A stretch of 64,000 bases of DNA from Reclinomonas americana ATCC 50394 (lineage: Eukaryota): the NCBI GenBank assembly GCA_048213135.1, contig PS015009.1, forward strand, positions 682,001-746,000. The letters run 5' to 3'. Positions 1 through 64,000 of the stretch are shown piece after piece (positions within the stretch are counted from its first letter, which is position 1; each line of letters opens with the position of its first letter). The notes under the pieces were generated by a model. It did not search any database and had not been told where the DNA came from. It saw only the letters and a list, made by a program, of their open reading frames with translations. Both the position numbers and the translations under genes were made by a program.

Positions 1-721
1 GCATAAAGATGTATTGCATAACGAAAACAAGGTAGCGGAACAGCGATAAAGAGAGCAACCTTAACAAAATTTTCGCATCAAATGTTTCCAATACGTTAAT
101 ATAACGGGCAAACCTGTCGGAATAAGGCAGTTTTTCGATCAGCCGGATGAGCCAGCCCAGCCGGAAAAAGAAAAGCAGCAGTACCGTTACGCCGAAACAA
201 CTTCCGTAAAAGAATATACGCAACCAGAACACCGACAGTTCCATCGACAATACCTTTTCTCCGCCCTGCACCAGCAGGTAGGCCAGTCCCAGGCAGCCCA
301 TCAGTACCGTAATAATGAGTTGCGCCACGCTCCCGGCAATGGAAAGCGATATGGTATGAATGCGGTATTCTTCCTGCACAAATAACATACGGCCGGCATA
401 TTCACCAATACGGTTGGGCATATTTAATGAAAGCGTAACGCCCGACAGCACCGATTTAAAAGCCCGGAAAAAAGACAGGCGCTGCAGCGGCCGCATCAGC
501 AACTGCCATTTGCGGGCCTCTATACCCCAGTTCACAAATACCAGCGCTATCATGGCCCAGAATTTCCAGGCATCCGCACCGGAAGGAGCGGCTTTGATCA
601 GCGCGATGGCCTTATCCAGTCCTTCCTGGCTCCTTACCTGCTGGTAAAGCGAATAGAAAAGCCAGGCGGCCAGTACAGGCCCCGCGAACCACTTGATGAA
701 TATTTTAATACTTTTGTTCAA
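1..721 (-). CDS. Lysylphosphatidylglycerol synthase TM-region (UPF0104) membrane protein; runs off the window start
   Basis: Manual translation from TTG at 721: NKSIKIFIKWFAGPVLAAWLF..., containing PNRIGEYAGR and hydrophobic segments. Confidence 0.7.
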   Translation of the reverse strand, partial: MNKSIKIFIKWFAGPVLAAWLFYSLYQQVRSQEGLDKAIALIKAAPSGADAWKFWAMIALVFVNWGIEARKWQLLMRPLQRLSFFRAFKSVLSGVTLSLNMPNRIGEYAGRMLFVQEEYRIHTISLSIAGSVAQLIITVLMGCLGLAYLLVQGGEKVLSMELSVFWLRIFFYGSCFGVTVLLLFFFRLGWLIRLIEKLPYSDRFARYINVLETFDAKILLRLLSLSLFRYLVFVMQYIFM

Positions 722-765
722 TACACAATGATAGTGTAAATATTGAGCCCGGAAAATAATTCAGT

Positions 766-1332
766 GTGCCGAAAAAATCATCTGTCATATTGGGGATAGA
801 CCCCGGAACCATCATCATGGGCTACGGCCTCATCCGCGTGGAAGGCAATAAAGCCAGCCTGCTTGATATGGGCGTACTGCAACCCGGCAAGGTAGATGAT
901 GGCTATAAAAAACTGCAGCTCATTTTCAATACCGTAAGCGGCCTCATCACCCGTTACAACCCCGATCATTTTGCCATTGAAGCTCCCTTCTTTGGCAAGA
1001 ACGTGCAGAGTATGCTTAAACTGGGAAGGGCTCAGGGCGTAGCTATTGCCGCCGCCATGCGGCATGGTATAGAAGTGACCGAATACTCACCCAGGAAAAT
1101 AAAACAATCGGTAACGGGTAATGGCAACGCCGGAAAAGAACAGGTGATGCGGATGCTGCAACAGGTACTGCAGTTCTCCGAAGAACCTAAACATATGGAT
1201 GCCAGTGACGCACTCGCTGTAGCCATGTGCCATTTTTTACAGATCAGCGGCCCCGTAATCAAAGCAGCCAAAACAGCCAAAGGCTGGGAAGACTTTATAA
1301 AAAATAACCCGGGCAGGGTAAGGATAAAATGA
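766..1332 (+). CDS. ruvC: Holliday junction resolvase RuvC
   Basis: ILGIDPG, AIEAPF, LGRAQG and DALAVA motifs. Confidence 0.97.
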   Translation: MPKKSSVILGIDPGTIIMGYGLIRVEGNKASLLDMGVLQPGKVDDGYKKLQLIFNTVSGLITRYNPDHFAIEAPFFGKNVQSMLKLGRAQGVAIAAAMRHGIEVTEYSPRKIKQSVTGNGNAGKEQVMRMLQQVLQFSEEPKHMDASDALAVAMCHFLQISGPVIKAAKTAKGWEDFIKNNPGRVRIK

Positions 1333-1455
1333 AAATACCCTACCTTCAAAAAACCGGCTCCTCTACTCCGGTAACCACCTGGCACAGTTTACCGCTCTTA
1401 ACCGGCAGTTAACAAACATATCTGTGCTTTTCAGAAAACTTTGCACGAATAATCC

Positions 1456-2730
1456 ATGGTTATCCGGTCCAAAACATTACGCTTCGCGATCCTTACCAGC
1501 ATCATACTGGTAACCATCATCATCTGCATACAACTGTTCTGGTTGCAGAAGGTGTACCGTTACGAAGAAAAGCAGTTCAACATCAACGTGTCCAAGACCA
1601 TCCGCAGCATCTATTCCGACCTGGAACTGGTGAACGATGTATCGGATAATGTGCAGAAGGTGATTGAAAATCCCAAACCCGACCTTTACCTGGTACGCAT
1701 CGACTGTACCCCCATCCTGGATGATCTCTGGGAAACCATCAAAGCCGAGCTGACCGATTTTGACGTGTACTCCGACTGTAAAGCCGTTATCTACAGCCAC
1801 GATAAGAACCTCTACGTAGCGGAGAAATACATCGACCTGCCCGACTCTTATCATGGTACCGAAAAGGATATTTCCGTACCGGAATATAAACGCGACTACT
1901 CCTACATCGCCCTGTTCTTCCCCCACCGCGGACAATACATTTTAAAGCAGATGGTTTTCTGGATCGCCTCAAGCATTCTGCTCCTGCTGGTACTTATCGG
2001 GCTGGGCGCCTGTATTTTTTACCTGTACCGGCAGAAATTCCTGAACGAAACGCACAGAGATTTCGTAAATAATTTCACCCACGAATTCAAAACGCCCCTG
2101 GCGGTGATCAAGATAGCGGCGGATGTGATACGGCAACCCGGTATAGTTGAAAAACCCGAAAGGCTGGAAAACTACGCCAATATTATCGCCGAACAAACGT
2201 CTCACCTGCAGGGGCAGGTACAACGGTTACTGGAGATCGCTTATTCAGACCGCACTTCATTACCGCTGGAAAAAGAGCCGGCCGACATCAACATACTGGT
2301 ACGGCAGGCCATTAACGACCTGCAACCGCTTATCGATAATAAACAGGTGCTGCTTACCGTCAAAACTGCGGATCATCCGTATATGGTACAGGCAGATAAA
2401 GCGTACCTTTCACTTGCATTCATCAACCTGATCGAAAATGCGGTGAAGTATACACAACAGCAGCCGAAGATCGATATCGCGTTAACGGAAGATGAATCGG
2501 ATTACCTTATTGCTGTTACCGATAATGGTATTGGCATTGAACCCCAGTACCAGAAGAAAATATTTGAGCGGTTCTACCGGGTACCAACGGGTGAACTGCA
2601 TACGGCGAAAGGGTTTGGTTTGGGACTGAATTTTGTAAAACGCGTTGTTGATGCCCATGGCGGAAAGATAGAGGTACACAGCAGCCTGGGCAACGGCAGC
2701 ACATTTATTGTAAAAATTCCAAGGAGATAA
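1456..2730 (+). CDS. Membrane sensor histidine kinase
   Basis: Two TM segments, HEFKTPL H-box, NLIENAVKY, DNGIGI, GFGLGL. Confidence 0.95.
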   Translation: MVIRSKTLRFAILTSIILVTIIICIQLFWLQKVYRYEEKQFNINVSKTIRSIYSDLELVNDVSDNVQKVIENPKPDLYLVRIDCTPILDDLWETIKAELTDFDVYSDCKAVIYSHDKNLYVAEKYIDLPDSYHGTEKDISVPEYKRDYSYIALFFPHRGQYILKQMVFWIASSILLLLVLIGLGACIFYLYRQKFLNETHRDFVNNFTHEFKTPLAVIKIAADVIRQPGIVEKPERLENYANIIAEQTSHLQGQVQRLLEIAYSDRTSLPLEKEPADINILVRQAINDLQPLIDNKQVLLTVKTADHPYMVQADKAYLSLAFINLIENAVKYTQQQPKIDIALTEDESDYLIAVTDNGIGIEPQYQKKIFERFYRVPTGELHTAKGFGLGLNFVKRVVDAHGGKIEVHSSLGNGSTFIVKIPRR

Positions 2731-2732
2731 AT

Positions 2733-3425
2733 ATGAGCAAGGCGAAAGTTTTACTGGCAGAAGATGACCTGTCCCTGGGTTTTGTGATCAAGGATAACCT
2801 TCAGGATGAAGGCTACGAAGTAACCCATTGCCCCGACGGGGAAGTGGCCTGGCAACAATTCCAGAAAAAAGAATTTGACATTTGTTTACTCGACGTGAAT
2901 ATGCCGCTCCGCGATGGCTTCTCATTGGCCCGCAAGATCAGGCAGCAAAGCGATATGGTGCCCATCATTTTCCTCACCGCCAAAAGCCTGCAGGAAGATA
3001 AGATCCGTGGTTTCGAAACCGGTGCCGACGACTACATTACCAAGCCTTTCAGTATGCCCGAGCTGCTCATGCGCATGGATGTGTTCCTGCGCCGTACCAA
3101 AAAATTACAGGCCGATGCGGTGGAGGAATACCAGATCGGCAAACTGCGCTTTGTCTTCAATGAACTGAAAATATACAACGGCACGGAAGTGATCTCCCTC
3201 ACCCAAAGGGAATCCGACCTCCTCCGCTTCCTGGCCCAGCACATCAACAAAGTGCTGAAAAGAGAAGAAGTACTCCTGAATGTATGGGGCAAGGACGACT
3301 ATTTCCTGGGCCGCAGCATGGACGTATTCATCACCAAACTCCGCAAACACTTTAAGGCCGACCCTTCCATTGTGCTGGAAACCATACATGGGGTGGGGTT
3401 CAGGCTGTATGTTGCTAATTCTTAA
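2733..3425 (+). CDS. OmpR-family response regulator
   Basis: Receiver domain (LLAEDD, LLDVNMP, GADDYITKPF) plus winged helix (TIHGVGFRL); adjacent to the kinase. Confidence 0.95.
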   Translation: MSKAKVLLAEDDLSLGFVIKDNLQDEGYEVTHCPDGEVAWQQFQKKEFDICLLDVNMPLRDGFSLARKIRQQSDMVPIIFLTAKSLQEDKIRGFETGADDYITKPFSMPELLMRMDVFLRRTKKLQADAVEEYQIGKLRFVFNELKIYNGTEVISLTQRESDLLRFLAQHINKVLKREEVLLNVWGKDDYFLGRSMDVFITKLRKHFKADPSIVLETIHGVGFRLYVANS

Positions 3426-3478
3426 TTACGAATGATGAAAGGCCTTTTCAGACATTTTTCGGCTAACCAATTTTTTAT

Positions 3479-3868
3479 TTAGAGATGGGCGAGGATTTTT
3501 TCCTGTACGGCCTTCAATTCTTCAGAAGTTGCCTTTGATTTATGGCGGGTGAAGTTGAGGTCGTTGGCGGAGTTGATGGGCAGCAGGTGTACGTGGGCAT
3601 GCGGTACTTCCAGTCCCACCACACTTATACCGCAACGCTTGCAATCGAAGGCTTTTTCTATGGCCCTGGCAATAGGTTTGGCAAACACCAGTATACCGGC
3701 CAGGTAATCATCGGGAAGATCAAATACTTTATCCACCTCCGTTTTCGGCACCACCAGCACATGACCAGGCACCAGTGGTTCTATATCAAGAAAAGCGAAA
3801 AAATGCTCATTCTCGGTGATCTTATACGAAGGAATGTCACCGGCGATTATTTTGGAAAAGATGGTCAT
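3479..3868 (-). CDS. HIT family protein
   Basis: HAHVHL histidine triad; TIFSKII N-terminus. Confidence 0.93.
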   Translation of the reverse strand: MTIFSKIIAGDIPSYKITENEHFFAFLDIEPLVPGHVLVVPKTEVDKVFDLPDDYLAGILVFAKPIARAIEKAFDCKRCGISVVGLEVPHAHVHLLPINSANDLNFTRHKSKATSEELKAVQEKILAHL

Positions 3869-3871
3869 ATT

Positions 3872-3981
3872 AATTACGAATTAGGAATTACAAATTACGA
3901 ATTAAATACGCATCCATACATCAGAAAAAAGCATCCCGGTGAGGAGATGCTTACGTCATTCGTAATTCCTAATTCGTAATT
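3872..3981. repeat. Heptamer (AATTACG/AATTAGG) tandem repeats forming a 20-bp inverted repeat around a terminator-like hairpin
   Basis: AATTACGAATTAGGAATTAC (3872-3891) is the exact reverse complement of GTAATTCCTAATTCGTAATT (3962-3981); inner AAGCATC...GATGCTT. Confidence 0.7.
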
Positions 3982-4453
3982 ATAAACCAATATCCTCAAT
4001 TTTAAACTTCAGCACTCCTGCCGGTACCTGCACTTCCACTTCATCGCCTACCAGTTTGCCGAGCAGCCCCTTACCAATGGGTGAAGTAACGGATATCTTG
4101 CCCAGTTTAAGATCGGCCTCTTTTTCAGAAACGATCTGGTAGGTCACCTGTTTTTTTGTATTGAGGTTGGTCAGCGATACTTTGGTGAGGATGCTTACCT
4201 TACTGGTATCGATATTGGTTTCGTCGAGGATACGGGCGGTGGCAATAACGCCTTCCAGGTATTTGATCTTGGCTTCCAGCATACCCTGTGCTTCTTTGGC
4301 AGCATCGTATTCGGCGTTTTCCTTAAGGTCACCTTTTTCCCTTGCTTCGGCAATGGCCTTGCTGGCAGCGGGCCTGTCTACCGAACGCATCACGTGCAGT
4401 TCTTCCTTCATCTTTTCAAAGGTATCCTTGGTTACATAATTGGTCTCGCTCAT
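3980..4453 (-). CDS. greA: Transcription elongation factor GreA
   Basis: GDLKENAEYDAAK and ISVTSPIGKGLLG motifs. Confidence 0.97.
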   Translation of the reverse strand: MSETNYVTKDTFEKMKEELHVMRSVDRPAASKAIAEAREKGDLKENAEYDAAKEAQGMLEAKIKYLEGVIATARILDETNIDTSKVSILTKVSLTNLNTKKQVTYQIVSEKEADLKLGKISVTSPIGKGLLGKLVGDEVEVQVPAGVLKFKIEDIGL

Positions 4454-4531
4454 AAAAATTCTTTTAATGTACAGAAAAAAAATACAACGCCCCGGGAGTG
4501 CCCAAGGCGTTGCATCTGTTACAAATATAAC

Positions 4532-5461
4532 TCAGATTTCCATTTTATCCAATAGCACTTTACCCATTTTATAGAACGCTTCATGGGAGTAACCGGCAAT
4601 ATGCGGGGTAAGCAGCACATTGGAGCGGCTGCTAAGGCTATCGAGATCAGCTTGCTGCTGAGGCGTAAGCGTATCCAGCTTTTCATTCTCCAGTACGTCC
4701 AGCGCGGCGCCGGCAACAAGTCCCTGATCAAGCGCCCTGATGAGGGCTGCTGTTTCCACTACGGGGCCACGGGAAGTATTGATTATAAAAGGTTTTTGCT
4801 CCAGGCTGCTGAAGAACTGGTCGTTGGCCATATACCTGCTGTCTGCTGTAAGCGGCACATGAAAGCTGATCACATCGGCATAACGCCCGATCTGTTCGAG
4901 GTTAGCCTCGCGGATATGTTCATTGCCAAAACCAAATTTAAATTTATCGTAGGCCATAATGGTGACATCAAAAGCCGCCAGCAGTTTCGCGAATGCCATA
5001 CCCGTGTTGCCGAATCCTACCAGTCCCACCGCTTTTCCGCTGAGCTCTGTACCCCTGTTGGCCTCCCGTATCCATTTGCCTTCCTTGATCTCCTCACTGC
5101 TGGTACCAATATGGTTCATCAGGTTCAGCAACATCCCCAGTGCATGTTCCGCCACGGCATTGCGGTTGCCTTCAGGACTGCTGTAACAGGCAATGCCACG
5201 GCTTTCGGCATAAGGCACATCTACCAGTTCCATACCACTGCCCAGCCGGCCTATCCATTTCAGTTCGCCCGCTTTATCGATCATGGCTTTGTCTATCTTC
5301 AACCGGGTGGTAATGATAAGTCCCGCAGCCGCAGGTATCCTCCCGGTCAGTTCATCATAACTGATCTGCGGCGAATAATCAACCGTGTAGCCTGCCTTCT
5401 CCAGTCGGCTGATAACGGCATCATGCACGAGCGCTGTTATGATCACGAGTTTCCCTTTCAT
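4532..5461 (-). CDS. D-isomer-specific 2-hydroxyacid dehydrogenase (SerA-like)
   Basis: [30 protein letters not shown]. Confidence 0.92.
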
Positions 5462-5501
5462 TTTAATTTTTTATATCTTACCCAAAATTAACCCTGCTTT
5501 T

Positions 5502-6017
5502 ATGTTTTTACCGAAACTGTTACTGTCCCTCACTTTGTTACTGCCTGCTGCTGTTATGGCGCAGAATGAAATTTCCGAAAAGAAACCGGTTACCATCAAT
5601 GGTATCGAATACGGGTATATCGTAAAGAACGAACAAACCAAATCGGCCAAGGGCGAAGATTACAGCCGTTACGAGATCACGCTGTACGCTACCAATAAAA
5701 CAGGCTGCACCAGGTTGTATGCCAACAATACAGGTTTACTTTATTCTGATAACAGCAACCTGCTGGTCACTTTCGACTGCACAAATGCCAATGGTAAAAG
5801 ACTCACGGCCAAAAGCGGCACGGTAAGGGCCCGCGACTTTTATGTAAGCACCAAAGTAAAACCCGAAGGCAAGGATACCAAGGAAGTAACCCAGTCGGTT
5901 AAAGTGGGTTATATCTTCCGCAACGGCGAATCGCTGCGCAGCAATATCATTGTGCTGGTACCGCTGGGTCAAAGTCCTGTTCTGACTTTTATGCCCAATA
6001 GTCCTGCCGAACTTTAG
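5502..6017 (+). CDS. Hypothetical exported protein
   Basis: Signal-peptide-like N-terminus MFLPKLLLSLTLLLPAAVMA; start reassigned to ATG 5502. Confidence 0.7.
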   Translation: MFLPKLLLSLTLLLPAAVMAQNEISEKKPVTINGIEYGYIVKNEQTKSAKGEDYSRYEITLYATNKTGCTRLYANNTGLLYSDNSNLLVTFDCTNANGKRLTAKSGTVRARDFYVSTKVKPEGKDTKEVTQSVKVGYIFRNGESLRSNIIVLVPLGQSPVLTFMPNSPAEL

Positions 6018-6403
6018 CGGGCAACGATCATACTGATCTCCACGTTCACATTTTTCGGCAGCCCTTTAACAGCAACGGTCTCCCGTGCCGGGAAGCCCGC
6101 TTCAGCATCCGTGAAATATTGTCCGTATACTTCATTCACACGGCCAAACAGGTCCATATCGCTCAGGAATATGGTGGTTTTTACCACGCTGGCAAAAGTT
6201 ACGCCGGCCTCAGTAAGGATGGCCGACAGGTTCTTCATAACCTGGTGTGTTTCGGTGGCGATGTCGGCATTGGCCAGGTCGGAAGTGCCCGGCACCAGTG
6301 CGATCTGCCCGGAAATGAAGATAAGGTTGCCGGTAGCTACAGCCTGGCTGTAAGGGCCGATAGGTGCAGGCGCATTAGTGGTGTTGATGATCTGTTTGCT
6401 CAT
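6014..6403 (-). CDS. ridA: RidA/YjgF family deaminase
   Basis: APAPIGPYSQA, FPARETV, VEI motifs. Confidence 0.93.
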   Translation of the reverse strand: MSKQIINTTNAPAPIGPYSQAVATGNLIFISGQIALVPGTSDLANADIATETHQVMKNLSAILTEAGVTFASVVKTTIFLSDMDLFGRVNEVYGQYFTDAEAGFPARETVAVKGLPKNVNVEISMIVAR

Positions 6404-6530
6404 GGTGAATTGAATTGAGGATGCAAAGATAAGCGTAAGCGGTCAGTCATTAGCCAGGCATGACTTCATCCCTTTTTTGCCATTGCCTTTTTACTTTTTA
6501 CTTTTGACTTCTTTTATCAACTGGCAAAGT

Positions 6531-7145
6531 ATGCAGATCGTGATCACAGCCGGCAACCGGCAATGGGAGGAAATAACAAACGGTAACGGGCATATTGACT
6601 GGGTACGGGTAGATGATGCTTCCGGGTTCAGCGCCTACCCGCAGGCAGACGCTTACTTCAACCTGCACGACGATGCCGCCAGTGCGGAATATCCCGTCAC
6701 CGGCCAACCCGTTTTCATCAACAGCGTCATTACTACCCTGTCGGAAATGAACGCACCAGCTCCTGTCATCCGCATCAACGGCTGGGCGGGATTCACCGGC
6801 AGGAACGTATGGGATGTGGCGGGGCAGACAAATGAAAAAGCTGAACAGGTGTTGGCAGCCCTCGGTAAAAAAGCAGTCGCGGCGCCTGACCAGCCCGGGC
6901 TGATTGCCGCGAGGGTAATTGCCATGATCATCAATGAAGCCTTTTATGCTGTGGGCGATGGTGTAAGCAGCCGTGAAGAGACGGACATTGCTATGAAACT
7001 GGGCACCAATTATCCTTACGGTCCTTTTGAGTGGTGCAATGCTATTGGCACGAACAATGTAGCTGCACTGCTGCAGAAATTATCGGGTACAGATAGCCGT
7101 TATACACCCGCTCCATTACTCATCAAAGAAAGTCAGCCAGCATGA
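6531..7145 (+). CDS. 3-hydroxyacyl-CoA dehydrogenase C-terminal-domain protein
   Basis: IINEAF...DIAMKLGTNYPYGPFEW motif; start reassigned to ATG 6531. Confidence 0.8.
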   Translation: MQIVITAGNRQWEEITNGNGHIDWVRVDDASGFSAYPQADAYFNLHDDAASAEYPVTGQPVFINSVITTLSEMNAPAPVIRINGWAGFTGRNVWDVAGQTNEKAEQVLAALGKKAVAAPDQPGLIAARVIAMIINEAFYAVGDGVSSREETDIAMKLGTNYPYGPFEWCNAIGTNNVAALLQKLSGTDSRYTPAPLLIKESQPA

Positions 7146-7822
7146 GCCTGATCCTGCAAATAGATACCGCAACGGAAAAAGCACACGTGTCGCTGGCACG
7201 CGATGGCAGGGTATTACAACAGTTGCGTAGCGATTCACAAAAAGACCACGCTTCTTTTCTGCAGCCTGCTATCGGGCAACTGGTGAAAGAGGAAGGTGTA
7301 ACGCTGAATGATATTGATGCGGTTTCCGTAACGATGGGACCGGGCTCCTACACCGGTTTGCGCGTGGGCATGGCCAGCGCGAAAGGACTGTGTTATGTAC
7401 TCAATAAACCACTCATTGCCCTGAATACGCTGGAAGTGATCGCCTTGTCAACTAAGCACGCAGCAGGCGCACAGGACGCCGCCACGTTGTTCTGCCCAAT
7501 GATTGATGCCCGGCGTATGGAAGTGTTTACTGCGCTTTACAACAGCAGCAGACAACTCATTCTGGAGCCATGCGCCATGATACTGGACAACACTTCATTT
7601 AACACGGAACTGGAGAAAAGTGTCGTTCTGTTTTCCGGGAACGGTTCCGCTAAGTTCCGCTCGGTTTGCGATCACCCCAATGCCCGCTTTTATGACGTTG
7701 CCGTGACAGCAGAAGCAATGGCAACACTCTCCCTGGAACAGTTTTCCGCACAACGTTTCGCCAGCCTGGCCTATACGGAGCCGCTGTATATAAAAGAGTT
7801 TCAGGACTTTACTTCCCGGTAG
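7142..7822 (+). CDS. tsaB: tRNA t6A biosynthesis protein TsaB
   Basis: ILQIDTAT, GPGSYTGLRVG, IDARRMEV, EPLY. Confidence 0.95.
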   Translation: MSLILQIDTATEKAHVSLARDGRVLQQLRSDSQKDHASFLQPAIGQLVKEEGVTLNDIDAVSVTMGPGSYTGLRVGMASAKGLCYVLNKPLIALNTLEVIALSTKHAAGAQDAATLFCPMIDARRMEVFTALYNSSRQLILEPCAMILDNTSFNTELEKSVVLFSGNGSAKFRSVCDHPNARFYDVAVTAEAMATLSLEQFSAQRFASLAYTEPLYIKEFQDFTSR

Positions 7823-7900
7823 GCTATCCGGCACATTTACCGTTTGTCATTTTTTTATTTCGTTAACATCTTGTTTAACGGTTGCATAAGCAATTATCAG

Positions 7901-7908
7901 TATATTTG
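7901..7908 (+). promoter_or_regulatory. Bacteroidota sigma-A -7 element (TAnnTTTG)
   Basis: TATATTTG upstream of the ArsR gene; the same motif precedes other genes at 8372, 23572, 42123 and 55648. Confidence 0.55.
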
Positions 7909-7950
7909 CATGTTCAAACATTGTTCAAGCATAATTAAAATTTAATTCTT

Positions 7951-8304
7951 ATGATGGTTGCGACTCAATCTCGTGAACAGGCTCCTGTGTCTGCTAAGTT
8001 CTCTCCCGATTCATCTGTCAATGTTGATTACCATGCGCTGAAAAAAGCAGCACTGGTTTTAAGGGCGCTGAACCATAAACTCCGCCAGCAATTGCTGAAA
8101 CTGATCGATGAGGAGAAAAAGATAACTGTAACTGAAATCTATGTGCGCCTGCGCCTGGAACAGTCTGTGGCTTCACAGCACCTTGCTATCCTGCGTAAAG
8201 CCGGTATTGTAAGCACAGAGCGTGATGGCAAATTCATTTTCTATACGGTTAACTACAAACGCCTCGACGAGATCGGGCAGTTTGTGAAAGACCTGGTAGG
8301 GTAA
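7951..8304 (+). CDS. ArsR/SmtB family transcriptional regulator
   Basis: LRALNHKLR...QSVASQHLAILRKAGIV HTH. Confidence 0.9.
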   Translation: MMVATQSREQAPVSAKFSPDSSVNVDYHALKKAALVLRALNHKLRQQLLKLIDEEKKITVTEIYVRLRLEQSVASQHLAILRKAGIVSTERDGKFIFYTVNYKRLDEIGQFVKDLVG

Positions 8305-8404
8305 CACAGCACGTGATATTTTTTGTAAGCGGATGTACCCTGTATGTCCGCTTATTTATTTCCAATATCGCTAACTTTGCATCACTGTTCTTAAACTCCC
8401 GATC

Positions 8405-9808
8405 ATGTTCATCAAGCAATTATATACCGGCTGTCTCAGCGAGGCGGCCTATTACATCGAAAGTGAAGGTGAGGCCGCTATCATCGACCCTCTTCGCGAT
8501 ATTGATGAGTACATTGCGCTGGCAGAGGAAAGAAACGCCGGCATCAAGTATATCTTTGAAACCCATTTCCACGCCGATTTTGTAAGCGGACATCTTGACC
8601 TTGCCAAGGCCACCGGTGCACCGATCATTTATGGCCCCGGCGCTCAAACCGCGTTCAAAGCCTACAACAGCAACGACGGCGAAGTCTTCAAACTGGGTAA
8701 AGTCACCATTGAAGTTTTGCATACACCGGGTCACACGATTGAAAGCACCTGCTACCTGCTGCGCAACGAAGAAGGTGAACCTCATGCCCTCTTCACCGGC
8801 GATACGCTTTTTGTGGGTGATGTTGGCCGTCCCGATCTCAGCAGCGGTGATCTCACCAGCGAAGAACTGGCAGGTATTATGTACGACACGCTGCAAAATA
8901 AAATACTGCCACTCCCCGACCAGGTAATTGTATATCCTGCTCATGGCGCCGGCAGCAGTTGTGGTAAAAATTTAGGTCCTGAGACCTACAGTACTATCGG
9001 CGAACAAAAACGCACCAACTATGCGTTGCAGCCACAAACCCGCGACGAATTCATCAGGGCGGTAACCGACGGACTGGCTGTAGCACCCAAATATTTCGCT
9101 ATTAACGCGAAGATCAATATGGAAGGCTACGACAGCCTGGAGGAAGTTAAACAGAACGGGCTTACACCGCTCGACCTGGTGGCATTTAAAGAACAAATGG
9201 CCGATGGTGTTATGATACTGGATACCCGACATGCTTCAGTATTCACACAGGGCTTTATCCCTGGCAGCATTTTCATTGGCCTTGAAGGAAGGTTCGCGGA
9301 ATGGGCAGGCAGCCTTTTGCCTTTCGATCAGCCGATGATACTGGTTACGGAACCCGGCGCTGAAGAAGAAACCGTGATACGTTTATCAAGAGTTGGTTTT
9401 GACAAAATGAAAGGCTACCTGAAAGGTGGTTTCGAGACCTGGAGTACATCCGGTGAACCCACCGACCTGGTGATAGATGTGGAATCTGACGAACTGGCCA
9501 TGGACATCCCTCACGATCCCAACCTGCTCATCGTTGATGTACGCAAGGAAACCGAATTTGCTGACGGACATGTAAAGAATGCAGAGAACTTCCCGCTGAA
9601 TGACATGACCGATGTAATGAAACTGTCGCATTTTGAAGACAGCCAGAACCTGTACATACATTGTGCCGGCGGCTATCGCAGTGTGATCGCCATTTCTTTA
9701 CTGAAACGCCAGGGCATTCACAACCTCCGCAATGTACTGGGTGGCTGGAGTAAGATCAGGAACCAGGAAGGCATTAAAATAGAGAAAGACGCAAGTGTGC
9801 TGAATTAA
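8405..9808 (+). CDS. MBL-fold persulfide-dioxygenase-like protein with rhodanese domains
   Basis: THFHADFVSG, HTPGHT, TGDTLF, PAHG; C-terminal HCAGGYRS rhodanese loop. Confidence 0.9.
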   Translation: MFIKQLYTGCLSEAAYYIESEGEAAIIDPLRDIDEYIALAEERNAGIKYIFETHFHADFVSGHLDLAKATGAPIIYGPGAQTAFKAYNSNDGEVFKLGKVTIEVLHTPGHTIESTCYLLRNEEGEPHALFTGDTLFVGDVGRPDLSSGDLTSEELAGIMYDTLQNKILPLPDQVIVYPAHGAGSSCGKNLGPETYSTIGEQKRTNYALQPQTRDEFIRAVTDGLAVAPKYFAINAKINMEGYDSLEEVKQNGLTPLDLVAFKEQMADGVMILDTRHASVFTQGFIPGSIFIGLEGRFAEWAGSLLPFDQPMILVTEPGAEEETVIRLSRVGFDKMKGYLKGGFETWSTSGEPTDLVIDVESDELAMDIPHDPNLLIVDVRKETEFADGHVKNAENFPLNDMTDVMKLSHFEDSQNLYIHCAGGYRSVIAISLLKRQGIHNLRNVLGGWSKIRNQEGIKIEKDASVLN

Positions 9809-9836
9809 TCTGGTTTTCAGTATGCACTACTACTAT

Positions 9837-9870
9837 ATTCACGGAGCAGGAAATTTCTGCTCCGTTTTTT
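9837..9870. terminator. Intrinsic terminator between convergent genes
   Basis: ACGGAGCAG-GAAATTT-CTGCTCCGT followed by a T-run. Confidence 0.75.
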
Positions 9871-10771
9871 ATTGTACGGGAGGAGGAGTTGTATCAATCC
9901 ATTCTTTTTCAAATTCAGGCGTGTAATTGAATTTCCAGCGGCGATGACTCCAGAGATAGATGTCAGGTTCTTCGGTGATCGCCATTTCCAGGTAATCGCG
10001 GTATAAACGTGTCAGTTCACCCTGCTGAAGGGTGGAAGTATCTTTACAAACCAGTTTGAACTCCGACTGGTATCGCCCCCTGCCCTTCTTGACCATTCTT
10101 CCGAACACGACTGCTTCTTTCTTGATCATTGCATTCTTTTCCGGCCCTTTGATAAAGGGGGTTGGCCTTCCGAAAAAGTTAAGCCAGTAGCCGCTTGCCG
10201 CTGCCGCAGGAGTTTGGTCGGCAATAAGCGTAAGCACATGCACTTTCTTTCTCCATTTTACCAGCCCGAAGCGCATATTCGTTGCCGGTAGTAACTCGGT
10301 ACCAAACCGGGCACGCATGTTAAAGAACAGCTTGTCCAATGGTTTACTGCTGATGGGCATATACACAATCACCGTAGGCTGTTTTACATGTATTGCCATG
10401 TGCAGGTTGATCCATTCCCAGTTGAACTGGTGCCCGCCATGGAACTGACAGGAAATGCCTTCGCGGTTTAGTTCCTCGAATATGCTCATATCGCCGGTAC
10501 AATGCTTTTCAAAAAAAGAGCGGCTGGCAGAGATACACTTGAGTGTCTCGATAAAGTTATCCGTGAAATTGCGGTGAAACTTCCTGGCGATCTTTTTTCT
10601 TTCTTCCTCCGTTTTTGAAGGAAAGGCGATGTGAATATTCTGCTCAATGATCTTTCTCCTGTAACCGATCATCCGGAACAGCAGGAATGCCGTGATGTCG
10701 CTGATGACATACATCACCGGCAGCGGCAGCAGGGAAACCAGGTATAAAAAGCCATACAGGATGTAATACAT
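9869..10771 (-). CDS. Lipid A lauroyl/myristoyl acyltransferase family protein
   Basis: HQFNWE, IADQ, FFG and YLWSHRRWK motifs. Confidence 0.9.
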   Translation of the reverse strand: MYYILYGFLYLVSLLPLPVMYVISDITAFLLFRMIGYRRKIIEQNIHIAFPSKTEEERKKIARKFHRNFTDNFIETLKCISASRSFFEKHCTGDMSIFEELNREGISCQFHGGHQFNWEWINLHMAIHVKQPTVIVYMPISSKPLDKLFFNMRARFGTELLPATNMRFGLVKWRKKVHVLTLIADQTPAAAASGYWLNFFGRPTPFIKGPEKNAMIKKEAVVFGRMVKKGRGRYQSEFKLVCKDTSTLQQGELTRLYRDYLEMAITEEPDIYLWSHRRWKFNYTPEFEKEWIDTTPPPVQ

Positions 10772-10786
10772 GCTTTGTGTTGGGGT

Positions 10787-12385
10787 TTACAGGATAATGT
10801 TTTGCGGCCTTTCACTCTTACCGGGGTAATCGGTATTATAATGCAGCCCCCGGCTTTCCTGCCTGAACTGCGCACATTTTACAATAAGATAGGCCACGGT
10901 GATCATATTCCGCAGTTCACACAGCTGTGGCGACACGGCAGTACGCTGGTAAAGCGCCTGCGTTTCTTCATGCAAAAGGTCGAGACGTTTCATGGCCCGG
11001 TTCAGCCTTTCGTTGTTGCGTACAATGCCTACATAATCGCTCATCAGCAACTTCAGTTCCTTTACACTCTGCGTGATCAGGATCATTTCTTTGGGCGCAT
11101 TGGTGCCATCGGCTTTCCAGTCGGGGATATCAGCACGGAATGCTATTGCTTCGATATGCTGTACGGCATCGAGGTAGCTGCGGTGCGCAAACACCATGGC
11201 TTCGAGTAAGGAGTTACTGGCCAGGCGGTTGGCGCCATGCAAACCGGTGGAAGCGCATTCTCCTGCAGCATACAGGTGTTTTACGGAAGTCCTTCCCCAA
11301 TCGTCTGTTTTAATACCGCCGCAACTGTAGTGTGCCGCGGGAGCAACAGGTATCATGGTTGTGGTAATGTCGATGCCTATGCTCATGCACTTCTCATAAA
11401 TATTGGGGAAGTGCTCAATGAATTTTTCTTTACTGAAGTGCCGGCAATCGAGGTATACATGTTCGGTACCGCTGATCTTCATTTCATTGTCGATAGCGCG
11501 GGCCACAATATCTCGGGGCGCCAGGTCTTTACGTTCATCGTACCGTTCCATAAAAGCCTCTCCGGCATGATTGCGGAGAATACCGCCGTCGCCGCGTACG
11601 GCTTCGGTAATGAGAAAACTTTGCCCCCTTACGCCGGGCTCGTACAAAGCGGTGGGGTGGAACTGGATGAACTCCATGTTCTCTATCCTTCCTTTAGCCC
11701 GGTACAACATGGCTACACCATCACCGGTCGCGATGGCGGGGTTGGTGGTGCTGCGGTATACCTGCCCGTTGCCACCGGTAGCCATCAGCGTGATCTTGGC
11801 GTTTATCCTTTCAATTTTGTTGGTGGCCAGGTTCAGCACGTATACGCCGTAACATTCTATATCCTGGGTTGACTTGGTAACCAGGTATCCCAAATGATGC
11901 TGGGTGATGATGTCGAGCACAAAACAATGACTCACCAGCTGAATATTGGATGTTTTAGCGATGGCGGCCAGCAGGGCTCGTTCCATTTCCTTACCGGTTA
12001 CATCTTTATGGTGCAGTATCCTGAATTCGCTGTGTCCGCCTTCGCGGCCGAGTGCGAAATCACCATCTTTATCTTTATCGAAATTGGCGCCCCATTCAAT
12101 GATCTCCCTGATCCTTTCCACCCCTTCCTTCACCACAATCTCCACCACGTGGGGATTGCAGAGGCCGTCGCCGGCAACCAGGGTATCTTCTATATGTTTG
12201 TCGAAACTGTCTTTATCGAAATCCATTACACCGGCAATACCACCCTGGGCATACTTGGTATTGGTTTCGTCGCTTTGTGTTTTGGTGAGAATGGTAATGG
12301 TCTTATCCGGGCAGGCCTGCGCCACTTTCAAAGCGTAGGTAAGTCCCGCGATACCACTGCCGATAACAAGGAAGTCTGTCTGCAT
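10787..12385 (-). CDS. nadB: L-aspartate oxidase
   Basis: IGSGIAG, AQGGIA, EGGHS, QFHPT, GLHGANRLASNSLLE, ESRGLH. Confidence 0.96.
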   Translation of the reverse strand: MQTDFLVIGSGIAGLTYALKVAQACPDKTITILTKTQSDETNTKYAQGGIAGVMDFDKDSFDKHIEDTLVAGDGLCNPHVVEIVVKEGVERIREIIEWGANFDKDKDGDFALGREGGHSEFRILHHKDVTGKEMERALLAAIAKTSNIQLVSHCFVLDIITQHHLGYLVTKSTQDIECYGVYVLNLATNKIERINAKITLMATGGNGQVYRSTTNPAIATGDGVAMLYRAKGRIENMEFIQFHPTALYEPGVRGQSFLITEAVRGDGGILRNHAGEAFMERYDERKDLAPRDIVARAIDNEMKISGTEHVYLDCRHFSKEKFIEHFPNIYEKCMSIGIDITTTMIPVAPAAHYSCGGIKTDDWGRTSVKHLYAAGECASTGLHGANRLASNSLLEAMVFAHRSYLDAVQHIEAIAFRADIPDWKADGTNAPKEMILITQSVKELKLLMSDYVGIVRNNERLNRAMKRLDLLHEETQALYQRTAVSPQLCELRNMITVAYLIVKCAQFRQESRGLHYNTDYPGKSERPQNIIL

Positions 12386-12441
12386 ATGTTTGATTGGCGC
12401 CGCAAGTAAGGCGGCTGCAAAACTGCGTTTATACGTAAGGT

Positions 12442-14424
12442 TTATACCGTTTGCAATTCAACCCAGGCCTCATTTTCCTTTAACAGGTTGATGAGTTCGT
12501 CCACCGCCACAGCGCTGTCGATATTGCGTTTTACCACTTCTTTTCCTTTGTACAGGGTGATCTTTCCCACGCCGCTGCCAACATATCCAAAATCGGCATC
12601 GGCCATTTCGCCGGGGCCGTTAACGATACAGCCCATAATGGCGATCTTTACGCCTTTCAGGTGGTTGGTTACGGCCCTTATTCTTGCCGTGGTTTCCTGC
12701 AGGTCAAATAAAGTACGTCCGCAACTCGGACAACTGATATACTCTGTTTTGGAAATGCGTGTACGTGTGGCCTGCAAAATACCGAAGGCGATGGAATGCA
12801 ACAGGGCTGCCGGCGTGGTTACCGACGCGTTGGAAAAATGATAGCCAAAGCATACACCGTCGCCGAAACCATCAAGCAGCAATCCGCCGGTTTCAACGGC
12901 ATAATGGATAAGGCTTTCGTCAGTATGCGCATGATTACTGTCGCAGATGACAATAGCCGGGGCCGTGATCCCTTTTTCTTCCAGTTCCACAAACATCCTG
13001 CGAATGCTTTGCAGGGCATTGGTATTGGTTGAACTCAGTGCCAGTACTACGGTGGCGTCATTTTTTATTTTATCGAAGAATGTGTCCGGTCCCTGGTCGG
13101 GGTATCCAGCGGAATAACAATCCACCATCACAAAATTCTGCACCGCGGATCGCTGAACACCATCATTGATATATTGCTGCGCATCAAACAGCGGAACATA
13201 TTTTTCCTTGTCTGCCGCGTTTACCCAGGCATTGTGGTACTGCAGTACTTTGACAGTGCCGGGGAGGGCAAAATCCAGTTCCTGGTTACCGGTGAAAATA
13301 TAATCGGCCGCCGCATCGGCGATATGCCATTTATCCATGGCCTCATCATAAGAATAACCGATCTCCTGCAGGTGCGCAGGTGTGATATGCTGTATTTTAC
13401 TGAGGTCAGCCACCACTACAGGCACGTGTTTGCCGCCTACATTGGTGACTTCACGGGTCTCTCTTCTTTTATAATCAAATGGTGAGTAAGGCAGTTTGCC
13501 GGGATCGGGAACATCAGTACTGGTAGCAGCACGTTCAGTATATCTTTTCACGATATCGCGGCATACCGGTATTTCCAGCTCCGGGTCTTCGGTGAGTGAA
13601 ACGCGGATGGTATCGCCGATGCCGTCTTCGAGCAGTGTGCCAATACCAATGGCGCTTTTGATCCTCCCGTCTTCGCCATCGCCTGCTTCTGTAACGCCGA
13701 GGTGCAGCGGATAACATTCGCCGAATTCGTCCATCATATGATTGATGAGCAAACGATAGGCCTGTACCATCACCTGCGGGTTACTGCTCTTCATGCTCAG
13801 TATGATCTGGTGATAATCGAGGCTGCGGGCGATGCGCAGGAATTCCATAGCGCTTTCCACCATACCCATGGCGGTATCGCCGTAGCGGCTCATGATCCTG
13901 TCGCTGAGGCTGCCGTGGTTGGTACCGATGCGCATAGCAGTTCCATGTTCTTTGCAGATGAGTACTAGTGGCGTGAACCTCTCTCTTATCCGCTCAATCT
14001 CTTCCGCGTATTCCGCATCGGTATATTCTATCTGTTCAAATTTTTTCTTGTCAACATAATTGCCGGGGTTCACCCTTACTTTTTCCACTATTCTTGCGGC
14101 GATCTCGGCGGCGTTGGGCGTAAAGTGAATGTCGGCTACCAGCGGCGTGGTATACCCTCTCCTGCGCAGTTCATCTTTAATGTGCTGCAGGTTCTCCGCT
14201 TCTTTTTTCGACGGTGCCGTTATCCTCACCAGTTCCGCCCCGGCCTCAATACAGCGGATGGTTTGTTCCACCGTAGCCAGGGTATCCATGGTATCGGTGG
14301 TGGTCATGGTCTGTACCCTTACCGGGTGGCCATTGCCGAGCAAAAGGTCACCGATCTTCACTTCCCGGGTAGGGAGGCGCTTATAGGTGGTGAGGGATTC
14401 ACAATACAACTGCATATACATCAA
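12442..14424 (-). CDS. ispG: HMBPP synthase IspG, long form with insertion
   Basis: VQTMTTT, VADIHF, RVNPGN, HLGVTEAG, SCPSCGR, MGCIVNGPGE. Confidence 0.97.
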   Translation of the reverse strand: MMYMQLYCESLTTYKRLPTREVKIGDLLLGNGHPVRVQTMTTTDTMDTLATVEQTIRCIEAGAELVRITAPSKKEAENLQHIKDELRRRGYTTPLVADIHFTPNAAEIAARIVEKVRVNPGNYVDKKKFEQIEYTDAEYAEEIERIRERFTPLVLICKEHGTAMRIGTNHGSLSDRIMSRYGDTAMGMVESAMEFLRIARSLDYHQIILSMKSSNPQVMVQAYRLLINHMMDEFGECYPLHLGVTEAGDGEDGRIKSAIGIGTLLEDGIGDTIRVSLTEDPELEIPVCRDIVKRYTERAATSTDVPDPGKLPYSPFDYKRRETREVTNVGGKHVPVVVADLSKIQHITPAHLQEIGYSYDEAMDKWHIADAAADYIFTGNQELDFALPGTVKVLQYHNAWVNAADKEKYVPLFDAQQYINDGVQRSAVQNFVMVDCYSAGYPDQGPDTFFDKIKNDATVVLALSSTNTNALQSIRRMFVELEEKGITAPAIVICDSNHAHTDESLIHYAVETGGLLLDGFGDGVCFGYHFSNASVTTPAALLHSIAFGILQATRTRISKTEYISCPSCGRTLFDLQETTARIRAVTNHLKGVKIAIMGCIVNGPGEMADADFGYVGSGVGKITLYKGKEVVKRNIDSAVAVDELINLLKENEAWVELQTV

Positions 14425-14601
14425 AATGAAGTGTAAAAATAACGAAAATGAAGCAGATGCGGATTATCGAAGAAGCTGACCGGTTGACGATTTACGATTG
14501 GTCATTCACTTATTACCAGGCTGTTTTCCGTAATAAAATCAGGGAACAGTAGGTCTCTCCATCCATTGGTTCATTTGCATGTCTGCAAATTTTCAAATTG
14601 A

Positions 14602-16287
14602 TTACCAGTCTTTATCCGGTTTTGATGCCGACCCGGTATTGAGGCGCTTCATTTTGTCCTGCAGGTTCTTTTCTTCCTGTAACAGGGCTTTCAGTTTTTC
14701 CTCGGCGTCCTGTTTGGATATTTTTGAGGGAGAAGGTTTTTGTTGCTGCTGATCCTGTTCCTGCTGTTTCTTCTGCTGGTCTTTTTGCTGCTGGTCTTTC
14801 TTTTTCTGATCCTGCTTATCGTTCTTGTTGTCTTTCTTTTGCTGCTGTTGCTGTTGTATGAGGGCCTTTTGCAGGTTTTGCCTGGCATCTTCATCCTGCG
14901 GGTTCAGCTTCAGCGCCTGTTTGTACGCCTCAATACATTCGGGTATCTTTTTATTGTTTTGCAGTACCACACCTTTATTATACAATGCCCTTGATTTGCC
15001 GGCAGCGGAACCTTCATACTTCGCCGCGTTATCATAAGCCAGCACCGATTCATCGGGCTTGCTGTTGCGGTAAAGGGCATTGCCCAGGTTGTATTGCGCT
15101 GTGCTGTTGGACTCTGTTTTAGCTGTTACTTTCCTGTAATTATCTGCTGCGGCCTGGTATTCTTTTTTTGAATACGCATCGTTGCCCTGTTTGATGATCT
15201 TTTTGTCACCCTGTGCCTGCCCCAGGAAAGGCAGCAGTATAAGAGCCAACGCAGCAGTAGGTTTCAGCTTGTTTTGTAAAGACCGGGCTGCTATTTTCCG
15301 GCGTTCGCTTACCAGTATTTCCAGCACTAACAATACCAGGGCGATACCCAGCAGCCAGGGGAAATAACTGTAGTAGTTCATGAGTGAATCTTCTGTAACC
15401 GTACGCTGATCCATACTGTTGAGTTGTGCTTCCAGCCGGGTCACCACATCATCGGTATTGCCAAGCAACTGGTAAAGACCGTTGCCTTTTTCGGCTACGC
15501 CCATCAGTTCTTTTTCGTTCAGTTTAGTAATAACCACGTTACCATCTTTATCCCTTTTAGCCTCATTGGTCAGTTCATCGGTAATGGTAGTGCCTTCAGG
15601 CGATCCTACACCGATGGTATTGATGATGATGCCTTCATCCGCCATTTGCCCGGCTACTGTGAAAGCGCCTTCATCGTGGTCTTCCCCATCGCTGATGAGT
15701 ATGACGGCCTTATATTTTTTTTCTTTGGCGTTAAACGCGGCAAAACTCATTTTGAGGGCGTCGCCCAGTACGGTGCCCTGCGTGGGTACGGCATCAGGCG
15801 AGGCGGAAGACAGGTACATTTTCGCGGCGCTGTGATCGCCGGTCAGCGGCATTTGCAGGTACGCTTTGCCGGCAAATACCACCAGCCCTATCCTGTCGTT
15901 GGAAAGTTTATCGATCAGCCGGGCCACCACCTGTTTGGCTTTTTCCAGCCGGGAGGGCTGTACGTCACGGGCCAGCATGCTTTTGCTTACATCCAGCACG
16001 ATCATCACATCAATACCGTTGCGGCTTATTTTTTCGCTGCCAGATGGGGTACGGGGATTGGCAAAGGCCAGCACCCCGGCGGCAAAAGCCAGCAGCACCA
16101 GCACAAATTTCCAGGCGTAACGTTGCGGGGAATAATAACGGGTGATCTCTTTAACCAGTCTTTCATCGCCGATCTTTTTCGCCGTTTTCCTTTTCCAGCG
16201 TAATACCAGGAAAAACAGCAGTAACAGCACGGGAATGAGCGCCCCGGCCAACAGGAATTCGATATGCTGAAAACGGTAATTCATCAA
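14602..16287 (-). CDS. VWA + TPR protein (BatB/BatC-like fusion)
   Basis: DVSKSM MIDAS, ISDGEDH, TM segment, TPRs (YNLGNALY), Q/K-rich linker, C-terminal DKDW. Confidence 0.85.
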   Translation of the reverse strand: MMNYRFQHIEFLLAGALIPVLLLLFFLVLRWKRKTAKKIGDERLVKEITRYYSPQRYAWKFVLVLLAFAAGVLAFANPRTPSGSEKISRNGIDVMIVLDVSKSMLARDVQPSRLEKAKQVVARLIDKLSNDRIGLVVFAGKAYLQMPLTGDHSAAKMYLSSASPDAVPTQGTVLGDALKMSFAAFNAKEKKYKAVILISDGEDHDEGAFTVAGQMADEGIIINTIGVGSPEGTTITDELTNEAKRDKDGNVVITKLNEKELMGVAEKGNGLYQLLGNTDDVVTRLEAQLNSMDQRTVTEDSLMNYYSYFPWLLGIALVLLVLEILVSERRKIAARSLQNKLKPTAALALILLPFLGQAQGDKKIIKQGNDAYSKKEYQAAADNYRKVTAKTESNSTAQYNLGNALYRNSKPDESVLAYDNAAKYEGSAAGKSRALYNKGVVLQNNKKIPECIEAYKQALKLNPQDEDARQNLQKALIQQQQQQKKDNKNDKQDQKKKDQQQKDQQKKQQEQDQQQQKPSPSKISKQDAEEKLKALLQEEKNLQDKMKRLNTGSASKPDKDW

Positions 16288-16344
16288 TGCGGCAAATTAG
16301 CCATCCCGGGCAGATTGAAATTGTTAAATTACAGGAACGCTTTA

Positions 16345-17166
16345 TTATTTCTTTCCTTCAAAAAAGCCGAGGTGTTTGAGGATGCCTTTGGTGATATCCA
16401 TACGCACTTTATTGATATCTGTATTGGCATCCGGCGCTTTTACAAAGGTGACAAAGAAATATACATGGCGGTTCTCCTCTATCCAGCCCACTACCCAGCC
16501 AATACCATGCCCGTTTTCGTCGTCGCCCCAGCCGGTTTTGTAACTGAGCTTGTAAGCGGTATTGTTTTCCTGCAGCATAACGTCACGCACCATTTGCTGA
16601 ACGCTTTTACGGAAAGGCAACTGGTCGAAGTAGAGTTTCTTCATGAGGCCCAGTTGTTCGTCGGGAGAAATTTTAAGTTTATTGTTGAGCCAGAAAGAGT
16701 CGATGGGGCCATCCATATTCATATTGCCATATGACAGGGTGTCGATCCACCTGCGCATGGTGTCGCGGCCGATGCGCCTGGCCACTTCCTGGTAATAAGG
16801 TACGCAGCTCACCTGGAAGGCTTCTTTCATGCCCATATCCTTGTTCCAGAATTCAACGGGGCGTTTTACACCATCCCATTTGATCGTCATGGTATCGTTG
16901 GTGATTACACCTGTCTGCAGACCAATAAGCGAGTTCACCACCTTGAACGTGGAAGCCGGTGAAAAACGCATGGTATCCAGGCCCATGTTGTATACCCTTA
17001 CTGAGCCGTCGGTATTGTCGAGCATGGTAAAACAGCCGTCTACCTTATTGGCATCGAAATACTGTTTCAGGTCATTGTCTATTTTGGCTTTGTTTACCGA
17101 ACAGGAAGCCAATACAAAGGAAAGGACTGCCAGTACAGGGAATAGGTAATTTTTTTTCATTGACAC
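16345..17166 (-). CDS. Class D beta-lactamase / penicillin-binding family lipoprotein
   Basis: PASTFK (SxxK), SCV, YGN, FWL and KTG motifs; lipobox LASC. Confidence 0.88.
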   Translation of the reverse strand: MSMKKNYLFPVLAVLSFVLASCSVNKAKIDNDLKQYFDANKVDGCFTMLDNTDGSVRVYNMGLDTMRFSPASTFKVVNSLIGLQTGVITNDTMTIKWDGVKRPVEFWNKDMGMKEAFQVSCVPYYQEVARRIGRDTMRRWIDTLSYGNMNMDGPIDSFWLNNKLKISPDEQLGLMKKLYFDQLPFRKSVQQMVRDVMLQENNTAYKLSYKTGWGDDENGHGIGWVVGWIEENRHVYFFVTFVKAPDANTDINKVRMDITKGILKHLGFFEGKK

Positions 17167-17178
17167 AAGTTATAAAGA

Positions 17179-17760
17179 CTATCGTTTTTTCAGGTGTTGT
17201 GCGGTAGCTTCCAGGGCGGAATAAAAAGACTGTCCGAAACGCCTTACCAGCGCTTCTTTCAGGAAAACGTATACCGGCACTTTTAGTTTTTTACCGAGTG
17301 AGCAGGCGGCTTTACAGTTGTCTTCACGCGGTTCATAATTCACGTATACATTTTCGGTGTGCCTGCTTTCTTTAATGATCACGGGAAAAAGATGGCAGCT
17401 GATCGGTTTCTTCCATTTGATCTTTCCATCAAGGTAGGCCTGTTCGATGCCGCATTTTACTATTCCCTTTTCATCAACGATACCATATACGCATATCTTG
17501 CTCTCGATGGTGGGGGTTACCCAGCCAAACTCCTTGTCGTATACATAACGTCCCTGGCGGTTCAGTTCTTTAACGCTTTCCGCATTAAGATAAGGTTCCA
17601 CTTTATCGTACACCTCGTTGATCTTATCCAGTTCCTCTTTACGCAGCGGCGCGCCGGCGTCTCCGTCTACACAGCAGGCACCTTTGCATTTGGTGAGGTC
17701 GCATACAAATTGCTCGTTCAGCACCTCATCACTGACCAGTATATTGTCGATGGCGATCAT
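17179..17760 (-). CDS. DUF3109-like Cys-rich protein
   Basis: FVCDLTKCKGACCVDGDAGAPL, KPISCHLFP; start reassigned to ATG 17760. Confidence 0.85.
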   Translation of the reverse strand: MIAIDNILVSDEVLNEQFVCDLTKCKGACCVDGDAGAPLRKEELDKINEVYDKVEPYLNAESVKELNRQGRYVYDKEFGWVTPTIESKICVYGIVDEKGIVKCGIEQAYLDGKIKWKKPISCHLFPVIIKESRHTENVYVNYEPREDNCKAACSLGKKLKVPVYVFLKEALVRRFGQSFYSALEATAQHLKKR

Positions 17761-18076
17761 CCCGCAAAAATAGTAAACAATTGACAGTTCCCGCTTCTTA
17801 CTTAAGCAATGGTAGTGTCTCAGTTTGAAAACAGGCAAGCCCTCCCGCCAAGCCGTTAAGGCCACAAAGGGTTGCCGGTCAGAATATATACTTAGTGTTC
17901 TTCTTGTTTTTGTGGGAAATATATTCAAATTGAGACAGTATCTAAGCAGTGACCATTCACCAATCCGCACATCCGCACATTACCCGATTCTCACATTAAC
18001 CGTGTTTAACATATTTCTAACAGCATTTTTTATGGAGCCAGGCGGGCCTTTTCATCCCCGTTGAAAGCCAACTACC

Positions 18077-18752
18077 ATGCCTAACAGCCGATATACCACC
18101 CTCCGGCGCACTACAGGTTATTTTTTCGCCGCCCTGTTCTGGATACCCGTTACTTTTTTCAGCCTGCTGCTGGTTAAGAATACGCTGCCTTATTTTTCGT
18201 TCAGCAGCGATTTCGGGTTTATTGAAGAACGGGCCCTCCTGTTCCTGAAACCGGTGTACAAGTATAGCTTTTACCTGCACATTTTCGCGGGCATGTTCTG
18301 TATTGTGGCGGCGCTTACGCAGTTCTCTTCCTATATCCTGAAAAAGAGAAAGAACATCCATATCTGGATGGGTAAGGTATACGTGCTGGTGGTGCTGGTA
18401 CTGGGTGCCCCCACGGGGCTGTACATGAGTTTTTTCGCCAAGGGCAGTTTCTGGGAAAGGGCTTTGTTCATGTTTATGGCTGTGTACTGGTTCTTTACTA
18501 CGGCAAAGGGACTGCAAACCATCCGGCAAAAAAAATGTGCTGGCGCATAAGAACTGGATGATCCGCAGCTACAGCATGGCCATGACAGCCGTTACGTTCC
18601 GCATCTACCATATTTTCTTTTACTATTTCGGTATGGACCACCTGCACAATTACGAGATCTCGCTATGGATAAGTGTATTGGGCAATATGCTGGTAGCAGA
18701 GTACCTCATTTTCAGGAAGAGCCGTTCGTACCTGAGAACATTTGCTGTATAA
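18077..18752 (+). pseudogene. DUF2306-like membrane protein split by a +1 frameshift in an A8 tract (or an assembly error)
   Basis: Removing one A at 18528-18535 joins ORF 18077-18550 to ...NVLAHKNWMIRSY; HIWMGKVY and HxxWMIRSY motifs. Confidence 0.7.
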
Positions 18753-18782
18753 AACATCATTCACCAATAAACCCCACGCATC

Positions 18783-19277
18783 ATGAAAGCGATCATTTAC
18801 ACCGGCATCGGCCTTATTTCCGCCGCCGCCGTTTATGGCATGGCCGATTATTATGGCAGCAACCGCAATGGCAGCCTTAAAGCCCTTTACCACGAGCATG
18901 TAATTCCCGAAACGCCTGTGCAGCCACTCTACAGCGGATCGGTAGCGCAGTTATCCCTGATGGATGAGGATGAAATCGCGGAAGCGGTACCGGTATCTTC
19001 AACAGAAAAAAAGATAGTAAAGAAGAAACGCCCGGCGCCCCGGTTTGAAGATTTTTCAAGAACGGCGCTTGTTCCCGAAGAAGAAGTGATTACGATTGTG
19101 GCGCCCGAACCTGTTATTCACCAGCCTGAGTTAACGGCGTCAGAGATAAAGGAAAAAGAAACGGAAGCCGTACCGGCGCCTGTTGTGGTGGAAGAAAAAA
19201 AGATAGACCTGCGGATGTTTTCCCGGGCCAAACCCGTAGCCAGGAAGGTTAAAGTTTCGGAGCAGAAGAAAAATTAG
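18783..19277 (+). CDS. Hypothetical protein with N-terminal anchor
   Basis: 164-aa ORF with a hydrophobic N-terminus and a repeated FSR motif. Confidence 0.65.
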   Translation: MKAIIYTGIGLISAAAVYGMADYYGSNRNGSLKALYHEHVIPETPVQPLYSGSVAQLSLMDEDEIAEAVPVSSTEKKIVKKKRPAPRFEDFSRTALVPEEEVITIVAPEPVIHQPELTASEIKEKETEAVPAPVVVEEKKIDLRMFSRAKPVARKVKVSEQKKN

Positions 19278-19950
19278 TGGTGCGTGAAGCAGGATCGATC
19301 CAGCGGAAGGTATTGATCAGGTGATCAATGTCCTGCTGCAGGAAATCCTGCACAGGCCGCAGCGAATCCGCGTTGGGCGTGGCATCGAAATAAAGTGCCC
19401 CGCGGAGAAAATGTTTGGCGGTATCGCTGAGGAAGAACTGTTTGGCCGTGGCCGCGTTCCCTCCTACTTTAAAAAAGATACCGGTAATGCCGTTGGGCGT
19501 ACGCATAAGGCTATCGCGGATGGACGTGGCGATGGACTCATTCTTACTGGTGAGTTTGAACGCGTCGTTCACCATGCGGTCAAAAACATTGATGCCGAAG
19601 GAGTCTTTGTAAACACCATTGGATTGTTTGACCTTATACAATGCCCGGCTGCCTACCTGTTTGTAGCTCAGGAATATCCTGCCGCCAAAACCCGGGAAGT
19701 CGATATTATACCAGAACGGGCTTTCCGGGTCATTGTCGAAAAAAGTACTGTCCTTGATGATGCTGGCATACACCGGGTACTCGAATGTGTAAGGCACACC
19801 TTCCTTTTGAAATACCTGGTACCGGCGTTCGGGAAAGTCGATGCGGAAATAACCCCGCTTTTTAGAGGTATAGGTAGAATTGCAGGCAAACAGCAGGGCT
19901 GCGCCGGAAATAAGAAGTACTGAAAAAAGGATAATCCGTGGTTTGGGCAT
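19249..19950 (-). CDS. gldD: Gliding motility lipoprotein GldD
   Basis: Lipobox LFAC, GYFRIDFP, HFLRGALYF; adjacent to gldE. Confidence 0.9.
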   Translation of the reverse strand: MPKPRIILFSVLLISGAALLFACNSTYTSKKRGYFRIDFPERRYQVFQKEGVPYTFEYPVYASIIKDSTFFDNDPESPFWYNIDFPGFGGRIFLSYKQVGSRALYKVKQSNGVYKDSFGINVFDRMVNDAFKLTSKNESIATSIRDSLMRTPNGITGIFFKVGGNAATAKQFFLSDTAKHFLRGALYFDATPNADSLRPVQDFLQQDIDHLINTFRWIDPASRTTNFSSAPKL

Positions 19951-19962
19951 GAAATGATGATG

Positions 19963-21297
19963 TTACGCCACCTTCTGTTTGATGGTCACTTTTACTTTAT
20001 CGATCCTGTTCTTGCTGATCTCGAGAGCGCTGAAAACGAAGTCGCCGCTTTCCACCTCTTCATTGATCTGCGGGAATTCGCCGGCGATCTCCAGCACCAG
20101 CCCGGCGAGTGAATCACTGTCGCCGCGAACCTGGTCAAAAGTATCTGCAGACAATCCCATGGCCTTGCAGACATCATTGATCATGGTTTTGCCTTCAAAG
20201 ATATAATTGAAGTCGTCTATCTTTTTGTTAATACTTTCTTCATCGTCAAATTCGTCTTTGATATCGCCGATGATCTCTTCCATCACATCTTCCAGGGTAA
20301 CGATGCCGGAAGTGCCGCCAAACTCATCCACCACCACGGCAAAATGTATACGCCTGTTGCGGAATTCCTGCAGCAGGTCCTCAATGAGTTTTTGTTCGTG
20401 CACAAAATAAGCCTGTCGCATAAGTGGCCGCCAGTCGTACCCGGCGGGTTCGCCCAGGTGCGGCAGCAGGTCCTTGGTATGGATCATACCCACCACTTCG
20501 TCGAGGTTATTTTTGTATACCGGTAAACGGGAATAATGGAGGTCTTCCACACGGCGGATCATGTCAGAAAAGCTGGTGTCCTGTTCGATGCCACTTACGT
20601 CGAGGCGGGTGCGCATGATCTGTTTAACGGTGGTATCACCAAATTTGCGGATGCCTTTCAGTATCTGTTTTTCTTCGGTGGTGGCTTCGTGTTCGGGCAG
20701 CAGGTCGATGGCATAATCGAGATGGGTGCTGTCCATAGTGGAAGAATTTTCCGAAGAGAATTTCTTTTCCACTTTATCGCTCAGCCTCACCATTCTTTTG
20801 CTGAAGCGGTAAAAAATGCTGTTGAATATTTCCACCACCAGCGAGGCTGTGGCGGCAAACCATATTTTGTGGTGCGTGGCCCATACCTTGGGTAGTACTT
20901 CACCAAATAAAAGAAGCAGGAAGGTAACGGCTACCACCTTAATGAGGAACACCGACCAGAAACTGATATCCAGCCCGCCGATCCAGCTGTCGATAAGGAT
21001 GTTGGAAATAAGGATGATGCCGATGTTCACAAAACTGTTGGTAATGAGCATCGACGCCAGCAGCGTTTTGGGTTGCTCCAGCAGCGAGACGATGCGGCGG
21101 TAAGCAGGTTGCTTACGCGTTTTGAGAACGTTGATGTCTTTATAGGTCAGCGAAAAAAAAGCGACTTCAGAACCTGCGAGCAGGAATGACAGGATGAACA
21201 GCAGCACCACGATAAAAATAAGTACGGTGGTAGCCGCAGGCGTTATGGCCAATAAATGGAAACGGAAAAGTGAAGAGATGACCGAATGGTAGTCCAA
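19963..21297 (-). CDS. gldE: Gliding motility protein GldE (CNNM/CBS/CorC)
   Basis: SEVAFFSL, FGEVLPK, YSRLPVY, VVDEFGGTSGIVTLED. Confidence 0.92.
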   Translation of the reverse strand: MDYHSVISSLFRFHLLAITPAATTVLIFIVVLLFILSFLLAGSEVAFFSLTYKDINVLKTRKQPAYRRIVSLLEQPKTLLASMLITNSFVNIGIILISNILIDSWIGGLDISFWSVFLIKVVAVTFLLLLFGEVLPKVWATHHKIWFAATASLVVEIFNSIFYRFSKRMVRLSDKVEKKFSSENSSTMDSTHLDYAIDLLPEHEATTEEKQILKGIRKFGDTTVKQIMRTRLDVSGIEQDTSFSDMIRRVEDLHYSRLPVYKNNLDEVVGMIHTKDLLPHLGEPAGYDWRPLMRQAYFVHEQKLIEDLLQEFRNRRIHFAVVVDEFGGTSGIVTLEDVMEEIIGDIKDEFDDEESINKKIDDFNYIFEGKTMINDVCKAMGLSADTFDQVRGDSDSLAGLVLEIAGEFPQINEEVESGDFVFSALEISKNRIDKVKVTIKQKVA

Positions 21298-21350
21298 AAC
21301 AATTAGTTTTTATGAACAATGGCTGCCGTTGTGCCGGAGCTGTTAAATGA

Positions 21351-21770
21351 TTAAAAAGGTAAACGTTCGCCGCCGTCGTCTGCCGGTGGAATATCGCCCC
21401 CTATACTGTCGATTCCTTCACTGCCGGCGCCGCCTTCGTGGCGTTTATCCAGCATGATCAGGTTATCGCCCACAATTTCTGTAGCGAATTTTTTATTGCC
21501 TTCTTTATCTTCCCAGCTCCTGGTTTTGAGTCGTCCTTCGATATATACCAGGCTGCCTTTGTGCAGGTATTTCTGGGCCAGTTCGGCGAGCCCGCGCCAG
21601 AGTACTACGGTATGCCATTCTGTTTGCGATATCAGTTTACCACTCCTGTCCTTATAGGTTTCTGTTGTAGCCAGTGAAAATTTAGCCACACCAATATTGC
21701 CCTCCAGGAACTGCATATCCGGGTCTTTACCCAGGTTTCCGATTAACATCACCCTGTTTACGCCTCTCAT
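21351..21770 (-). CDS. ssb: Single-stranded DNA-binding protein
   Basis: VNRVMLIGNLGKDP, TEWH, acidic tail ending LPF. Confidence 0.97.
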   Translation of the reverse strand: MRGVNRVMLIGNLGKDPDMQFLEGNIGVAKFSLATTETYKDRSGKLISQTEWHTVVLWRGLAELAQKYLHKGSLVYIEGRLKTRSWEDKEGNKKFATEIVGDNLIMLDKRHEGGAGSEGIDSIGGDIPPADDGGERLPF

Positions 21771-21951
21771 AGATTTATGTTTATGTCAGTGTACCGTTGG
21801 TTCCCTGTGCCTTATAACAAATTTAAAGATACATTTTAATCTTGCAAAAGCCTAAGGGGGTTTTTAACGGGGATGCAGGATACAGGATACCGGATCGTTA
21901 AACCTGCTCATCTTCAAATCCGCACATTTGCATATTTGTACATCCGCACAT

Positions 21952-23007
21952 TTATCCCAACTGGTACATGTTGATCATACGCGGGAAAGGCAGGTGCCTG
22001 ATATCAGCCGGCGGTACTGGCTCCCAATCTTTTTTAACCACTGGTTTCAGTAACTTTACCCGGTAGAATCGCCCGTGAATGGTCTGGTGGGTAAGCTGCT
22101 GGCGGAAGTCTGCGGACACAGATACGGGTTGCGGTGTTTCTTTACCAAAAATGGAAAGGAAGCTGTCCGACCGCCACAGTTCTTCCTGCGACAATGCCGA
22201 TGGGCTTTCGATCAGTATGAACTCGTACAGGTTTTCCCAGATATCTTTTACCCCACGTTTCCGGACATAGCATTTCCCTTTGTATTCCGCCACGATGTAA
22301 TTGAACCAGCGTTCCCTCCTTTTGATCTTCTTTTCTTTTACCGGCAGTATATCAATCCTTTCGCTGTTGAAGGCTATGCAGTTGCGCCGCAAATAGCATT
22401 CGCTGCACAAAGGAGATTTAGGCTTGCATACCACCGCGCCAAAATCCATAATGGCCTGGTTGTAGCGGCCGGGCTGTTCTTTATCCAGCAGATGTGCCGC
22501 CAGCGTGCTGAACATTTTTTTTCCTTCGGTACTGTCTATCGGCGTATCCAGTCCGAAGATACGCGACAATACCCTGAACACATTGCCATCCACCACCGCA
22601 TGCGGCAGGTTAAAAGCAAAAGAAGCTATGGCTGCGGCTGTGTAGGGGCCAATGCCCGGCAACGCCAGTATTTCTTCATAATGATGCGGGAACCGGTCTT
22701 TATACTGATGATGCACCTGTTTTGCAGCAGCTAACAGGTTTTTGCAACGGGTGTAATATCCCAAACCTTCCCACAGTTTGAACACTTTTGTTTCCGGCGC
22801 TTTGGCCAGGTATGCCACCGTTGGAAAGTTCTCAATAAAGCGCTCATAATAAGCCCGGCCCTGCTCCACGCGGGTTTGCTGCAGTATGATCTCGCTCAGC
22901 CAGATGCGATAAGGATCCTTCTCACCTTTCCAGGGCATCTCCCTGAAGTTGGCCTCATCATTCCACAGCAGCAGCTGACGGATAAAGAATTTTTCCTGCC
23001 TGTTCAT
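21952..23007 (-). CDS. mutY: A/G-specific adenine glycosylase MutY
   Basis: WLSEIILQQT, WEGLGYY, LPGIGPYTA, VDGNV, Fe-S Cys cluster. Confidence 0.96.
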   Translation of the reverse strand: MNRQEKFFIRQLLLWNDEANFREMPWKGEKDPYRIWLSEIILQQTRVEQGRAYYERFIENFPTVAYLAKAPETKVFKLWEGLGYYTRCKNLLAAAKQVHHQYKDRFPHHYEEILALPGIGPYTAAAIASFAFNLPHAVVDGNVFRVLSRIFGLDTPIDSTEGKKMFSTLAAHLLDKEQPGRYNQAIMDFGAVVCKPKSPLCSECYLRRNCIAFNSERIDILPVKEKKIKRRERWFNYIVAEYKGKCYVRKRGVKDIWENLYEFILIESPSALSQEELWRSDSFLSIFGKETPQPVSVSADFRQQLTHQTIHGRFYRVKLLKPVVKKDWEPVPPADIRHLPFPRMINMYQLG

Positions 23008-23217
23008 CCCTTGTTATTCAGTTGTTTTATAATTATAGGTTTTTTGTACTATCTTCTAAAAAACATATTTTATTAATAATCAGTCGTTTATATTTTTTCT
23101 TTCTTCGTATTTTGGCGTTAAGTTTGTACAAACTAACTGATTATCACCAATTTACTTTGTAATTTCAAAAAAAATGTTGTAGATTTCAGTTAATAAATAT
23201 TCATAAAAACAACAACA

Positions 23218-23550
23218 ATGAGAAAAGCCGACCTCATCAATCAAATTTCCGACAAAACCGGCATTCCCAAGGTAGATGTTCTGGTAACGCTTGAAACTAT
23301 GTTCAAGGCGGTAAAGAGCTCATTGGCAGAAGGTGAGAACATCTACATCCGTGGTTTTGGCAGCTTCATCACCAAAAAAAGGGCCGCTAAAATCGGCCGT
23401 AATATTAAAAAAAATGTAGCTGTGGAAATCCCGGAACATTTTATTCCCGCTTTTAAGCCGGCCAAGGAATTCATGATGGAGATCAAATCCTCCAAAAACA
23501 TCAAGGAAGCGCCTCCTGTGGAAGAAGACGACAGCGACGACGAATCGTAA
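23218..23550 (+). CDS. HU/IHF family DNA-binding protein
   Basis: MRKADLI, IRGFGSF, GRNI, PAFKP. Confidence 0.93.
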   Translation: MRKADLINQISDKTGIPKVDVLVTLETMFKAVKSSLAEGENIYIRGFGSFITKKRAAKIGRNIKKNVAVEIPEHFIPAFKPAKEFMMEIKSSKNIKEAPPVEEDDSDDES

Positions 23551-23596
23551 CCACATAAGCGCTAAACGGCGTACCTTTGCTGCCTAAATTGAACAG

Positions 23597-24448
23597 GTGA
23601 AAAAACAACTCCTCTTCGCCGGCAGCGGCATACTCCTGCTTGCAGTACTTTTCTTCTTTGGCCGTACCTCGGCACCAAAAAAAGAAATGCAGCCAGGCCC
23701 TGCTGCAGCTTCCCAGGTACCGGCATTTGATATTGATAAATATATAGCCGAAGAAAAAACACATCTTACTCCTTCCCAGTCAGTTGCGTTGGGTAAAATC
23801 GAGAACAGCGTTACCCGTGGCGACCTGGTTACCCAGCAGATCGAACGTAACAACCAGTTGGCCGCCTTCTGGAAAGACAGCGGGCATGCCATCGAACCCT
23901 ATATCTTTTACTTATCCGAAGCCGCTAAGTTGGATAAGTCAGAAAAAAGTCTCACCTTTGCTGCCCAATTCGCATTAACCAGCGTCCGGATGGAACAGGA
24001 CGAGGCTAAATTGAACTGGAAAACAGCACAGGCGATCAGCCTGTTTGAAATGGCCCTGGCACAAAATCCAAACAACGACGACCTTAAAGTAGGACTCGGC
24101 AGTTGTTATGTGTACGGGAAAGGAAGATTCGGCGGACCGCAGGAGACCATGAAAGGTATACAACAGTTACTGGAAGTGGTGCGCCGCGATTCAACGAACA
24201 TGAAAGCCCAGCTGGTTTTGGGAGTGGGTGGCATGGTAAGCGGACAATACGATAAAGCGATTGACCGTTTAACCAAAGTGGCGAATGCCCAGCCCGATAA
24301 CCTGGAAGCTGCCGCTTACCTGGCCGATGCCTATGCCGCTTCCGGCAATAAGGAACAGGCCATCAAATGGTACCAGGTAAGTAAGAAACTGGCCAATGAT
24401 CCGCACTATACCAAAGAGGTAGACGAACGGATCCGCAACATGAGATAA
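23597..24448 (+). CDS. TPR-repeat membrane-anchored protein
   Basis: N-terminal TM segment and C-terminal TPR-like helices. Confidence 0.8.
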   Translation: MKKQLLFAGSGILLLAVLFFFGRTSAPKKEMQPGPAAASQVPAFDIDKYIAEEKTHLTPSQSVALGKIENSVTRGDLVTQQIERNNQLAAFWKDSGHAIEPYIFYLSEAAKLDKSEKSLTFAAQFALTSVRMEQDEAKLNWKTAQAISLFEMALAQNPNNDDLKVGLGSCYVYGKGRFGGPQETMKGIQQLLEVVRRDSTNMKAQLVLGVGGMVSGQYDKAIDRLTKVANAQPDNLEAAAYLADAYAASGNKEQAIKWYQVSKKLANDPHYTKEVDERIRNMR

Positions 24449-24535
24449 TTACTGATGCCGCACAATAAAGCTCACGCTCCGTGCCGGCAATTAGCAATGA
24501 ACTATAAACATTATTTAAAACAAAAAAGACTAGTT

Positions 24536-24625
24536 ATGCCTTGTGGTAAAAAGAGAAAACGTCATAAAATCGCCACTCACAAGCGTAAAAAACGTTTAAG
24601 AAAGAACCGTCATAAGAAGAAGTAA
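24536..24625 (+). CDS. Small basic protein, likely ribosomal protein bS22 (AURKAIP1/COX24-like)
   Basis: Manual translation MPCGKKRKRHKIATHKRKKRLRKNRHKKK*; below the ORF-track cutoff. Confidence 0.85.
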   Translation: MPCGKKRKRHKIATHKRKKRLRKNRHKKK

Positions 24626-24769
24626 TTCACTTTTTTTTATCGGCGCCGGTATCCCCTTCCGGCGCACATATACACCCGCATACATTACCGGCAATGCAAT
24701 ACGCCGTTAATGTATGCTGTTTATGTTTTCCTTCAGTGATGTCAATGGTCTGATCAAAAAGTTTATACC

Positions 24770-26320
24770 TTGACCAAAGAATTGATAATAAATGCTGCAC
24801 CCCAGGGCGTAGAGATTGCCCTGCTGGAAGATAAAAAACTGGTGGAGCTGCATACCGAAAAAGCCGATGCCAGCTTTGGCGTGGGCGACCTTTACCTCGG
24901 GAAAGTCAAAAAACTCATTCCGGGACTGAACGCCGCCTTTATTGAAGTGGGGTTTGAAAAAGATGCCTTCCTGCATTATACCGACCTCAGCCCCTACGTA
25001 CGCTCCATACTCAAGTTCACCAACGAAGCCATACACGACAAATCCGAGAACGGATTCGATTTCTCCAAATTCAAAGTGGAACCCGAGATCGTAAAAACGG
25101 GTAAGATCGCCGAAGTACTCAGCGGCCGCCCCAACGTGCTGGTACAGATACTTAAAGAACCCATCGCCGCCAAAGGCCCACGCCTCAGTTGCGAACTGTC
25201 GCTGCCCGGCCGCTTTGTGGTGGTTACTCCTTTTAATGATATCATCGCGGTATCGCGTAAGATCCACTCCGCCGACGAACGCAAACGCCTGCACAAGATC
25301 ATTGAGGCCATCAAACCCAAAAACCTCGGTGTTATCGTACGTACGGCTGCAGAAGGTAAGCACACTGCAGAACTTCATGAAGACCTGCTGAGCCTGGTGG
25401 ATACCTGGAAGACGATCCAGCACAACCTCAAAGGCGCCGTACCTCCTGCCAAGATCCTCAGCGAACAGGGCAAAACCACCAGCATCCTCCGCGACCTGCT
25501 GAACGAGGACTTCAACAAGATTGTGGTGAATGACAAGAACATTTTCAGCGACACCAAGAATTATATCCAGCGTATTGCGCCTGACAAGGCCGATATCGTT
25601 TCTTATTACAACAACGGTTCGCCTATTTTCGACAGCTTCGGCATTACCAAACAGGTGAAAGCCGCTTTTGGTAAGACCGTGAACCTGCCCAGTGGCGCCT
25701 ACCTCATTGTTGAGCATACCGAAGCACTGCACGTGATAGACGTGAACAGCGGCTACAAAAGCGTAAGCAACAACCAGGAACAGAACGCGCTGGAGACCAA
25801 CCTGGAAGCCGCTGAAGAGATCGCCCGCCAGTTGCGCCTGCGTGACCTGGGAGGTATCATTGTGGTGGATTTCATCGATATGAAGCTGGCCGAGAACAAG
25901 AAAAAGCTCGCCGACGCGGTGGAACAATACATGCGCCCCGACAGGGCCAAGCACGCGGTACTGCCCATCAGCAAATTCGGGCTGATGCAGATCACCCGTC
26001 AGCGCATGAAGCCGGAGATGACCATCAACACCACCGAAGTGTGCCCCAGTTGCAATGGTACCGGCAAAATATCGTCCACCCTCATCCTGGAAGATGAGAT
26101 CGAAAAGAACCTCAGTTATCTCATCATGCAGCGCCACAAAGGCCTTACGGTGGAGGTACACCCCATACTGCACGCCTATCTTACCAAAGGCTGGTGGTTA
26201 TCCAAGCTCGCCAAATGGCGGCGCAAGTACAAGCAGAAGATCAAAGTGGTGCCGAATACGAATTACCACCTTACCGAGTTCCACTTTTTTGATGATAGTG
26301 ATGAAGAGATCAAACTGTAA
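24770..26320 (+). CDS. rng: Ribonuclease E/G family
   Basis: S1 domain, IDVNSG, QLRLRDLGGIIVVDFIDM, CPSCNGTG. Confidence 0.95.
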   Translation: MTKELIINAAPQGVEIALLEDKKLVELHTEKADASFGVGDLYLGKVKKLIPGLNAAFIEVGFEKDAFLHYTDLSPYVRSILKFTNEAIHDKSENGFDFSKFKVEPEIVKTGKIAEVLSGRPNVLVQILKEPIAAKGPRLSCELSLPGRFVVVTPFNDIIAVSRKIHSADERKRLHKIIEAIKPKNLGVIVRTAAEGKHTAELHEDLLSLVDTWKTIQHNLKGAVPPAKILSEQGKTTSILRDLLNEDFNKIVVNDKNIFSDTKNYIQRIAPDKADIVSYYNNGSPIFDSFGITKQVKAAFGKTVNLPSGAYLIVEHTEALHVIDVNSGYKSVSNNQEQNALETNLEAAEEIARQLRLRDLGGIIVVDFIDMKLAENKKKLADAVEQYMRPDRAKHAVLPISKFGLMQITRQRMKPEMTINTTEVCPSCNGTGKISSTLILEDEIEKNLSYLIMQRHKGLTVEVHPILHAYLTKGWWLSKLAKWRRKYKQKIKVVPNTNYHLTEFHFFDDSDEEIKL

Positions 26321-26338
26321 ACCGCAGATACTATTTTG

Positions 26339-26375
26339 AAAGAGCCCTGGCAGAGATGCCGGGGCTCTTTGTTTT
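26339..26375 (+). terminator. Intrinsic terminator of rne/rng; left border of the island
   Basis: AAAGAGCCCTGGCA-GAGA-TGCCGGGGCTCTTT followed by GTTTT. Confidence 0.85.
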
Positions 26376-26440
26376 GCCGGGTTTTTACGGGAATAAAATG
26401 GGTGACTAAAACTTAGCTTGCCCGTACATTCCGGAAAATA

Positions 26441-27310
26441 ATGGAAAATACTGATGTAATAAAAGAGATGAGGAAAATGCTTGTTTTGAAAGGATACAGT
26501 TCAAACACCATTCAGACATACCTTAATGAAATGTCGCAGTTTCTGAAAATAATTAAGGAAGTTCCTGCCAGCAGTTTTTCTGCCGAAAGGATAAAGGATT
26601 ATCTGCAATTCTGCCTGGAGAAGCAGGGGTTAAGTGAAAATACACTTCACAGCCGGATAAATGCACTTAAGTTTTATTATGAACAGGTATTGGGCAGAGA
26701 AAGACTCTTTTGGCAGATACCGCGTCCCAAAAAACCTTTGCTTTTACCAAAATTGCTGAATGAAAAAGAGCTGGCCCGTTTATTCAATGCCCTTACAAAC
26801 AGGAAGCATAAAGCAATGCTTTTTACGGTGTATAGCGCCGGATTGCGTGTCAGTGAACTTGCAGAACTGAAGATCAGCGATATTGACAGTCAACGGATGC
26901 AGATACTGATACGAAAAGCGAAAGGGAAAAAAGACAGGTATGTTAATTTAAGTCCTGTGCTGCTGGATATACTCCGGTCGTACATAAGCGTGTATAAGCC
27001 CCGCCCCCGGTTATACCTGTTTGAATCGGATCAGACCAATACAGCTTATCCAACGAGAACTGTTCAACAAATATTTTCCAATGCCAGACAAAGAGCGGGA
27101 ATTATGAAAGATGTTGGTATCCATAGCCTGAGGCACAGTTTTGCCACCCATCTGCTGGATAAGGGTACAGATATCAGGTACATAAAAGACCTGCTGGGAC
27201 ATTTTGATATCAAGACTACTGAGCGCTATCTCCATGTTTCAAAAAGGCAACTGGTGAATATTACCAGTCCGCTGGATGATCTTATGAATAAAGAGAATCT
27301 TAAATGGTAA
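26441..27310 (+). CDS. Tyrosine recombinase, IntI-related but lacking the integron-integrase insertion
   Basis: Catalytic R (GLR), K (KGKKDR), HSLRH, LLGH, Y (TERY); N-terminal YSSNTIQTY and ALKFYYEQVL, RPKK..LP, C-terminal SPLD. Confidence 0.93.
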   Translation: MENTDVIKEMRKMLVLKGYSSNTIQTYLNEMSQFLKIIKEVPASSFSAERIKDYLQFCLEKQGLSENTLHSRINALKFYYEQVLGRERLFWQIPRPKKPLLLPKLLNEKELARLFNALTNRKHKAMLFTVYSAGLRVSELAELKISDIDSQRMQILIRKAKGKKDRYVNLSPVLLDILRSYISVYKPRPRLYLFESDQTNTAYPTRTVQQIFSNARQRAGIMKDVGIHSLRHSFATHLLDKGTDIRYIKDLLGHFDIKTTERYLHVSKRQLVNITSPLDDLMNKENLKW

Positions 27311-27340
27311 TATCATTGATGCTATAAACAATGCGGTACG

Positions 27341-27427
27341 TATAACACTAAATCAATGATTTTTAAGATGTTAATGTTATAAAATTTAAATTGTAATATC
27401 ATATATTTATGTGTTAAATGCCATTGC
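27341..27427 (+). other. Putative attI-like primary recombination site (crossover G27413|TT)
   Basis: GTTAAATGCCATTGC (27413) matches 13/15 the reverse complement of cassette-1 3' end GCAACGGCATATAAC; no 19-bp hairpin upstream; TATAACA/TGTTATA inverted repeat and AAATCA-A-TGATTT palindrome. Confidence 0.65.
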
Positions 27428-27983
27428 TATCAGACGTTTCAAATAGCGACACTTGTATATCATCGTTACAGTTCAGCATTTCTATTTTAGTTTCACCCTT
27501 ATAGCCACGCTTCATATAATAGACAGCACAAGGAAACCCAAATGGGAAACCAGCTTTGCTTGCAGGGAGTGTATGTATTGAAACAAAACCGCCATAATCA
27601 AAAATCAGATTTAAAGTTCCTAAACTCTTAAACATTTTTGCCACAGGAACAAGTAAAACTATGTTATCAGCCAAAGCAAAAGAGTGTTCTAAAAATCTAT
27701 TGTAATCGCTGTATGGCGGATTTGTTACAATCCAATCTACTTTATCATTATAATCATAGTAGTTTTTACCATCAACAATTTCACACCAGTCTGTATCTTT
27801 TGGCAAATGCTTTAAAAATGCACCCTCACCTTTGCAAGGCTCTAAAACCTTACCATCAATATCAAACATCCCACAAATTTGTTTTGCCAACCAATCAGGA
27901 GTAAAAACAACATCATTTGGGTTTATGTGTGCATACTTCCCAACAATATAAGGGTTATGCTTTTGTCCGTTAATGCTTCCCAT
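27414..27983 (-). CDS. Small amino (probably N6-adenine) DNA methyltransferase (cassette 1, inverted)
   Basis: FTP, VLEPCKGEGAF (motif I), IVTNPPY (motif IV). Confidence 0.85.
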   Translation of the reverse strand: MGSINGQKHNPYIVGKYAHINPNDVVFTPDWLAKQICGMFDIDGKVLEPCKGEGAFLKHLPKDTDWCEIVDGKNYYDYNDKVDWIVTNPPYSDYNRFLEHSFALADNIVLLVPVAKMFKSLGTLNLIFDYGGFVSIHTLPASKAGFPFGFPCAVYYMKRGYKGETKIEMLNCNDDIQVSLFETSDSNGI

Positions 27984-28012
27984 ATTTTTAATTTTGTTTA
28001 ACTAACCGCAAC

Positions 28013-28115
28013 GGCATATAACAGTGGGTTTTCTGCTATACGGGCTGACGGAACATTGCCCAGCTTTCTGTTTTCCAAATTCCCGTACAGCAGAAAGCCC
28101 TGTACGTTGTAGGCA
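28013..28115 (+). repeat. attC-like element E1 (short, 37-nt loop)
   Basis: GGCATATAAC-agt-GGGTTTTCTGCTATACGGG ... CCCGTACAGCAGAAAGCCC-tgtac-GTTGTAGGCA. Confidence 0.85.
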
Positions 28116-28137
28116 ACCTTTTCGACACACTCTAATT

Positions 28138-28605
28138 ATGCAAGTTTTTAAGACAGACAAGAAACTCTTTTGGGCTAACGAACTGAAAAGTTGGTTATGG
28201 ACATTTGCCTTTGCAGCTTTGCTATATTTTGGTTTAAAGTATTATTCCTCGTTGACTAACGACAATATTATTGTTGGCGTCGTTGTTCTTTTGCTTCTTA
28301 AACTTGCAGACACATTGACCCAATACCATGTAAGAGAAATTCAAATTGACGGACAGAGGAAACAAATGACCGTGATACTAAATAGTAGAATGTCTGGTGA
28401 GAAAATAAAAAGATATGAATTAGGGGAAGTGACATCAGAATTAAAAAACAATTCGGGCCTGACAAAATATTTGTCTTCTCCATTTACCCTTAAAATATTT
28501 TTGAAACCAAAAGATGTATTTGTAATAAGCAATAGATATGGCTTTACATTAGACGCATTAACTTCGGTTGACAAAATACTAAAATCATTGAAAGCTCAAG
28601 CATGA
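28138..28605 (+). CDS. Hypothetical 2-TM membrane protein (cassette 2)
   Basis: ATG 28138, two hydrophobic segments; bounded by E1 and E2. Confidence 0.75.
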   Translation: MQVFKTDKKLFWANELKSWLWTFAFAALLYFGLKYYSSLTNDNIIVGVVVLLLLKLADTLTQYHVREIQIDGQRKQMTVILNSRMSGEKIKRYELGEVTSELKNNSGLTKYLSSPFTLKIFLKPKDVFVISNRYGFTLDALTSVDKILKSLKAQA

Positions 28606-28616
28606 CACAATAAGGC

Positions 28617-28822
28617 TGCCTACAACATTGGTATTTGCAAAAGCTGGGCAGACGGAACCCGTGTTTCAACTTTTGTTTTTCAATTTCGCTTCATATCGGG
28701 CAGGACGTTAATAATTTAGCTTTGTGCAAATCATCAACATAAATTTATAAATTTAGATTCAGGTAGCCGAGCTGACGACTATCTATTCCCCAGCCTTCGC
28801 AAATACCTGCTCGTTAGGTGCA
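28617..28822 (+). repeat. attC-like element E2
   Basis: TGCCTACAAC-att-GGTATTTGCAAAAGCTGGG ... CCCAGCCTTCGCAAATACC-tgctc-GTTAGGTGCA. Confidence 0.88.
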
Positions 28823-28873
28823 AGTATAGCGACCACCCCAATAGACAACGACAGCTAAACGAAAGCAAGCCCA

Positions 28874-29467
28874 ATGGAAATAGACAAATCAAAACAACTC
28901 ATTACTACATCTATAAATAAAGACACCGTTTTACTTTTCGATATGGACGGAACTTTGGTTGACACAGATTTTGCAAATTTTTTATCGTATCAAAAAGCGA
29001 TAGAATTAGTAATCGGTCTTGACAAGGAAATTCAATACAATCCTAATGAAAGGTTCAATCGTACAACTTTAAAAACAGTCCTGCCAAATTTGACAGAAAC
29101 TGAGTATGAAAAAATAATCCAGCAAAAAGACAAAAACTACAAAGAGCATTTATCACAAACAAAATTGAATAAACCTGTAGCAGATATTTTGCTACAATAT
29201 TCCAATACAAATAAAACGGTTTTAGTTACAAACTGCCGACAAGACAGAGCATTAATGACATTAAATTATTACAATCTTACAGACAAATTCAGTAACTTAA
29301 TATTCCGACAGATTTCAGACAATGAAAGCCGAATGAATAAATACAAATACGCATTATCAAGTTTGAACCTATCAGCTCAAACAGTTGTAGTTTTTGAAAA
29401 TGAAAAACAAGAAATTGAAGATGCTAAACTTGCAGGTATTTCGATTAATAACATTTTAAGCCTTTAG
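28874..29467 (+). CDS. HAD-superfamily phosphatase (cassette 3, gene 1)
   Basis: LLFDMDGTLVDT motif I, LVTN motif II, VFEN...AKLAG motif IV. Confidence 0.9.
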   Translation: MEIDKSKQLITTSINKDTVLLFDMDGTLVDTDFANFLSYQKAIELVIGLDKEIQYNPNERFNRTTLKTVLPNLTETEYEKIIQQKDKNYKEHLSQTKLNKPVADILLQYSNTNKTVLVTNCRQDRALMTLNYYNLTDKFSNLIFRQISDNESRMNKYKYALSSLNLSAQTVVVFENEKQEIEDAKLAGISINNILSL

Positions 29468-29470
29468 AAT

Positions 29471-30097
29471 ATGACACCTTTCACAATAGTACAAAACAAT
29501 TACTTGACACAGAACATTCAGGGGTTTTATCATACTGATTTCGGTGGCGTAGACCTGCCTAACAATCCAAATTATCTTTATAAGTTAAAAAATGACCCAC
29601 ACCATAATTGGTCAGACTTTAGAATCCAAGAAGCACAACAGCAATTATTGAGAGTACTACTTATTGACCTTCCAGAAATAGTAAGGCAAATCAATGTAAG
29701 TCCTTTAACAGTTTGTGTTGTACCAAGGGCTAAAGCTGATAATACTTATCGTCCCAATCAATTACTATTCAAAGCAACTATTAGAAATGCTGTAAATCAG
29801 TTAGGTAATAGTTTTAGAGACGGAACAAACTTTATTGTACGTCATACAAATACAAAGACTACGCATCTTAGAAAGCCGATGGAAGGCTTTGTAAATGATG
29901 GTGCCGAGCCGTATCCTGGTGTCAGTACTGCTACCTGTAATTTTTCAAGAAATATTAATGGACAAAATATTCTATTGATTGACGATATTTATACAAGAAC
30001 TGTAAACATCGATGAAGATATGATTCAATCATTATTGAATAGTGGGGCAAATTCAGTTACTTTCTATGCAATTGGAAACACTGTTTACAATCACTAA
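29471..30097 (+). CDS. Type I phosphoribosyltransferase, ComF-like (cassette 3, gene 2)
   Basis: VCVVP; ILLIDDIYTR PRPP-binding loop; GANSVTFYAIG. Confidence 0.85.
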   Translation: MTPFTIVQNNYLTQNIQGFYHTDFGGVDLPNNPNYLYKLKNDPHHNWSDFRIQEAQQQLLRVLLIDLPEIVRQINVSPLTVCVVPRAKADNTYRPNQLLFKATIRNAVNQLGNSFRDGTNFIVRHTNTKTTHLRKPMEGFVNDGAEPYPGVSTATCNFSRNINGQNILLIDDIYTRTVNIDEDMIQSLLNSGANSVTFYAIGNTVYNH

Positions 30098-30109
30098 AAC
30101 AAAATTCAA

Positions 30110-31105
30110 ATGAAGTACACAGACAACGCCATCAATATTATTACAGCAAAAACCTACAAGGGAATTGGCAGAGCATGGATTGTAAAAAATTTAAAAGGAA
30201 ATGAAAGTGCTGATACTATTGTTTCCTTATTGAATGGGAACTCAAAGGAAGATTATCTAATCACACTTGATGATTTTGAGTATGAAAAAAATAAAATAAT
30301 CAATCAAATAGAAGCTTTTGGAGAAAGCTGCGATGGAATTGTTGCAATTGGTGACAAGAGTTTTCCAAAGTATAGAGGAAATGTTAAGGAAAGTGAGCGA
30401 CCAATTTTCCTTTTTTATAAAGGCGATATAAATCTATTGGATATTGAAAATCACAACATCACCGTTATTGGACTTCTTAACCCAGACGAAGCCATTGAAA
30501 TTAGAGAAAAAAAAATAGTCGCTGAAATTGTCAATAAAGGTGTGGCAATTGTTAGCGGCTTAGCATTTGGTTGTGATAGTATTGCACACAGACAAGCACT
30601 TATTGGAGGAAAAACAATCGCAGTTCTACCAAGTCCCTTAAACAGTATTATGCCTGCAAAAAATAAAAGTTTAGCATTTGAGATAGTTGAAGATGGCGGA
30701 CTTTTAATTACTGAATATTATGACGAACATAAATCTGCAATGGATTTAAGCAGCCGATACAAAGACCGTGATAGATTGCAAGCATTATTTTGTGATACTA
30801 TTATTTTAGCCGCTAGCTATGCACAAGATTCTGCAACTCGTTGGAAAATTACAGACCAAAAATTGGACAGTGGTGCAAGATTGGCAATGGGATTTGCAAA
30901 AGAATATAATATTCCCCGAGCAGTAATGTATGACCAAAACACTGATTCAAATAATCCAATGTTTGATTTGAATCGACAATTAATTTCAGAACAAAATGTT
31001 ACTATTTTAACTCAAAAAAACTTGCAAGAAATTATCGACAAGATTAAGACTAAAGACACAAGAAGTAACAGCAATATTGCTTATCAAAAAGATTTGTTTA
31101 GCTGA
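30110..31105 (+). CDS. DprA/Smf (SLOG) family protein (cassette 3, gene 3)
   Basis: PIFLFYKGD, IVSGLAFGCDSIAHRQAL, TIAVLP, GLLITEY, RDRLQA, SGA. Confidence 0.9.
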   Translation: MKYTDNAINIITAKTYKGIGRAWIVKNLKGNESADTIVSLLNGNSKEDYLITLDDFEYEKNKIINQIEAFGESCDGIVAIGDKSFPKYRGNVKESERPIFLFYKGDINLLDIENHNITVIGLLNPDEAIEIREKKIVAEIVNKGVAIVSGLAFGCDSIAHRQALIGGKTIAVLPSPLNSIMPAKNKSLAFEIVEDGGLLITEYYDEHKSAMDLSSRYKDRDRLQALFCDTIILAASYAQDSATRWKITDQKLDSGARLAMGFAKEYNIPRAVMYDQNTDSNNPMFDLNRQLISEQNVTILTQKNLQEIIDKIKTKDTRSNSNIAYQKDLFS

Positions 31106-31129
31106 CGAGAGGGCGAGACCAAACACACC

Positions 31130-31333
31130 TGCACCTAACAGGGGGTTTGCCAAAATACGGGCGGACGGAAGTTATCTTCGGCTTTTTGTAATTCTATTGT
31201 GCTTCATATCGGGCTGGACATTATCTATTTAGCTTTTGTTGTTATCTTCATCTTCAGTTTTTCAATCATCATCGGTACCGTGCGGACGGAATACTAATTC
31301 CCGTACTTCGGCAAGCCCTGTCCGTTGGCTGCT
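31130..31333 (+). repeat. attC-like element E3
   Basis: TGCACCTAAC-agg-GGGTTTGCCAAAATACGGG ... CCCGTACTTCGGCAAGCCC-tgtcc-GTTGGCTGCT. Confidence 0.88.
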
Positions 31334-31349
31334 ACTCTAAAGCGACATA

Positions 31350-31901
31350 ATGAAACTTTTTCCATTTCTAAAAAAGAAGGACAACAAAATAGTTTACAAA
31401 TGTTCTTGTTGTGGACAAGAATATAACAGTGTGCCGCTTTGTTTTGGCGGAGACTTTCCAGACTATTATTTTTCTGTCCCACCTGAAGAAAGAAATGAGA
31501 GAATCGAATTACAACCAAGCCTTTGTGTCGTTGACAAAACACATTTTTTTCATCGTGGCAGGTTGACAATTCCTATCATCGACCACACAGAAAATTTAAT
31601 TTTCAACGTTTGGACTTCTATAAGTGAAGACAATTTTGGAATTAGAATGGATTTTTGGGAAGACCCGAAACGAGTTGACCAAGAGCCGTATTTTGGTTGG
31701 TTGCAGACAATTGTACCAACTTATGGCGACACATTAAATATTAAGACAATCGCAATCGAGCAAGAAGTTGGACTAATTCCAAATATTCATGTCATAGAAG
31801 AAAATCATCCGCTAAAGGTTGACCAAGACAATGGAATCACTTATAAAGAAGCATTAAAAAAAGTTGACGAAATATTACGAATGCATCATCAGAAAAATTG
31901 A
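31350..31901 (+). CDS. DUF2199-like protein (cassette 4)
   Basis: YKCSCCGQEY, FFHRGRLTIPI, YFGWL, HPL..DQ.NGIT. Confidence 0.75.
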   Translation: MKLFPFLKKKDNKIVYKCSCCGQEYNSVPLCFGGDFPDYYFSVPPEERNERIELQPSLCVVDKTHFFHRGRLTIPIIDHTENLIFNVWTSISEDNFGIRMDFWEDPKRVDQEPYFGWLQTIVPTYGDTLNIKTIAIEQEVGLIPNIHVIEENHPLKVDQDNGITYKEALKKVDEILRMHHQKN

Positions 31902-31920
31902 CCTCATTATTTGACCGAGC

Positions 31921-32120
31921 AGCAGCCAACATGCGGTTTGCCGCAATGCTGGCAGGCTCAAGAACAATCGGCGGCAAATCATTAATGGACTTCGGTCCCG
32001 GCGTACATTATTCTATTGAGCATTTGTATTAACTTCAGCATAAAATCAATGACCGGGCTTTTGTTTCAGCGGACGGATATAGAATCCTAGCACTGCGGCA
32101 AGCCCTGCCCGTTGGCTGCA
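31921..32120 (+). repeat. attC-like element E4
   Basis: AGCAGCCAAC-atg-CGGTTTGCCGCAATGCTGG ... CTAGCACTGCGGCAAGCCC-tgccc-GTTGGCTGCA. Confidence 0.85.
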
Positions 32121-32154
32121 AGGCGAAACAGTCCATTCAAAATTGAAATCTTAA

Positions 32155-32679
32155 ATGAAAAAGGTAATTCTTAATACGCTTATTTTACTTTCTACTTCAA
32201 CCGCATTTTCTCAGACGGAGAAATTGGAATTAAAGGTTATTGATAGCCTCAATTTCTCGAAGCAGGAACTATATGTTAGAGCGAGGGCATTTATTGCTTA
32301 TAGTTTTAAGAATTCCAAAAATGTTATTCAAATGGACGATAAAGACGCTGGGAAGATAATTTGCAAAGGAAGCATGACACCTGCCAGTAAGGGAACTTTT
32401 GGAATGACGTATCAAAACAATGTGGATTTCACCTTAACAATAGACGTGAGGGACGGTAAGTATAGAGCTCTAATTTCAGAAATATATCATTCAGGCCTTG
32501 GACCTAAGAAAGAATATGCAGGTGGGGCTATTGAAAACGAAAAGCCTGCCTGCGGTACGTTTTTTATTCCCAAAAAGGATTGGGATAAAATGAAAGAGGC
32601 AATAAAGGCAGAAGCATCCGCCTATTTAGACAGTTTAAAGACAGCGATGAATAAAGAAGTGAAAAAAGATGATTTCTAA
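32155..32679 (+). CDS. Exported DUF4468-like protein (cassette 5)
   Basis: Signal peptide; SKQELY..A, VIQMDDKDAGKII, IDVRDGKYR. Confidence 0.7.
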   Translation: MKKVILNTLILLSTSTAFSQTEKLELKVIDSLNFSKQELYVRARAFIAYSFKNSKNVIQMDDKDAGKIICKGSMTPASKGTFGMTYQNNVDFTLTIDVRDGKYRALISEIYHSGLGPKKEYAGGAIENEKPACGTFFIPKKDWDKMKEAIKAEASAYLDSLKTAMNKEVKKDDF

Positions 32680-32692
32680 CTCCTAACTGCCC

Positions 32693-32894
32693 TGCTGCTA
32701 ACATGGGCTTGGCGTAATTGGGGCTTGACGGAAAAACTTTCAGCTTCTGTACACATCCAGGCATTAGCTATGGGCCTGACCGTTTACTTAAAGTCATACG
32801 TTCTATTTAAATATTTCGTTTCTTTATAGCATCAAAGGCCGGGCGGACATAGGGTTAATTCCCCAACTACGCCAAGCCCTCGACGTTAGCTGTA
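32693..32894 (+). repeat. attC-like element E5
   Basis: TGCTGCTAAC-at-GGGCTTGGCGTAATTGGGG ... CCCCAACTACGCCAAGCCC-tcgac-GTTAGCTGTA. Confidence 0.88.
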
Positions 32895-32933
32895 ACCTTG
32901 GAGCGACACTACAAAAAATCAACAACAGACAAA

Positions 32934-33626
32934 ATGAGTATGAAGAAAATAGGATTAATAGGTGGAATTAGTTGGGTTTCGACAATAGATTATTACAAGT
33001 TCATCAACGAAGGAGTAAATACAAAATTGGGTGGACTAAATTTTGCTGAATGTATTATTTACTCTTTAAATTTTGGAGACATACAAGCAAAAAGTTGGGA
33101 CAATTCATTTGAACTACTATTGACCGCATGTGAGAGTTTGAAAAAAAGTGGTGTGGACAGTATAGTTTTGTGTGCTAATACTGCACATCTTTTTGCAGAC
33201 AAGCTTCAAGAAACAATCAATTTGCCAATTATTCATATTGGAGTAGAAACTGCAAAAGCTGTTAATAAACAAGGATATAAAAAAGTAGGACTGCTAGGAA
33301 CAAAATTCACAATGGAAATGGACTTCTACAGAAATAAACTTGAAGAGTATGGGCTTGAGGTTTTGATACCACAAAAACAAGAGACAAGAGATTACATTCA
33401 ACACACTATAAAAGAAGAATTAGGTATAGGATTTACTAATCCAGAGACAAAGAAAAACTACATTTCAATTGTAAAAGAATTGGTTGAGAATGGAGCTGAG
33501 TGTATTATTTTAGGTTGTACAGAAATACCAATGTTAATAAGTCAAGACGATTTTTCAACACCAATTTTTGACACGACAAAAATTCATTCACAAGCCATCA
33601 TTGAATATATTGTCTCAGAGAATTGA
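32934..33626 (+). CDS. Aspartate/glutamate racemase, RacX/YgeA-like (cassette 6)
   Basis: IGLIGGISW, CANTAH, LLGT, ILGCTEIP. Confidence 0.93.
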   Translation: MSMKKIGLIGGISWVSTIDYYKFINEGVNTKLGGLNFAECIIYSLNFGDIQAKSWDNSFELLLTACESLKKSGVDSIVLCANTAHLFADKLQETINLPIIHIGVETAKAVNKQGYKKVGLLGTKFTMEMDFYRNKLEEYGLEVLIPQKQETRDYIQHTIKEELGIGFTNPETKKNYISIVKELVENGAECIILGCTEIPMLISQDDFSTPIFDTTKIHSQAIIEYIVSEN

Positions 33627-33652
33627 GACAATATTAGACAGAAAAGAAAGGT

Positions 33653-33855
33653 AGCAGCCAACATGGGGTTTTCTGCTATGCTGGCTGAAGAATATATACT
33701 GATCATCCCATTCGCTTATCAGCTGTAGTTCGGGCTGAACGGAGAAACCCCAGCAACAGAATATAACATCAACTGCATTAAATTTACTCAGCAACAGTTC
33801 GGGCTGACGAATAACGGAATATCAGCACAGCAGAAAGCCCTGGCCGTTCGCGGCA
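33653..33855 (+). repeat. attC-like element E6
   Basis: AGCAGCCAAC-atg-GGGTTTTCTGCTATGCTGG ... TCAGCACAGCAGAAAGCCC-tggcc-GTTCGCGGCA. Confidence 0.87.
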
Positions 33856-33900
33856 AGCCGCCAAAGCTAAACTGTAATAACTTTTAAAGTGTCAGGTACA

Positions 33901-34407
33901 ATGACAAGAAATTTAGCGATTGCAAACCGACTTCGAGAGGTTCTTCTAAATGGAAAATGGATTGCCAACACAAACTTCAAAGAACAAATATTAAGCGTCA
34001 GTTGGGAACAGGCTATCCAAAAAGTCGGGAATTTAAATACGATTGCTTTGCTAACTTTTCATATAAACTATTATCTGCAAGGAATTCTGAACGTTTTTAA
34101 TGGCGGGCAACTTGAAATAAGAGACAAATACAGCTTTAACCTTCCAGAAATTAAGTCTGAAACAGATTGGAATGCATTAGTCAACGATTTCATAAATAAT
34201 TCTGAACTGTTTGCAAACAAAGTTGAACAAATGGCTGACAGCATGTTTGACCAACCATTTCTCGACGAAAAATACGGAAGTTATTTACGAAATATTGAAG
34301 GCGTTATTGAGCACAGCTATTATCATTTAGGGCAAGTTTCGTTAATAAGAAAGATGATTATTCAGAAACAGAATCTCAAAAGTGATAATAGTGAATCAAC
34401 AGAATAG
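33901..34407 (+). CDS. DinB/DUF1572-like protein (cassette 7)
   Basis: NTIALLTFHINYY and IEHSYYHLGQ DinB-type His motifs. Confidence 0.8.
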   Translation: MTRNLAIANRLREVLLNGKWIANTNFKEQILSVSWEQAIQKVGNLNTIALLTFHINYYLQGILNVFNGGQLEIRDKYSFNLPEIKSETDWNALVNDFINNSELFANKVEQMADSMFDQPFLDEKYGSYLRNIEGVIEHSYYHLGQVSLIRKMIIQKQNLKSDNSESTE

Positions 34408-34438
34408 AAAATTTGAGGCAGGTTTTACAAGAAAAGCC

Positions 34439-34475
34439 AGCCGCTAACATTGGTATTGCCCGCTGGTGGCAAGCA
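34439..34475 (+). repeat. Truncated attC-like element E7 (left end only)
   Basis: AGCCGCTAAC-att-GGTATTGCC, similar to the E2 left end; no right arm or GTT core seen. Confidence 0.6.
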
Positions 34476-34514
34476 TTCCAAAGCTCATCAAACAAACAGG
34501 ACAATAAAAAGAAA

Positions 34515-35069
34515 ATGAAAAAATCAATTTTGATATTAATCAGTCTTTTCAATATACTTATTAGTCAGGCGAGACAAACCGAATCAGATGTTAAAACATT
34601 AAAAGCTGACATAAACGCTAATGGACAAGTCGATGTAATAAAACCAGGCACGAATGCTCTTTCACTGAGCATTGACAATAAAAGCTATACTATTTCATAT
34701 GGTCTTTTAGGTTTTGAATCTTTATCTGAATTAAATTTTACAAATAATATTCTAACAATATCTGGATATAACAGCGGAACCGGTGCTTATAGCTGGGTTT
34801 ATAAATTCAGAAATAATAAATTAACTAAAAAAATAGAACTGATTGGATATGACGATTTCAATAAATGGGTTTCAGGAAATATTACAACAAGTATAAATAC
34901 CATAACAAATAAGTATAAAGTGATATTGGAAGAATATAACCATGCTAAACAGGAAATGGAAACTACAAAACATACAGGAAAAATTTCAATCAGGAGAATT
35001 GGGCTGACAGACATTAAGAAAGAAGACGTAGATAAACTTACTGGAATTGGCATGAAATACTGGAAGTAA
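34515..35069 (+). CDS. Hypothetical exported protein
   Basis: ATG 34515, MKKSILILISLF signal-like N-terminus; AT-rich like the cassettes. Confidence 0.7.
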   Translation: MKKSILILISLFNILISQARQTESDVKTLKADINANGQVDVIKPGTNALSLSIDNKSYTISYGLLGFESLSELNFTNNILTISGYNSGTGAYSWVYKFRNNKLTKKIELIGYDDFNKWVSGNITTSINTITNKYKVILEEYNHAKQEMETTKHTGKISIRRIGLTDIKKEDVDKLTGIGMKYWK

Positions 35070-35239
35070 TGAATATGCCAGCCACTGTCAATAAACTGAA
35101 AACCAAATACAAACAATAAACCTTGGTACAAGTACCACTCGGACCTAACTGTTAACGAACAGTTCCATGTCGCTTCAGGTTATTTTAATAAAATACATTA
35201 TATTTATTATAAATATACCTGCAACCTAAACGATACTCT

Positions 35240-35464
35240 ATGTATACAGAAACAATGGCCGAAACCTTACCGGTAAGCCAAAAAGATCATCTTCGCAAAA
35301 CCACCCACACACACCGGGAAATAACCCTCTCCGCGGCAAAGCCTGACATTACCATGCATCGCGGGGAGTGCTCTGTTTACGGGTGCTACTGTAAGGAATA
35401 TGTGGGAGCTAATGTGGGTACTTGTGAAAACTGTGGCCACCATTACGACAGTCACCGTTATTAA
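35240..35464 (+). CDS. Small Cys/His-rich protein
   Basis: C-terminal GECSVYGCYCKEY...CENCGHHYDSH. Confidence 0.5.
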   Translation: MYTETMAETLPVSQKDHLRKTTHTHREITLSAAKPDITMHRGECSVYGCYCKEYVGANVGTCENCGHHYDSHRY

Positions 35465-35579
35465 CATGTAAAGATTTTTCTGTCCGTTTCCTGCCATACA
35501 AACTGGCATGATGGTTATTTTATTGTCAGTATGTTGCCCACAACATGCCGGCGACAGGTTTCTACCAACAAACGCGTCA

Positions 35580-36110
35580 TCAGAGTTTTACACTCACCCT
35601 AAAAGTTTTGGCATCTGTTGCCTCCAGCCATAACAGCGCCCTTTTTCCGTTCTCCATCTGAACGAGAAAACAATGGTACTTAATCCCTGCAGCCAGGTCA
35701 TCTGTTATGGAGGCGAAATGCACAAAAGAGTTTTTAGTCAGGTAGCCTGTCATTCTTTGCAGGTCCTGGCTGGTATTGCATTTGTCAAACTGGTCTTTAT
35801 CGAAGCTCAGGGTGCTGATAACAGAGGCTGTGCCTCTCAGGTCAACAGGGATCTTTTCGTCCTTTCCGCTCATATTGTACCACTCCGCCACCTGCTTTTT
35901 ATCATTCTGGGTTATGATCAGGGCCAGGTCCACGCTTGATTTATTGTTCTTCGCCTCTTCAGTTGTAAATACTTTTTTCTGTGATATACCCAGGTAACTG
36001 TTGGCGCCAACCCGGGGGTTCAGGGTAGCGGTAAAACTGGTCAGTTTTTGCGCCAAGCCCGGCAAAACGGTCATTATGCTTAAAAAAGTAACTACAATTG
36101 ATTTCAACAT
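35580..36110 (-). CDS. Hypothetical exported protein
   Basis: 176-aa ORF with a signal-like N-terminus. Confidence 0.65.
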   Translation of the reverse strand: MLKSIVVTFLSIMTVLPGLAQKLTSFTATLNPRVGANSYLGISQKKVFTTEEAKNNKSSVDLALIITQNDKKQVAEWYNMSGKDEKIPVDLRGTASVISTLSFDKDQFDKCNTSQDLQRMTGYLTKNSFVHFASITDDLAAGIKYHCFLVQMENGKRALLWLEATDAKTFRVSVKL

Positions 36111-36293
36111 GATGATTTGATTTTTTAGGATGCAATTTAATATTCATTAAAGTAAATTGCAATATTTTAAATTACTTTAGGGTTAGGCTCTTCTGGCAAT
36201 TTTGATATGCCTGTCAGCACCGGCGCCAGCTTCACGCGATGATATTTTTCGTATTTTCAGTCGGCATCACCTGCAACAATAAAACATGACCAT

Positions 36294-36863
36294 ATGAGAA
36301 AAATAATTTCCTTCATGCATATATCCCTCAATGGCTTTGTAGCCGGCCCGAATGGTGAAATGGACTGGATCATCATCAATGAGGAGCTCTTCGATCATGT
36401 TGGTAAACGGATAAGCAAAGGCGACACGGCCTTATACGGACGGGTAACTTATGATATGATGGAAAGCTACTGGCCAACCGCGGGAGACAAACCCACTGCA
36501 AGTAAACACGATATTGAACACTCCAGGTGGTACAGCCAAGTCCACAAAGTGGTATTATCAAAAACCATGAAAGACACAGACCTGGCCAACACCACCATCA
36601 TCAGCGACAATCTTCCGGGCGAATTAAATAAAATAACACAGCAGCCGGGCGAAGACATCCTGCTTTTTGGCAGCCCTACGGCAACACATGCACTCATACA
36701 GCTGGGACTGATCGACGGCTACTGGCTGTTCGTTAACCCGGTTATTCTCGGGCAGGGCATTCCATTATTTACAGGCATCAAAGACAAAGTAAAACTGAAA
36801 CTGCTGACCACCCACCAATTTGCGTGCGGGGTAACTGAACTGAATTATACCGTAGTAAGATAA
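36294..36863 (+). CDS. Dihydrofolate reductase / RibD C-terminal family protein
   Basis: SLNGFVAGPNG, YGRVTY, GLID, PVILGQGIPLF. Confidence 0.9.
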   Translation: MRKIISFMHISLNGFVAGPNGEMDWIIINEELFDHVGKRISKGDTALYGRVTYDMMESYWPTAGDKPTASKHDIEHSRWYSQVHKVVLSKTMKDTDLANTTIISDNLPGELNKITQQPGEDILLFGSPTATHALIQLGLIDGYWLFVNPVILGQGIPLFTGIKDKVKLKLLTTHQFACGVTELNYTVVR

Positions 36864-36934
36864 AACGAACACCGATATTGGCTTTTCTCAATAACCTGCC
36901 CATGAAAACTGAGCACCCCTAATTTTAAAGCCAT

Positions 36935-37366
36935 ATGAATACAAAAGCACAGATCAAACAGTATATTGACAGCCAGCCTGAACCCAAACGCGGCGACATG
37001 CAAAACCTGCATGGCATCATCCAGGAAATAATGCCTGCAGGTGAACTTTGGTTTCTCGATGGCAAAGACAGCAACAATAAAACCGTTTCCAACCCCAACA
37101 TAGGGTACGGGCGCTACACCATACAATACGCAGGCGGAAAAACCAGGGAGTTTTACCAGGTTGGCATGAGTGCCAACACAACCGGTATATCTGTCTATAT
37201 CCTTGGCATCGACGATAAAACCTACCTGGCCCAAACCTATGGCAAAAAACTGGGCAAGGCCAGTGTTACGGGGTATTGTATTAAGTTCAAAGCGCTGAAA
37301 GATATAAATGTTGATGTACTGAAAGAAGCCATCCTCTACGGGGTTAAAAACTCGCTCCGAAACTAA
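36935..37366 (+). CDS. DUF1801 (YdhG-like) protein
   Basis: YIDS, IGYG.Y, LGK....CIKFK.L.D. Confidence 0.75.
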   Translation: MNTKAQIKQYIDSQPEPKRGDMQNLHGIIQEIMPAGELWFLDGKDSNNKTVSNPNIGYGRYTIQYAGGKTREFYQVGMSANTTGISVYILGIDDKTYLAQTYGKKLGKASVTGYCIKFKALKDINVDVLKEAILYGVKNSLRN

Positions 37367-37513
37367 TATTACAACCAGCACTGGAAATAATATCCGGCTG
37401 ACAATAGCCATTTTCCCGTTCCTCTTCACAAATGGTATTTGTTACACCTCCGTGCCAGTGGGTATTTCCCTGTTATGCCCCGCCCCCTACATTTACCGCA
37501 CTAAAAATCAATC

Positions 37514-38410
37514 ATGAACTTTCGATTCCTTTTAACCCTGGTATTGGCCGCATGTTCCATCAGCCTGTCCGCACAATCGTCCCTTACGCAAAAGTTTCGC
37601 AAAAATGTGCCGGTGCAAATGACGTACTATGAAAGGTTATACGACGCCAACAACACCCGCACCTCCAAAAACAAACTGAAAAAGACCAAAGAGTTCACCG
37701 ACAGTGAAGTAGAAGAAATATTCACCCGTCTCGGCATCGATTCGGAGATTCCCTCAAAACTCAATAACCAGGACAGGGAAGCACTGCAACATTACGTGGT
37801 GTATGAGATCTCCGATTTTTCTTTAATGGGATATAAATTCTCATTGATCTGGATACCCTATGACGAAAATAAACACATGCCCAAAAACATGCAGCCACCC
37901 ACAAAAGACGGCACCATCTTCTATACTTATACCAAGCACCTTTCCTTTAATGGTAAAGATGCTTCCGGCAATCTTCTTGCCAAAGCAGGCACACCACTTT
38001 CCGCGCCGGAACCCATAAACGTGAGTGTTGCCGACATGAGCCAGTTCCTCAATGGTGGAAAAGAGAAAATGAAAGACATACCACAGGTATTCAAAGCCGG
38101 CGCCGATCCGCAACTCGTAAAACAGGGCGAGGCTGATTATTATGCCATGCAGTCCCGCTTCCCGAATATTTCAAAAGAGTACACCCAGTTCAGGGATAAG
38201 GTATTCGCACAGGTACTGGAAGACAGGAAGACCGGCACCCAGGCCAACCTCTTCATGAAAAAAGAAAGAGAGGGCGGACAAAAATTGCTCGATGAGTGGC
38301 ATTCCAAAATCGACGCCTTCCTCAAAAAGTACAGTGCCATCATCACTCCCGAAGCTGAAGCCGAAATAAGTGGCTGGCACAACCAGGCACTGCATTATAT
38401 CGATTATTAA
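37514..38410 (+). CDS. Hypothetical exported protein
   Basis: 298-aa ORF with a signal peptide. Confidence 0.7.
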   Translation: MNFRFLLTLVLAACSISLSAQSSLTQKFRKNVPVQMTYYERLYDANNTRTSKNKLKKTKEFTDSEVEEIFTRLGIDSEIPSKLNNQDREALQHYVVYEISDFSLMGYKFSLIWIPYDENKHMPKNMQPPTKDGTIFYTYTKHLSFNGKDASGNLLAKAGTPLSAPEPINVSVADMSQFLNGGKEKMKDIPQVFKAGADPQLVKQGEADYYAMQSRFPNISKEYTQFRDKVFAQVLEDRKTGTQANLFMKKEREGGQKLLDEWHSKIDAFLKKYSAIITPEAEAEISGWHNQALHYIDY

Positions 38411-38411
38411 A

Positions 38412-38441
38412 CTGTCATCCCCGGCGAAGCGAGGTATCTCT
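38412..38441 (+). repeat. REP-like dispersed intergenic repeat
   Basis: TGTCATCCCCGGCGAAGCGAGGTATCT resembles the reverse complement of 63295-63320 (TGTCATACCGAGGTAACGAGGTATCT). Confidence 0.55.
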
Positions 38442-38701
38442 CTGGTGCAAATTATTCCGGGGGCTTTCTGCTCCCATACTCCCATCATCACCTGCAGGCG
38501 CTATCCGTTGCAACCTGCGCTGCGCTGCGGTTTTCACTGCTATCGCCCAGCCTGTGAGCGGTTGTGCGTTATTCAGCAATTTCCAATGAAATAACGCGGC
38601 ATAAGGAAACCGGACAGCCTTACTATATTATCTGGTTTTGTAACTTTATCTGGCGCCTAAACTGATTTTTTACGCTTATAGCTAAACTTAAATAAACAGC
38701 A

Positions 38702-39430
38702 GTGCACCTATCAAATGAAATACAAAAACGCCTCGTCAAGCTTACATCAACTATAAAATTAGCTTCAACAATTGATGGTACATTTCCTGGTGAATACTCC
38801 TTTTGCCATATGCCGGGAAGAAGTTTCAGGACAGAGTTCGCATCAACGAACCAGGAGTTTTCACTGGTTCTTTATGAACGAACTGATCAGCAGACCTACG
38901 AGAATTGCTATGCGAGAGGTTTATTTACCGATCTTGACAGGCTCGCAACCGTTATCCACTTCTGGGTTGACAAACAAAAAGATATTTCAGAAATCAAAAG
39001 TAATTTTGACGAGCTCAAATTGTATTCAGACTTTGATACCAGAAATCCGAATCCGGATATCGACAAAGCATGGACAAAAGTCAGGAATATGTTCTTTAAT
39101 GATACAGGGTTCTGGAAGCAAACTGAATGGGAGGGACGGTATTTGAATATGCTGAATGAAGCAAAACGTCATAAAGCTTTTGAAAACTATTTCCCATTCA
39201 CAAGCCATTATTGGTTAAGATTCAGCATTGACAAATACATCAGGGAAACATGGACACTCAGCACTTATATTATTCCGACGATGTACAGTGATGAAGTTCC
39301 GGATACACTTGGGAAGTTTTATGTTTCATTCAGCGACGAACCAAGGGGTGGGCAGTTCTTTGAAACAGTAAAGGAAGCGCTTGACTTCTATGCCGCTAAA
39401 TTAAAAGAAACCAGTCCAACAAAATGGTGA
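38702..39430 (+). CDS. Hypothetical protein (DUF6193-like motif)
   Basis: YFPFTSHYWLRFS motif; AT-rich. Confidence 0.55.
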   Translation: MHLSNEIQKRLVKLTSTIKLASTIDGTFPGEYSFCHMPGRSFRTEFASTNQEFSLVLYERTDQQTYENCYARGLFTDLDRLATVIHFWVDKQKDISEIKSNFDELKLYSDFDTRNPNPDIDKAWTKVRNMFFNDTGFWKQTEWEGRYLNMLNEAKRHKAFENYFPFTSHYWLRFSIDKYIRETWTLSTYIIPTMYSDEVPDTLGKFYVSFSDEPRGGQFFETVKEALDFYAAKLKETSPTKW

Positions 39431-39454
39431 CAATAAAAAACCAACACGTGTAAG

Positions 39455-39958
39455 GTGAAATACAGAACTATCGCACTTTTAATATTGATCTTCAATATTG
39501 CTGTAGTAGGTTTACTTTTGCTTGACAGCTTTCTCCCTCCAGGCAAAGGCAGGCCCGCTTTAGTAGACGACAAAAGAATTGAAAGAAGTGCCGGAAAAGT
39601 CGGGTCAAGGGGCCACTCCACTTTTTTTATACTGGATGAAAGGGGCACAAAATATAAAGTACCTGATGATGAATTCGAAAGATATTCACCAGGGGATTCA
39701 TTCTATGTGTTTCGGTCAGTGTTCTTTGGAAAAGCTATAAGAATTAAACCGGTGAAGCCAGAGCACAACGAGGTACTCAATATCGGAGTGATCAACTCAT
39801 CGGTATTCGGTTTGCTCATTTGCCTGGCTACCATTGCCATCTCGGTAGTTCTTTTATATAAGGTAATAATAAAGAATATTACCAGTTATCGAGCCAGCCT
39901 GTTTACAATCTGGCTAACGATAATAATTATTGCTTTTTACATGATATTTCAGTCATAA
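39455..39958 (+). CDS. Hypothetical membrane protein
   Basis: Three hydrophobic segments. Confidence 0.65.
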   Translation: MKYRTIALLILIFNIAVVGLLLLDSFLPPGKGRPALVDDKRIERSAGKVGSRGHSTFFILDERGTKYKVPDDEFERYSPGDSFYVFRSVFFGKAIRIKPVKPEHNEVLNIGVINSSVFGLLICLATIAISVVLLYKVIIKNITSYRASLFTIWLTIIIIAFYMIFQS

Positions 39959-40035
39959 TCATATTGGTTTTTCGGGAAAACCTCCACTTTCTATGATATA
40001 AAGCGGTCAAATTATATAAAGCTAAATCCTTCCTC

Positions 40036-40623
40036 ATGGGGCTTGACAGTATAGAATTATTAATGGAAATAGAGAATTACTTCAATATCCGTGTCCCGGA
40101 TGCTGAAGCAGAGAAAATATATACCGTGCAGTCGATGGTAGATTCCGTCGCAGCTCATTTACACATATCCGAAAATTCATTTACACTCCGGGACGATATA
40201 TTCAGAAAGATTGCAGATGCCCTGCCCGCCAGTAGTGAAATAAAATCCGGAATACTGCTATCCTCTTCTGTAGAAGATTATATCAGTTTTGATAATAGAG
40301 CTTTGTGGAAAGCACTTGAAGCAAGCATAGGGCTCAAAGTGCCTGCACCTGATTACAAATGGGCATTTTCATCAAACCTTAATGAGAGACTTTTGAAAAT
40401 ACTCCATTCCCGTCCAAAAAAGGAAAAAGAAATAATCACCTTTGAACAGCTTACGGCTGCCATATGCTCCTGCAACTACAGCAAACTGATTGACAGAACA
40501 AACATTAAAACCCTGTACGAAATATATGTAGTTGTTGCTGGTATTACTTGTGATAAAATAGGTGAAGATATTTACAACATTACACCAGACAAGTCTTTTA
40601 CAAATGACCTTGGGGTAGATTAA
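40036..40623 (+). CDS. Acyl-carrier-protein-like domain protein
   Basis: MGLDSIELLMEIENYFNIRVPDAEAEKI at the N-terminus; SFTNDLGVD at the C-terminus. Confidence 0.7.
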   Translation: MGLDSIELLMEIENYFNIRVPDAEAEKIYTVQSMVDSVAAHLHISENSFTLRDDIFRKIADALPASSEIKSGILLSSSVEDYISFDNRALWKALEASIGLKVPAPDYKWAFSSNLNERLLKILHSRPKKEKEIITFEQLTAAICSCNYSKLIDRTNIKTLYEIYVVVAGITCDKIGEDIYNITPDKSFTNDLGVD

Positions 40624-40685
40624 AGAGATTACAGTATGGCTTACACTGTTGAAATTATGACTACCTTACCAGAAATTAGTCTTTA

Positions 40686-41123
40686 ATGAGAGTTGCGCTT
40701 TTATTTATGTTGCTTCTGTTCCTGGCTCCTTCCTCCAAAGCCCAACTGCTGAAAGGACAATGGGAAGGATACTTTACCGATAATGGCATAAAATACCCAA
40801 TGATACTGGAGTTTATTCTTAATGCCGATACCACCTACAGCGTATTCAGCTACTCTCAAAACCTGGGCATCCCCTTCCTTCCTAAAAAAGACAGCGCCTA
40901 TGTTTGTAAGGTGTCGTACCAATTTACACCGCCAGACGAGGTTTACCTGGAAGAGATTGAGGTCGTGTCCCCATCCAGCGCCACACAGGATTGTTTTCAG
41001 AAAATGAATCTTAAGATCGTTCAACAAGATGGCAAACTGATGCTGACCGGCAAATGGAAAACCAACTCCGGGCGCTGCCATTCATCCGGGAAAGTAACAT
41101 TTACTAAAATAAACGACGGTTAA
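40686..41123 (+). CDS. Hypothetical exported protein
   Basis: Signal peptide; GQWEG and LTGKW beta-rich motifs. Confidence 0.65.
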   Translation: MRVALLFMLLLFLAPSSKAQLLKGQWEGYFTDNGIKYPMILEFILNADTTYSVFSYSQNLGIPFLPKKDSAYVCKVSYQFTPPDEVYLEEIEVVSPSSATQDCFQKMNLKIVQQDGKLMLTGKWKTNSGRCHSSGKVTFTKINDG

Positions 41124-41133
41124 AAAAAATATC

Positions 41134-41481
41134 ATGGCTTACGATATTCAGCTTGCTGACAAGCTAAGAGCATACCTCGCCGGCTTCCCCCGATTGAAGA
41201 TTGAAGAGAAGAAAATGTTCAGCGGACTGGCGTTTCTGGTGAATGGCAAAATGTGTGTTAACGTAAGCAACAACAACCTGATGTGCCGCTTCAACCCTGC
41301 TCTACAGGAAGAGGTATCGGAACACCATGCCTTTGAACCCATGATCATGAAAGGTAAACAGCTGCAGGGTTATTGCTACGTAAGACCCGAAGGTTTTAAA
41401 TCAAAAAAGGATTTTGAGTACTGGGTAAATCTTTGCCTGGCGTATAATAAAGATGCTCAATCATCTAAAAAGAAAAAATAA
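41134..41481 (+). CDS. TfoX N-terminal domain protein
   Basis: EEKKMFSGLAFLVNGKM. Confidence 0.85.
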   Translation: MAYDIQLADKLRAYLAGFPRLKIEEKKMFSGLAFLVNGKMCVNVSNNNLMCRFNPALQEEVSEHHAFEPMIMKGKQLQGYCYVRPEGFKSKKDFEYWVNLCLAYNKDAQSSKKKK

Positions 41482-41504
41482 ACACCCAACTATATCAGTC
41501 ACTG

Positions 41505-42104
41505 GTGAAAAGTAAGTCAGGCCGGTGGAAACCGGTAATAAAAAGGATACTCCTGTTCCTGCTTCTGTTTGCGGGAGGAGTGGTAGTGTTTTTATTCTTA
41601 AGCAGTCCTGTTACTAATAATGTTGACAGCTACATATACAATCTTCCATTTGAGAAAGGTACCAGCCACAGGGTGGTACAGGGTTATGGCGGCCTCTTTT
41701 CCCATAAGAATATCGCTGCGCTTGATTTCAGCATGCCGGAAGGCACGCCGGTTTATGCGGCCAGGGAAGGAACAGTCTATAGCTACAAAGACAATAGTGC
41801 CGGAGGCGGGCCTTTACCCAAGTATGAGAAAAACGCCAACTACATTATCGTCAAGCACCCGGACGGCAGCTTTGGTTGTTACTGGCATTTACAAAAAGAT
41901 GGTGTAGTCGTCAAAAACGGAACGGTTAAAAAAGGTCAGTTGATCGGGTACAGCGGTAGCACCGGCTTCGTACTCAGTCCGCATCTTCACTTTTCTGTCA
42001 AGCGAAAACTGAACTACGATAAAGATGCCTTCGTAAAAACAAAATTCTCCACCACGGATGGCATACAACTCCTGGAATTCGGAAAAACCTACCAACACCC
42101 CTGA
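41505..42104 (+). CDS. M23 family peptidase
   Basis: H....ALDF, YWHL, SGSTG...PHLHF. Confidence 0.9.
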   Translation: MKSKSGRWKPVIKRILLFLLLFAGGVVVFLFLSSPVTNNVDSYIYNLPFEKGTSHRVVQGYGGLFSHKNIAALDFSMPEGTPVYAAREGTVYSYKDNSAGGGPLPKYEKNANYIIVKHPDGSFGCYWHLQKDGVVVKNGTVKKGQLIGYSGSTGFVLSPHLHFSVKRKLNYDKDAFVKTKFSTTDGIQLLEFGKTYQHP

Positions 42105-42153
42105 ACGATGACGCCAATGTTGTACATTTGAATTTCGCAAACAGCCTTTTCTC

Positions 42154-43092
42154 ATGAAAACGATCAAAAGCGCCTCCCTCACCGATTTTTACCGCGAAGT
42201 AGCAGGGTTCACCGGCAGGGATGTCAACAGCCTGCTGCCACCGGGCATTGATAAAGAAGTGGGACACTTCAATGTATTTGACGTGGCCCAAACCATCGCC
42301 GAGGTAAAGAAAAAATCCGTAATGCCTTACAACCGGCGGGCTTACTATAAAATCAGCCTGATACAGGGCCGTAACAGGGCGGAGTATGCCGATAAGGTGA
42401 TTGAGGTGCAAAAGAACGCTCTGCTTTTTGCCACCCCAAAAGTGCCTTATCACTGGGTGCCAATGGACCCGAACCAGGCTGGGTTCTTCTGTGTATTTAC
42501 AGATGAGTTCCTGGTAAGGAATAAAAGTGGTGTAGTGCTAGATGAGTTGCCCATCTTCAGATCAGGCGGCTACCCGGTGTTTGAGATCAGCGATGAAGAA
42601 GCCGCGGAAATAGCGCCGGTATTCAGGAAAATGCAGAAGGAGATCACGTCCGATTACGCCTTTAAATATGATCTGTTGCGCAACTACGTACTGGAACTCA
42701 TCCATTACGGGCAAAAGCTGCAACCCGCTACGGTGCTGTACCCGGCACACAATGCCTCGGCCCGGGTTACCTCTCTTTTTATTGAGTTGCTGGAGCGGCA
42801 GTTTCCCATTGAGTCGCCCGGGCAGCAGCTGAAACTGCGCACGGCAAAAGACTATGCCGACAGGCTGGCCATTCATGTAAACCACCTCAATAAAGTGCTG
42901 AAGGAAAGTACCGGAAAAACCACCACGGCCATCATCAGCAGCCGCGTTATACAGGAAGCCAAAATACTGCTCAGGCAAACCGACTGGAACATTTCCGAGA
43001 TCGCTTATTCCCTGGGTTTCGAGGAAGTGGCACACTTCTCCAATTTCTTCAAAAAGCAAACCTCCGTAGCGCCCCTCAGTTTCCGTTCCTGA
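42154..43092 (+). CDS. AraC family transcriptional regulator
   Basis: C-terminal double HTH, ISEIAYSLGFEEVAHFSNFFKK. Confidence 0.93.
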   Translation: MKTIKSASLTDFYREVAGFTGRDVNSLLPPGIDKEVGHFNVFDVAQTIAEVKKKSVMPYNRRAYYKISLIQGRNRAEYADKVIEVQKNALLFATPKVPYHWVPMDPNQAGFFCVFTDEFLVRNKSGVVLDELPIFRSGGYPVFEISDEEAAEIAPVFRKMQKEITSDYAFKYDLLRNYVLELIHYGQKLQPATVLYPAHNASARVTSLFIELLERQFPIESPGQQLKLRTAKDYADRLAIHVNHLNKVLKESTGKTTTAIISSRVIQEAKILLRQTDWNISEIAYSLGFEEVAHFSNFFKKQTSVAPLSFRS

Positions 43093-43187
43093 CCACCGCT
43101 ATTTGAATTTCACAAACAATGGATTGATGCTTGCAATTGTCCTGCCTGCAAACCGCCGCAACTTTGTGGTATAAAAAATTGCAGCAA

Positions 43188-43952
43188 ATGAGTACAACCA
43201 ACAAGATCGCCCTGGTAACCGGTGGTAGCCGCGGACTGGGCAGGAATATGGCCATTGGCCTTGCTAAAAAAGGCATCGACGTCGTATTGACCTATAACAG
43301 CAACAAAGAAGAAGCTGAAAAAGTAGTCGCCGAAATTCAGTCGCTTGGTCAAAAGGCCATCGCTTTTCAACTGGATGCGGGCAATGTATCTTCTTTCGGT
43401 AATTTCTTTAAAGAAGTAACCACGCACCTGCAGGAGCACACCGGCAGCACCCGTTTTGATTTCCTCATCAACAATGCCGGCACCGCCCTGTACGCCCCTT
43501 TCGCGGAAACAACCGAGGAACAGTTTGACACGGCGCTGAACATTCATTACAAAGGCGTATTCTTCCTTACGCAAAAGGCTCTCCCATTTATCAATGACGG
43601 CGGCCGTATCATCAACATCTCTTCCGGACTGGCCCGTTTTTCTTTCCCGGGCTCATCGGCCTATGGTTCCATGAAAGGTGCTGTTGAAGTGCTTACCCGT
43701 TACCTGGCCCGTGAATTGGGCAGCCGTGGTATTGCCGCCAACGTGGTAGCACCCGGCGCTATTGAAACCGACTTTGGAGGTGGTCGTGTACGCGACAATA
43801 AGGACATTAACGATCATATCGCCAGCCTGACCGCGCTGGGCCGCGTGGGCCTGCCTGATGATATCGGCGGCGTGGTGGCCTTCCTTTGCACAGAAGAAGC
43901 GAGGTGGATCAATGGTCAGCGTATTGAAGTTTCCGGCGGAATATTCGTATAA
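43188..43952 (+). CDS. Short-chain dehydrogenase/reductase
   Basis: TGGSRGLG, NNAG, YGSMK, PGAIETD. Confidence 0.94.
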   Translation: MSTTNKIALVTGGSRGLGRNMAIGLAKKGIDVVLTYNSNKEEAEKVVAEIQSLGQKAIAFQLDAGNVSSFGNFFKEVTTHLQEHTGSTRFDFLINNAGTALYAPFAETTEEQFDTALNIHYKGVFFLTQKALPFINDGGRIINISSGLARFSFPGSSAYGSMKGAVEVLTRYLARELGSRGIAANVVAPGAIETDFGGGRVRDNKDINDHIASLTALGRVGLPDDIGGVVAFLCTEEARWINGQRIEVSGGIFV

Positions 43953-44078
43953 TATTTACCAGCATCTGCGGGCGGTCATAAAGCCGTCCGCAGGTATTTA
44001 TTGCTGTCTGACTACTTCGCTCCTATTGCATTATCCCATCCTTTTGCCTACTTTCCATTTCCGTTCAATCATCATCAA

Positions 44079-44561
44079 ATGGAAAGACCCATACACCCCG
44101 ATTTTTTATTCCTGCTTGAGCTGAAAGAAAAAAAGATCATCGACCTGTTCATGGATCTGCGGTCTTTCATCCTGGAAATACATCCCAATAGCAATGAAAT
44201 GCTGTACCATACCCATGCGCTGACCGCGGTATTCTCCATTTCAGATAAACTCGCCGACGCTTTCTGCATGATCCCCATCTATACCAATCACCTGAACCTC
44301 GGGTTCAATAAGGACACACTTTTAAAAGATCCGGATCAACTCCTCACCGGCACGGGCAATCTTATACGCCACATACCCATTGGTTCACCTGCCGATTACC
44401 GCAATAAAAAAGTAAAGGTGCTGGTGAAAGCCGCCGTTGATTTTGCCATAAAAGACATGGACAAGCCTTCGAAAATGTTGGGGCAAACCATTTCGAAGAT
44501 CACAAAAGACAAAGCACTAAAAAGAGCAGATCGTGATCAAGGCGACAAAGGAAACCCCTAA
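44079..44561 (+). CDS. DUF1801-like protein
   Basis: HLNLGF...L.DP..LL.GTG...RH. Confidence 0.75.
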   Translation: MERPIHPDFLFLLELKEKKIIDLFMDLRSFILEIHPNSNEMLYHTHALTAVFSISDKLADAFCMIPIYTNHLNLGFNKDTLLKDPDQLLTGTGNLIRHIPIGSPADYRNKKVKVLVKAAVDFAIKDMDKPSKMLGQTISKITKDKALKRADRDQGDKGNP

Positions 44562-44593
44562 ATTTGGGCCGCTATTCAACCCGCAACTAACTT

Positions 44594-45052
44594 ATGAGCG
44601 CTTTTAAAAATCAACCCCAAACCGGCAGAAGAGTGGCCGCCACCCTGATCGACTATATTCTTCTTTTCACACTTACTTTCATGTACGTATACCAGGTGGG
44701 AGAACGCAACCGCGAAGGCGTCTATGAAGTAACCGGTCTGCCTGCTGTGGTCCCTGTTATTTTCTGGTTCCTGTATATTGTAGTGGTGGAGAAAACGGCG
44801 GGGGCAACGCTGGGTCATAAAATAACAGGGCTGAAAGTAGTTTCTTCTGATGGTAATCTATTATCGTGGGGACAGGTTTTCAAACGCAGGATTGCCGACA
44901 TTCTCGACATTACCTGGTGTTTCGGCCTCCTTGCCTTTATACTGGTATTGAATACCGAACATCACCAGCGGCTCGGTGATATATGGGCCGGAACGTTGGT
45001 GGTGGATAAGAACGAGGAAGCGGAAATGCCGCAGTTCGATTTTAGCAATTAA
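44594..45052 (+). CDS. RDD family membrane protein
   Basis: RRVAATLID, GATLG...GLKVV, QRLGDIWAGTLVV. Confidence 0.9.
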   Translation: MSAFKNQPQTGRRVAATLIDYILLFTLTFMYVYQVGERNREGVYEVTGLPAVVPVIFWFLYIVVVEKTAGATLGHKITGLKVVSSDGNLLSWGQVFKRRIADILDITWCFGLLAFILVLNTEHHQRLGDIWAGTLVVDKNEEAEMPQFDFSN

Positions 45053-45134
45053 ATAGCAGGCATAAAAAAACAGGACGTACCTGTAACATTGTTCCTGCCT
45101 GTTCGTATACAGGTGTATCACCAAACACCTGCTC

Positions 45135-45854
45135 ATGTATTCCAATAAAAAAATCGCAAGAATCGCCGGGTTATGTTACCTCGTTGTGGTGCTTACCGGT
45201 ATCTTCAGCCTGGCTTATATCCCCTCCCGGTTAGTTGCCGATGATGATGCCGGGCAAACCTTCCGCCTCATCTCCGCTGAACCAGGACTGTTCCGGCTCA
45301 GCATCGTCAGCAGTGTTATCTGCTATTTAGCTTTTATGCTGCTCCCGCTTGTATTATATAAACTGTTTCGCCCCATACAGGAGATACCGGCCAAACTGAT
45401 GGTCATTTTCGCCCTGGCCAGTGTTCCCATGGCTTTGCTTAACCTGCAGCACCAGTTCGATGTGTTGTCGAATACCAGCGGGGAAGGATACCTTAAAGGC
45501 TTAACGACAGAACAATTGCAGTCGCAGGTAATGCTGTCGCTCAGCACTTACGGGCATGGTTTGCGCATGGTGCAATTATTCTGGGGCTTGTGGCTGCTGC
45601 CGCTGGGTTACCTCATCTGGCGATCGGGGCTGATCCCACGCGTGCTGGGCATCCTGCTTATGCTGGGTTGCGCCGGCTACCTGGTAAGCTTCACATGCCA
45701 GGCATTACTACCCGGCTATAACCAAAGTTCCTTTTCCCAATACGTCCGGCTGCCCGCCAGCATTGGCGAAATAGGCACCTGCCTGTGGCTGCTGATCATG
45801 GGTGCGAAAAATAAGCCCGTTACCGCAACAGATGATACCATAGCTGTTGCCTGA
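45135..45854 (+). CDS. DUF4386-like membrane protein
   Basis: ARIAGLCYL, FWGLWLLPLG, IPRVLG, GEI...WLLI. Confidence 0.75.
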   Translation: MYSNKKIARIAGLCYLVVVLTGIFSLAYIPSRLVADDDAGQTFRLISAEPGLFRLSIVSSVICYLAFMLLPLVLYKLFRPIQEIPAKLMVIFALASVPMALLNLQHQFDVLSNTSGEGYLKGLTTEQLQSQVMLSLSTYGHGLRMVQLFWGLWLLPLGYLIWRSGLIPRVLGILLMLGCAGYLVSFTCQALLPGYNQSSFSQYVRLPASIGEIGTCLWLLIMGAKNKPVTATDDTIAVA

Positions 45855-45878
45855 TCTTCATATCTAAAACAAAAGCAC

Positions 45879-46313
45879 ATGAACAACAACTCCGCCAACC
45901 TGGTTAACCCGCCTGTCAATATTAAAATAAGGCTGGCCGCCTTATGGGCTGCCCTTATGTTCTGCTATGTTTACGGCGATTATTTTTCCTTTTATGTGCC
46001 CGGCCAGGTAGAAGGCTTTATCAGCGGAAAAACATTACTCAACAGCCCGGCAAAGTTGCTGGCTGCATCGGTACTGATGCTGATCCCTTCGATGATGGTC
46101 TTTTTAAGCGTATCGCTGCCACCCGGGATCAACCGCATACTGAATATCGTTTTCGGCGTTCTTTATACAGCCATCATGCTGCTCATCGCCTGCACTTCCT
46201 ATTCCGCCTGGCGTACCTTCTATGTTTTTCTCGCCATCGTGGAAAGCCTGCTGACCCTTATCATTGTCGTACAGGCGTGGAAATGGCCAAAACAAATACC
46301 ACCCGGTCAATAA
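45879..46313 (+). CDS. DUF6326-like membrane protein
   Basis: LAALW..LMFCYVYGD; C-terminal AWKWP. Confidence 0.65.
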   Translation: MNNNSANLVNPPVNIKIRLAALWAALMFCYVYGDYFSFYVPGQVEGFISGKTLLNSPAKLLAASVLMLIPSMMVFLSVSLPPGINRILNIVFGVLYTAIMLLIACTSYSAWRTFYVFLAIVESLLTLIIVVQAWKWPKQIPPGQ

Positions 46314-46340
46314 CTGAAGCGGGTGCAGTAATTTAGCAGC

Positions 46341-47267
46341 ATGAAAGAGCGGCAGCCAAAGGATATCTTCCGCAACATAACGGCCTTTATCTTTTACGGT
46401 AATTATTTTTACGGTCTCTGTGCTGTGGCCCTTACCATGGAGGCCAGCCTGCAGCAAGCCTTTCCATTGAACGGATTGATCTATCACCTGCTGGTGTTTG
46501 CCGCTACGGTATTGTATTACAATTACCCCTATGCCCGTAAATACAAAACCGCAGGCAGCGATCCCCGTAAGGCCTGGTACATGCGGCACTACCATTTCCT
46601 TCGCTGGAACCAGGTGTTCCTTACCCTGGTATTAACCATTGCCCTGGGTATTTTTTTATACCGTTACTATAGCCTGCTGCCCGGTATGACGCTGATCAAC
46701 TGGCTGCTGGTGCTGGTATTCCCGGTGGTGGGGGCATTGTATTATGGGTTGAATGTACTCTCTTACCGTTATAACCTCAGGAGTATCGGCTGGCTTAAGC
46801 CTTTTATTATCGGTTTTACCTGGGCCGGACTGGTAACGGTGTACCCGGTATTGTTTTACGACATCATGCACAGGCTGGCTTATGAACCTACCCTCATCGG
46901 CACCCTGCTTACCCTCAAAAATTTCATGTTTGTATCCCTGCTGTGTATCATGTTCGACATAAAGGACTATGCGACGGACCATACCAGCAACCTGAAAACC
47001 TTCGTGGTAAAAATAGGTTTGCGAAAAACCATCTTCTACATCCTGCTGCCCCTGCCGTTGCTGGGCCTGCTTACCTTCATCTCCTACGCGGTTACACACC
47101 AGTTCCATGTAATGAAAATTCTGCTGAACGTAATCCCTTTTCTTCTTTTACTGATGGCCGGGGTATCGTTACGCAAGAGAAGAAGACTGATGTATTATCT
47201 TGTGATCATCGACGGGCTGATGCTGGTAAAAGCCGTTTGCGGCATTACTGCCATGACGTTTTTCTAA
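46341..47267 (+). CDS. UbiA-prenyltransferase-like membrane protein
   Basis: Multi-TM; LR....LKPFII, FDIKDYATD. Confidence 0.65.
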   Translation: MKERQPKDIFRNITAFIFYGNYFYGLCAVALTMEASLQQAFPLNGLIYHLLVFAATVLYYNYPYARKYKTAGSDPRKAWYMRHYHFLRWNQVFLTLVLTIALGIFLYRYYSLLPGMTLINWLLVLVFPVVGALYYGLNVLSYRYNLRSIGWLKPFIIGFTWAGLVTVYPVLFYDIMHRLAYEPTLIGTLLTLKNFMFVSLLCIMFDIKDYATDHTSNLKTFVVKIGLRKTIFYILLPLPLLGLLTFISYAVTHQFHVMKILLNVIPFLLLLMAGVSLRKRRRLMYYLVIIDGLMLVKAVCGITAMTFF

Positions 47268-47311
47268 ACTGACCGGAAAAAATATTTATTTTCGATCCTC
47301 AACTGAATCTT

Positions 47312-47629
47312 ATGTCTTCTGTACAGGTACAACGCATGAGCGAATACGCCAATCGTTTAAGGGACATTCATATTTATATCGATGGAAAGAAAGCAGGTTC
47401 CATATCCAATGGAGAGAGTAAGGATTTCCCTTTACCTCCCGGAAATTATATACTGCAGGCAAAAATAGACTGGTGCTCCAGCAACAAACTTCCCATCACG
47501 GTCAGGGAAAATGAGAGTCCTGTCATCCGGTTGAGCAGTTTTGCACAAAAGAGTTCGCTGGGCATCCTGGCAACGATCTATTACATCACTTTCGGTGCCG
47601 GCAAATACCTTAACCTGGAAACGGTTTAA
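47312..47629 (+). CDS. Hypothetical protein
   Basis: IYIDG....I.NGE, AKIDWCSS; 105 aa. Confidence 0.65.
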   Translation: MSSVQVQRMSEYANRLRDIHIYIDGKKAGSISNGESKDFPLPPGNYILQAKIDWCSSNKLPITVRENESPVIRLSSFAQKSSLGILATIYYITFGAGKYLNLETV

Positions 47630-47813
47630 TACCTAACTTTATACAGCCCACCTAAGACCCGGAACGCATTCATCAAAAACTGGGATTTATGTCTGCAAAC
47701 ACTTACTGGCAGGTAACCGGAGCGGTACTGCTCTGCCTCTTTTTTATCGCCGGCTTCTACTACAACAGGAGAAGAAGGAAATAATACCTATTCATCAATA
47801 AAACAACCGCGAT

Positions 47814-48251
47814 ATGAAAACACTTCATTTTTCAGCATTCATTAATGCGCCACGCGAAAAAGTGTGGAGGTCGCTGTGGGAAGATGCCAGTTACCGCAAC
47901 TGGACCAGCGCTTTCTCCGAAGGTTCTTATGCCGTCTCTGATTGGAAGGAAGGCAGTAAAATATTATTCCTTTCCCCGGGAGGAGAAGGCATGTTCAGTG
48001 TTATCGATAAACTGGAACAGGACACATTCATGTCATTCAAACACCTGGGCGTTGTAAAAGAAAACAAAGAACAACCGGAAACAGAAGCGACAAAAAAATG
48101 GTCGGGCGCCATGGAAAATTATACGCTGAAAGAAAAGGACGGCGGTACATTGCTGGAGGTGTCGGTGGATATGGCGGATGACCACGTGGTTTATTTCGAA
48201 AAGGCCTTCCCTGTTGCACTGGATAAAGTAAGGCAGATAGCTGAATCCTGA
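47814..48251 (+). CDS. SRPBCC/AHSA1 domain protein
   Basis: INAPREKVW..L, DWKEGS. Confidence 0.85.
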   Translation: MKTLHFSAFINAPREKVWRSLWEDASYRNWTSAFSEGSYAVSDWKEGSKILFLSPGGEGMFSVIDKLEQDTFMSFKHLGVVKENKEQPETEATKKWSGAMENYTLKEKDGGTLLEVSVDMADDHVVYFEKAFPVALDKVRQIAES

Positions 48252-48409
48252 CAGTATTTTAGCGGTTCAACAACTTTCATTCCTCTTTTTCGCAATCGCC
48301 CCCTCTAATTGTCGCTTTGCACCATTTTACAGGAACAACAGGTTCTCTACATTTGTATTGTCAACTCAAATGATATTATTCATCTCACTAAAACATAAAA
48401 ACTACCAAC

Positions 48410-48835
48410 ATGGAACAGGCACAAAAACTCACCGTGGAGGCAACTATCAAAGCTCCCGTAAGTAAAGTATGGAAATTATGGACAGAACCCGAACACATCA
48501 AACAATGGAACAATGCTTCCGACGACTGGCATACACCTCATGCGGAGAATGACCTTCGCCCCGGTGGTAAATTCGTTGCCCGTATGGAAGCTAAAGACGG
48601 CAGTTTTGGTTTTGATTTCGGCGGCGAATATGGCGATGTACGTACCAACGAATACATTGAATACACCATTGGCGATGGCAGGAAAGTAGAAATTAATTTT
48701 TCCGGCGACAATAATGAAACCAAAGTAGTGGAAACCTTCGAAGCTGAGAACACCAACCCGTTGGAAATGCAGCAGGGCGGATGGCAAGCCATACTCAACA
48801 ATTTTAAAAAATACACGGAGAACCACGCAGGATAA
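48410..48835 (+). CDS. SRPBCC/AHSA1 domain protein
   Basis: IKAPVSKVWKLWT.PEHI..W, DLRPGG, GWQAILNNFKKY. Confidence 0.9.
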   Translation: MEQAQKLTVEATIKAPVSKVWKLWTEPEHIKQWNNASDDWHTPHAENDLRPGGKFVARMEAKDGSFGFDFGGEYGDVRTNEYIEYTIGDGRKVEINFSGDNNETKVVETFEAENTNPLEMQQGGWQAILNNFKKYTENHAG

Positions 48836-48872
48836 AACCTGTCTCTTTTAATTACACATACAAAGAATAGCG

Positions 48873-48915
48873 ATGATTAATAAACCCCGGTATAATGCCG
48901 GGGTTTATTAATCAT
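48873..48915. terminator. Perfect 18-bp hairpin, likely bidirectional terminator
   Basis: ATGATTAATAAACCCCGG-TATAATG-CCGGGGTTTATTAATCAT between convergent genes. Confidence 0.8.
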
Positions 48916-48917
48916 GG

Positions 48918-50315
48918 TCAGCCTCTCGCTACTTTGCTGAAATATTTTGTCATTTCCGCTTTCGATACCGGTTGCATATCCAGTTGTATCTTTCCACTCC
49001 TGTCGATAACCACGTTCTTCTTAAACTGGGATATCACCCCGTTTTTGTCAGAGAAAGCGATGAAGGTAACCGGCTCTCCCACCGGCAGGCGGACTATCCG
49101 GTTTGTTTTTCCCGGGTTTACTTCCAGATCCCCGTTGATTACGCCGTTGAAAGAACGGAATACAACGTAATATTTTAACCGTATGCCTTCCCTGGTAATA
49201 GGCAATTCCAGTTCAAGCTCGCCGCGCTGGTCCCTGTCATAAAAACGATCGCAGTTAATCCACCCCAGTCGCGATATTCCTGACGGATCATAATAATTGC
49301 TGAGTACTACCGTAACCCGTTCCGACTCCCATTTTTTCACCAGGCTGTCGTAGATCAGCTTTGCGTGCAGGAGAGAATCTTTTTCCTTTTCCCGTTCTTT
49401 TGCCGAGATCAGGCGCAGGCTGTAAGAAAAGTGCCCGCGCCAGCTCATGTCTTTTACATTGCTCACATAAAAGCCGGAGCCTATACCCCACAATTCCGAC
49501 AACCGGGCTTTATGGGTGATATTGATCATGTCGGTGGTTCTTGTGGGATAATAGAAATAAACCGTGTCGAGTATTTTGTCGGACCCATTACGGGCGCATT
49601 CTTTTACCAATTGCTCAAGCGTGGTGTAGCGGTCATTGATGTATACAGGCGACTTACCTGAATTGAATAGAGTCTGTTTTACTTTAAATTCAGGATAGGC
49701 CGGCCTTTCAGAGAGGTTGAAGTTATCAGTGATTTCTTCCCTGCGGTTAAGCGGTACCCGGGCAGGTTCCCAATTCATACCTCCCGTGCTGTCCCGCTGC
49801 CCGTAAAACAATTCCATTTCATTTTCTTTTATCACTGGAAAATGGACTTCCAGTTTGTTACCCCGGCGTATGCGTAATTTTTTTCCACCACTCGTCATAC
49901 CAATATAGTAGCTGCCCCCCGACATGAGCAGGCGCCCATTACTGCAGGTAGCCGCGTTGGCTTTAAAAAGTTCATCACTGTTGAGCAGTTCTACGATACG
50001 TACATCGATATCACCGGTAACAGGCATACCGTCCTCAGTTTCGAGTACTGACGGATCAACCTTTACCTGCAATTTCCCCCGGGCACCAACTTGTGTGATT
50101 TTATTACGGGCAACATGGTATTGCTGTGCCGACTGTTCTATATACCCATCATGAAAGCCGTCGATCTCAACAGCTGTTGCCGTTGTTGCGGAATCTGTTT
50201 TTTCATTTGAGGTGGTTGATGCAGTTGTGACTGGTGGTACTGTTTTCCTGTTATTGCACGAGAACAGGATGATCATAAAGCAGCCGATGGCTGAAGCAGT
50301 TCTTAATCCTGGCAT
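48918..50315 (-). CDS. Hypothetical lipoprotein
   Basis: Lipobox LFSC; L.SGG and LGWINCDRF motifs. Confidence 0.75.
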   Translation of the reverse strand: MPGLRTASAIGCFMIILFSCNNRKTVPPVTTASTTSNEKTDSATTATAVEIDGFHDGYIEQSAQQYHVARNKITQVGARGKLQVKVDPSVLETEDGMPVTGDIDVRIVELLNSDELFKANAATCSNGRLLMSGGSYYIGMTSGGKKLRIRRGNKLEVHFPVIKENEMELFYGQRDSTGGMNWEPARVPLNRREEITDNFNLSERPAYPEFKVKQTLFNSGKSPVYINDRYTTLEQLVKECARNGSDKILDTVYFYYPTRTTDMINITHKARLSELWGIGSGFYVSNVKDMSWRGHFSYSLRLISAKEREKEKDSLLHAKLIYDSLVKKWESERVTVVLSNYYDPSGISRLGWINCDRFYDRDQRGELELELPITREGIRLKYYVVFRSFNGVINGDLEVNPGKTNRIVRLPVGEPVTFIAFSDKNGVISQFKKNVVIDRSGKIQLDMQPVSKAEMTKYFSKVARG

Positions 50316-50420
50316 GGTTGTAAGGTTTGGTTGGAATACCTGCTTAACGCCTGCCGCCGGTTTATCATATGTACACTGCCTTAATAATTTGTTAAACGAA
50401 AATGCAGGTAGCTGGAGGTA

Positions 50421-51515
50421 CTATTTCAGGGTTTCCCACCAGGAAGTAAAAACGTTTTCTTTATCCAGGGAAACTTTCTGCCCGATCTGCGGGTGCATCA
50501 GCGGCACCCCGGCCTGCCGTGCGGCGGCGGTCACTCTTTTAATGGAATCGTCCCAGCTGTGTGTGGCAAGGGAAAACTTGGCCCAGTGTACCGGCAACAG
50601 TTGCTTCGTTCCCAGCTCCTGCGCCGCGGCAACCAGTTCTTCCGGCATCATGTGAATGTACTTCCAGCTTTTGTTGTACTGTCCGCATTCAAGTATGGCC
50701 AGGTCGAAAGGGCCATACTGTTCACCGATAGCGGCGAAATGTTTATCGTATCCTGAATCACCGCCGATGAATATGTTGAGAGATGGCGTTTGCAATACAA
50801 AGGACATCCACAATGCCTGCTGCCGTTTAAAGCCCCGGCCTGAAAAGTGCCGTGCCGGTGTCGTGTGTACCACAAATCCTTCGTCCAGGTTAATGGTTTC
50901 GTTCCAGTCTTTTTCCGTGATCATTTCTTTGGCATAACCCCAACGCTCCAGGTGGGCGCCAGTGCCCAACCCTGTGATCACTTTACCAATACGGGGCCGC
51001 AGTTGCACTAATGTTTTGTGGTCCATATGATCCCAGTGATCGTGGGAAATAAAAAGATAATCGATGGCCGGTATGTCGGCAGCGGTGTAAATATCCGCCC
51101 CCGGGAAACTACGCGTGGTAAAGCTTACCGGCGATGCGCTGCCACTGAGCACAGGATCAACCAGTATCTTTTTACCATCGATCTGCATATAATAGGAAGA
51201 ATGACCAAACCACACGAGTACATTCTCATTTACGGGAATGGTATGGAGGTCTGTTTTTACCGCCGGTATTTTCACAGGAGGTTTCCTGTCTTTGCTGTCG
51301 CTGAAAAAAAACTCTTTGATCACGGAATAGAAAGTGGCGCCTTCGGTAAGATCGGGCGTAAGACTCTGGTTCTGAAATTTACCATCGCGGTAATGCGGCG
51401 AATGGATAACCCGCTGCAGTCTTTCCCCAGCAGGTTTGCGGCCGAAGCTGGGTTGCTGCGTGAAGGCATAAAAGATCAATACCAGCGCGACAATAATTCC
51501 AAGTGCAATCATCAT
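50421..51515 (-). CDS. MBL-fold hydrolase (NAPE-PLD/RomA-like)
   Basis: WFGHSS, ISHDHWDHMD, PARHFSGR, GDSGY, PVHW. Confidence 0.9.
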   Translation of the reverse strand: MMIALGIIVALVLIFYAFTQQPSFGRKPAGERLQRVIHSPHYRDGKFQNQSLTPDLTEGATFYSVIKEFFFSDSKDRKPPVKIPAVKTDLHTIPVNENVLVWFGHSSYYMQIDGKKILVDPVLSGSASPVSFTTRSFPGADIYTAADIPAIDYLFISHDHWDHMDHKTLVQLRPRIGKVITGLGTGAHLERWGYAKEMITEKDWNETINLDEGFVVHTTPARHFSGRGFKRQQALWMSFVLQTPSLNIFIGGDSGYDKHFAAIGEQYGPFDLAILECGQYNKSWKYIHMMPEELVAAAQELGTKQLLPVHWAKFSLATHSWDDSIKRVTAAARQAGVPLMHPQIGQKVSLDKENVFTSWWETLK

Positions 51516-51652
51516 ATCTGTTCTTTTGTTGTGTGAGATGACGGGTATCCCCAGAAGATATTTTAATGAAGATATTAAAAGGACAAAGAGAGATATAAAA
51601 AAAGTCCCCCGAAAACGGGGGACCAAAATATTCAATCAACAATATTCAGTTA

Positions 51653-53020
51653 TCAATGATGATGGTGATGCTGCATCGCGTTCAGTTCATCAGGCTTCAC
51701 TTCTTTTTCTTTTGGTTTCACCTGTGATTCCATAAAGCTGAAGATCTTGTCGGTGATGAGACGGCGATAGCTGGCGTCAACCTGCTTTTCGTCTTTCATC
51801 ATACGGTCGATATAGCTTTCCAGCCAGCTGGTATCGTCACCCAGGCTCATCTGACCGAAATAACGCATCACTTCTTCTTTCATGAAATTGCGCAGTTCTT
51901 CGTTGGTCACTTCCAGGTTATTGTCTTTGATCAGCTGGTCGCTGATCAGTGTCCATTTCAACTGGTTGCTGAAACCGGGGAATTCTGTTTCTGCCTGTTC
52001 TGGTGTTTTGGGCTGATCACCGGCCTGTTGCAGCCAGCGTTTCAGGAAAGGCTCAGGGAATTCCATTTTGGTTTCGTCGAGAATATAATGGTACAACTGG
52101 TCCTGCAGTTGGTTGCGGCTTTGCGCATCCCAATAATGCTGGATCTCTTCTTTCAGTGTGCTGCGCAGTTCTTCTTCTGTTTTAATGTCTTTAGCGGGGA
52201 AGATCTCTTTGAAGAATTCTTCATTCAGTTCCCTTTTTTCTACCAGGCCGATCTTTACGATCTCGAGGGTGAAATATTTTTTACCGGCGTCTTTGTCTCC
52301 AGCCTCAAAACCGAGGTCCTGAACAATGGCTTCCAGCTTATCGTCTTCCAGCGCTTTACTGAGTTGAACGGTTACGCTGTCGCCCACTTTTTTACCCATG
52401 AACTTTTTCTGCGTGGCGGCAGTGAAATATTTCAGGATAACGGAGTTTTCTTTGCTGATACCGCCTTCGGTGATGTTGCCGTCCTTATCGCTTTCCTTAA
52501 ACAGCAGGTTCAGCACGTTCTCTTCATTATCAACGGTTTCAGGTTCGGTCATTTTACCACCTTTGATCTGCATACGGCTGATCTCTTCATCCACCATCGC
52601 TTCGGTAGCTACCACTTTATGCAGGGTAGGCTTGGCCTTGGGCAGGCTGGCCAGCTCGTAAGGAGGTTTCAGGCCAATCTCGAAGCCAAACTCGTAATCA
52701 GCAGGATTGTTAATGTCCATATTGCGTACATCACTTTCCAGCGGCAGGGGCTGACCGAATATTTCGGGCTTTTCGTTGTTCAGCCAGGTATACAGTTCTT
52801 TTTCAACGGATTTCAGTACTTCATCGGTGAAAATGGAGCTGCCGTACATTTTTTTGATCATGCCGGCGGGTACCATTCCCTTGCGGAAGCCCGGTATATT
52901 GGCAGTTTTGCCGTATTCTTTCAGTTTTTTCTCGAATGAAGGATAGTAGTCATCCTTGCTCACTTTTACAGTCAGTTTATCGTGCAATAAACCGATATTT
53001 TCCCTGGTTACTGTAGCCAT
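51653..53020 (-). CDS. tig: Trigger factor
   Basis: IPGFRKGMVP ribosome-binding signature; lies downstream of tRNA-Leu. Confidence 0.95.
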   Translation of the reverse strand: MATVTRENIGLLHDKLTVKVSKDDYYPSFEKKLKEYGKTANIPGFRKGMVPAGMIKKMYGSSIFTDEVLKSVEKELYTWLNNEKPEIFGQPLPLESDVRNMDINNPADYEFGFEIGLKPPYELASLPKAKPTLHKVVATEAMVDEEISRMQIKGGKMTEPETVDNEENVLNLLFKESDKDGNITEGGISKENSVILKYFTAATQKKFMGKKVGDSVTVQLSKALEDDKLEAIVQDLGFEAGDKDAGKKYFTLEIVKIGLVEKRELNEEFFKEIFPAKDIKTEEELRSTLKEEIQHYWDAQSRNQLQDQLYHYILDETKMEFPEPFLKRWLQQAGDQPKTPEQAETEFPGFSNQLKWTLISDQLIKDNNLEVTNEELRNFMKEEVMRYFGQMSLGDDTSWLESYIDRMMKDEKQVDASYRRLITDKIFSFMESQVKPKEKEVKPDELNAMQHHHHH

Positions 53021-53111
53021 TTATATATGTTTTCTTTTTAATATAGAACAAGGAACGATGGCCGGAACGTTATTCTGTACATCATTCCTTGTTGCTGGTA
53101 AACTGCGGTAG

Positions 53112-53193
53112 TGCGGATGATAGGGGTCGAACCTACATGGATTGCTCCGCTAGATCCTAAGTCTAGTGCGTCTGCCAATTTCGCCACATCCGC
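53112..53193 (-). tRNA. tRNA-Leu (anticodon TAG), CCA not encoded
   Basis: GCGGATGTGGCGAAATTGGCAGACGCACTAGACTTAGGATCTAGCGGAGCAATCCATGTAGGTTCGACCCCTATCATCCGCA folds as a cloverleaf with a long variable arm. Confidence 0.96.
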
Positions 53194-53341
53194 AAAAGGG
53201 CTGCAAAAGTACGGCATTTCGGGCAATCGGGAACAATTTAGTACTCAGTATTTGGCAACCGGCCAACCCCGGGCTGGCTTGTCCGCAGCCGCCAATATCC
53301 TGCCGCAGGTACACTTGTTTTACGTAAATTCGTCATAAGAC

Positions 53342-55579
53342 ATGGAAGTAAAAGCAGAAATACCCAAATACAGCCTCAATGAGGAGGAAGAGAAGAAGGA
53401 GATATTACGGCATTACCGCGGCTTACTGAAGGTATTGAAGCCCAAGATCAAGCCGGGTGACAAACAGTTGCTGCGTACCGCGTTCGAAATGGCCGCGGAA
53501 GCCCATAAGACGATGCGCCGTAAAAGTGGCGAACCCTATATCCTCCATCCGCTGGCCGTAGCCCGCATATGCGTGGAAGAGATCGGGCTGGGTGTACGCA
53601 GTACCCTTTGCGCCCTGCTGCATGACACAGTGGAAGATACCGATATCACCCTTGAGGACATACAGCGGGAGTTTGGTCCCGAAGTGGCCCGTATCGTAGA
53701 TGGTCTCACCAAGATCAGCACGGTAATGGATAACAACAGTACCCAGCAGGCGGAGAATTTTAAAAAGATACTCCTCACCCTCACCGATGATCCCCGCGTG
53801 ATCCTGATCAAACTGGCCGACCGCCTGCACAACATGCGTACGCTCGACAGCATGAAGCGGGAGAAGCAACTGAAAATATCCAGCGAAACGGTATACGTGT
53901 ATGCCCCCCTCGCCCATCGTATGGGCCTGTACAGCATAAAAACGGAGATGGAAGACCTGGCCATGAAATACATGGAGCCCGACACTTACCGCTACATCGC
54001 CCAGAAGCTGAATGATACCAAACGCGAACGCACCAAGTACATCAACGATTTCATCCGCCCCATCAGGGAAAAACTGGAGCGGGCCGATTTTGATTTTGAG
54101 ATCTACGGCCGCCCGAAAAGCATTCACTCCATCTGGAATAAGATGAAGAAAAAGGGCGTAAGCTTTGAAGAAGTGTATGATCTTTTCGCCATACGGATAT
54201 TAGTGAATGCACCGCCGGAAAAAGAAAAAGAGGATTGCTGGAAAGTGTACAGCATCATCACCGACTCTTATATCCCTTCTACGGAAAGGCTCCGCGACTG
54301 GCTCAGTAATCCCAAAAGCAATGGTTATGAAGCGCTGCATACTACAGTAATGGGGCCGCAGGGCAAATGGGTGGAAGTACAGATACGTACCAAACGGATG
54401 AACGAGATCGCCGAAAAAGGTCTCGCTGCCCACTGGAAATACAAGGAAGGCACAAGCGATGAAAGCCGCTTCGACAAATGGTTCCAGCAGATCAGGGAAG
54501 CGCTGGGTAACCAGGACAGTAACTCCATTGATTTTCTCCAGGATTTTAAAACTTCTTTTCTCGCGGAAGAGATATATGTATATACGCCGAAGGGTGATGT
54601 AAAAATGCTGCCCATTGGTGCTACGGCCCTCGATTTTGCTTTCAGCGTACACACCGCGGTGGGCAGTAAATGTATTGGCGCCAAAGTGAATCACAAGCTG
54701 GTGCCCATCAGCCATAAACTGCGCAGCGGCGACCAGATTGAGATCATTACCAGTGCCAAGCAAAAGCCCAACATAGAATGGCTCAATTTCGTGGTCACCA
54801 GCAAGGCCAAGGCCAAGATCAAGGATACACTGAAGGAAGAAAAAAGAGCCGTCGCTGAAGAAGGAAAATATACCCTGCAGCGCAAGCTCGAAGGAATGGG
54901 TGTATCGGTAACGCAATCCAACCTGGAAGAGCTGGCTTTATTCTATAAAGTGAATTCTTCACTTGACTTACTTTATGATATCGCAGTAAAAAAGATTGAT
55001 CTCAAAGAGCTGAAAGATTTTACGGTTCATGGCGATAAACTTATTCCACCCAAGCCGGTGAAACCGGTAACGGAAGATAAGCCCGCTTTTGACCCAGCCC
55101 ACAAACCGGCCGACAAGAAAGACGCGGAACTGATCATTTTCGGCGAAAGCAGCGACAAAATACAATACACCCTGGCCAACTGCTGCAAACCCATACCCGG
55201 CGATGATGTGTTTGGTTTTGTAACTACCGGCGAAGGCCTGAAGATACACCGTACTAACTGCCCCAATGCCGCAAGATTGCTCGCCAACTACGGGCACCGC
55301 GTGGTAAAAACCAAGTGGGCCAAGAACAAGGAGATCTCCTTCCTTACCGGTCTGCGCATCATAGGGCTTGACGATGTGGGTGTTATCCATAAGATCACCA
55401 ACCTCATCAGCGGTGAAATGAAATTCAATATTTCAGCTATGACCATTGAAGCGAAGGAGGGTATTTTTGAGGGGAATGTGAAAATATTCGTTCATGATAA
55501 AGAGGAACTGGACGAACTGGTGGACCGCCTCAACTCGCTGCCGGGGATTGAGCGGGTGGACAGGTATGATACAGAATAA
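53342..55579 (+). CDS. Long RelA/SpoT (p)ppGpp synthetase/hydrolase
   Basis: RKSGEPYILHP, LLHDTVED, KLADRLHNMRT, EVQIRT, TGS and ACT domains. Confidence 0.96.
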   Translation: MEVKAEIPKYSLNEEEEKKEILRHYRGLLKVLKPKIKPGDKQLLRTAFEMAAEAHKTMRRKSGEPYILHPLAVARICVEEIGLGVRSTLCALLHDTVEDTDITLEDIQREFGPEVARIVDGLTKISTVMDNNSTQQAENFKKILLTLTDDPRVILIKLADRLHNMRTLDSMKREKQLKISSETVYVYAPLAHRMGLYSIKTEMEDLAMKYMEPDTYRYIAQKLNDTKRERTKYINDFIRPIREKLERADFDFEIYGRPKSIHSIWNKMKKKGVSFEEVYDLFAIRILVNAPPEKEKEDCWKVYSIITDSYIPSTERLRDWLSNPKSNGYEALHTTVMGPQGKWVEVQIRTKRMNEIAEKGLAAHWKYKEGTSDESRFDKWFQQIREALGNQDSNSIDFLQDFKTSFLAEEIYVYTPKGDVKMLPIGATALDFAFSVHTAVGSKCIGAKVNHKLVPISHKLRSGDQIEIITSAKQKPNIEWLNFVVTSKAKAKIKDTLKEEKRAVAEEGKYTLQRKLEGMGVSVTQSNLEELALFYKVNSSLDLLYDIAVKKIDLKELKDFTVHGDKLIPPKPVKPVTEDKPAFDPAHKPADKKDAELIIFGESSDKIQYTLANCCKPIPGDDVFGFVTTGEGLKIHRTNCPNAARLLANYGHRVVKTKWAKNKEISFLTGLRIIGLDDVGVIHKITNLISGEMKFNISAMTIEAKEGIFEGNVKIFVHDKEELDELVDRLNSLPGIERVDRYDTE

Positions 55580-55685
55580 AAAATCGAAATTTTTACGGCT
55601 TAACAATTTACTTACAAAACTATGAGCCGTTTTTATTTTTGAATTTCTACTTTTGGTCTTATTACACAATATAAACACAAACACT

Positions 55686-56039
55686 ATGCAGGAATTAATC
55701 GATCAACTGACACAGAAAGCCGGTCTGAGTGCCGACCAGGCTCAAAAAGCCATCGCTACTGTAAGCGAATTTGTAAAAGAGAAATTCCCGATGATGGCGG
55801 GCGCAGTAGATAACCTGCTGGGCACGGGCGGAGGCAGCAGCGCATCCGCGTCAACATCAACGGCCGTGGCTTCGGAAGGCGCCAAACAAGAAGGTGGCAG
55901 CTTCCTTGATAAGATCAGCGACTTTATCCCGGGTTCGGCAGGCGAAAAAGTGGAAGAGTTTGCCAAAAATGCCGCTCACAAAGCGGAAGACATGCTCGGC
56001 GACCTGAAAGATAAATTTACCGGCGGGGATAAGAAATAA
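55686..56039 (+). CDS. Small hypothetical protein (DUF2267-like N-terminus)
   Basis: MQELIDQLTQKAGLSADQAQKAI; TACTTTTG promoter motif at 55648. Confidence 0.7.
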   Translation: MQELIDQLTQKAGLSADQAQKAIATVSEFVKEKFPMMAGAVDNLLGTGGGSSASASTSTAVASEGAKQEGGSFLDKISDFIPGSAGEKVEEFAKNAAHKAEDMLGDLKDKFTGGDKK

Positions 56040-56057
56040 CAGCCCCTTTCCTAAAAG

Positions 56058-56090
56058 AAAAAGGCCTGTTCAAACGAAGAGGCCTTTTTT
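56058..56090. terminator. Bidirectional intrinsic terminator
   Basis: AAAAAGGCCT...AGGCCTTTTTT between convergent genes. Confidence 0.8.
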
Positions 56091-56107
56091 ATGATCACGT
56101 TTTCTTA

Positions 56108-57980
56108 TCAGCCTTTCACCCTGTACTCCCAGTACATCGGGCGGTTCACCCCATCGTCAGATTCTATCAGTTCTTCCGATTCCGATACCAGGCTGTTGAA
56201 CAACTGACGTTGCTGTTGCGTAGGCTTGGCGCCATCGGCAATATCGTCAACACCATTTTTAAGCAGGTTGCCCTTGTCCAGGCGAATGATCCTTCCCCTG
56301 GTTTTTTCCTGCAGGCGCTGGTACAGGTCTTCAGCAGGCATTTTCCATCCTTTCTTGCCCTGCCTTTTCGCCACTTCTTCATCAACAGGTATCATAGCGG
56401 CCAGTTCCATACTGGTCATCAGTTCCATACCGTGCTTTTTGGCTGTGGCATTATGGCTGGCGTGATGTCCCACTTTATAAAATACCGTACGGGTAAGCAG
56501 ATCAGTGGCCGTTGTGTTTTTGCCAGAAGCATTCTTCCATTGCAGTTTGGGTTCAGTGGAGCCCTCCGCCGTTTCTGTCCAGCTGATCCAGTTGCCAATC
56601 TGCGCATCTGCAGGGAAGAGCAGCACTTTACCACTGTCTTCAAATTCAATGGCCATAGCCAGGCTGGTATTATTGGTATAGGAATCGAGGTTGAGGGCCA
56701 GGGTGCCGGCATTCTGTAACCAGTCTGTAGCAACGCTGCGCCACTCATTTTCGGACTTGTGGTAGAGATTCCATACATGATCAGGATCGGCCAGTTCCTG
56801 GTGCGACATATGATTTTTATGCAGGCAGTACTTAGCCTGGAAAGGAGATATCTCTTCTCCTTCACCTTCATTAAGTGCCATGTAGAAATTGTCGGAGAGC
56901 CCCATATCCGACAGGTACATTTCCACGTGTTCCTTATCATCCATTTTCCTGAGCAGGTCATAGTTTTTAGGCGGGCCCAGGAAGTATACTTTTATCCCGG
57001 TAAGCCCGGTGGTTTCAGCATCGGCAGCATCACCGGGGTTCCAGAAACTGATATGCGGTGCTCCCGTATCCTTATTTCTTTTTACAAAATAGGCCATGGC
57101 ATCCTTCATGGTAAGCCCAAGCTCTGCTCCTTTTGCAGACAGCGATTGCTTTACCTCTTCAGGGCCGATATCGTAAAAATTAAGCAGTTGCTGCAAAGCT
57201 GTGGCATACCGTTGCTGCGCCGGCCGATAGTCGGGTTCCCTGTAATCGGTGTCGATCATTATTTTGCTGGGTGTACCTTCGATAGACTGGTTGTATAACC
57301 CCAGCGCTTTGGCCAGCGCCATTTTTTTCTTGTTGAATTTATCTTTCAGGTCGATGGCCAACTGGTCTCCGCCTGAAGCGATATTCTCCGTCCAGGCCAG
57401 CCATACATTGTCAACAACGATGCTGTCCCACAATAATTTTTTATCGTCACCTTTAAGATTGAAGCCGGATATGTGGTCTTTGTGTTCGTGAGTCTGCACC
57501 ACCAGGTCAAGGTGATTATTGCAATCGTCTTTGATATTTTTAATACATTTTTTTAATCGTTCTGTATCACCCGTCAACATGCCGCAGTCGATGAGCATCC
57601 GGTATTCAGGTTTTCCGGCACTCATAAAACTGAGCAGGAAGCAGTCCCCAAACCCATGGCAGTACATGCGGATGACCACTTCATCTATCCTGCCCGTTTT
57701 GGTAGCTGCTTTCTCTGCCGCGTGTTTTGGAGGTGGTGCAGCAGTTACTGGAGCCGCTTTTTGGGAAGCGGCCTTTTTTACCGGGGCCGCTTTTTTCGCA
57801 GCTTTCTTTTTAGTGCCGGCTTTTTTTGCCGCCTTCTTCACCACCGCTTTTTTTTTGCGCTTCTTTCACGGCCTTCTTTGCTGTGTTTTTTTTAGCAGGG
57901 GCTTTTTTGACGGCTTTCTTTTTTGTCGCTGTTTTTTTTACGGCTGCCTTTTTAACGGCCGCCTTCTTTTTAGTAGCCAT
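56108..57980 (-). CDS. MBL-fold (ComEC/Rec2-like) hydrolase with a histone-H1-like K/A-rich N-tail; frameshift at the T9 tract 57848-57856
   Basis: GFGDCFLL, IDCG, THEHKDHISG, NNTS, LFPADAQ, KVGHHASHNAT; upstream ATG 57980 gives MATKKKAAVKKAAVKK..., out of frame by one base. Confidence 0.8.
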
Positions 57981-57989
57981 GATCGCAGG

Positions 57990-60125
57990 TTATAATACTT
58001 TATGAATAATGGCAAATGGTTCCGCTTCGAGGTTACCATAGGCCGAACCGAAATAGGTGGCGTTGAGTGAATTTTCATCAGACTGGTACATGGTCTTGTA
58101 CTGCCTTTTCATCCTCACTTCATCATTGATGTCTTTTTTGATGATGTATTTCAGTTTCACATTATCGCTGCTGGCGGCATAATCGAGGTCGAAAATGAGC
58201 GTACTCCCTCCCCTGAAGATGAACCAGCCATGCGGCAGTACTTTTTCAGTACCGGTGGCGTCCTTTTGATCTTTGGGTTTATCCATGTTCCGCTGTACGT
58301 AAGTATAGGCGCCTTTTTTTCCTGTCCTTTCATACCATACCTTCAGGTTACCGGGAACAAAGAAACCTTTGATCTCTACATTCCCATACTGGTCCTCGCT
58401 GCAAACCACACCCCGTTTTTGCGTAAGTGTTACCAGTATCTGGTTTACCAGTTTACCACTGGGACCAACCCTGCTGGCGATTTTAAGGTTGTGCACTTCC
58501 ACCATGGGCATACCGGCTGTATTTCTTGATTTTGATTTGCCGATGCCCAGCTGGTCCATTTGTGTTGTGCTCAATATCAAACCCGTAAGCACCCCAAAAG
58601 CATTTTCGCTGTCGAATTTCTCATAAATCCGCTGGTGCAGGCCTTGTATTTTATGCTCTGTGTTCGTTTTGGGTTTTCGTGATGACGGGTTGTTGATATC
58701 TCCGCCGGTAATAAAGACCTTGGTGAGATCATGCAGGTCTTCCCGGTCGGTAACATAACTCGCCTTCTCTTTGAATAGTTTGAAAAACTCGATCAGTTTG
58801 GCGAATTTTTTATCAAAGTCAGAGCTCACATCATTGGCTTTCAGCAGGAGACTTTCCACGCTCATGTTCTTCAGTTCCGCGGGGTATATCCCTCTTTTCT
58901 GGAACGCTTCAATAATACCGATGCGGTAGTCCCAGCTGTCTTCATCCACCAGGTCAAAATCTGAAGTCACCAATGCCCGCAAGTAGTCGCCGAAGTTGAT
59001 ATCCATTGGCGGACAATAATCCAATGCCCGTACACACATGTTAAGGATATGGCCTGCTGTTTTACTGGCCTCTTTCGCCATCCTGTTCACCAGGTCGGGG
59101 TGCAGCGCTCCTTCAGGAAGTATGCCCGAGCCGCCGGATGCCAGCCGTTTAAGATCGGCCACCCGTTTTTTATAAATACTGCTGAATATATCGAATACCG
59201 TAGCTACCAGTATGGATCCCCGGTCGTGTGGTTCATTTACAGTGAGGTATTCCGTGGGATCCGGTTTTTGAGGTATCCATCTTTCTTTCGTTTCATCATA
59301 ATACCCCAGCGCATCCCTCAGGCTGCCGTAATGACCTATGGCTTTACCAAACTCCTGCGCCAGCTGGCCCAGCAGGTTTTCGCTGGCCAGGTCGCCGCGG
59401 GTTTTACTGATCTGCGACCTCAGTACTTCAGGGAAAGTGAAATGCTGGAACAAGGCGACAATATCGGCGAAGGCCTCATGAAAAGCGAGTGAATCTTTAT
59501 GCGTGGCTTCCACATAACGCCGGTGCATACCGTCGAGCAAGGCGTGGGTTACCTCATGCGCAATGATATCATGACTCAGGCAGGTGTAAACCGTTGCCCC
59601 CGGCAGCATAGCGCCCCGCTGATCATTCATGGAACTGAAATAACCGAAGAGCACGGATTTTTTTAAGGGACTGTAATACGCATTCGGTTCACGCAAAGCA
59701 TGTGGGTATATGCGGAGCCGTTTTACATAATCGGTCTTGTCATCATTATTCTGGTAAGGGCTCCAGAGTATCTTCCTCCCCAGCGCCCGTTCAAAATTTT
59801 TAATGGTCGTCATGGCTACCGCGTATACCATCTGCTGGTGAAACTGCGGGTTACTCTCAGAAGGTTCCAGCCCATCCTGTGCCAGTACATACATGTCGTT
59901 GAGGTCTACCGGCTGGTAAAAGCAACCGCTTGACGGATCATAATCCACCACTTCCACATATTCACCCACCGGCCCGGCGGTAAGACTTTCCCAGGGTACT
60001 TTGTAAGTGATATCGTTGATCACCGCGGTATCCAGTTGCAGCGACAGCGAGGGGTCAAAAGCATAGGCCCTTAATTTGCGGAAGGCAGGCTTATTGACAC
60101 GGTTCTTGGAATCGTTCTCGTTCAT
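57990..60125 (-). CDS. Thermolysin-like (M4/M36 gluzincin) zinc metallopeptidase
   Basis: NAYY, IIAHEVTHALLD, AFHEAFADI, EPHDRG; ATG 60125 overlaps the patatin stop (ATGA). Confidence 0.85.
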   Translation of the reverse strand: MNENDSKNRVNKPAFRKLRAYAFDPSLSLQLDTAVINDITYKVPWESLTAGPVGEYVEVVDYDPSSGCFYQPVDLNDMYVLAQDGLEPSESNPQFHQQMVYAVAMTTIKNFERALGRKILWSPYQNNDDKTDYVKRLRIYPHALREPNAYYSPLKKSVLFGYFSSMNDQRGAMLPGATVYTCLSHDIIAHEVTHALLDGMHRRYVEATHKDSLAFHEAFADIVALFQHFTFPEVLRSQISKTRGDLASENLLGQLAQEFGKAIGHYGSLRDALGYYDETKERWIPQKPDPTEYLTVNEPHDRGSILVATVFDIFSSIYKKRVADLKRLASGGSGILPEGALHPDLVNRMAKEASKTAGHILNMCVRALDYCPPMDINFGDYLRALVTSDFDLVDEDSWDYRIGIIEAFQKRGIYPAELKNMSVESLLLKANDVSSDFDKKFAKLIEFFKLFKEKASYVTDREDLHDLTKVFITGGDINNPSSRKPKTNTEHKIQGLHQRIYEKFDSENAFGVLTGLILSTTQMDQLGIGKSKSRNTAGMPMVEVHNLKIASRVGPSGKLVNQILVTLTQKRGVVCSEDQYGNVEIKGFFVPGNLKVWYERTGKKGAYTYVQRNMDKPKDQKDATGTEKVLPHGWFIFRGGSTLIFDLDYAASSDNVKLKYIIKKDINDEVRMKRQYKTMYQSDENSLNATYFGSAYGNLEAEPFAIIHKVL

Positions 60126-61423
60126 GATGCTGTAATTATAGATGGGCAATATAATTTCACCTGCAATTCAGCCAGGCAGGCAGCCTGCTTCATCAGGCAA
60201 TCTACTTTTCGTTTGCTCAGCGCAGTGAGGTTGGTGCCCACTTTGCGGGCAATCAGCCGCTCTTCCACGGTGGGCCTGAGTATGTTGTTGTAGCCGGTGC
60301 GTGTTTTCAGGTGTTCACCGATCTCCTGTTCATATGCTTTCGGATCGTCTATCCAGGGCTGCGGAAACTGGTGGGCCTTGATGACCGATTCGGTGATTTG
60401 CCCGGCGGCCAGGTTGTTGATGAAGCCGGGTATGCAGTTCTCAATATCCCAGCCCAGCGAAAAGTACGCCACTTCTTTTTTTGTTGTCGCCGCGTTATCG
60501 TACAGATCCTGCACCATTTGTACTTTTTTGATCCTCGACATAAATACATCCACGGTAGTGATGAGCAACGAAATGGTATTTCTGAAATTGAGTTCGCCGG
60601 AACCGCCCGCCCCCGCGTCGCTGGTGATTACATGACTGCAGGAATAACTTCCTTTCTGCATGATCTTATGGATGCCCTGGTTATCATAAACACCACCATC
60701 AACCAGCAGCGGATGTACGCGTTCGGCATCTTCGGGGTTCTCAAAAAATTCTTTGGCGATCTTTATCGGTGTAAAGGCGAATGGTACACAGGAAGAAGCC
60801 ATCACCGCCCTGGCGAGGGGAAATTTTTCCGCTTTGAATTTTACCGGCGGCTTGCTGTACTGGTACGTGGAATCCTGCATCCAGGTGCGGGAAAAAGTAA
60901 ACGGGCGGGAGGTTTGCAGGTTGGTGGAACCGATCACCAGCGCTGGTTTTTCCGGTAGCTGGCCCAGGGTTTTTCCTTCATAAAAAAAGCGATTGTATAT
61001 TTTTTCGATCTCCCGGCTCACCGGGAAGATCTCAAACTGGAATTTCATGAGCAGGGCGATGAACAGGACAAACAGTACCGGGAAAAGCCAGGCACAGGGT
61101 GTGAATAAACAGTATATCGCCGGGCCGAGAAAGAGCAGGGCCAGCAACAGGACTTTGAAAAAAGTGAAAGAGAGCAATATGTGTTTGATCACATTCCTGG
61201 TTTGCAGCGCTTCGTACAGGCTGGAGGAGAATTTTGCGTAATCATCCTTATTCAGGCAATAGTAAGCGCCGGTGATCGATCCACCGGATATGGCAGAGAT
61301 CACTTCAGTTCTTTGCAGGATATTCATTTCCTGCAGTTTGTTGAGCGTGCCCAGGTGAAAGGCAGTAGCCCGGTAACCTCCGCCCGAAAGCGAAAGCCCG
61401 ATACGGTTTGGTAAAGCAGTCAT
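60122..61423 (-). CDS. Patatin-like phospholipase with an internal TM hairpin
   Basis: LSGGGYRA, AISGGS nucleophile elbow, ASSCVP, DGGVYDNQG. Confidence 0.9.
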   Translation of the reverse strand: MTALPNRIGLSLSGGGYRATAFHLGTLNKLQEMNILQRTEVISAISGGSITGAYYCLNKDDYAKFSSSLYEALQTRNVIKHILLSFTFFKVLLLALLFLGPAIYCLFTPCAWLFPVLFVLFIALLMKFQFEIFPVSREIEKIYNRFFYEGKTLGQLPEKPALVIGSTNLQTSRPFTFSRTWMQDSTYQYSKPPVKFKAEKFPLARAVMASSCVPFAFTPIKIAKEFFENPEDAERVHPLLVDGGVYDNQGIHKIMQKGSYSCSHVITSDAGAGGSGELNFRNTISLLITTVDVFMSRIKKVQMVQDLYDNAATTKKEVAYFSLGWDIENCIPGFINNLAAGQITESVIKAHQFPQPWIDDPKAYEQEIGEHLKTRTGYNNILRPTVEERLIARKVGTNLTALSKRKVDCLMKQAACLAELQVKLYCPSIITAS

Positions 61424-61540
61424 AGGCCAGTTTTGATAAAGAAATATACAACGCACCCCTGAAGATGCCTATACTACAAAGTGGGTAGTTTCATTGGAAT
61501 TACTACACGTGAAAACACCTGATTATGTTGTTCGCAAATA

Positions 61541-61933
61541 TTAATTGTTACGTGCCTGGTCGCAATAATCAAGGATGGCATCAATCTCTTCTTTCGACAG
61601 GTTGGGATACGGCAGCATCAGGCTTCCTTTGTATTGCTGCTGCAGGTCGCGGGCATATTTATTCCTGCTGATGACCTCCTGCGGGTTATGAACGAAAGCA
61701 TACAATTCGTTCTTATCGGTCCAGCGGTTGCGGGCACCGGCCAGGTTAGGTCCCAGCCCTTCTGCACCCGGGCGGTGGCACTGGTAACAATTGGCTTTGA
61801 ATAAGGTTTCACCGGCAGCCGTATTGGCTTTACTTCCGGAGTTGGGCGTGGCTGGTGTTTCTCCGCCACCGCAACTGCAGAACAGGGAGATGAGGAGAGC
61901 AGGTAATATAAGTTTCATCATAAAAAAGGTCAT
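61541..61933 (-). CDS. c-type cytochrome lipoprotein
   Basis: CYQCH heme motif, GPNL, distal Met (LMLPY). Confidence 0.88.
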   Translation of the reverse strand: MTFFMMKLILPALLISLFCSCGGGETPATPNSGSKANTAAGETLFKANCYQCHRPGAEGLGPNLAGARNRWTDKNELYAFVHNPQEVISRNKYARDLQQQYKGSLMLPYPNLSKEEIDAILDYCDQARNN

Positions 61934-61991
61934 TCCAAAGTTATGGAATGACCTCCTGAAATAAAGCGGAAATATCTTCCTGTTATTCTAA

Positions 61992-63134
61992 TTACATCTT
62001 TAGCACTTCGCGGCTGATCACCAGTTTTTGTATTTCGCTGGTGCCCTCGCCGATGGTGCAGAGCTTGCTGTCGCGGTAGAATTTTTCTACGGGAAAATCT
62101 TTTGTGTAACCATAGCCGCCAAATATCTGAACAGCATCGGTACTTACTTTCACCGACACTTCGCTGGCGTAGTATTTTGCCATGGCAGCTTCCTTGGTCA
62201 TGGGCAGGCCACGCATTTTAAGATCGCAGGCTTGTTTTACGAGCAGTTCTGCCGCTTCTATTTCTGTGGCCATATCGGCCAGTTTGAAACTGATGCCCTG
62301 AAAACTGGCGATGGGCTGGTCAAACTGGTGACGTTCTTTAGCGTATTGTACAGAGGCTTCATAAGCACCGCGGGCAATACCCATGGCGAGTGCCGCGATA
62401 GAGATGCGACCTCCGTCGAGTATTTTCATTGACTGCTTGAACCCTTCCCCTACTTCACCCAGGCGGTTGCTGTCGGGTATACGGCAGTTGTCGAACACCA
62501 TTTCGGCAGTTTCGCTGGCACGCATGCCCAGTTTATTTTCCTTTTTCCCTGCACTGAAACCGGGTGTGCCGCGTTCCACGATAAAGGCGGAAGAATTATT
62601 TTTTGCACGGGGTTCGCCGGTACGGCAGATAACAACAGCCACGTCGCCGCTTTTACCATGCGTTATCCATGATTTGGTACCATTAAGTACCCAATGGTCG
62701 CCGTCTTTTACAGCCGTGGTGCGCATGTTACCGGCGTCGCTGCCGGTATTGGCTTCCGTAAGCCCCCAGGCGCCGATGTGTTCCGCGCTGGCAAGCTTGG
62801 GCAGGTATTTCTTTTTTTGTTCTTCATTACCAAAAGCGAGGATATGGCCGGTACACAGGGAGTTGTGCGCCGCCAGGGAAAGCCCTACCGATCCGCATAC
62901 TTTGGCGATCTCCTGAATGATGGCATTGTATTCATAATACCCCAGGCCGCTGCCGCCATAGGCTTCGGGTACAAGTACGCCCATAAGGCCGAGCTTACCC
63001 ATTTCCTTGAAAATATGCAGGGGGAATTCCTGGCTCTCATCCCATTCCATAAGATGCGGCCGGATCTGTTGTTGCGCAAAATCCCTGGCCGTTTGAGCTA
63101 CCTGTAGGGTGAGCTCATCAGTGGTAAAGTTCAT
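61992..63134 (-). CDS. Acyl-CoA dehydrogenase
   Basis: LTEANTGSD, KLGMRAS, GRISIAA, QIFGGYGY, IGEGTSEIQ. Confidence 0.96.
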   Translation of the reverse strand: MNFTTDELTLQVAQTARDFAQQQIRPHLMEWDESQEFPLHIFKEMGKLGLMGVLVPEAYGGSGLGYYEYNAIIQEIAKVCGSVGLSLAAHNSLCTGHILAFGNEEQKKKYLPKLASAEHIGAWGLTEANTGSDAGNMRTTAVKDGDHWVLNGTKSWITHGKSGDVAVVICRTGEPRAKNNSSAFIVERGTPGFSAGKKENKLGMRASETAEMVFDNCRIPDSNRLGEVGEGFKQSMKILDGGRISIAALAMGIARGAYEASVQYAKERHQFDQPIASFQGISFKLADMATEIEAAELLVKQACDLKMRGLPMTKEAAMAKYYASEVSVKVSTDAVQIFGGYGYTKDFPVEKFYRDSKLCTIGEGTSEIQKLVISREVLKM

Positions 63135-63369
63135 ATAGCAAACAATCGTTTAGGGCTGCAATTTAGGGGTATTTTGCGAAAACTAACAAATGTTAGTTTT
63201 CAGGCAGTATACCGGTTGGATGGCTTTGGTTATCCCGACGAAGAGCCTGTCCCGATAAGGAACGATCGGAAGGGATTTCTTTCCTGTGACGAAAAGATAC
63301 CTCGTTACCTCGGTATGACACGAGGGAGAGAGGACTCAAACTGGTTCACTACCGTTTTCAATTGACGGA

Positions 63370-64000
63370 TCAGGGTTGAACAGTAATATAAGGCAGTAAT
63401 TTCCTGTAAATATCCTCCGTTACCATCATTATATTCCTGATCCCTGAGGGTTCTGCAAAAGCCCCGTGTTGCTGCCGGTACTGCACAATCGCGTTGGCCA
63501 GCTGGTAACGGATATAGGGATGCTGTTTCATTTCTTCCAGCGTTGCTGTATTGATGTTGACCTGTTTCACATGCCCCGTCAATTGCAGGTAAGGTTTTAT
63601 TTTCTGAAAAACGGAGTCGGCCAGGCCGAACACCTCTCCTACCTGGCTGGTTGAATAGAAGCCTCCCAGTTTATCGCGGAAAGTAATGATGCGGCCAGCC
63701 AGTTTGCTGCCGATGCCGGGCAGGGCGATGAAGGCGGTGGTATCGGCCTGGTTAATGTCCACGCTTACCGGTGCCCTTACCAGCCTGGTATAAACGGGTT
63801 TCGCCGGTGATGAAAATTCCGGGTGGCCTGCTGTACCTGCTGATGCAATGCGTACATAGGGCTGTAACCGGTCTGCCTCGCCAGGCCGCAGTCCCCATAC
63901 TTTATGGATATCCTCAGGTGAACGGAACCGCCCGCCTTTGCTGATGTACTTCTGAATGGTAGTAATGGTTTTGTCCCTCAGTCCCAGTTTTTTCCATCCT
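63370..64000 (-). CDS. ComEA-type helix-hairpin-helix protein, 5' truncated by the window end
   Basis: DINQAD...LPGIGSKLAGRII, VNINTAT repeats. Confidence 0.85.
   Translation of the reverse strand, partial: GWKKLGLRDKTITTIQKYISKGGRFRSPEDIHKVWGLRPGEADRLQPYVRIASAGTAGHPEFSSPAKPVYTRLVRAPVSVDINQADTTAFIALPGIGSKLAGRIITFRDKLGGFYSTSQVGEVFGLADSVFQKIKPYLQLTGHVKQVNINTATLEEMKQHPYIRYQLANAIVQYRQQHGAFAEPSGIRNIMMVTEDIYRKLLPYITVQP

Follow-up and report, generated by a model that had tools for sequence, protein, structure and literature searches.

A probable integron-like gene-cassette platform headed by an Xer-like recombinase, of a type common in Bacteroidota

Integrons are the textbook gene-capture device of bacteria, and both their definition and the searches for them rest on the specific insertion of the integrase IntI, which reads the extrahelical bases that are a feature of folded attC sites. 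In the window (the whole stretch of 64,000 nucleotides that was analysed), the gene for RNase E/G (rne; Pfam, 336 bits) is followed by a tyrosine recombinase gene and then by a row of AT-rich units, and the question is whether such a row could be a gene-capture platform served by an enzyme of a simpler kind. In our view this locus is very probably a chromosomal platform for gene cassettes, integron-like in its logic and belonging to a type that is common among Bacteroidota. Integrons are reported as almost absent from this phylum by surveys based on the IntI insertion (PMC9024848). A literature search, whose reach ended short of the supplementary tables of CALINs (attC clusters without an integrase) per phylum in the IntegronFinder papers, found no description of this system.

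Recombinase gene, docking site and cassettes in the window

The locus is made up of the following features.

26441..27310, plus strand: tyrosine recombinase, 289 aa, Xer-like, with Phage_integrase and SAM_4 domains (Pfam, NCBIfam)
27311..27415, plus strand: attI-like docking site of about 100 bp, ending ...TATCATATATTTATGTG followed by TT; crossover between G27413 and T27414
27414..28106, plus strand: cassette 1, whose ORF lies in reverse on the minus strand (27414-27983); closed by element E1 (model match 28010-28116, 104.8 bits)
28107..28813, plus strand: cassette 2, with an ORF of no known family (28138-28605); closed by E2 (28614-28823)
28814..31324, plus strand: cassette 3, with three genes; closed by E3 (31127-31334, 199 bits)
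28874-29467, in cassette 3: HAD hydrolase (Pfam HAD_2)
29471-30097, in cassette 3: ShosT-like phosphoribosyltransferase (PADLOC ShosT, E 6.9e-8)
30110-31105, in cassette 3: ShosA-like DprA-fold protein (Pfam DNA_processg_A; PADLOC ShosA, E 2.1e-43)
31325..32111, plus strand: cassette 4, with a DUF2199 protein (31350-31901); closed by E4 (31918-32121)
32112..32885, plus strand: cassette 5, with a DUF4468 protein that has a signal-peptide-like start (32155-32679); closed by E5 (32690-32895)
32886..33846, plus strand: cassette 6, with an Asp/Glu racemase (32934-33626); closed by E6 (33650-33856)
33847..34475, plus strand: cassette 7, with a DinB_2-like protein (33889-34407; weak, E 0.003); truncated E7 at 34436-34472
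34515..35069, plus strand: last AT-rich ORF, 184 aa, of no known family

The sequence-only reading had proposed a tyrosine recombinase after rne and then unrelated AT-rich units carrying related elements, and this arrangement was borne out by Pfam, the GC content and the covariance model. All seven unit boundaries fell exactly between the G and the TT of a GTT (27413-15, 28106-08, 28813-15, 31324-26, 32111-13, 32885-87 and 33846-48), as that reading had drawn them. Each of the seven cassettes after the docking site is closed by an AAC...GTT hairpin element, six of them intact and one a remnant; E7 keeps its AAC side and some of its stem but has no GTT (15 bits with model R1, 21.4 bits with model R2). 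GC is 0.31-0.41 in the array (600-nt windows within 27200-35299) against 0.37-0.53 in the flanks, to whose level it returns beyond about 35300, and the ORF at 34515..35069 may be a terminal cassette after loss of its element.

The units are mutually unrelated in coding content. The ORF of cassette 1 looks like a small DNA methyltransferase, judging from an NPPY motif and weak PADLOC MTase_II matches (E 4e-4). In cassette 3 the ShosT- and ShosA-like genes are adjacent and co-oriented, as in the Shosta anti-phage system, and a defence role is predicted (PADLOC). Among 63 inter-element intervals the median length was 663 nt, and the longest ORF was co-oriented in 59 of them and covered a median of 80% of the interval.

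The docking site is homologous to a conserved stretch 3' of the recombinase gene in related Chitinophagaceae loci. We compared 19 loci, in which the docking-site GTT mostly lies 100–125 bp past the recombinase stop with conserved sequence before it. A GTT followed by 6 nt that perfectly match the box of the first element was present 3' of the recombinase gene in 15 of them; the match was imperfect at 8/9 in three loci, the window among them, and at 6/9 in one. The test failed in one of the 19 loci, L021. An attI site beside the integrase gene, acting as the entry point of new cassettes, belongs to the definition of an integron, and a site of this kind is found here.

Hairpin elements and the crossover point

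The elements E1-E6 share a 26-bp stem, and 13 of its pairs covary among these six alone. As model matches, E1 is 107 nt and E2-E6 are 204–210 nt long, and a covariance model built from the six scores 105–199 bits on them. With filters off, no other match above 12 bits to this model was found on the plus strand in the rest of the 64-kb window. Two model matches, at 39149-39264 and 40007-40119, were discarded as chance (E 0.3–0.7, covering the loop part only).

We then considered 56 elements together. Their inner helix shows 94.4% pairing, and 13 of its 18 pairs have compensatory changes; the covariation score of 0.494 compares with 0.145 in shuffles (0 of 500 reached 0.494) and with at most 0.082 when the partners were slid. 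In the AAC and GTT boxes two of the three positions are invariant (56/56) and the third is kept in 53/56. The elements are thus imperfect inverted repeats with outer AAC/GTT boxes and an inner stem, as integron sites are. The spacers are asymmetric between the arms (2 nt versus 4 nt in 51-52/56 elements) and an A.C mismatch is conserved in 54/56, so that the two strands differ in shape. For most sites the length is about 140 or about 200 nt, and the loop carries conserved direct-repeat motifs. Extrahelical bases, which classical sites have, did not appear: the consensus of the 56 elements contains no single-base bulge, within an alignment fitted to the model that may conceal rare ones.

The position of the crossover can be read from the boundaries. 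In 20 of 30 adjacent pairs of elements, from the window and related arrays, the 6 nt after the GTT and the 6 nt preceding the AAC of the next element are perfectly reverse-complementary, against 1/30 for the element's own box; in 5000 permutations the mean was 1.04 and the highest count 5. This is the boundary signature of circularisation, with the crossover between G and TT, so that the half-box after the GTT stays with the next cassette. Three of the five window pairs carry the signature perfectly and the other two score only 4/6. Some of the 10 imperfect pairs may hide undetected elements.

Turnover at the docking site and distribution among Bacteroidota

Evidence for turnover came from assembled contigs of other samples, rather than raw reads. 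Contigs of the window's species have flanks about 99.2–99.6% identical to those of the window. Two of them (X1 record 4 and X2 record 29) align as far as 27415 and then continue with 153 and 1155 unlike letters, respectively, and X19 has a loose end at 27415 that begins GCCTGCAA. Contigs of X1, X2, X18 and X19 cover cassettes 1-3 hardly or not at all, which was counted only where they continue unlike at 27415, and the distal cassettes are common to the window and the contigs of other samples. As the same rne-recombinase junction leads to other first cassettes at the docking-site GTT, the short recombinase gene was already in place when turnover occurred in this lineage. Four contig joints with a short side of 20–28 letters were dropped as likely cross-matches between elements, as was a fifth with a side of 47, whose jump of only 79 nt (28703 to 28783) lies inside E2. 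A scan of metagenome contigs returned none of the same species; the best had 80% identity where it matched in part and 74% across the full length.

A second species pair showed the same behaviour. The loci L088 and L089 share 99.7% identity across 2665 nt that comprise flank, recombinase gene and docking site, and they part directly after ...ACGTGTT(A), beyond which the arrays are unlike save for one common 539-nt unit. Identical gene order across strains had been named as an outcome that would speak against the platform; near-identical strains differ in order, and they part at the docking-site GTT. Together with the complementarity of boxes across cassette boundaries, this supports the earlier proposal of a cassette structure with crossover at that point.

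The element type is carried by 35 of 151 sampled Bacteroidota genomes, and the expectation that the platform is recurrent was confirmed by arrays beside homologous recombinases in other genomes of the phylum. Model matches lay downstream of, and co-oriented with, a homologous recombinase in 103 of 112 cases (53/58 and 50/54), in a count for which more DNA was searched upstream of the recombinases than downstream. Elements scattered apart from a recombinase had also been named as adverse evidence, and here the outcome was divided: the window elements are confined to the array, and some other genomes hold single elements or small groups far from any recombinase (about 25 in G066, several clusters in G042), so the link between element and recombinase is not exclusive. 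When 16 window proteins (from rne, the flank and the cassettes) were compared by tblastn with 165 loci, the only homologue found was that of RibD_C, in L012/L104, which indicates that in relatives among these loci the platform does not lie behind rne and the window cassettes are not common to them.

The recombinase and the readings of the array

All catalytic residues (R136, H228, R231, H254 and Y263, by motif position) are present in the 289-aa recombinase. It aligns with VchIntIA (2a3v, IntI4) in two stretches (9-187 with 8-186, and 196-279 with 234-318), and at the place of the IntI-specific insertion it has 8 residues against 47 in IntI4. Consistent with this, the match to the integron-integrase model TIGR02249 is split in two and reaches 187.9 bits, below the cut-off of 265; PRK15417 gave 124 against 435. 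Xer equivalog cut-offs were not reached either (XerA_Arch 211.2 versus 220, XerC 177 versus 335, XerD 170.9 versus 330). The enzyme is closest to XerA (137 bits), and NF040815 gave 211 bits.

From these observations we propose the following mechanism. Directly behind the recombinase gene lies the same-strand docking site ending in GTG before the crossover and TT after it, and each cassette, holding one gene or sometimes a small operon and an attC-like hairpin site (an AAC box, a stem of 20 bp, the loop, the other stem arm and a GTT box), begins with the TT of one GTT and ends with the G of the following one. The recombinase, whose catalytic role we infer, would cut between G and TT; two hairpin sites would recombine to release a cassette circle, and the circles would be inserted by the recombinase at the docking site, so that new genes come to lie beside it and older ones are pushed distally. 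If integrons are a guide, this hairpin site would most likely work as folded single-stranded DNA, one strand being chosen, because it is complementarity and not sequence that is conserved.

Recombination of the sites as ordinary duplex DNA, in the manner of Xer and dif, appears unlikely to us. It would suit an enzyme that is nearest to XerA and has no insertion to read extrahelical bases, and hairpins without single-base bulges, but 18 stem positions away from the crossover stay complementary by compensatory changes despite sequence variation, which is expected of a folded substrate and unexpected under duplex recognition, and the asymmetry of the arms also argues against it. XerCD integrates the folded single-stranded attachment site of the CTX phage, which is a precedent for recombination between a folded hairpin and a duplex site by an Xer-type enzyme that has no IntI insertion; unlike the present locus, that case involves a single phage genome at dif and the housekeeping recombinases of the host, and no cassette array.

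It is doubtful, yet possible, that the array in the window is a fossil or is helped in trans, its recombinase having lost an N-terminal DNA-binding domain on arrival behind rne, so that the cassettes are no longer self-moved. Nearly all complete relatives have 74–151 additional N-terminal residues that the window recombinase does not have, and for this reason its activity is in doubt and the copy may be impaired; the gene starts only 120 nt after the rne stop, and the terminal element is truncated. Foldseek with the N-terminal domain of the relatives returned no match at E <= 0.001, the HARP domain of SMARCAL1 appearing only at E 0.14. On the other hand, contigs with the same junction enter other first cassettes at the docking-site GTT, no catalytic residue has been lost, and recombinases of similarly short length (291 and 315 aa) are found in further organisms, one such cluster comprising 31 members. 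Having no such N-terminal domain, the window enzyme may work less well, or rely on a paralogue elsewhere in the genome.

Two further readings would deny the recombinase its part. That the array is a classical integron remnant, a CALIN served by a true IntI elsewhere with the Xer-like gene adjoining by accident, is very improbable. The attC-like layout, an ORF and then a site with AAC/GTT boxes, an inner stem and a variable loop, would fit it, and an IntI could lie outside the 64 kb to which the evidence on the window's organism is limited. Like CALINs, some clusters and single sites of this element type lie elsewhere in certain genomes with no recombinase beside them. The window array is, however, attached to its own recombinase and to a conserved docking site that abuts the Xer-like gene; the linkage count given above points the same way, and in three array-bearing genomes searched, of which one is complete, no integron integrase rises above the TIGR02249 cut-off, all matches skipping the insertion. 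Separate Xer-like genes are present in array-bearing genomes. We give still less credence to self-spreading REP- or MITE-like repeats or terminators that merely accumulated here. G066 and G042 do hold single and double copies scattered across the genome, and the elements follow ORFs as terminators do, but box complementarity is offset by one unit, strains diverge exactly at the GTT, element orientation strictly follows that of the recombinase and there are no copies outside the array within the window.

The integron-like platform that we favour resembles classical integrons, especially sedentary chromosomal ones and the co-oriented 'reverse' integrons of Treponema, in its tyrosine recombinase and docking site, its mostly single-ORF, co-oriented cassettes, its AAC...GTT hairpin sites whose crossover leaves the downstream half-box with the next cassette, its proximal turnover and the defence systems among its cassettes. 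It was called non-canonical from the outset, and rightly: the window recombinase has no IntI-specific insertion and stays below the IntI cut-off (188 versus 265 bits), the sites have no extrahelical bases and are mostly about 200 nt long in the window and about 140 or 200 nt overall, with direct-repeat loop motifs, and most members of the recombinase family have the additional N-terminal domain. 'Integron-like' tyrosine recombinases without the insertion are described from IS91/IS3 transposons (Smyshlyaev et al., bioRxiv 10.1101/542381), and they share a simple two-domain, IntI-related form with the window enzyme. Unlike them, the recombinase here has RNase E/G upstream and cassettes downstream, with no adjoining IS91 or IS3 transposase, and it heads a cassette array with its own docking site.

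We lean, with some reserve, towards a broader view: Bacteroidota would have their own phylum-wide, IntI-free integron lineage, in which a recombinase of simple Xer-like build, which usually has an N-terminal domain like those of the XPB and UvsW helicases that recognise branched or distorted DNA, captures genes via bulge-less hairpins at a docking site behind its own gene. It might be an independent invention of the integron principle or an insertion-less ancestral form, and it might be the context from which tet(X3) reached Acinetobacter plasmids. If so, the same cassette logic would run on a simpler recombinase in roughly a quarter of the sampled Bacteroidota species (35/151), a large mobile accessory gene pool would be invisible to current tools, the notion that the IntI insertion is required for processing folded sites would need revision, and the origin of integrons could be tested by comparing both systems.

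Plasmid relatives of the recombinase, with 45–47% identity, are annotated beside IS91 transposases. On the tet(X3) locus model R1 gave only 9.3 bits, and a model of the 140-nt class was needed there. In Acinetobacter plasmids a truncated relative of the recombinase lies directly 5' of tet(X3), which, together with the anti-phage cassette of the window, makes the platform relevant to phage defence and to the origin of resistance genes.

The cassette array and its hairpin elements

Inspection of the region returned the layout that the sequence-only reading had described, a tyrosine recombinase gene followed by seven AT-rich units that are each closed by a related element, and every unit boundary proposed there coincides exactly with the G|TT step of a GTT trinucleotide. 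The GC content, in 600-nt windows, was 0.31–0.41 within 27200-35299 and 0.37–0.53 in the flanks. The locus is a true array of integron-like cassettes, as had been proposed from the sequence, and its type is specific to Bacteroidota; the boundary signature, the docking site (an attI-like stretch after the recombinase gene), the turnover between strains and the covariation of the hairpins agree on the integron-like organisation.

Annotated features of the array region
24770-26320, RNase E/G gene (Pfam RNase_E_G, 336 bits)
26441-27310, plus strand, tyrosine recombinase of 289 aa, directly after the RNase E/G gene
28874-31105, cassette 3, three genes: a HAD hydrolase, then ShosT-like and ShosA-like genes (PADLOC, E 6.9e-8 for ShosT and 2.1e-43 for ShosA)

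Each attC-like element begins with a start box that ends in AAC and finishes with a final box that opens with GTT. The consensus stem of the six full elements (E1-E6, closing cassettes 1-6) has 26 pairs, 13 of which covary among just these six sequences. With the covariance model built from the window elements (R1), these six scored 105–199 bits, the truncated seventh (34436-34472) scored 15 bits, and no further plus-strand match above 12 bits appeared in the 64-kb window with filters off. The elements are real, beyond chance and, in the window, restricted to the array.

An alignment of 56 elements, drawn from the window and from 22 loci, was fitted to the model and is hence biased toward structure. 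In it, pairing in the inner helix reached 94.4%, and 13 of its 18 pairs showed compensatory changes. Covariation scored 0.494, compared with 0.145 in shuffles (none of 500 reached 0.494) and at most 0.082 with the partners slid. An independent RNAalifold run on the same alignment retained the same inner helix. The outer boxes within an array pair only at AAC/GTT, as expected from the one-unit shift described below. No single-base bulges were present in this model-fitted alignment; an A.C mismatch was conserved in 54 of the 56 elements, and an asymmetric spacer measured 2 nt on the AAC side (52/56) and 4 nt on the GTT side (51/56). Loop sequence is patterned rather than random. In the ∼200-nt class the loops carry three direct repeats of GGGC(T/G)GAC(G)G (in E3 at 31157-31170, 31209-31222 and 31282-31293, with equivalent positions in E2 and E4-E6), and in the ∼140-nt class they carry direct repeats, two or three in number, of the type (C)AACATTTGTGC, which resemble the AAC box. 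Within the loop, prediction gave no covarying structure; the direct repeats may be accessory binding sites.

The inter-element intervals (n = 63) look like cassettes: their median length is 663 nt, and the longest ORF is co-oriented in 59 of them and fills a median of 80% of the interval. Only two have their longest ORF on the opposite strand, one being cassette 1 of the window, where the reverse-oriented ORF (27414-27983, minus strand) carries the methyltransferase motifs EPCKGEGAF and TNPPY. Judged by sequence similarity, cassette 3 is an anti-phage system of the Shosta type that has an additional HAD gene and is borne as a single cassette. Past the apparent end of the array lies a RibD_C protein (36294-36863). 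Its 57%-identical homologue in the related locus L012 (4031-5041) comes immediately behind a short remnant of a terminal element (17.7 bits). The genes to the right of 35.3 kb (RibD_C, DUF1801 and small unknown ORFs) may be old cassettes with decayed sites.

Box shift, docking site and turnover between strains

For 54 located elements, we set the 6 nt that follow GTT against the 6 nt that precede AAC. The input was 55 elements, one of which was not locatable: the six of the window and 49 of the 58 model matches in genome loci, leaving out four matches cut by locus ends, three on the minus strand, one partial and one of low complexity. The half-box after GTT was a perfect reverse complement of the box of the next element in 20 of 30 adjacent pairs and matched that of its own element in only 1 of 30, as the G|TT crossover at AAC/GTT cores, assumed in the earlier reading, would have it. 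Random pairing (5000 permutations) gave 1.04 perfect matches on average and never more than 5. Among the window pairs, E1-E2, E2-E3 and E3-E4 were perfect, and E4-E5 and E5-E6 matched at 4 of 6 positions. These arrays have this one-unit shift in common with integron cassettes, and it indicates that each unit was once circular, with a recombination site cut at G|TT.

Cassette entry beside the recombinase predicts a first cassette that starts with GTT plus the complement of the box in the first element. Of 19 loci, 15 had the full 9/9 match 3′ of the recombinase gene, and three, including the window (GTTAAATGC at 27413, expected GTTATATGC), had 8/9; locus L021 had 6/9. In most loci the match lies 100–125 bp past the stop codon. 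A conserved stretch, ...GGATTGTCCTAACGACAATAC...TCTTATAnCATAAATTTAyGTG|TT, comes before it in the loci of Chitinophagaceae, and the window has a recognisable copy. The conserved end also holds TAnnTTT(G/A) a few bases 5′ of the crossover GTT (window 27395-27413; L012, L014, L021 and others), as TATATTTG in L012 and L014 and as TATATTTA in the window. The motif resembles the Bacteroidota −7 promoter box and is a possible source of transcription into the first cassette.

The whole 9-kb stretch was found in no public run (best share of words, 0.51). Contigs of four runs aligned to 21000-40000 showed a flank identity of ∼99.2–99.6% (6 differences in 1666 nt for record 4 of run X1; 19 in 4314 nt for record 31 of run X2). 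The alignment stops at 27415, the docking-site GTT, for X1 record 4 and X2 record 29, which go on with unlike tails of 153 and 1155 letters; a loose end at 27415 in a further run, X19, starts with GCCTGCAA, a typical half-box. In other contigs matching resumes at the 3′ ends of E3 (X1, from 31317) and E4 (X2, from 32096) and extends through the distal cassettes into the right flank. Thus, near-identical strains share the recombinase, docking site and distal cassettes and differ in the proximal ones, which bears out the variable content behind rne that had been anticipated; identical gene order would have spoken against it. This evidence comes from assembled contigs, in which rare excision products are invisible. 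A second, independent case is the locus pair L088 and L089, with 99.7% identity across a 2665-nt stretch that covers flank, recombinase and docking site. The two part immediately after ...ACGTGTT(A), each going on with a half-box fitting its own first element, and further on have only one 539-nt unit in common.

The recombinase in comparison with integron integrases

The recombinase has Phage_integrase and SAM_4 domains, and the catalytic residues R136, H228, R231, H254 and Y263 are all present. Its best scores with curated models were all below cut-off (XerA/"integron integrase" NF040815, 211 bits, cut-off 220; XerC, 177; XerD, 171), and XerA was the best among solved structures (137 bits). 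The integron integrase model TIGR02249 gave 188 bits (cut-off 265) in a match split in two stretches. The alignment with the solved integrase VchIntIA (IntI4) was also in two stretches, with 8 recombinase residues against 47 in IntI4 between them. By these alignments, the window recombinase is without the IntI-specific insertion, in line with the non-canonical enzyme proposed earlier. None of three array-bearing genomes (one complete) had an integron-integrase match over cut-off, and every match skips the insertion. The working logic is that of integrons, but two defining tests, the IntI insertion and extrahelical bases, gave negative results here.

Nearly all relatives with complete upstream sequence have 74–151 extra N-terminal residues, and the window protein has none; it may therefore be a truncated, weaker or inactive form. 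Against an inactive form, the strain differences were found in contigs with the same short recombinase gene behind rne. In most family members the extension holds a domain of ∼75 residues with the consensus ...HRxQECIGIYF...RWSxTxKCWY... (e.g. L017, 9599-10000), which is not in the window. Its model (mean pLDDT 79; 74 of 134 residues ≥90) was most like the N-terminal DNA-recognition domains of XPB (Z 6.6, rmsd 1.9 Å over 56 residues) and T4 UvsW (Z 6.4, rmsd 2.1 Å over 63); the reported Z span for the XPB damage-recognition/UvsW likeness, 6.2–6.6, is in a range that the comparison tool calls common. A Foldseek search with this domain gave no match at E ≤ 0.001, and the SMARCAL1 HARP domain came up weakly (E 0.14).

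According to the IntegronFinder 2.0 paper (PMC9024848), earlier finds in Bacteroidetes had been limited to In0 elements, and Salinibacter ruber then yielded a complete integron. Smyshlyaev et al. defined an "Integron-like" recombinase subgroup that includes insertion-less IS91 and IS3 transposon enzymes, and the available part of that source makes no mention of cassette arrays (bioRxiv 10.1101/542381). Our literature search, which covered the main texts of papers, returned no description of a Bacteroidota cassette platform of such kind; as far as searched, the integron-like system would be new to the literature.

Linkage, spread and a tet(X3) plasmid relative

The model was scanned against loci retrieved by means of the recombinase, 79 from genomes and 80 from metagenomes, each turned so that the gene is on the plus strand. 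Matches lay downstream on the plus strand in 53 of 58 cases in the genome loci and 50 of 54 in the metagenome loci, some of which duplicate genome loci (e.g. L010/L101, L012/L104, L014/L108); this is the association with homologous recombinases that the earlier reading had proposed to look for. The upstream and downstream DNA searched was 488 and 329 kb (genome) and 294 and 217 kb (metagenome). Among the hosts are Chitinophagaceae, Cytophagales, Spirosomataceae, Algoriphagus, Belliella, Mongoliitalea, Paludibacter and Seramator. Of 151 genomes sampled evenly from the phylum around one of these host genomes, at least 35 had an element match at E ≤ 0.001; as 16 candidates were scored per genome, the spread counts are lower bounds.

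Genome-wide scatter unlinked to the recombinase had been named as evidence against such a platform. The window, with its elements confined to the array, fits the platform, but two other genomes do not conform fully. Genome G042 has a single recombinase with six elements directly downstream and further clusters elsewhere, and G066 has ∼25 elements single or paired across the chromosome. Recombinase-less copies therefore exist, and they are comparable to CALINs, attC clusters without an integrase. The scattered elements of G066 (contig C1) switch strand with chromosome position, mostly plus at ∼0.57–3.46 Mb and mostly minus at ∼3.7–4.9 Mb and below 0.65 Mb, which suggests an orientation bias relative to replication. 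On another chromosome, OW818663.1 (L035, L073-L078), at least seven recombinase copies are 41–43% identical to the query, and six of them share identical match statistics, which suggests a multi-copy mobile element with a related enzyme; a single weak minus-strand match to the model (24 bits) falls in L076.

An N-terminally shortened recombinase relative (49.8% identity over residues 51–281) was found on the Acinetobacter indicus plasmid p80-1-2-tetX3 (L166, 5028-7215). Its gene has the same orientation as tet(X3) and precedes it by 190 nt, with a docking-site-like stretch ending in GTT in between. The model of the ∼140-nt element class (R2) matched right after the tet(X3) stop (41.6 bits, E 5.6e-8), where by eye just the AAC-side half of an element can be made out. 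A Bacteroidota array may have been the source of tet(X3), which would have come away from it as a first cassette.

What the first reader, a model, noticed from the sequence alone, without database searches (positions are those of the whole stretch)
26441..27310. IntI-like recombinase without the I2 insertion, co-oriented with its array
Seen: full R-K-H-R-H-Y catalytic set and IntI-like termini (YSSNT..Y, ALKFYY..VL, RPKK..LP, SPLD). The segment KGKKDRYVNLSPVLLDILRSYISVYKPRPRLYLF runs from patch II to patch III with no extra insertion. Known: the IntI-specific insertion (alpha-I2) there is needed for recombining bulged attC hairpins. Inference: an enzyme lacking I2 paired with bulge-less hairpins is self-consistent and may be a sister or ancestral integron lineage. 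Co-orientation could also allow read-through transcription into the cassettes.
Basis: partly seen in the sequence, partly recalled or inferred. Interest (0 to 1): 0.74.

Follow-up and report, generated by a model that had tools for sequence, protein, structure and literature searches.

The report
Integron without the I2 helix
This bacterium carries a gene-cassette system built like an integron but beside a recombinase that lacks the protein insertion thought essential for integrons; the same kind of system is common in Bacteroidota and appears to be what strings together their antibiotic-resistance genes, including tet(X).

Summary
Confirmed. The 289-aa tyrosine recombinase has its full catalytic set and lacks the 39-residue IntI insertion (63 aa against 102 in 20 of 20 IntI). 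It heads a co-oriented array of seven cassettes, bounded by an attI-like site (GTT at 27413) and six AAC...GTT hairpins. Near-identical strains leave the window exactly at that GTT and rejoin at later hairpins. In held-out loci, 20 of 20 close orthologues have same-strand hairpins downstream, and 96 of 110 junctions show the cassette-swap signature (control 8 of 110). About three in four hairpins have no bulge; these carry a conserved bottom-strand G-T wobble. The enzymes fall outside IntI; a sister position is favoured, 'ancestral' is not shown. Unlike most relatives, this copy also lacks an N-terminal domain, so its own activity is inferred. The same hairpins bound tet(X2), aadS, ere(D) and catB. 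They also mark out exactly the unit that a 2026 paper saw integrate without homology in Riemerella. It works like an integron but fails IntI membership. This scan noted the system before on other DNA; I found no paper that describes it.

The parts
24770..26320 (+). RNase E/G gene; chromosomal neighbour upstream of the element
   Evidence: PF10150, E 1.5e-100; contiguous with the integrase in strain contigs X1 and X2
26339..26375 (+). GC-rich hairpin followed by a T run, probable terminator of the RNase E/G gene
   Evidence: seen directly in the sequence; not listed by the terminator scan
26441..27310 (+). I2-less integron-type tyrosine recombinase, 289 aa, also without the N-terminal W-x6-W domain of most relatives
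   Evidence: PF13495 + PF00589; model pLDDT 92.5, 2a3v Z 22.5, rmsd 2.8 over 256 aa
27340..27415 (+). attI-like site: IHF-like box 27349-27361, core CATAWATTTA block 27400-27409, crossover GTT 27413-27415
   Evidence: conserved in relatives 100-220 nt after the integrase stop; strain contigs X1 and X2 diverge at 27415
27413..28105 (.). cassette 1: antisense methyltransferase-like ORF (27414-27983, -) and an 89-nt hairpin site (28020-28108)
   Evidence: weak PADLOC MTase_II hits, E about 4e-4; right end matches the attI junction at 6 of 7
28106..28812 (+). cassette 2: 155-aa membrane-type ORF of unknown family (28138-28605) and a 192-nt site (28624-28815)
   Evidence: junction 7 of 7; no Pfam or NCBIfam hit
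28813..31323 (+). cassette 3: HAD hydrolase, ShosT-like and ShosA/DprA-like genes (28874-31105), a probable anti-phage module, and a 190-nt site (31137-31326)
   Evidence: PADLOC ShosT E 7e-8, ShosA E 2e-43; junction 7 of 7
31324..32110 (+). cassette 4: DUF2199 gene (31350-31901) and a 186-nt site (31928-32113)
   Evidence: junction 7 of 7; contigs of X1 and X4 rejoin the window at 31317 and 31323
32111..32884 (+). cassette 5: DUF4468 gene (32155-32679) and a 188-nt site (32700-32887)
   Evidence: junction 5 of 7; X2 rejoins at 32096
32885..33845 (+). cassette 6: amino-acid racemase gene (32934-33626) and a 189-nt site (33660-33848)
   Evidence: TIGR00035 above cut-off; junction 4 of 7
33846..34470 (+). 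cassette 7: 168-aa ORF (33901-34407) ending in a decayed half-site (left arm only, AAC at 34446)
   Evidence: left arm scores 20 bits with no partner arm; end matches its start at 5 of 7
34515..35069 (+). low-GC ORF at the distal end, probably a fixed remnant of an eighth cassette
   Evidence: inference from position and GC of 0.34; no flanking hairpin found

Best explanation
This is a sedentary integron-type platform of a Chitinophagaceae-type bacterium, run by an IntI-related tyrosine recombinase that has no I2 insertion. SHOWN BY SEQUENCE: cassettes begin at a GTT and end at the GTT of the next hairpin; they are exchanged as whole units with the crossover inside GTT; new ones appear at the attI-like site 102 nt behind the integrase gene, and the far end decays. 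INFERRED: the enzyme joins the double-stranded attI to a folded single strand of the hairpin site, as IntI does. The site offers an R box (AAC/GTT plus about 7 flanking pairs, fully paired in the excised circle), an asymmetric loop (usually 2-3 against 5 nt) and a 19-bp L stem. In place of flipped-out bases read by I2, the strand is told apart by a conserved mismatch that is a G-T wobble on the bottom strand and an A-C mismatch on the top strand, 18-19 nt from the crossover. The junction is probably resolved by replication. An IHF-like box 51 nt upstream of the crossover suggests that a host bending protein helps assemble attI. The N-terminal W-x6-W (weakly HARP-like) domain of most relatives is probably an accessory, because short forms also head arrays. 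My odds by step: cassette array 0.97; this enzyme family drives it 0.85; folded single-strand substrate 0.8; wobble as strand mark 0.55; this short copy still active 0.65.
For: Strain contigs at over 99% identity leave the window at 27415 and run on with 153 (X1) and 1155 (X2) other letters; X1, X4 and X2 rejoin at sites 3, 3 and 4. Junction test: the 7 nt before AAC match the preceding site's R' at 6 of 7 or better in 36 of 49 junctions against 3 of 49 for the site's own R', 0 of 10000 permutations as high; held-out 96 of 110 against 8 of 110. Adjacency: 8 of 8 loci in the first set and 20 of 20 held-out loci at 60% identity or more with 2 kb downstream; 83 sites in 199 kb, none on the other strand; upstream 1 of 24. 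Fold conserved over sequence: mean 15.3 of 19 pairs in 189 distinct arm pairs against 9.5 with arms swapped. A-C at stem position 12-14 in 150 of 153 ungapped sites; A-C 219 against C-A 10. Bottom strand more stable in 49 of 64. A 912-nt cassette is identical in two genomes with different upstream neighbours, and one cassette occurs three times in one array. No IntI above cut-off in G000, in 5 genomes of fetched loci, 4 of them with arrays, or in 121 genomes of the family. In Riemerella, aph(3')-IVb integrated with 27 nt upstream and 140 nt downstream and no homology (PMC13148043, section 11); my cassette limits for the matching gene in plasmid L247 give 29 + 138, the same 167 nt, shifted by two bases within the shared GTT.
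Against: No recombination assay exists for this enzyme, and the Riemerella paper did not identify a recombinase. Association falls with distance: 11 of 17 at 45-60% identity and 4 of 11 below 45%, partly a detector limit. About a quarter of sites (57 of 210) do not fit an ungapped stem, and 13 of 64 fold with a bulge. The site model was trained on ungapped sites, so the bulge-free share is biased upward. The held-out set holds duplicates and near-relatives (L124=L017, L128=L019, L133-L138). Window junctions 5 and 6 match at only 5 and 4 of 7. This copy lacks a domain present in all 21 loci of 67% identity or more (two of them frameshifted). L218 and L219 have a stop inside that domain, so short forms may be decay products. 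G000 is a mixed 108-Mb assembly with a fragment of a related recombinase on another contig.
Confidence: 0.8

Rival explanations
1. The family drives the arrays, but this 289-aa copy is a truncated relic that needs the N-terminal domain. Strain differences come from a long-form enzyme acting in trans, or from homologous exchange of array blocks.
For: 100 of 118 nearest homologues are over 350 aa. All array-heading enzymes fetched have the domain. L218 and L219 have a stop just after the W-x6-W motif. A second two-site cluster lies on contig C2 of G000.
Against: No remnant of the domain lies between the RNase E/G gene and the start. Strains that share the same short gene and the same upstream join differ at the attI end. 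L220 (300 aa) heads 7 sites. A 315-aa form is conserved in clusters of 16 and 31 members, including Sediminibacterium (its arrays were not examined). No long-form paralogue was found in G000.
Confidence: 0.2
2. The enzyme recombines double-stranded sites or cruciforms by the classical two-exchange route, and the hairpin is only a recognition feature.
For: Without I2 and flipped-out bases, the known block on the second strand exchange (PMC4792948, passages) is missing. The enzyme resembles Xer in this region.
Against: Arms covary rather than keep sequence. Loops range from about 10 to 150 nt, too variable for a fixed duplex core. Mismatches are strongly strand-polar, and all sites keep one orientation.
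Confidence: 0.12
3. The arrays are orphan cassette clusters of a canonical IntI located elsewhere, and the adjacent recombinase is incidental.
For: Canonical IntI exists in the phylum sample (18 of 61 genomes above cut-off). Cury et al. [quoted passage not shown]
Against: 0 of 121 family genomes searched and G000 have IntI above cut-off. The attI-like site lies a fixed short distance behind the I2-less gene. Adjacency is 20 of 20.
Confidence: 0.04
4. The enzyme is the accessory recombinase of an IS91-type element, and a rolling-circle transposase moves the cassettes.
For: Short (277-290 aa) I2-less relatives are followed by IS91 transposases, and such units sit inside arrays (L111, L248).
Against: No transposase gene lies in the window's array. 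The IS91-linked enzymes form a separate branch and do not head arrays.
Confidence: 0.04

Closest known systems
Classical integrons (IntI1, IntI2, VchIntIA/2a3v; attI; attC cassettes)
   Same: Tyrosine recombinase with the same N-terminal SAM-like domain (PF13495); attI next to the gene; cassettes bounded by AAC...GTT fold-back sites; crossover in GTT; gain at the attI end; mostly one sense gene per cassette (121 of 135 distinct cassettes); defence and resistance cargo.
   Different: No I2 insertion; mostly no extrahelical bases, a polar wobble instead; longer L stem (19 bp); site lengths cluster at about 124 and 190 nt (198 of 210); array downstream of the gene; IHF-like box in attI; extra N-terminal domain in most members; no perfect Bacteroidetes SOS box upstream (0 of 94).
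Integrons with an inverted integrase (Treponema; PMC4889954, passage)
   Same: [quoted passage not shown]
   Different: Those are true IntI proteins that match the IntI-specific profile; this one does not have that region.
'Integron-like' tyrosine recombinase subgroup (Smyshlyaev et al. 2021, PMC8138268; passages and supplement rows)
   Same: [quoted passage not shown]
   Different: In the passages I saw, the insertion is called essential for integron function and no arrays are assigned to members without it. I did not run that profile on this protein.
TnpF / 'xerD' beside tet(X) and ermF (PMC8693923, PMC7473080, PMC11194056; passages)
   Same: The TnpF of L085 is an I2-less member of the second array-linked clade (98/86 with L047); tet(X3) and tet(X5) start at a GTT just behind it.
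   Different: Those papers label it XerD or a transposon gene and leave its role open; the plasmid copies are cut at the N-terminus, and no complete hairpin was found behind tet(X) in L085 or L241.
IS91-associated tyrosine recombinases (y4qK type)
   Same: I2-less, similar length, 36-46% identical.
   Different: Paired with an IS91 transposase; separate branch; no attI or array of their own.
XerC/XerD/XerA, and CTX phage integration by XerCD
   Same: No I2; XerA profile is the best NCBIfam score (211 bits, below its cut-off of 220). CTX offers a precedent for bulge-free single-strand recombination without I2 (PMC4792948, passage).
   Different: Separate from Bacteroidota XerC/D at 100/99; archaeal XerA was not in the tree; no dif role is suggested; it has its own cassette array.

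Membership tests
Integron integrase (IntI) | Tyrosine recombinase with intact R-K-H-R-H-Y set | tested here: met
Integron integrase (IntI) | IntI-specific insertion (I2) between patches II and III | tested here: not met
   63 aa against 102 in 20 of 20 IntI; gap against 2a3v; no helix there in the model
Integron integrase (IntI) | TIGR02249 above the curated cut-off | tested here: not met
   187.9 against 265 bits
Integron integrase (IntI) | Falls inside the IntI clade | tested here: not met
   IntI 100/99 without it, insert columns left out; IntI plus window clade rejected, p-AU 0.003
Integron (platform) | attI next to the integrase, where new cassettes enter | tested here: met
   conserved site; two strain contigs diverge at its GTT
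Integron (platform) | Array of cassettes with chimeric fold-back sites, crossover in GTT | tested here: met
   36 of 49 and 96 of 110 junctions against 3 of 49 and 8 of 110; exact bond within GTT not resolvable
Integron (platform) | attC with extrahelical bases on the bottom strand | tested here: not met
   153 of 210 sites ungapped; 51 of 64 without bulge in free folding; a minority do bulge
Integron (platform) | Sites match the IntegronFinder attC model | not testable with these tools
   model not available; Rfam gave only a tRNA in the window
Integron (platform) | The integrase recombines single-stranded attC with double-stranded attI | not testable with these tools
   indirect only: covariation, strand polarity, Riemerella integration
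Integron (platform) | Cassette promoter Pc, and SOS control of the integrase | tested here: inconclusive
   a recalled Bacteroidetes promoter pattern fits attI in 9 of 21 loci with a relaxed last base, not in the window; 0 of 94 perfect CTAA-N5-TTAG boxes
XerC/XerD | Above the XerC/XerD profile cut-offs and inside the Xer clade | tested here: not met
   177 of 335 and 171 of 330 bits; tree
IS91-associated recombinase | IS91 transposase directly downstream | tested here: not met
'Integron-like' YR subgroup (Smyshlyaev 2021) | Score above that profile's gathering threshold | not tested
   profile seen in the supplement but not run

The most novel reading that the evidence does not exclude
A second class of integron, sister to IntI, shuffles cassettes without I2 or extrahelical bases and uses a wobble pair to pick the strand. 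It is the overlooked platform that assembles the resistance islands of Bacteroidota, including tet(X) before its escape to Acinetobacter and enterics. The window's 289-aa enzyme, with neither I2 nor the N-terminal domain, is its minimal working form and a living model of the pre-I2 state.
Probability: 0.55. Interest if true: 0.92.

Novelty: new variant of a known kind. Interest (0 to 1): 0.8.

Why it matters
The origin of I2 and attC is an openly stated chicken-and-egg problem (PMC4792948), and integron finders define the integrase by that insertion, so this whole class goes uncounted (IntegronFinder 2.0 reports almost no complete integrons in Bacteroidetes; PMC9024848). A natural system without I2 makes the question testable: what does I2 add, and how is the second cut avoided without it? 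The same sites bound tet(X2), aadS, ere(D), catB, estT and lnu(I) in Bacteroidota plasmids, which would explain the unexplained homology-free gene uptake reported in Riemerella and give surveillance a recognisable signature. A 289-aa recombinase that reads DNA shape rather than sequence could also be a compact genetic tool.

Tried and rejected
A fixed-register detector found only 3 of 6 window sites, and a loose duplex detector gave many background hits (93 upstream, 118 downstream); both were replaced by a geometry detector and an arm profile. Rfam: no RNA family at the sites. Single-sequence fold was useless (pLDDT 41). The fold search ties XerA (4a8e, Z 22.8, rmsd 9.1) with VchIntIA (Z 22.5, rmsd 2.8), so it does not rank them. 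N-terminal domain of relatives: only weak hits (DUF5710 in 10 of 25 members, HARP in 4 of 25 with best E 0.022, 4o66 at E 0.42) and unnamed Atlas clusters, so 'HARP-like' stays a lead. SOS control: the window has CTAA-N3-TTAG, not the N5 box of PMC8565304; rejected. Sigma-70 promoter scan was at chance level (8 against 6.3). No RNA holder listed. Cassettes 1-3 have almost no cover in the four runs laid (4 of 24 listed), which alone proves nothing; no contig joins attI to a later site, and no excised circle can be seen in contigs. No near-identical strain appeared in the genome or metagenome scans. Window cassettes had no DNA match in the other loci and one protein-level match. No hairpin was found behind tet(X5) in L085. 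Phage records gave only 4 distant matches. Left out of trees: L107 (not a family member) and 8 near-duplicates; 48 and 28 of 81 rows were used. No complex prediction was run. Supplements and figures of PMC13148043 (Fig. 3, S6) and the appendix figures of PMC8138268 were not seen; they may bear on the exact boundaries and on how I2-less members were treated.

Full report
OBSERVATION. The gene at 26441-27310 (+) encodes 289 aa with PF13495 and PF00589 domains. R136, K161, H228, R231 and Y263 are invariant and H254 nearly so across 111 aligned homologues. The IntI insertion is absent: the match to VchIntIA splits at query 187/196 against chain 186/234, and the span from the R of KDR to the H of HxLR is 63 aa, against 102 in all 20 IntI rows and 64-68 in 12 XerC/D rows. 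TIGR02249 gives 187.9 bits against a cut-off of 265. An alignment-based model (pLDDT 92.5) fits 2a3v at Z 22.5, rmsd 2.8 over 256 residues, tied on Z with archaeal XerA.

THE ARRAY. Downstream GC falls from about 0.48 to 0.33-0.39. A detector that uses geometry only finds six AAC...GTT fold-back sites in the window, at 28020-28108, 28624-28815, 31137-31326, 31928-32113, 32700-32887 and 33660-33848, all on the integrase strand, plus a lone left arm at 34446. They bound seven cassettes: an antisense methyltransferase-like gene, an unknown gene, HAD plus ShosT-like plus ShosA-like genes, DUF2199, DUF4468, a racemase and another unknown gene.

CASSETTES MOVE AS UNITS. If recombination cuts in GTT, the 7 nt before a site's AAC should complement the GTT end of the preceding site, not its own. 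In the first set this held at 6 of 7 or better in 36 of 49 junctions against 3 of 49; no permutation of 10000 reached the observed mean. In loci fetched later it held in 96 of 110 against 8 of 110. In the window the scores are 7, 7, 7, 5 and 4 of 7, best near the integrase. The same rule places the first crossover at GTT 27413-27415. Contigs of near-identical strains confirm it: X1 and X2 match the RNase E/G gene and the integrase with 6 and 9 differences up to 27415, then run on with 153 and 1155 other letters; X1 and X4 rejoin at site 3 (31317, with 987 other letters before it, and 31323) and X2 at site 4 (32096) (4 of 24 listed runs were laid). One 912-nt cassette is identical in two genomes with different upstream neighbours, and one recurs three times in L094.

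THE ENZYME BELONGS TO THE ARRAY. Of loci at 65% identity or more with 2 kb downstream, 8 of 8 have sites, with none in 128 kb upstream. The share falls to 11 of 17 and 4 of 11 at lower identity. Some held-out loci duplicate earlier ones or each other. No IntI above cut-off was found in G000 or in 121 genomes of the family, though 18 of 61 genomes of the phylum sample have one. The attI region is conserved for about 75 bp: a core block just before GTT, and an IHF-like box (consensus recalled) 50-51 nt upstream in 17 of 21 loci against 3% of shuffles.

SITE ANATOMY. Arms vary in sequence but keep pairing: 15.3 of 19 pairs in 189 distinct arm pairs against 9.5 when arms are swapped between sites. 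153 of 210 distinct sites fit one ungapped 19-bp stem; 150 of these 153 have an A-C mismatch at stem position 12-14 on the top strand, which is a G-T wobble on the bottom strand. A-C outnumbers C-A 219 to 10. The bottom strand folds more stably in 49 of 64, and 13 of 64 do contain a bulge. The profile was trained on ungapped sites, so the bulge-free share is an upper estimate.

N-TERMINAL DOMAIN. 100 of 118 nearest homologues are over 350 aa and carry a W-x6-W domain with only weak HARP or DUF5710 hits. The window's copy lacks it and no remnant lies upstream. L220 (300 aa) heads seven sites, and a 315-aa form is conserved in Sediminibacterium. Since strains sharing this short gene differ at attI, the short enzyme is probably active, but that is inference.

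TREE. With the insert columns removed and Bacteroidota XerC/D as outgroup, IntI (100/99), the window's clade (100/99), a second array-linked clade (95/90) and most IS91-linked enzymes (93/96) are separate, and their order is unresolved (48 of 81 rows). In a 28-row quick tree all I2-less enzymes form one side (SH-aLRT 86); IntI joined to the window's clade is rejected (p-AU 0.003), IntI joined to all array enzymes is not (0.116). Sister is favoured; ancestral is not shown. The outgroup is narrow and long-branched.

RESISTANCE LINK. Plasmid homologues at 50% identity are the TnpF or 'xerD' genes beside tet(X). tet(X) homology across plasmids starts at the G of a GTT, and tet(X2), aadS, ere(D) and catB are bounded by the same sites. 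A Riemerella plasmid has 12 same-strand sites, 8 of 11 junctions fitting (lowered threshold). PMC13148043 (section 11 read) reports that aph(3')-IVb integrated by natural transformation with 27 nt upstream and 140 nt downstream, without homology, and notes an attC-like stem-loop and an unknown mechanism. My limits for the matching gene on the RCAD0416 plasmid give 29 + 138 nt, the same total, shifted within the shared GTT. The paper names no recombinase.

MECHANISM. Shown: unit boundaries, crossover within GTT, polarity of gain, enzyme-array linkage, fold conservation, strand-polar mismatch. Inferred from integron biology (PMC4792948, passages): folded single strand against double-stranded attI, replicative resolution. 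Proposed here: the wobble and the asymmetric loop replace extrahelical bases as the strand mark. How the second cut is avoided without I2 is the open point.

WHAT IS KNOWN. Cury 2016 (passages) saw four intermediate recombinases near few attC sites and concluded they are not IntI. Smyshlyaev 2021 (passages and supplement rows) grouped many Bacteroidetes proteins as integron-like, with the insertion not fully conserved. IntegronFinder 2.0 (passages) found a complete integron in Salinibacter and otherwise little in Bacteroidetes. tet(X) papers (passages) note the adjacent xerD or tnpF and leave its role open. Nine searches listed no paper describing this system; the library lacks most subscription journals. 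This scan noted the system before on other DNA, including the wobble, the HARP-like domain and the tet(X) link. Those notes are not independent evidence; the wobble and tet(X) points I had already seen in my own calls or tested afterwards.

VERDICT. It works like an integron; it is not an IntI. New variant of a known kind, interest 0.8. What this locus adds is a strain-level record of exchange at attI for an enzyme that has neither I2 nor the N-terminal domain, and an exact match between the predicted cassette and a published integration event.

Noticed in passing
L238:2931-4445; L239:2215-6330; L240:3754-4003: tet(X2) is a complete cassette of this hairpin type in Empedobacter and Bacteroides plasmids, next to catB, aadS and ere(D) cassettes; three L239 junctions match 7 of 7 by eye. 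tet(X) homology across three plasmids starts at the G of GTT.
   Followed up: yes
L247:1997-17487: Riemerella plasmid with 11 same-strand sites in this stretch (12 in all) around aadS, ere(D), tet(X), lnu(I), a toxin-antitoxin pair, blaOXA, estT and aph(3'); 8 of 11 junctions match at 6 of 7 or better, against 1 of 11 for own ends; no family recombinase is annotated on it (lowered threshold).
   Followed up: yes
L085:4516-5371; L241:6028-6883: tet(X5) and tet(X3) sit in first position behind an N-terminally cut I2-less recombinase (TnpF) and an attI-like stretch in Acinetobacter-type plasmids.
   Followed up: partly
L111; L067-L084; L248:4560-13206: Units of a short I2-less recombinase plus an IS91 transposase lie inside arrays or between hairpin sites, often reversed, and repeat several times; they look like selfish cassettes.
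   Followed up: partly
window 28624-33848 and family sites: Site lengths cluster near 60, 124 and 190 nt, steps of about 65 nt; the 190-nt class repeats a GGGC..GAC motif near positions 20, 70 and 140. Unexplained; may record how sites are built.
   Followed up: partly
window 27349-27361 and relatives: IHF-like box (consensus recalled) at a fixed 50-51 nt before the crossover; 17 of 21 attI regions score 8 of 9 or better, against 3% of shuffles.
   Followed up: partly
junction profile: Complementarity between cassette ends resumes at positions 9-12 after a break at 7-8 (0.67-0.84 against 0.22-0.39), so the excised circle has a longer R stem than classical attC.
   Followed up: partly
L218 and L219, integrase 5' ends: Two genomes have an in-frame stop right after the second Trp of the N-terminal motif, followed at once by a start codon; both still head seven-site arrays.
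   Followed up: no
L157, L152, L033: A sub-branch at about 48-51% identity has sites upstream on the opposite strand, the classical integron layout.
   Followed up: partly
window 28874-31105: Three-gene cassette: HAD hydrolase plus ShosT-like and ShosA-like genes, a probable anti-phage toxin-antitoxin module with an added phosphatase.
   Followed up: partly
L244 (G000:C2:1895041-1898067): Two more complete sites on another contig of the same assembly, with no integrase search made around them.
   Followed up: partly
window 35580-45000: Run of small, mostly co-oriented accessory genes (RibD-like, DUF1801, TfoX and others) with no hairpin sites; perhaps an old variable region.
   Followed up: no
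window 53112-53193 (-): One tRNA gene (Rfam RF00005).
   Followed up: no
G000: The assembly is 108 Mb in 16441 contigs, so the window is a bacterial contig inside a larger or mixed assembly.
   Followed up: no

What the first reader, a model, noticed from the sequence alone, without database searches (positions are those of the whole stretch)
27413..34448. Each cassette's start is complementary to its own end: footprint of circular intermediates
Seen: the 10 nt starting at each GTT match the reverse complement of the AAC core that ends the same cassette. C1 GTTAAATGCC/GGCATATAAC 9/10; C2 GTTGTAGGCA/TGCCTACAAC 10/10; C3 GTTAGGTGCA/TGCACCTAAC 10/10 across about 2.3 kb; C4 GTTGGCTGCT/AGCAGCCAAC 10/10; C5 8/10; C6 7/10; C7 8/10. 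The in-place pairings of E1-E3 are only 7, 6 and 7 of 10. E4 and E5 pair 9 and 8 of 10 in place, so the test is less informative there. Known: integron cassettes show exactly this pattern because the site is intact in the circle and split at G|TT on insertion. Inference: cassettes move as units, and the better matches near the integrase suggest the youngest inserts are proximal.
Basis: partly seen in the sequence, partly recalled or inferred. Interest (0 to 1): 0.84.

Follow-up and report, generated by a model that had tools for sequence, protein, structure and literature searches.

The report
Integron-like cassette array, non-integron recombinase
The pattern is real: this stretch of a Chitinophagaceae-type genome is a row of seven swappable gene cassettes that behave like integron cassettes, but the neighbouring recombinase lacks the protein segment thought to define integron integrases.

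Summary
All seven 10-mer pairs sit where stated. The own-start versus own-end match is 62/70; 8 of 5040 permutations reach it. In 62 cassettes from related genomes, own ends match at 6.32 of 7 variable positions against 3.83 in place; 0 of 20,000 permutations reach this.

The element has four parts:
- a 289-aa tyrosine recombinase (26441-27310), on the same strand as the cassettes
- an attI-like site with its crossover at GTT 27413-27415
- seven cassettes separated by attC-like hairpin sites of 103 and 200-206 nt
- a decayed distal end

Cassette C3 carries a Shosta phage-defence pair.

Cassettes C3 and C4 occur in other genomes with different neighbours. Homology stops at GTT on C4's right side and on both sides of C3. 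Contigs from other samples part from the window exactly at 27415.

The recombinase is not a canonical IntI. The roughly 40-aa IntI insertion is absent, and it scores below the curated integron-integrase cut-off.

This recombinase-plus-array design recurs across Chitinophagaceae. Six literature searches found no description of it. This scan has noted the same system before on other DNA.

Circular intermediates are inferred, not seen. The idea that better matches mean younger cassettes does not hold across the family.

The parts
26441..27310 (+). Tyrosine recombinase, 289 aa, on the same strand as the cassettes. Xer-like, without the IntI-specific insertion and without the ~115-aa N-terminal domain that most relatives carry.
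   Evidence: Pfam Phage_integrase 7.5e-36. NCBIfam XerA_Arch 211 bits (cut-off 220) and integron integrase TIGR02249 188 bits (cut-off 265), the latter matched in two stretches. Against VchIntIA 2a3v, query residues 188-195 stand where chain residues 187-233 are. Alignment with IntI1 shows about 40 residues missing, with R136, K161, H228, R231, H254 and Y263 invariant in the five aligned sequences. N-terminal domain present in 63 of 79 loci and absent here.
27311..27415 (+). attI-like insertion region. It holds one copy of the motif ACAAT-N8-10-TAWAA (27328-27345), then the core CATATATTTATGT|GTT with the crossover inside GTT 27413-27415.
   Evidence: The same layout follows the stop codon in related loci. 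The motif is found in 28 of 74 loci against 1 of 339 control windows. Contigs of X1 and X2 match up to 27415 and then run on unlike the window; X5 has a loose end at 27415.
27413..28105 (+). Cassette C1, including site E1. Its single ORF is reversed (27414-27983, minus strand, 189 aa) and resembles type II methyltransferases only weakly.
   Evidence: PADLOC MTase_II E about 4e-4, no Pfam or NCBIfam hit.
28013..28115 (+). attC-like site E1, 103 nt.
   Evidence: Folds as a long imperfect hairpin on both strands, z -3.2 and -3.8. Half-site profile hits.
28106..28812 (+). Cassette C2. ORF 28138-28605 (155 aa), no family match.
28617..28822 (+). attC-like site E2, 206 nt.
28813..31323 (+). Cassette C3 with three genes: HAD-family hydrolase (28874-29467), ShosT-like (29471-30097) and ShosA/DprA-like (30110-31105). 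This is a Shosta-type anti-phage defence cassette.
   Evidence: Pfam HAD_2 3.4e-12 and DNA_processg_A 1.9e-32. PADLOC ShosT 6.9e-8 and ShosA 2.1e-43. Counterpart cassette in L002.
31130..31333 (+). attC-like site E3, 204 nt.
31324..32110 (+). Cassette C4. ORF 31350-31901, DUF2199.
   Evidence: Pfam 1.4e-41. 89%-identical counterpart in L102 2980-3755 in a different context.
31921..32120 (+). attC-like site E4, 200 nt.
32111..32884 (+). Cassette C5. ORF 32155-32679, DUF4468.
   Evidence: Pfam 4.8e-16.
32693..32894 (+). attC-like site E5, 202 nt.
32885..33845 (+). Cassette C6. ORF 32898-33626, Asp/Glu racemase family.
   Evidence: Pfam 2.2e-39, TIGR00035 1.8e-62.
33653..33855 (+). attC-like site E6, 203 nt.
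33846..34480 (+). Cassette C7. ORF 33889-34407 with a weak DinB_2 match. It ends in a truncated site E7 (from 34439): the left core (R'') and the start of the stem's left arm are present, but there is no right half and no GTT.
   Evidence: Read from the sequence. The fold of 34439-34520 is no better than shuffles, z -0.27. Not detected by the left-half profile.
34481..35184 (+). Distal low-GC segment with ORF 34515-35069 (184 aa, no family match). The likely end of the element is near a GTT at 35179-35181.
   Evidence: GC 0.28 at 34500-34999 against 0.45 beyond 35500. No Pfam or PADLOC hit. Contigs in X1 and X4 match only from 35185 and 35192 rightwards (loose ends).

Best explanation
This is a sedentary, integron-like gene-capture platform of a Chitinophagaceae-type bacterium.

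A tyrosine recombinase gene is followed on the same strand by an insertion site (attI-like, core ...TATATTTATGT|GTT). After it come seven cassettes, each ending in a long folding site built like an integron attC. That site reads: left core ending in AAC, 3-nt spacer, 19-bp stem whose sequence varies but whose pairing is kept, a large variable centre, the stem's other arm, 5-nt spacer, right core starting GTT.

Recombination cuts inside the GTT of the right core. The bases after G therefore belong to the next cassette.

Shown here:
- the pattern itself, and its recurrence in related arrays
- the pairing constraint on the sites
- the strict position and strand of the sites relative to the recombinase gene
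- cassettes shared between genomes with breakpoints at GTT

Inferred:
- that the neighbouring recombinase is the catalyst
- that the sites act as folded single strands
- that cassettes pass through a free circular form

The recombinase is not a canonical integron integrase. It lacks the IntI-specific insertion and belongs to a separate clade.
For: 1. Observation: 62/70, 8 of 5040 permutations reach it.

2. Independent set: own 6.32/7 against in place 3.83/7; 0 of 20,000 shuffles, within arrays and globally. For first cassettes, running from the attI GTT to the first left core, 17 of 19 match at 6 or more of 7.

3. Site placement: half-site profiles hit only the recombinase strand (111 of 111 left, 113 of 113 right). 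There are 0 hits in 637,764 nt upstream and 205 in 239,924 nt downstream. Among loci with at least 5 kb downstream, 19 of 19 have a half-site, 18 of 19 a full site and 15 of 19 two or more.

4. Pairing: over 91 sites, stem columns L14-L32 against R35-R17 pair in 84-100% of sites, apart from the two mismatch-prone positions below; at the variable positions shuffled columns give about 50%. Many changes are on both sides, for example GC 46 / TA 44 at one position. The A.C mismatch is conserved in 89 of 91. The variable positions of the in-place cores pair no better than shuffled.

5. Shared cassettes:
- C3 and L002: the cores are GTTAGGTGCA/TGCACCTAAC in the window and GTTGGTGGCA/AGCCACCAAC in L002, and the upstream cassette is different.
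- C4 and L102: 89% over 778 nt, ending right after GTT.
- L005 and L016: a shared segment begins exactly at GTT, behind an attC in one and behind attI in the other.

6. Other samples: contigs of X1 and X2 match 25750-27415 and 25741-27415, then run on unlike the window for 153 and 1155 letters. X5 has a loose end at 27415. Contigs enter C4 at 31317 (X1) and 31323 (X4), and C5 at 32096 (X2), from unlike sequence.

7. Recombinase: catalytic residues are kept. None of 5 array-bearing genomes has any protein over the integron-integrase cut-off.

8. Composition: GC falls from about 0.5 to 0.28-0.41 across the array.
Against: - No circle junction and no excision product was seen. All four runs were contigs, and the four joints listed had sides of 20-47 letters in repeat-rich sites, so they were not used.
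- No genome is held for the window. A canonical IntI, or a full-length paralogue acting in trans, cannot be excluded for this organism.
- The window's recombinase lacks the N-terminal domain found in 63 of 79 loci, and the last site is truncated. The platform could therefore be partly decayed.
- 6 of 37 related loci with at least 1.5 kb downstream show no detectable site.
- 11 of 12 DUF2199 homologue loci are not in arrays.
- The segment shared by L005 and L016 covers only about 250 nt and does not end at a recognised site.
- Which strand folds and recombines is unresolved: the window's six sites fold about equally well on both strands.
- The half-site profiles were seeded from this window's sites.
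Confidence: 0.8

Rival explanations
1. This is an ordinary integron whose true IntI lies elsewhere in the genome. The adjacent recombinase is a bystander, for example a Xer paralogue or part of another mobile element.
For: The window's genome is not held, so the absence of an IntI cannot be shown for this organism. The closest sampled relative outside the family is a recombinase that accompanies an IS91 transposase. In L002 such an IS sits right behind the array recombinase.
Against: - None of 5 array-bearing genomes has a protein over the TIGR02249 cut-off; their best matches are the array recombinases themselves.
- Sites lie only downstream and on the same strand: 205 hits against 0.
- A conserved attI-like core directly follows the gene.
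- Host Xer-like genes form a separate group in the tree.
- None of the ten window ORFs tested carries a Y2 transposase domain.
Confidence: 0.05
2. The array is a frozen relic. The short recombinase is inactive, and differences between strains arose by homologous recombination between similar attC-like repeats or by replacement of whole segments, not by site-specific recombination in this lineage.
For: The N-terminal domain is missing. The terminal site is truncated. Own-match is lower for C5-C7 at 7-8 of 10. attC-like sites share long similar stretches that could support homologous exchange.
Against: - Catalytic residues are intact and the reading frame is whole.
- Contigs carrying the same short recombinase gene (6 and 9 differing letters over about 1.67 kb) diverge exactly at the attI GTT. 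No attC repeat is there to support homologous exchange.
- Short forms of the recombinase head arrays of 3 to 5 full sites in L009, L013 and L014, and 2 in L068.
- C1-C4 keep 9-10 of 10 own matches.
Confidence: 0.1
3. The repeats are generic intergenic palindromes, such as REP-like elements or terminators, and the start-to-end complementarity is a by-product of their shared consensus.
For: The cores share invariant GTT/AAC and near-invariant GC, which inflates raw 10-mer scores. The sites sit after ORFs, as terminators do.
Against: - Permutations that keep the consensus are still beaten: 8 of 5040 in the window, 0 of 20,000 in the independent set.
- Complementarity links positions 0.5-2.3 kb apart and co-varies between counterpart cassettes.
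- Sites occur only behind one recombinase family.
- No Rfam family matches.
Confidence: 0.02

Closest known systems
Sedentary chromosomal integrons (IntI + attI + attC arrays, for example the Vibrio cholerae superintegron)
   Same: - A recombinase gene next to an attI-like site
- A row of mostly single-gene, co-oriented cassettes, 6 of 7 here
- Each cassette ends in an imperfect inverted repeat with AAC...GTT cores
- Structure is conserved rather than sequence
- The crossover is in GTT, so a cassette's start complements its own end
- The cargo includes a phage-defence system
   Different: - The recombinase lacks the IntI-specific insertion and fails the curated IntI model, and it forms a clade apart from four IntIs.
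- The gene is on the same strand as the cassettes.
- Sites are mostly 183-199 nt from AAC to GTT (70 of 91). Canonical attC sites are, from memory, about 57-141 nt.
- The stem carries a conserved A.C mismatch rather than the bulged extrahelical bases I recall for canonical sites.
- The host phylum is one where IntegronFinder 2.0 reported a single complete integron, in Salinibacter (PMC9024848, passages).
Integrons with the integrase on the same strand as the cassettes (the 'inverted' group described in Spirochaetota and others; recalled, and mentioned in passages of 10.1101/2022.02.06.479319)
   Same: The recombinase gene runs in the same direction as the cassettes, with attI at its 3' end.
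   Different: From memory, those integrases still carry the IntI additional domain. This family does not.
CALINs (clusters of attC sites lacking an integron integrase)
   Same: A tool that requires the IntI-specific profile would see only a cluster of sites with no IntI here, if it recognised the sites at all.
   Different: A dedicated recombinase gene consistently heads the array: 18 of 19 loci with at least 5 kb downstream have a full site. Cury et al. [quoted passage not shown] Their 21 such cases are listed only in supplements, which I could not see.
Xer-mobilised dif modules (pdif modules of Acinetobacter plasmids; recalled)
   Same: Gene modules bounded by sites for a Xer-type tyrosine recombinase. 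The recombinase here scores close to the Xer models.
   Different: From memory, dif-type sites are short double-stranded sites of about 28 bp in alternating orientation. Here the sites are 86-199-nt hairpins, all on one strand, with a dedicated attI.
Tyrosine recombinases that accompany IS91-family transposases
   Same: This is the closest sampled relative outside the family: the Clostridium plasmid protein is 45-46% identical and sister in the tree with support 97/94. It also lacks the IntI insertion.
   Different: No Y2 or HUH transposase gene lies in the window's element, and the IS91-associated protein heads no cassette array in the locus I looked at.

Membership tests
Integron (IntI-attI-attC) | The integrase carries the IntI-specific additional domain near patch III. 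| tested here: not met
   Eight residues stand where VchIntIA has 47. About 40 IntI1 residues have no counterpart. In 5 related genomes the array recombinases match profile positions 2-179 and 240-315 only.
Integron (IntI-attI-attC) | The integrase passes the curated integron-integrase model (TIGR02249, cut-off 265 bits). | tested here: not met
   187.9 bits. 0 of 5 related genomes have any protein over the cut-off.
Integron (IntI-attI-attC) | The integrase belongs to the IntI clade. | tested here: not met
   In a 20-row tree the four IntIs form one clade (100/98) and the eleven array recombinases another (99/98), which is sister to an IS91-associated recombinase. Sampling is small and the tree has no outgroup root.
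Integron (IntI-attI-attC) | An attI site lies beside the integrase gene, where cassettes enter at G|TT. | tested here: met
   A conserved core ...TATATTTAWGT|GTT follows the gene in the window and many loci. Contigs of three other samples diverge at 27415. The same segment lies behind attI in L016 and behind an attC in L005.
Integron (IntI-attI-attC) | attC sites have R''-L''...L'-R' imperfect inverted repeats with AAC/GTT cores, conserved in structure rather than sequence. | tested here: met
   AAC in 106 of 111 left halves and GTT in 110 of 113 right halves. A 19-bp stem shows abundant two-sided changes over 91 sites. Lengths are unusual, mostly 183-199 nt.
Integron (IntI-attI-attC) | Extrahelical bases on the recombined strand set strand choice. 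| tested here: inconclusive
   No conserved bulge was found. Instead there is a conserved A.C mismatch (89 of 91) and asymmetric spacers of 3 and 5 nt. Both strands fold about equally well.
Integron (IntI-attI-attC) | A cassette's first bases complement the inverse core at its own end. | tested here: met
Integron (IntI-attI-attC) | The sites are recognised by the IntegronFinder attC covariance model. | not testable with these tools
   The model is not available here, and Rfam holds no attC family. The Rfam scan of 26000-36000 gave 0 matches at E up to 1.
Integron (IntI-attI-attC) | Free circular cassette intermediates exist. | not testable with these tools
   Only assembled contigs could be laid.
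Xer/dif-type modules | Short double-stranded dif-like sites in alternating orientation bound the modules. | tested here: not met
   All 224 half-site hits are on one strand, and the sites are 86-199-nt hairpins. I did not search for dif-like 28-mers.
IS91-family element with accessory tyrosine recombinase | An adjacent Y2 (HUH) transposase gene. | tested here: not met
   None of the ten ORFs of 26441-34407 has Y2_Tnp or Zn_Tnp_IS91. These domains are found in L002 12088-13254.
Shosta defence system (cargo of C3) | A ShosT (phosphoribosyltransferase-like) and ShosA (DprA-like) gene pair. | tested here: met
   PADLOC ShosT 6.9e-8 and ShosA 2.1e-43 on adjacent genes. Function was not tested.

The most novel reading that the evidence does not exclude
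A second lineage of integron exists, hidden from standard integron searches and common in Chitinophagaceae and other Bacteroidota. Its recombinase does the job of an integron integrase (attI x attC capture and attC x attC excision of folded sites) without the IntI-specific domain held to be essential. Its recombination sites are about 200-nt modular hairpins with a conserved A.C mismatch. If so, the integron way of life either arose twice or predates the IntI insertion.
Probability: 0.6. Interest if true: 0.85.

Novelty: new variant of a known kind. Interest (0 to 1): 0.75.

Why it matters
Integron biology rests on the view that the IntI-specific domain is what lets a tyrosine recombinase handle folded attC sites (passages of 10.1101/2022.02.06.479319, PMC8138268 and PMC4889954). 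It also holds that Bacteroidota essentially lack integrons (PMC9024848, passages).

Here a recombinase family without that domain heads cassette arrays that pass the classic sequence tests for integron-type recombination. At least 530 loci in a one-genome-per-species collection encode a relative of it. Among the 79 distinct loci examined, 18 of the 19 with at least 5 kb of downstream sequence carry such sites.

That would open three things:
- a large unexplored pool of mobile cassettes, a phage-defence system among them, in soil, freshwater and sludge bacteria
- a natural experiment on which protein features are really needed for recombination of folded DNA
- a new angle on how integrons arose

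Its value here is that it shows this atypical system works the same way.

Tried and rejected
- Whole genome of the window: none is held. Earlier notes on this place: none.
- Rfam scan of 26000-36000 at E up to 1: no match.
- Exact 33-nt scan of metagenome contigs with the start of C4: 0 matches.
- Protein scan with C4: 12 loci, of which only L102 lies in an array; the other 11 show no sites.
- Sequencing runs: no RNA holder is listed. Small shares of words were not used as evidence.
- Laying contigs of X1, X2, X4 and X5: positions 27688-28455 and 28840-30759 (C1-C3 apart from their repeat sites) got little or no cover. That proves nothing about absence. The four joints listed (28703>28783, 28810>31143, 31162>31266, 33688>33817) have sides of 20-47 letters inside repeat-rich sites at 90% likeness, so I did not use them.
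- Circle junctions could not be looked for, because no raw reads were on offer.
- Narrow regex for the right half-site: too specific, replaced by iterated nhmmer profiles.
- An idea that the site centres carry a Bacteroidetes-type -7 promoter box (TAnnTTTG, recalled): seen by eye in E2 and E3 but not in the L058 sites. Dropped.
- An earlier scan note calling the N-terminal domain HARP-like: Pfam gives no such hit on P0012, P0019 or P0030, only a sub-threshold DUF5710 match. I made no structure prediction.
- Strand choice from folding energies: no consistent difference.
- Age gradient along arrays: none.

Full report
OBSERVATION

Scoring each cassette start against the reverse complement of its own end gives 9, 10, 10, 10, 8, 7, 8 of 10 (62/70). 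The in-place pairings of E1-E6 give 7, 6, 7, 9, 8, 7. Over all 5040 ways of assigning ends to starts the mean is 50.0 (sd 3.2), and 8 assignments reach 62. GTT/AAC is fixed and a following GC is nearly fixed in the family. The signal therefore rests on about four or five positions per cassette, but it is real.

ANATOMY

A 289-aa tyrosine recombinase gene (26441-27310, + strand) follows a ribonuclease G-type gene. After it comes a 100-nt AT-rich region ending in CATATATTTATGT|GTT (27413). Then come seven cassettes with starts at 27413, 28106, 28813, 31324, 32111, 32885 and 33846.

Six of the seven carry forward ORFs; C1's ORF is reversed. The cargo is as follows:
- C1: a weak methyltransferase-like ORF
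- C2: unknown
- C3: a HAD hydrolase plus a ShosT/ShosA (Shosta) defence pair
- C4: DUF2199
- C5: DUF4468
- C6: an Asp/Glu racemase
- C7: a weak DinB-like ORF

The sites between cassettes are 103 nt (E1) and 200-206 nt (E2-E6), and they fold as long imperfect hairpins. E7 is truncated. A further low-GC ORF follows, and the element seems to end near 35185. GC drops from about 0.5 to 0.28-0.41 across the array. Site motifs occur nowhere else in the 64-kb window.

THE SAME DESIGN IN RELATED GENOMES

The recombinase has very many relatives at 72-77% identity, named by their sources as Chitinophagaceae, Hanamia, Hydrotalea, Ginsengibacter and Sphingobacteriales.

I built profiles of the left and right site halves, seeded from the window and iterated on these loci. 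They hit only the recombinase's strand (111 of 111 and 113 of 113) and only downstream of the gene: 0 hits in 637,764 nt upstream against 205 in 239,924 nt downstream. This is over 79 loci, with L067 dropped as a duplicate of L066 and the window excluded.

Of the 19 loci with at least 5 kb downstream, 19 have a half-site, 18 a full site and 15 two or more. Of the 37 with at least 1.5 kb, 6 show none. Spans from AAC to GTT fall into classes: 80s (1 site), 110s (1), 120s (10), 150s (8), 180s (50), 190s (20), 230s (1).

Leaving the window out, 62 cassettes with both ends detected match their own end at 6.32 of 7 positions after GTT, 39 of them perfectly. The 78 sites pair in place at 3.83 of 7. 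Shuffling ends within arrays (52 cassettes in 13 arrays) or globally never reached the observed sum in 20,000 trials each. First cassettes, from the attI GTT to the first left core, match at 6 or more of 7 in 17 of 19 cases. A missed site between a start and an end would only lower the own-match, so the test is conservative.

STRUCTURE

Over 91 sites, left-half columns 14-32 pair with right-half columns 35-17 in 84-100% of sites, apart from the two mismatch-prone positions noted next. At the variable positions shuffled columns give about 50%, and many changes are two-sided, for example GC 46 / TA 44, or GC 47 / CG 31 / AT 8. One position is an A.C mismatch in 89 of 91 sites; another is G-C in 55 and A.C in 34. 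The spacers between cores and stem are 3 and 5 nt.

The four variable positions of the cores pair in place no better than shuffled columns (0.54-0.78 against 0.46-0.74). Selection on pairing with little selection on sequence is what a site that acts as a folded strand would show.

CASSETTES AS UNITS

1. C3 has a 68%-identical counterpart in L002 (1317 and 382 nt aligned). It lies behind a different cassette, begins ...CCTACC|GTTGGTGGCA, and is followed by ...AGCCACCAAC. The window has GTTAGGTGCA and TGCACCTAAC. Both cores have changed while staying complementary across 2.3 kb.

2. C4 has an 89%-identical counterpart in L102 (778 nt). On the right, homology runs through the ORF and the whole site and stops just after GTTG, and a different cassette follows. 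On the left, homology starts 5 nt after GTT. The cassette's first 11 nt (GTTGGCTGCTA) lie 448 nt further up against an attI-like core (...CATAAATTAGCGT|GTT). They are separated from the rest by 438 nt that the window lacks, flanked by a CTGCTA direct repeat.

3. A 94%-identical 249-nt segment begins exactly at GTT in L005 (behind an attC-like site) and in L016 (behind attI). It does not end at a recognised site.

4. Contigs of other samples: X1 and X2, from two studies, match 25750-27415 and 25741-27415 with 6 and 9 differing letters. They then continue for 153 and 1155 letters unlike the window. X5 has a loose end at 27415. Contigs enter C4 from unlike sequence at 31317 (X1) and 31323 (X4), and C5 at 32096 (X2).

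The crossover is thereby placed within the GTT triplet at attI, and within a few conserved bases of GTT elsewhere.

THE RECOMBINASE

Pfam sees a phage-integrase catalytic domain and a SAM-like N-terminal domain. NCBIfam ranks the archaeal XerA/'integron integrase' model first (211 bits, cut-off 220). The integron-integrase model comes next (188 bits, cut-off 265, matched in two stretches), then XerC and XerD.

Against solved structures the best match is Pyrococcus XerA (8e-39). Against VchIntIA, eight residues stand where the chain has residues 187-233. Aligned with IntI1 taken from a plasmid record, about 40 IntI1 residues have no counterpart in the window protein, in two relatives, or in a Clostridium IS91-associated recombinase. 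The catalytic R, K, H, R, H and Y are invariant.

In five genomes that carry arrays, nothing passes the integron-integrase cut-off. The array recombinases match profile positions 2-179 and 240-315 only.

A 20-row tree gives an IntI clade (4 rows, 100/98) and an array-recombinase clade (11 rows, 99/98). The latter has the IS91-associated protein as sister (97/94). Host Xer-like proteins sit apart. With only three groups and no outgroup, the tree cannot say which two are closest.

Most relatives carry an extra N-terminal domain of about 115 aa: 63 of 79 loci have it, and 16 lack it, the window among them. Short forms also head arrays.

attI

Behind the stop codon many loci have one to four copies of ACAAT-N8-10-TAWAA (28 of 74 loci, against 1 of 339 control windows). 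The window has one, at 27328. Then comes a core such as GCGTATATTTAAGT|GTT.

MECHANISM

Shown: the split of the right core at GTT, the pairing constraint, the fixed position and strand of sites behind this recombinase family, breakpoints at GTT between genomes and samples, and intact catalytic residues.

Inferred by analogy with integrons (established knowledge, recalled): the recombinase binds folded single-stranded sites, excises cassettes as circles by site-by-site recombination, and inserts them at attI. How the enzyme copes without the IntI insertion is unknown. The N-terminal domain cannot be the general answer, since arrays exist without it.

THE AGE GRADIENT

In 80 cassettes of related arrays, own-match does not fall with rank (rho 0.10, p 0.39) or with distance (rho 0.05, p 0.64). 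That the proximal end turns over is suggested only by the contigs that diverge at 27415.

LITERATURE

Six full-text searches found no description of cassette arrays headed by such a recombinase in Chitinophagaceae. I read passages only of the following:
- PMC9024848: the only complete integron in Bacteroidetes proper was in Salinibacter ruber.
- PMC4889954: recombinases lacking intI_Cterm near attC 'are not IntI'.
- 10.1101/2022.02.06.479319: the additional domain is given as a defining character.
- PMC8618304, 10.1101/2024.07.02.601686, PMC13674405 and PMC13616975: nothing bearing on this.

Supplements were closed, and those of the first two papers could hold members of this family.

Notes from this scan show that other agents reached the same reading on other DNA. 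I treat those as leads, not support.

VERDICT

The integron-like reading of it is supported, with the circular intermediate itself left unobserved. The element is best filed as a new variant of the integron kind, not as a member of the IntI integron family.

Noticed in passing
L007 10922-11308; also L008, L023, L029, L037, L040, L045, L075: A single-strand DNA-binding protein gene (Pfam SSB 2.1e-35 in L007) starts 7-81 nt after the recombinase stop, on the same strand, in 8 of 79 loci. In L079 and L006 an SSB gene lies just upstream of the recombinase gene. This is suggestive for a system thought to use folded single strands.
   Followed up: partly
L002 11218-13254: An IS91-type unit sits between the array recombinase and its array. 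It consists of a second tyrosine recombinase plus a Y2_Tnp/Zn_Tnp_IS91 transposase. L032 also has a second recombinase copy. The closest plasmid relative of the window's recombinase (Clostridium, L094) is likewise followed by an IS91 transposase.
   Followed up: partly
L009 10879-11020: Four tandem copies, about 36 nt apart, of CCGACAATACAAAATGTATAA lie directly behind the recombinase gene. Other loci have one to four copies. They may be recombinase or accessory-protein binding sites of attI.
   Followed up: partly
Window E1-E6 and sites in L001-L080: Site spans come in classes of about 86, 120, 155 and 185-195 nt, that is in steps of roughly 33 nt. The centres repeat a GGGC(T/G)GAC(G/A) motif up to three times, as if built from modules.
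   Followed up: no
L102 2413-2990: Inside an array, an attI-like core (CATAAATTAGCGT|GTT) sits behind a normal site. The C4-like cassette that follows is interrupted after 11 nt by 438 nt with a small ORF, flanked by a CTGCTA direct repeat.
   Followed up: partly
L001-L080: In 22 of 79 loci the contig ends within 500 nt after the recombinase gene, as expected if the repeated sites break short-read assemblies. Arrays of this kind are therefore probably under-represented in MAGs.
   Followed up: no
Window 35179-35192: Contigs of X1 and X4 match the window only from 35185 and 35192 rightwards, just after a GTT at 35179-35181. This may mark the distal edge of the element.
   Followed up: no
P0012, P0019 and 63 of 79 loci: Most relatives carry an N-terminal domain of about 115 aa with a conserved W..T..CWY motif that the window's protein lacks. 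Pfam gives only a sub-threshold DUF5710 match.
   Followed up: partly
Window 28874-31105: The Shosta pair in C3 is preceded within the same cassette by a HAD-family hydrolase gene, and the L002 counterpart keeps all three genes. This may be a three-gene variant of the system.
   Followed up: no
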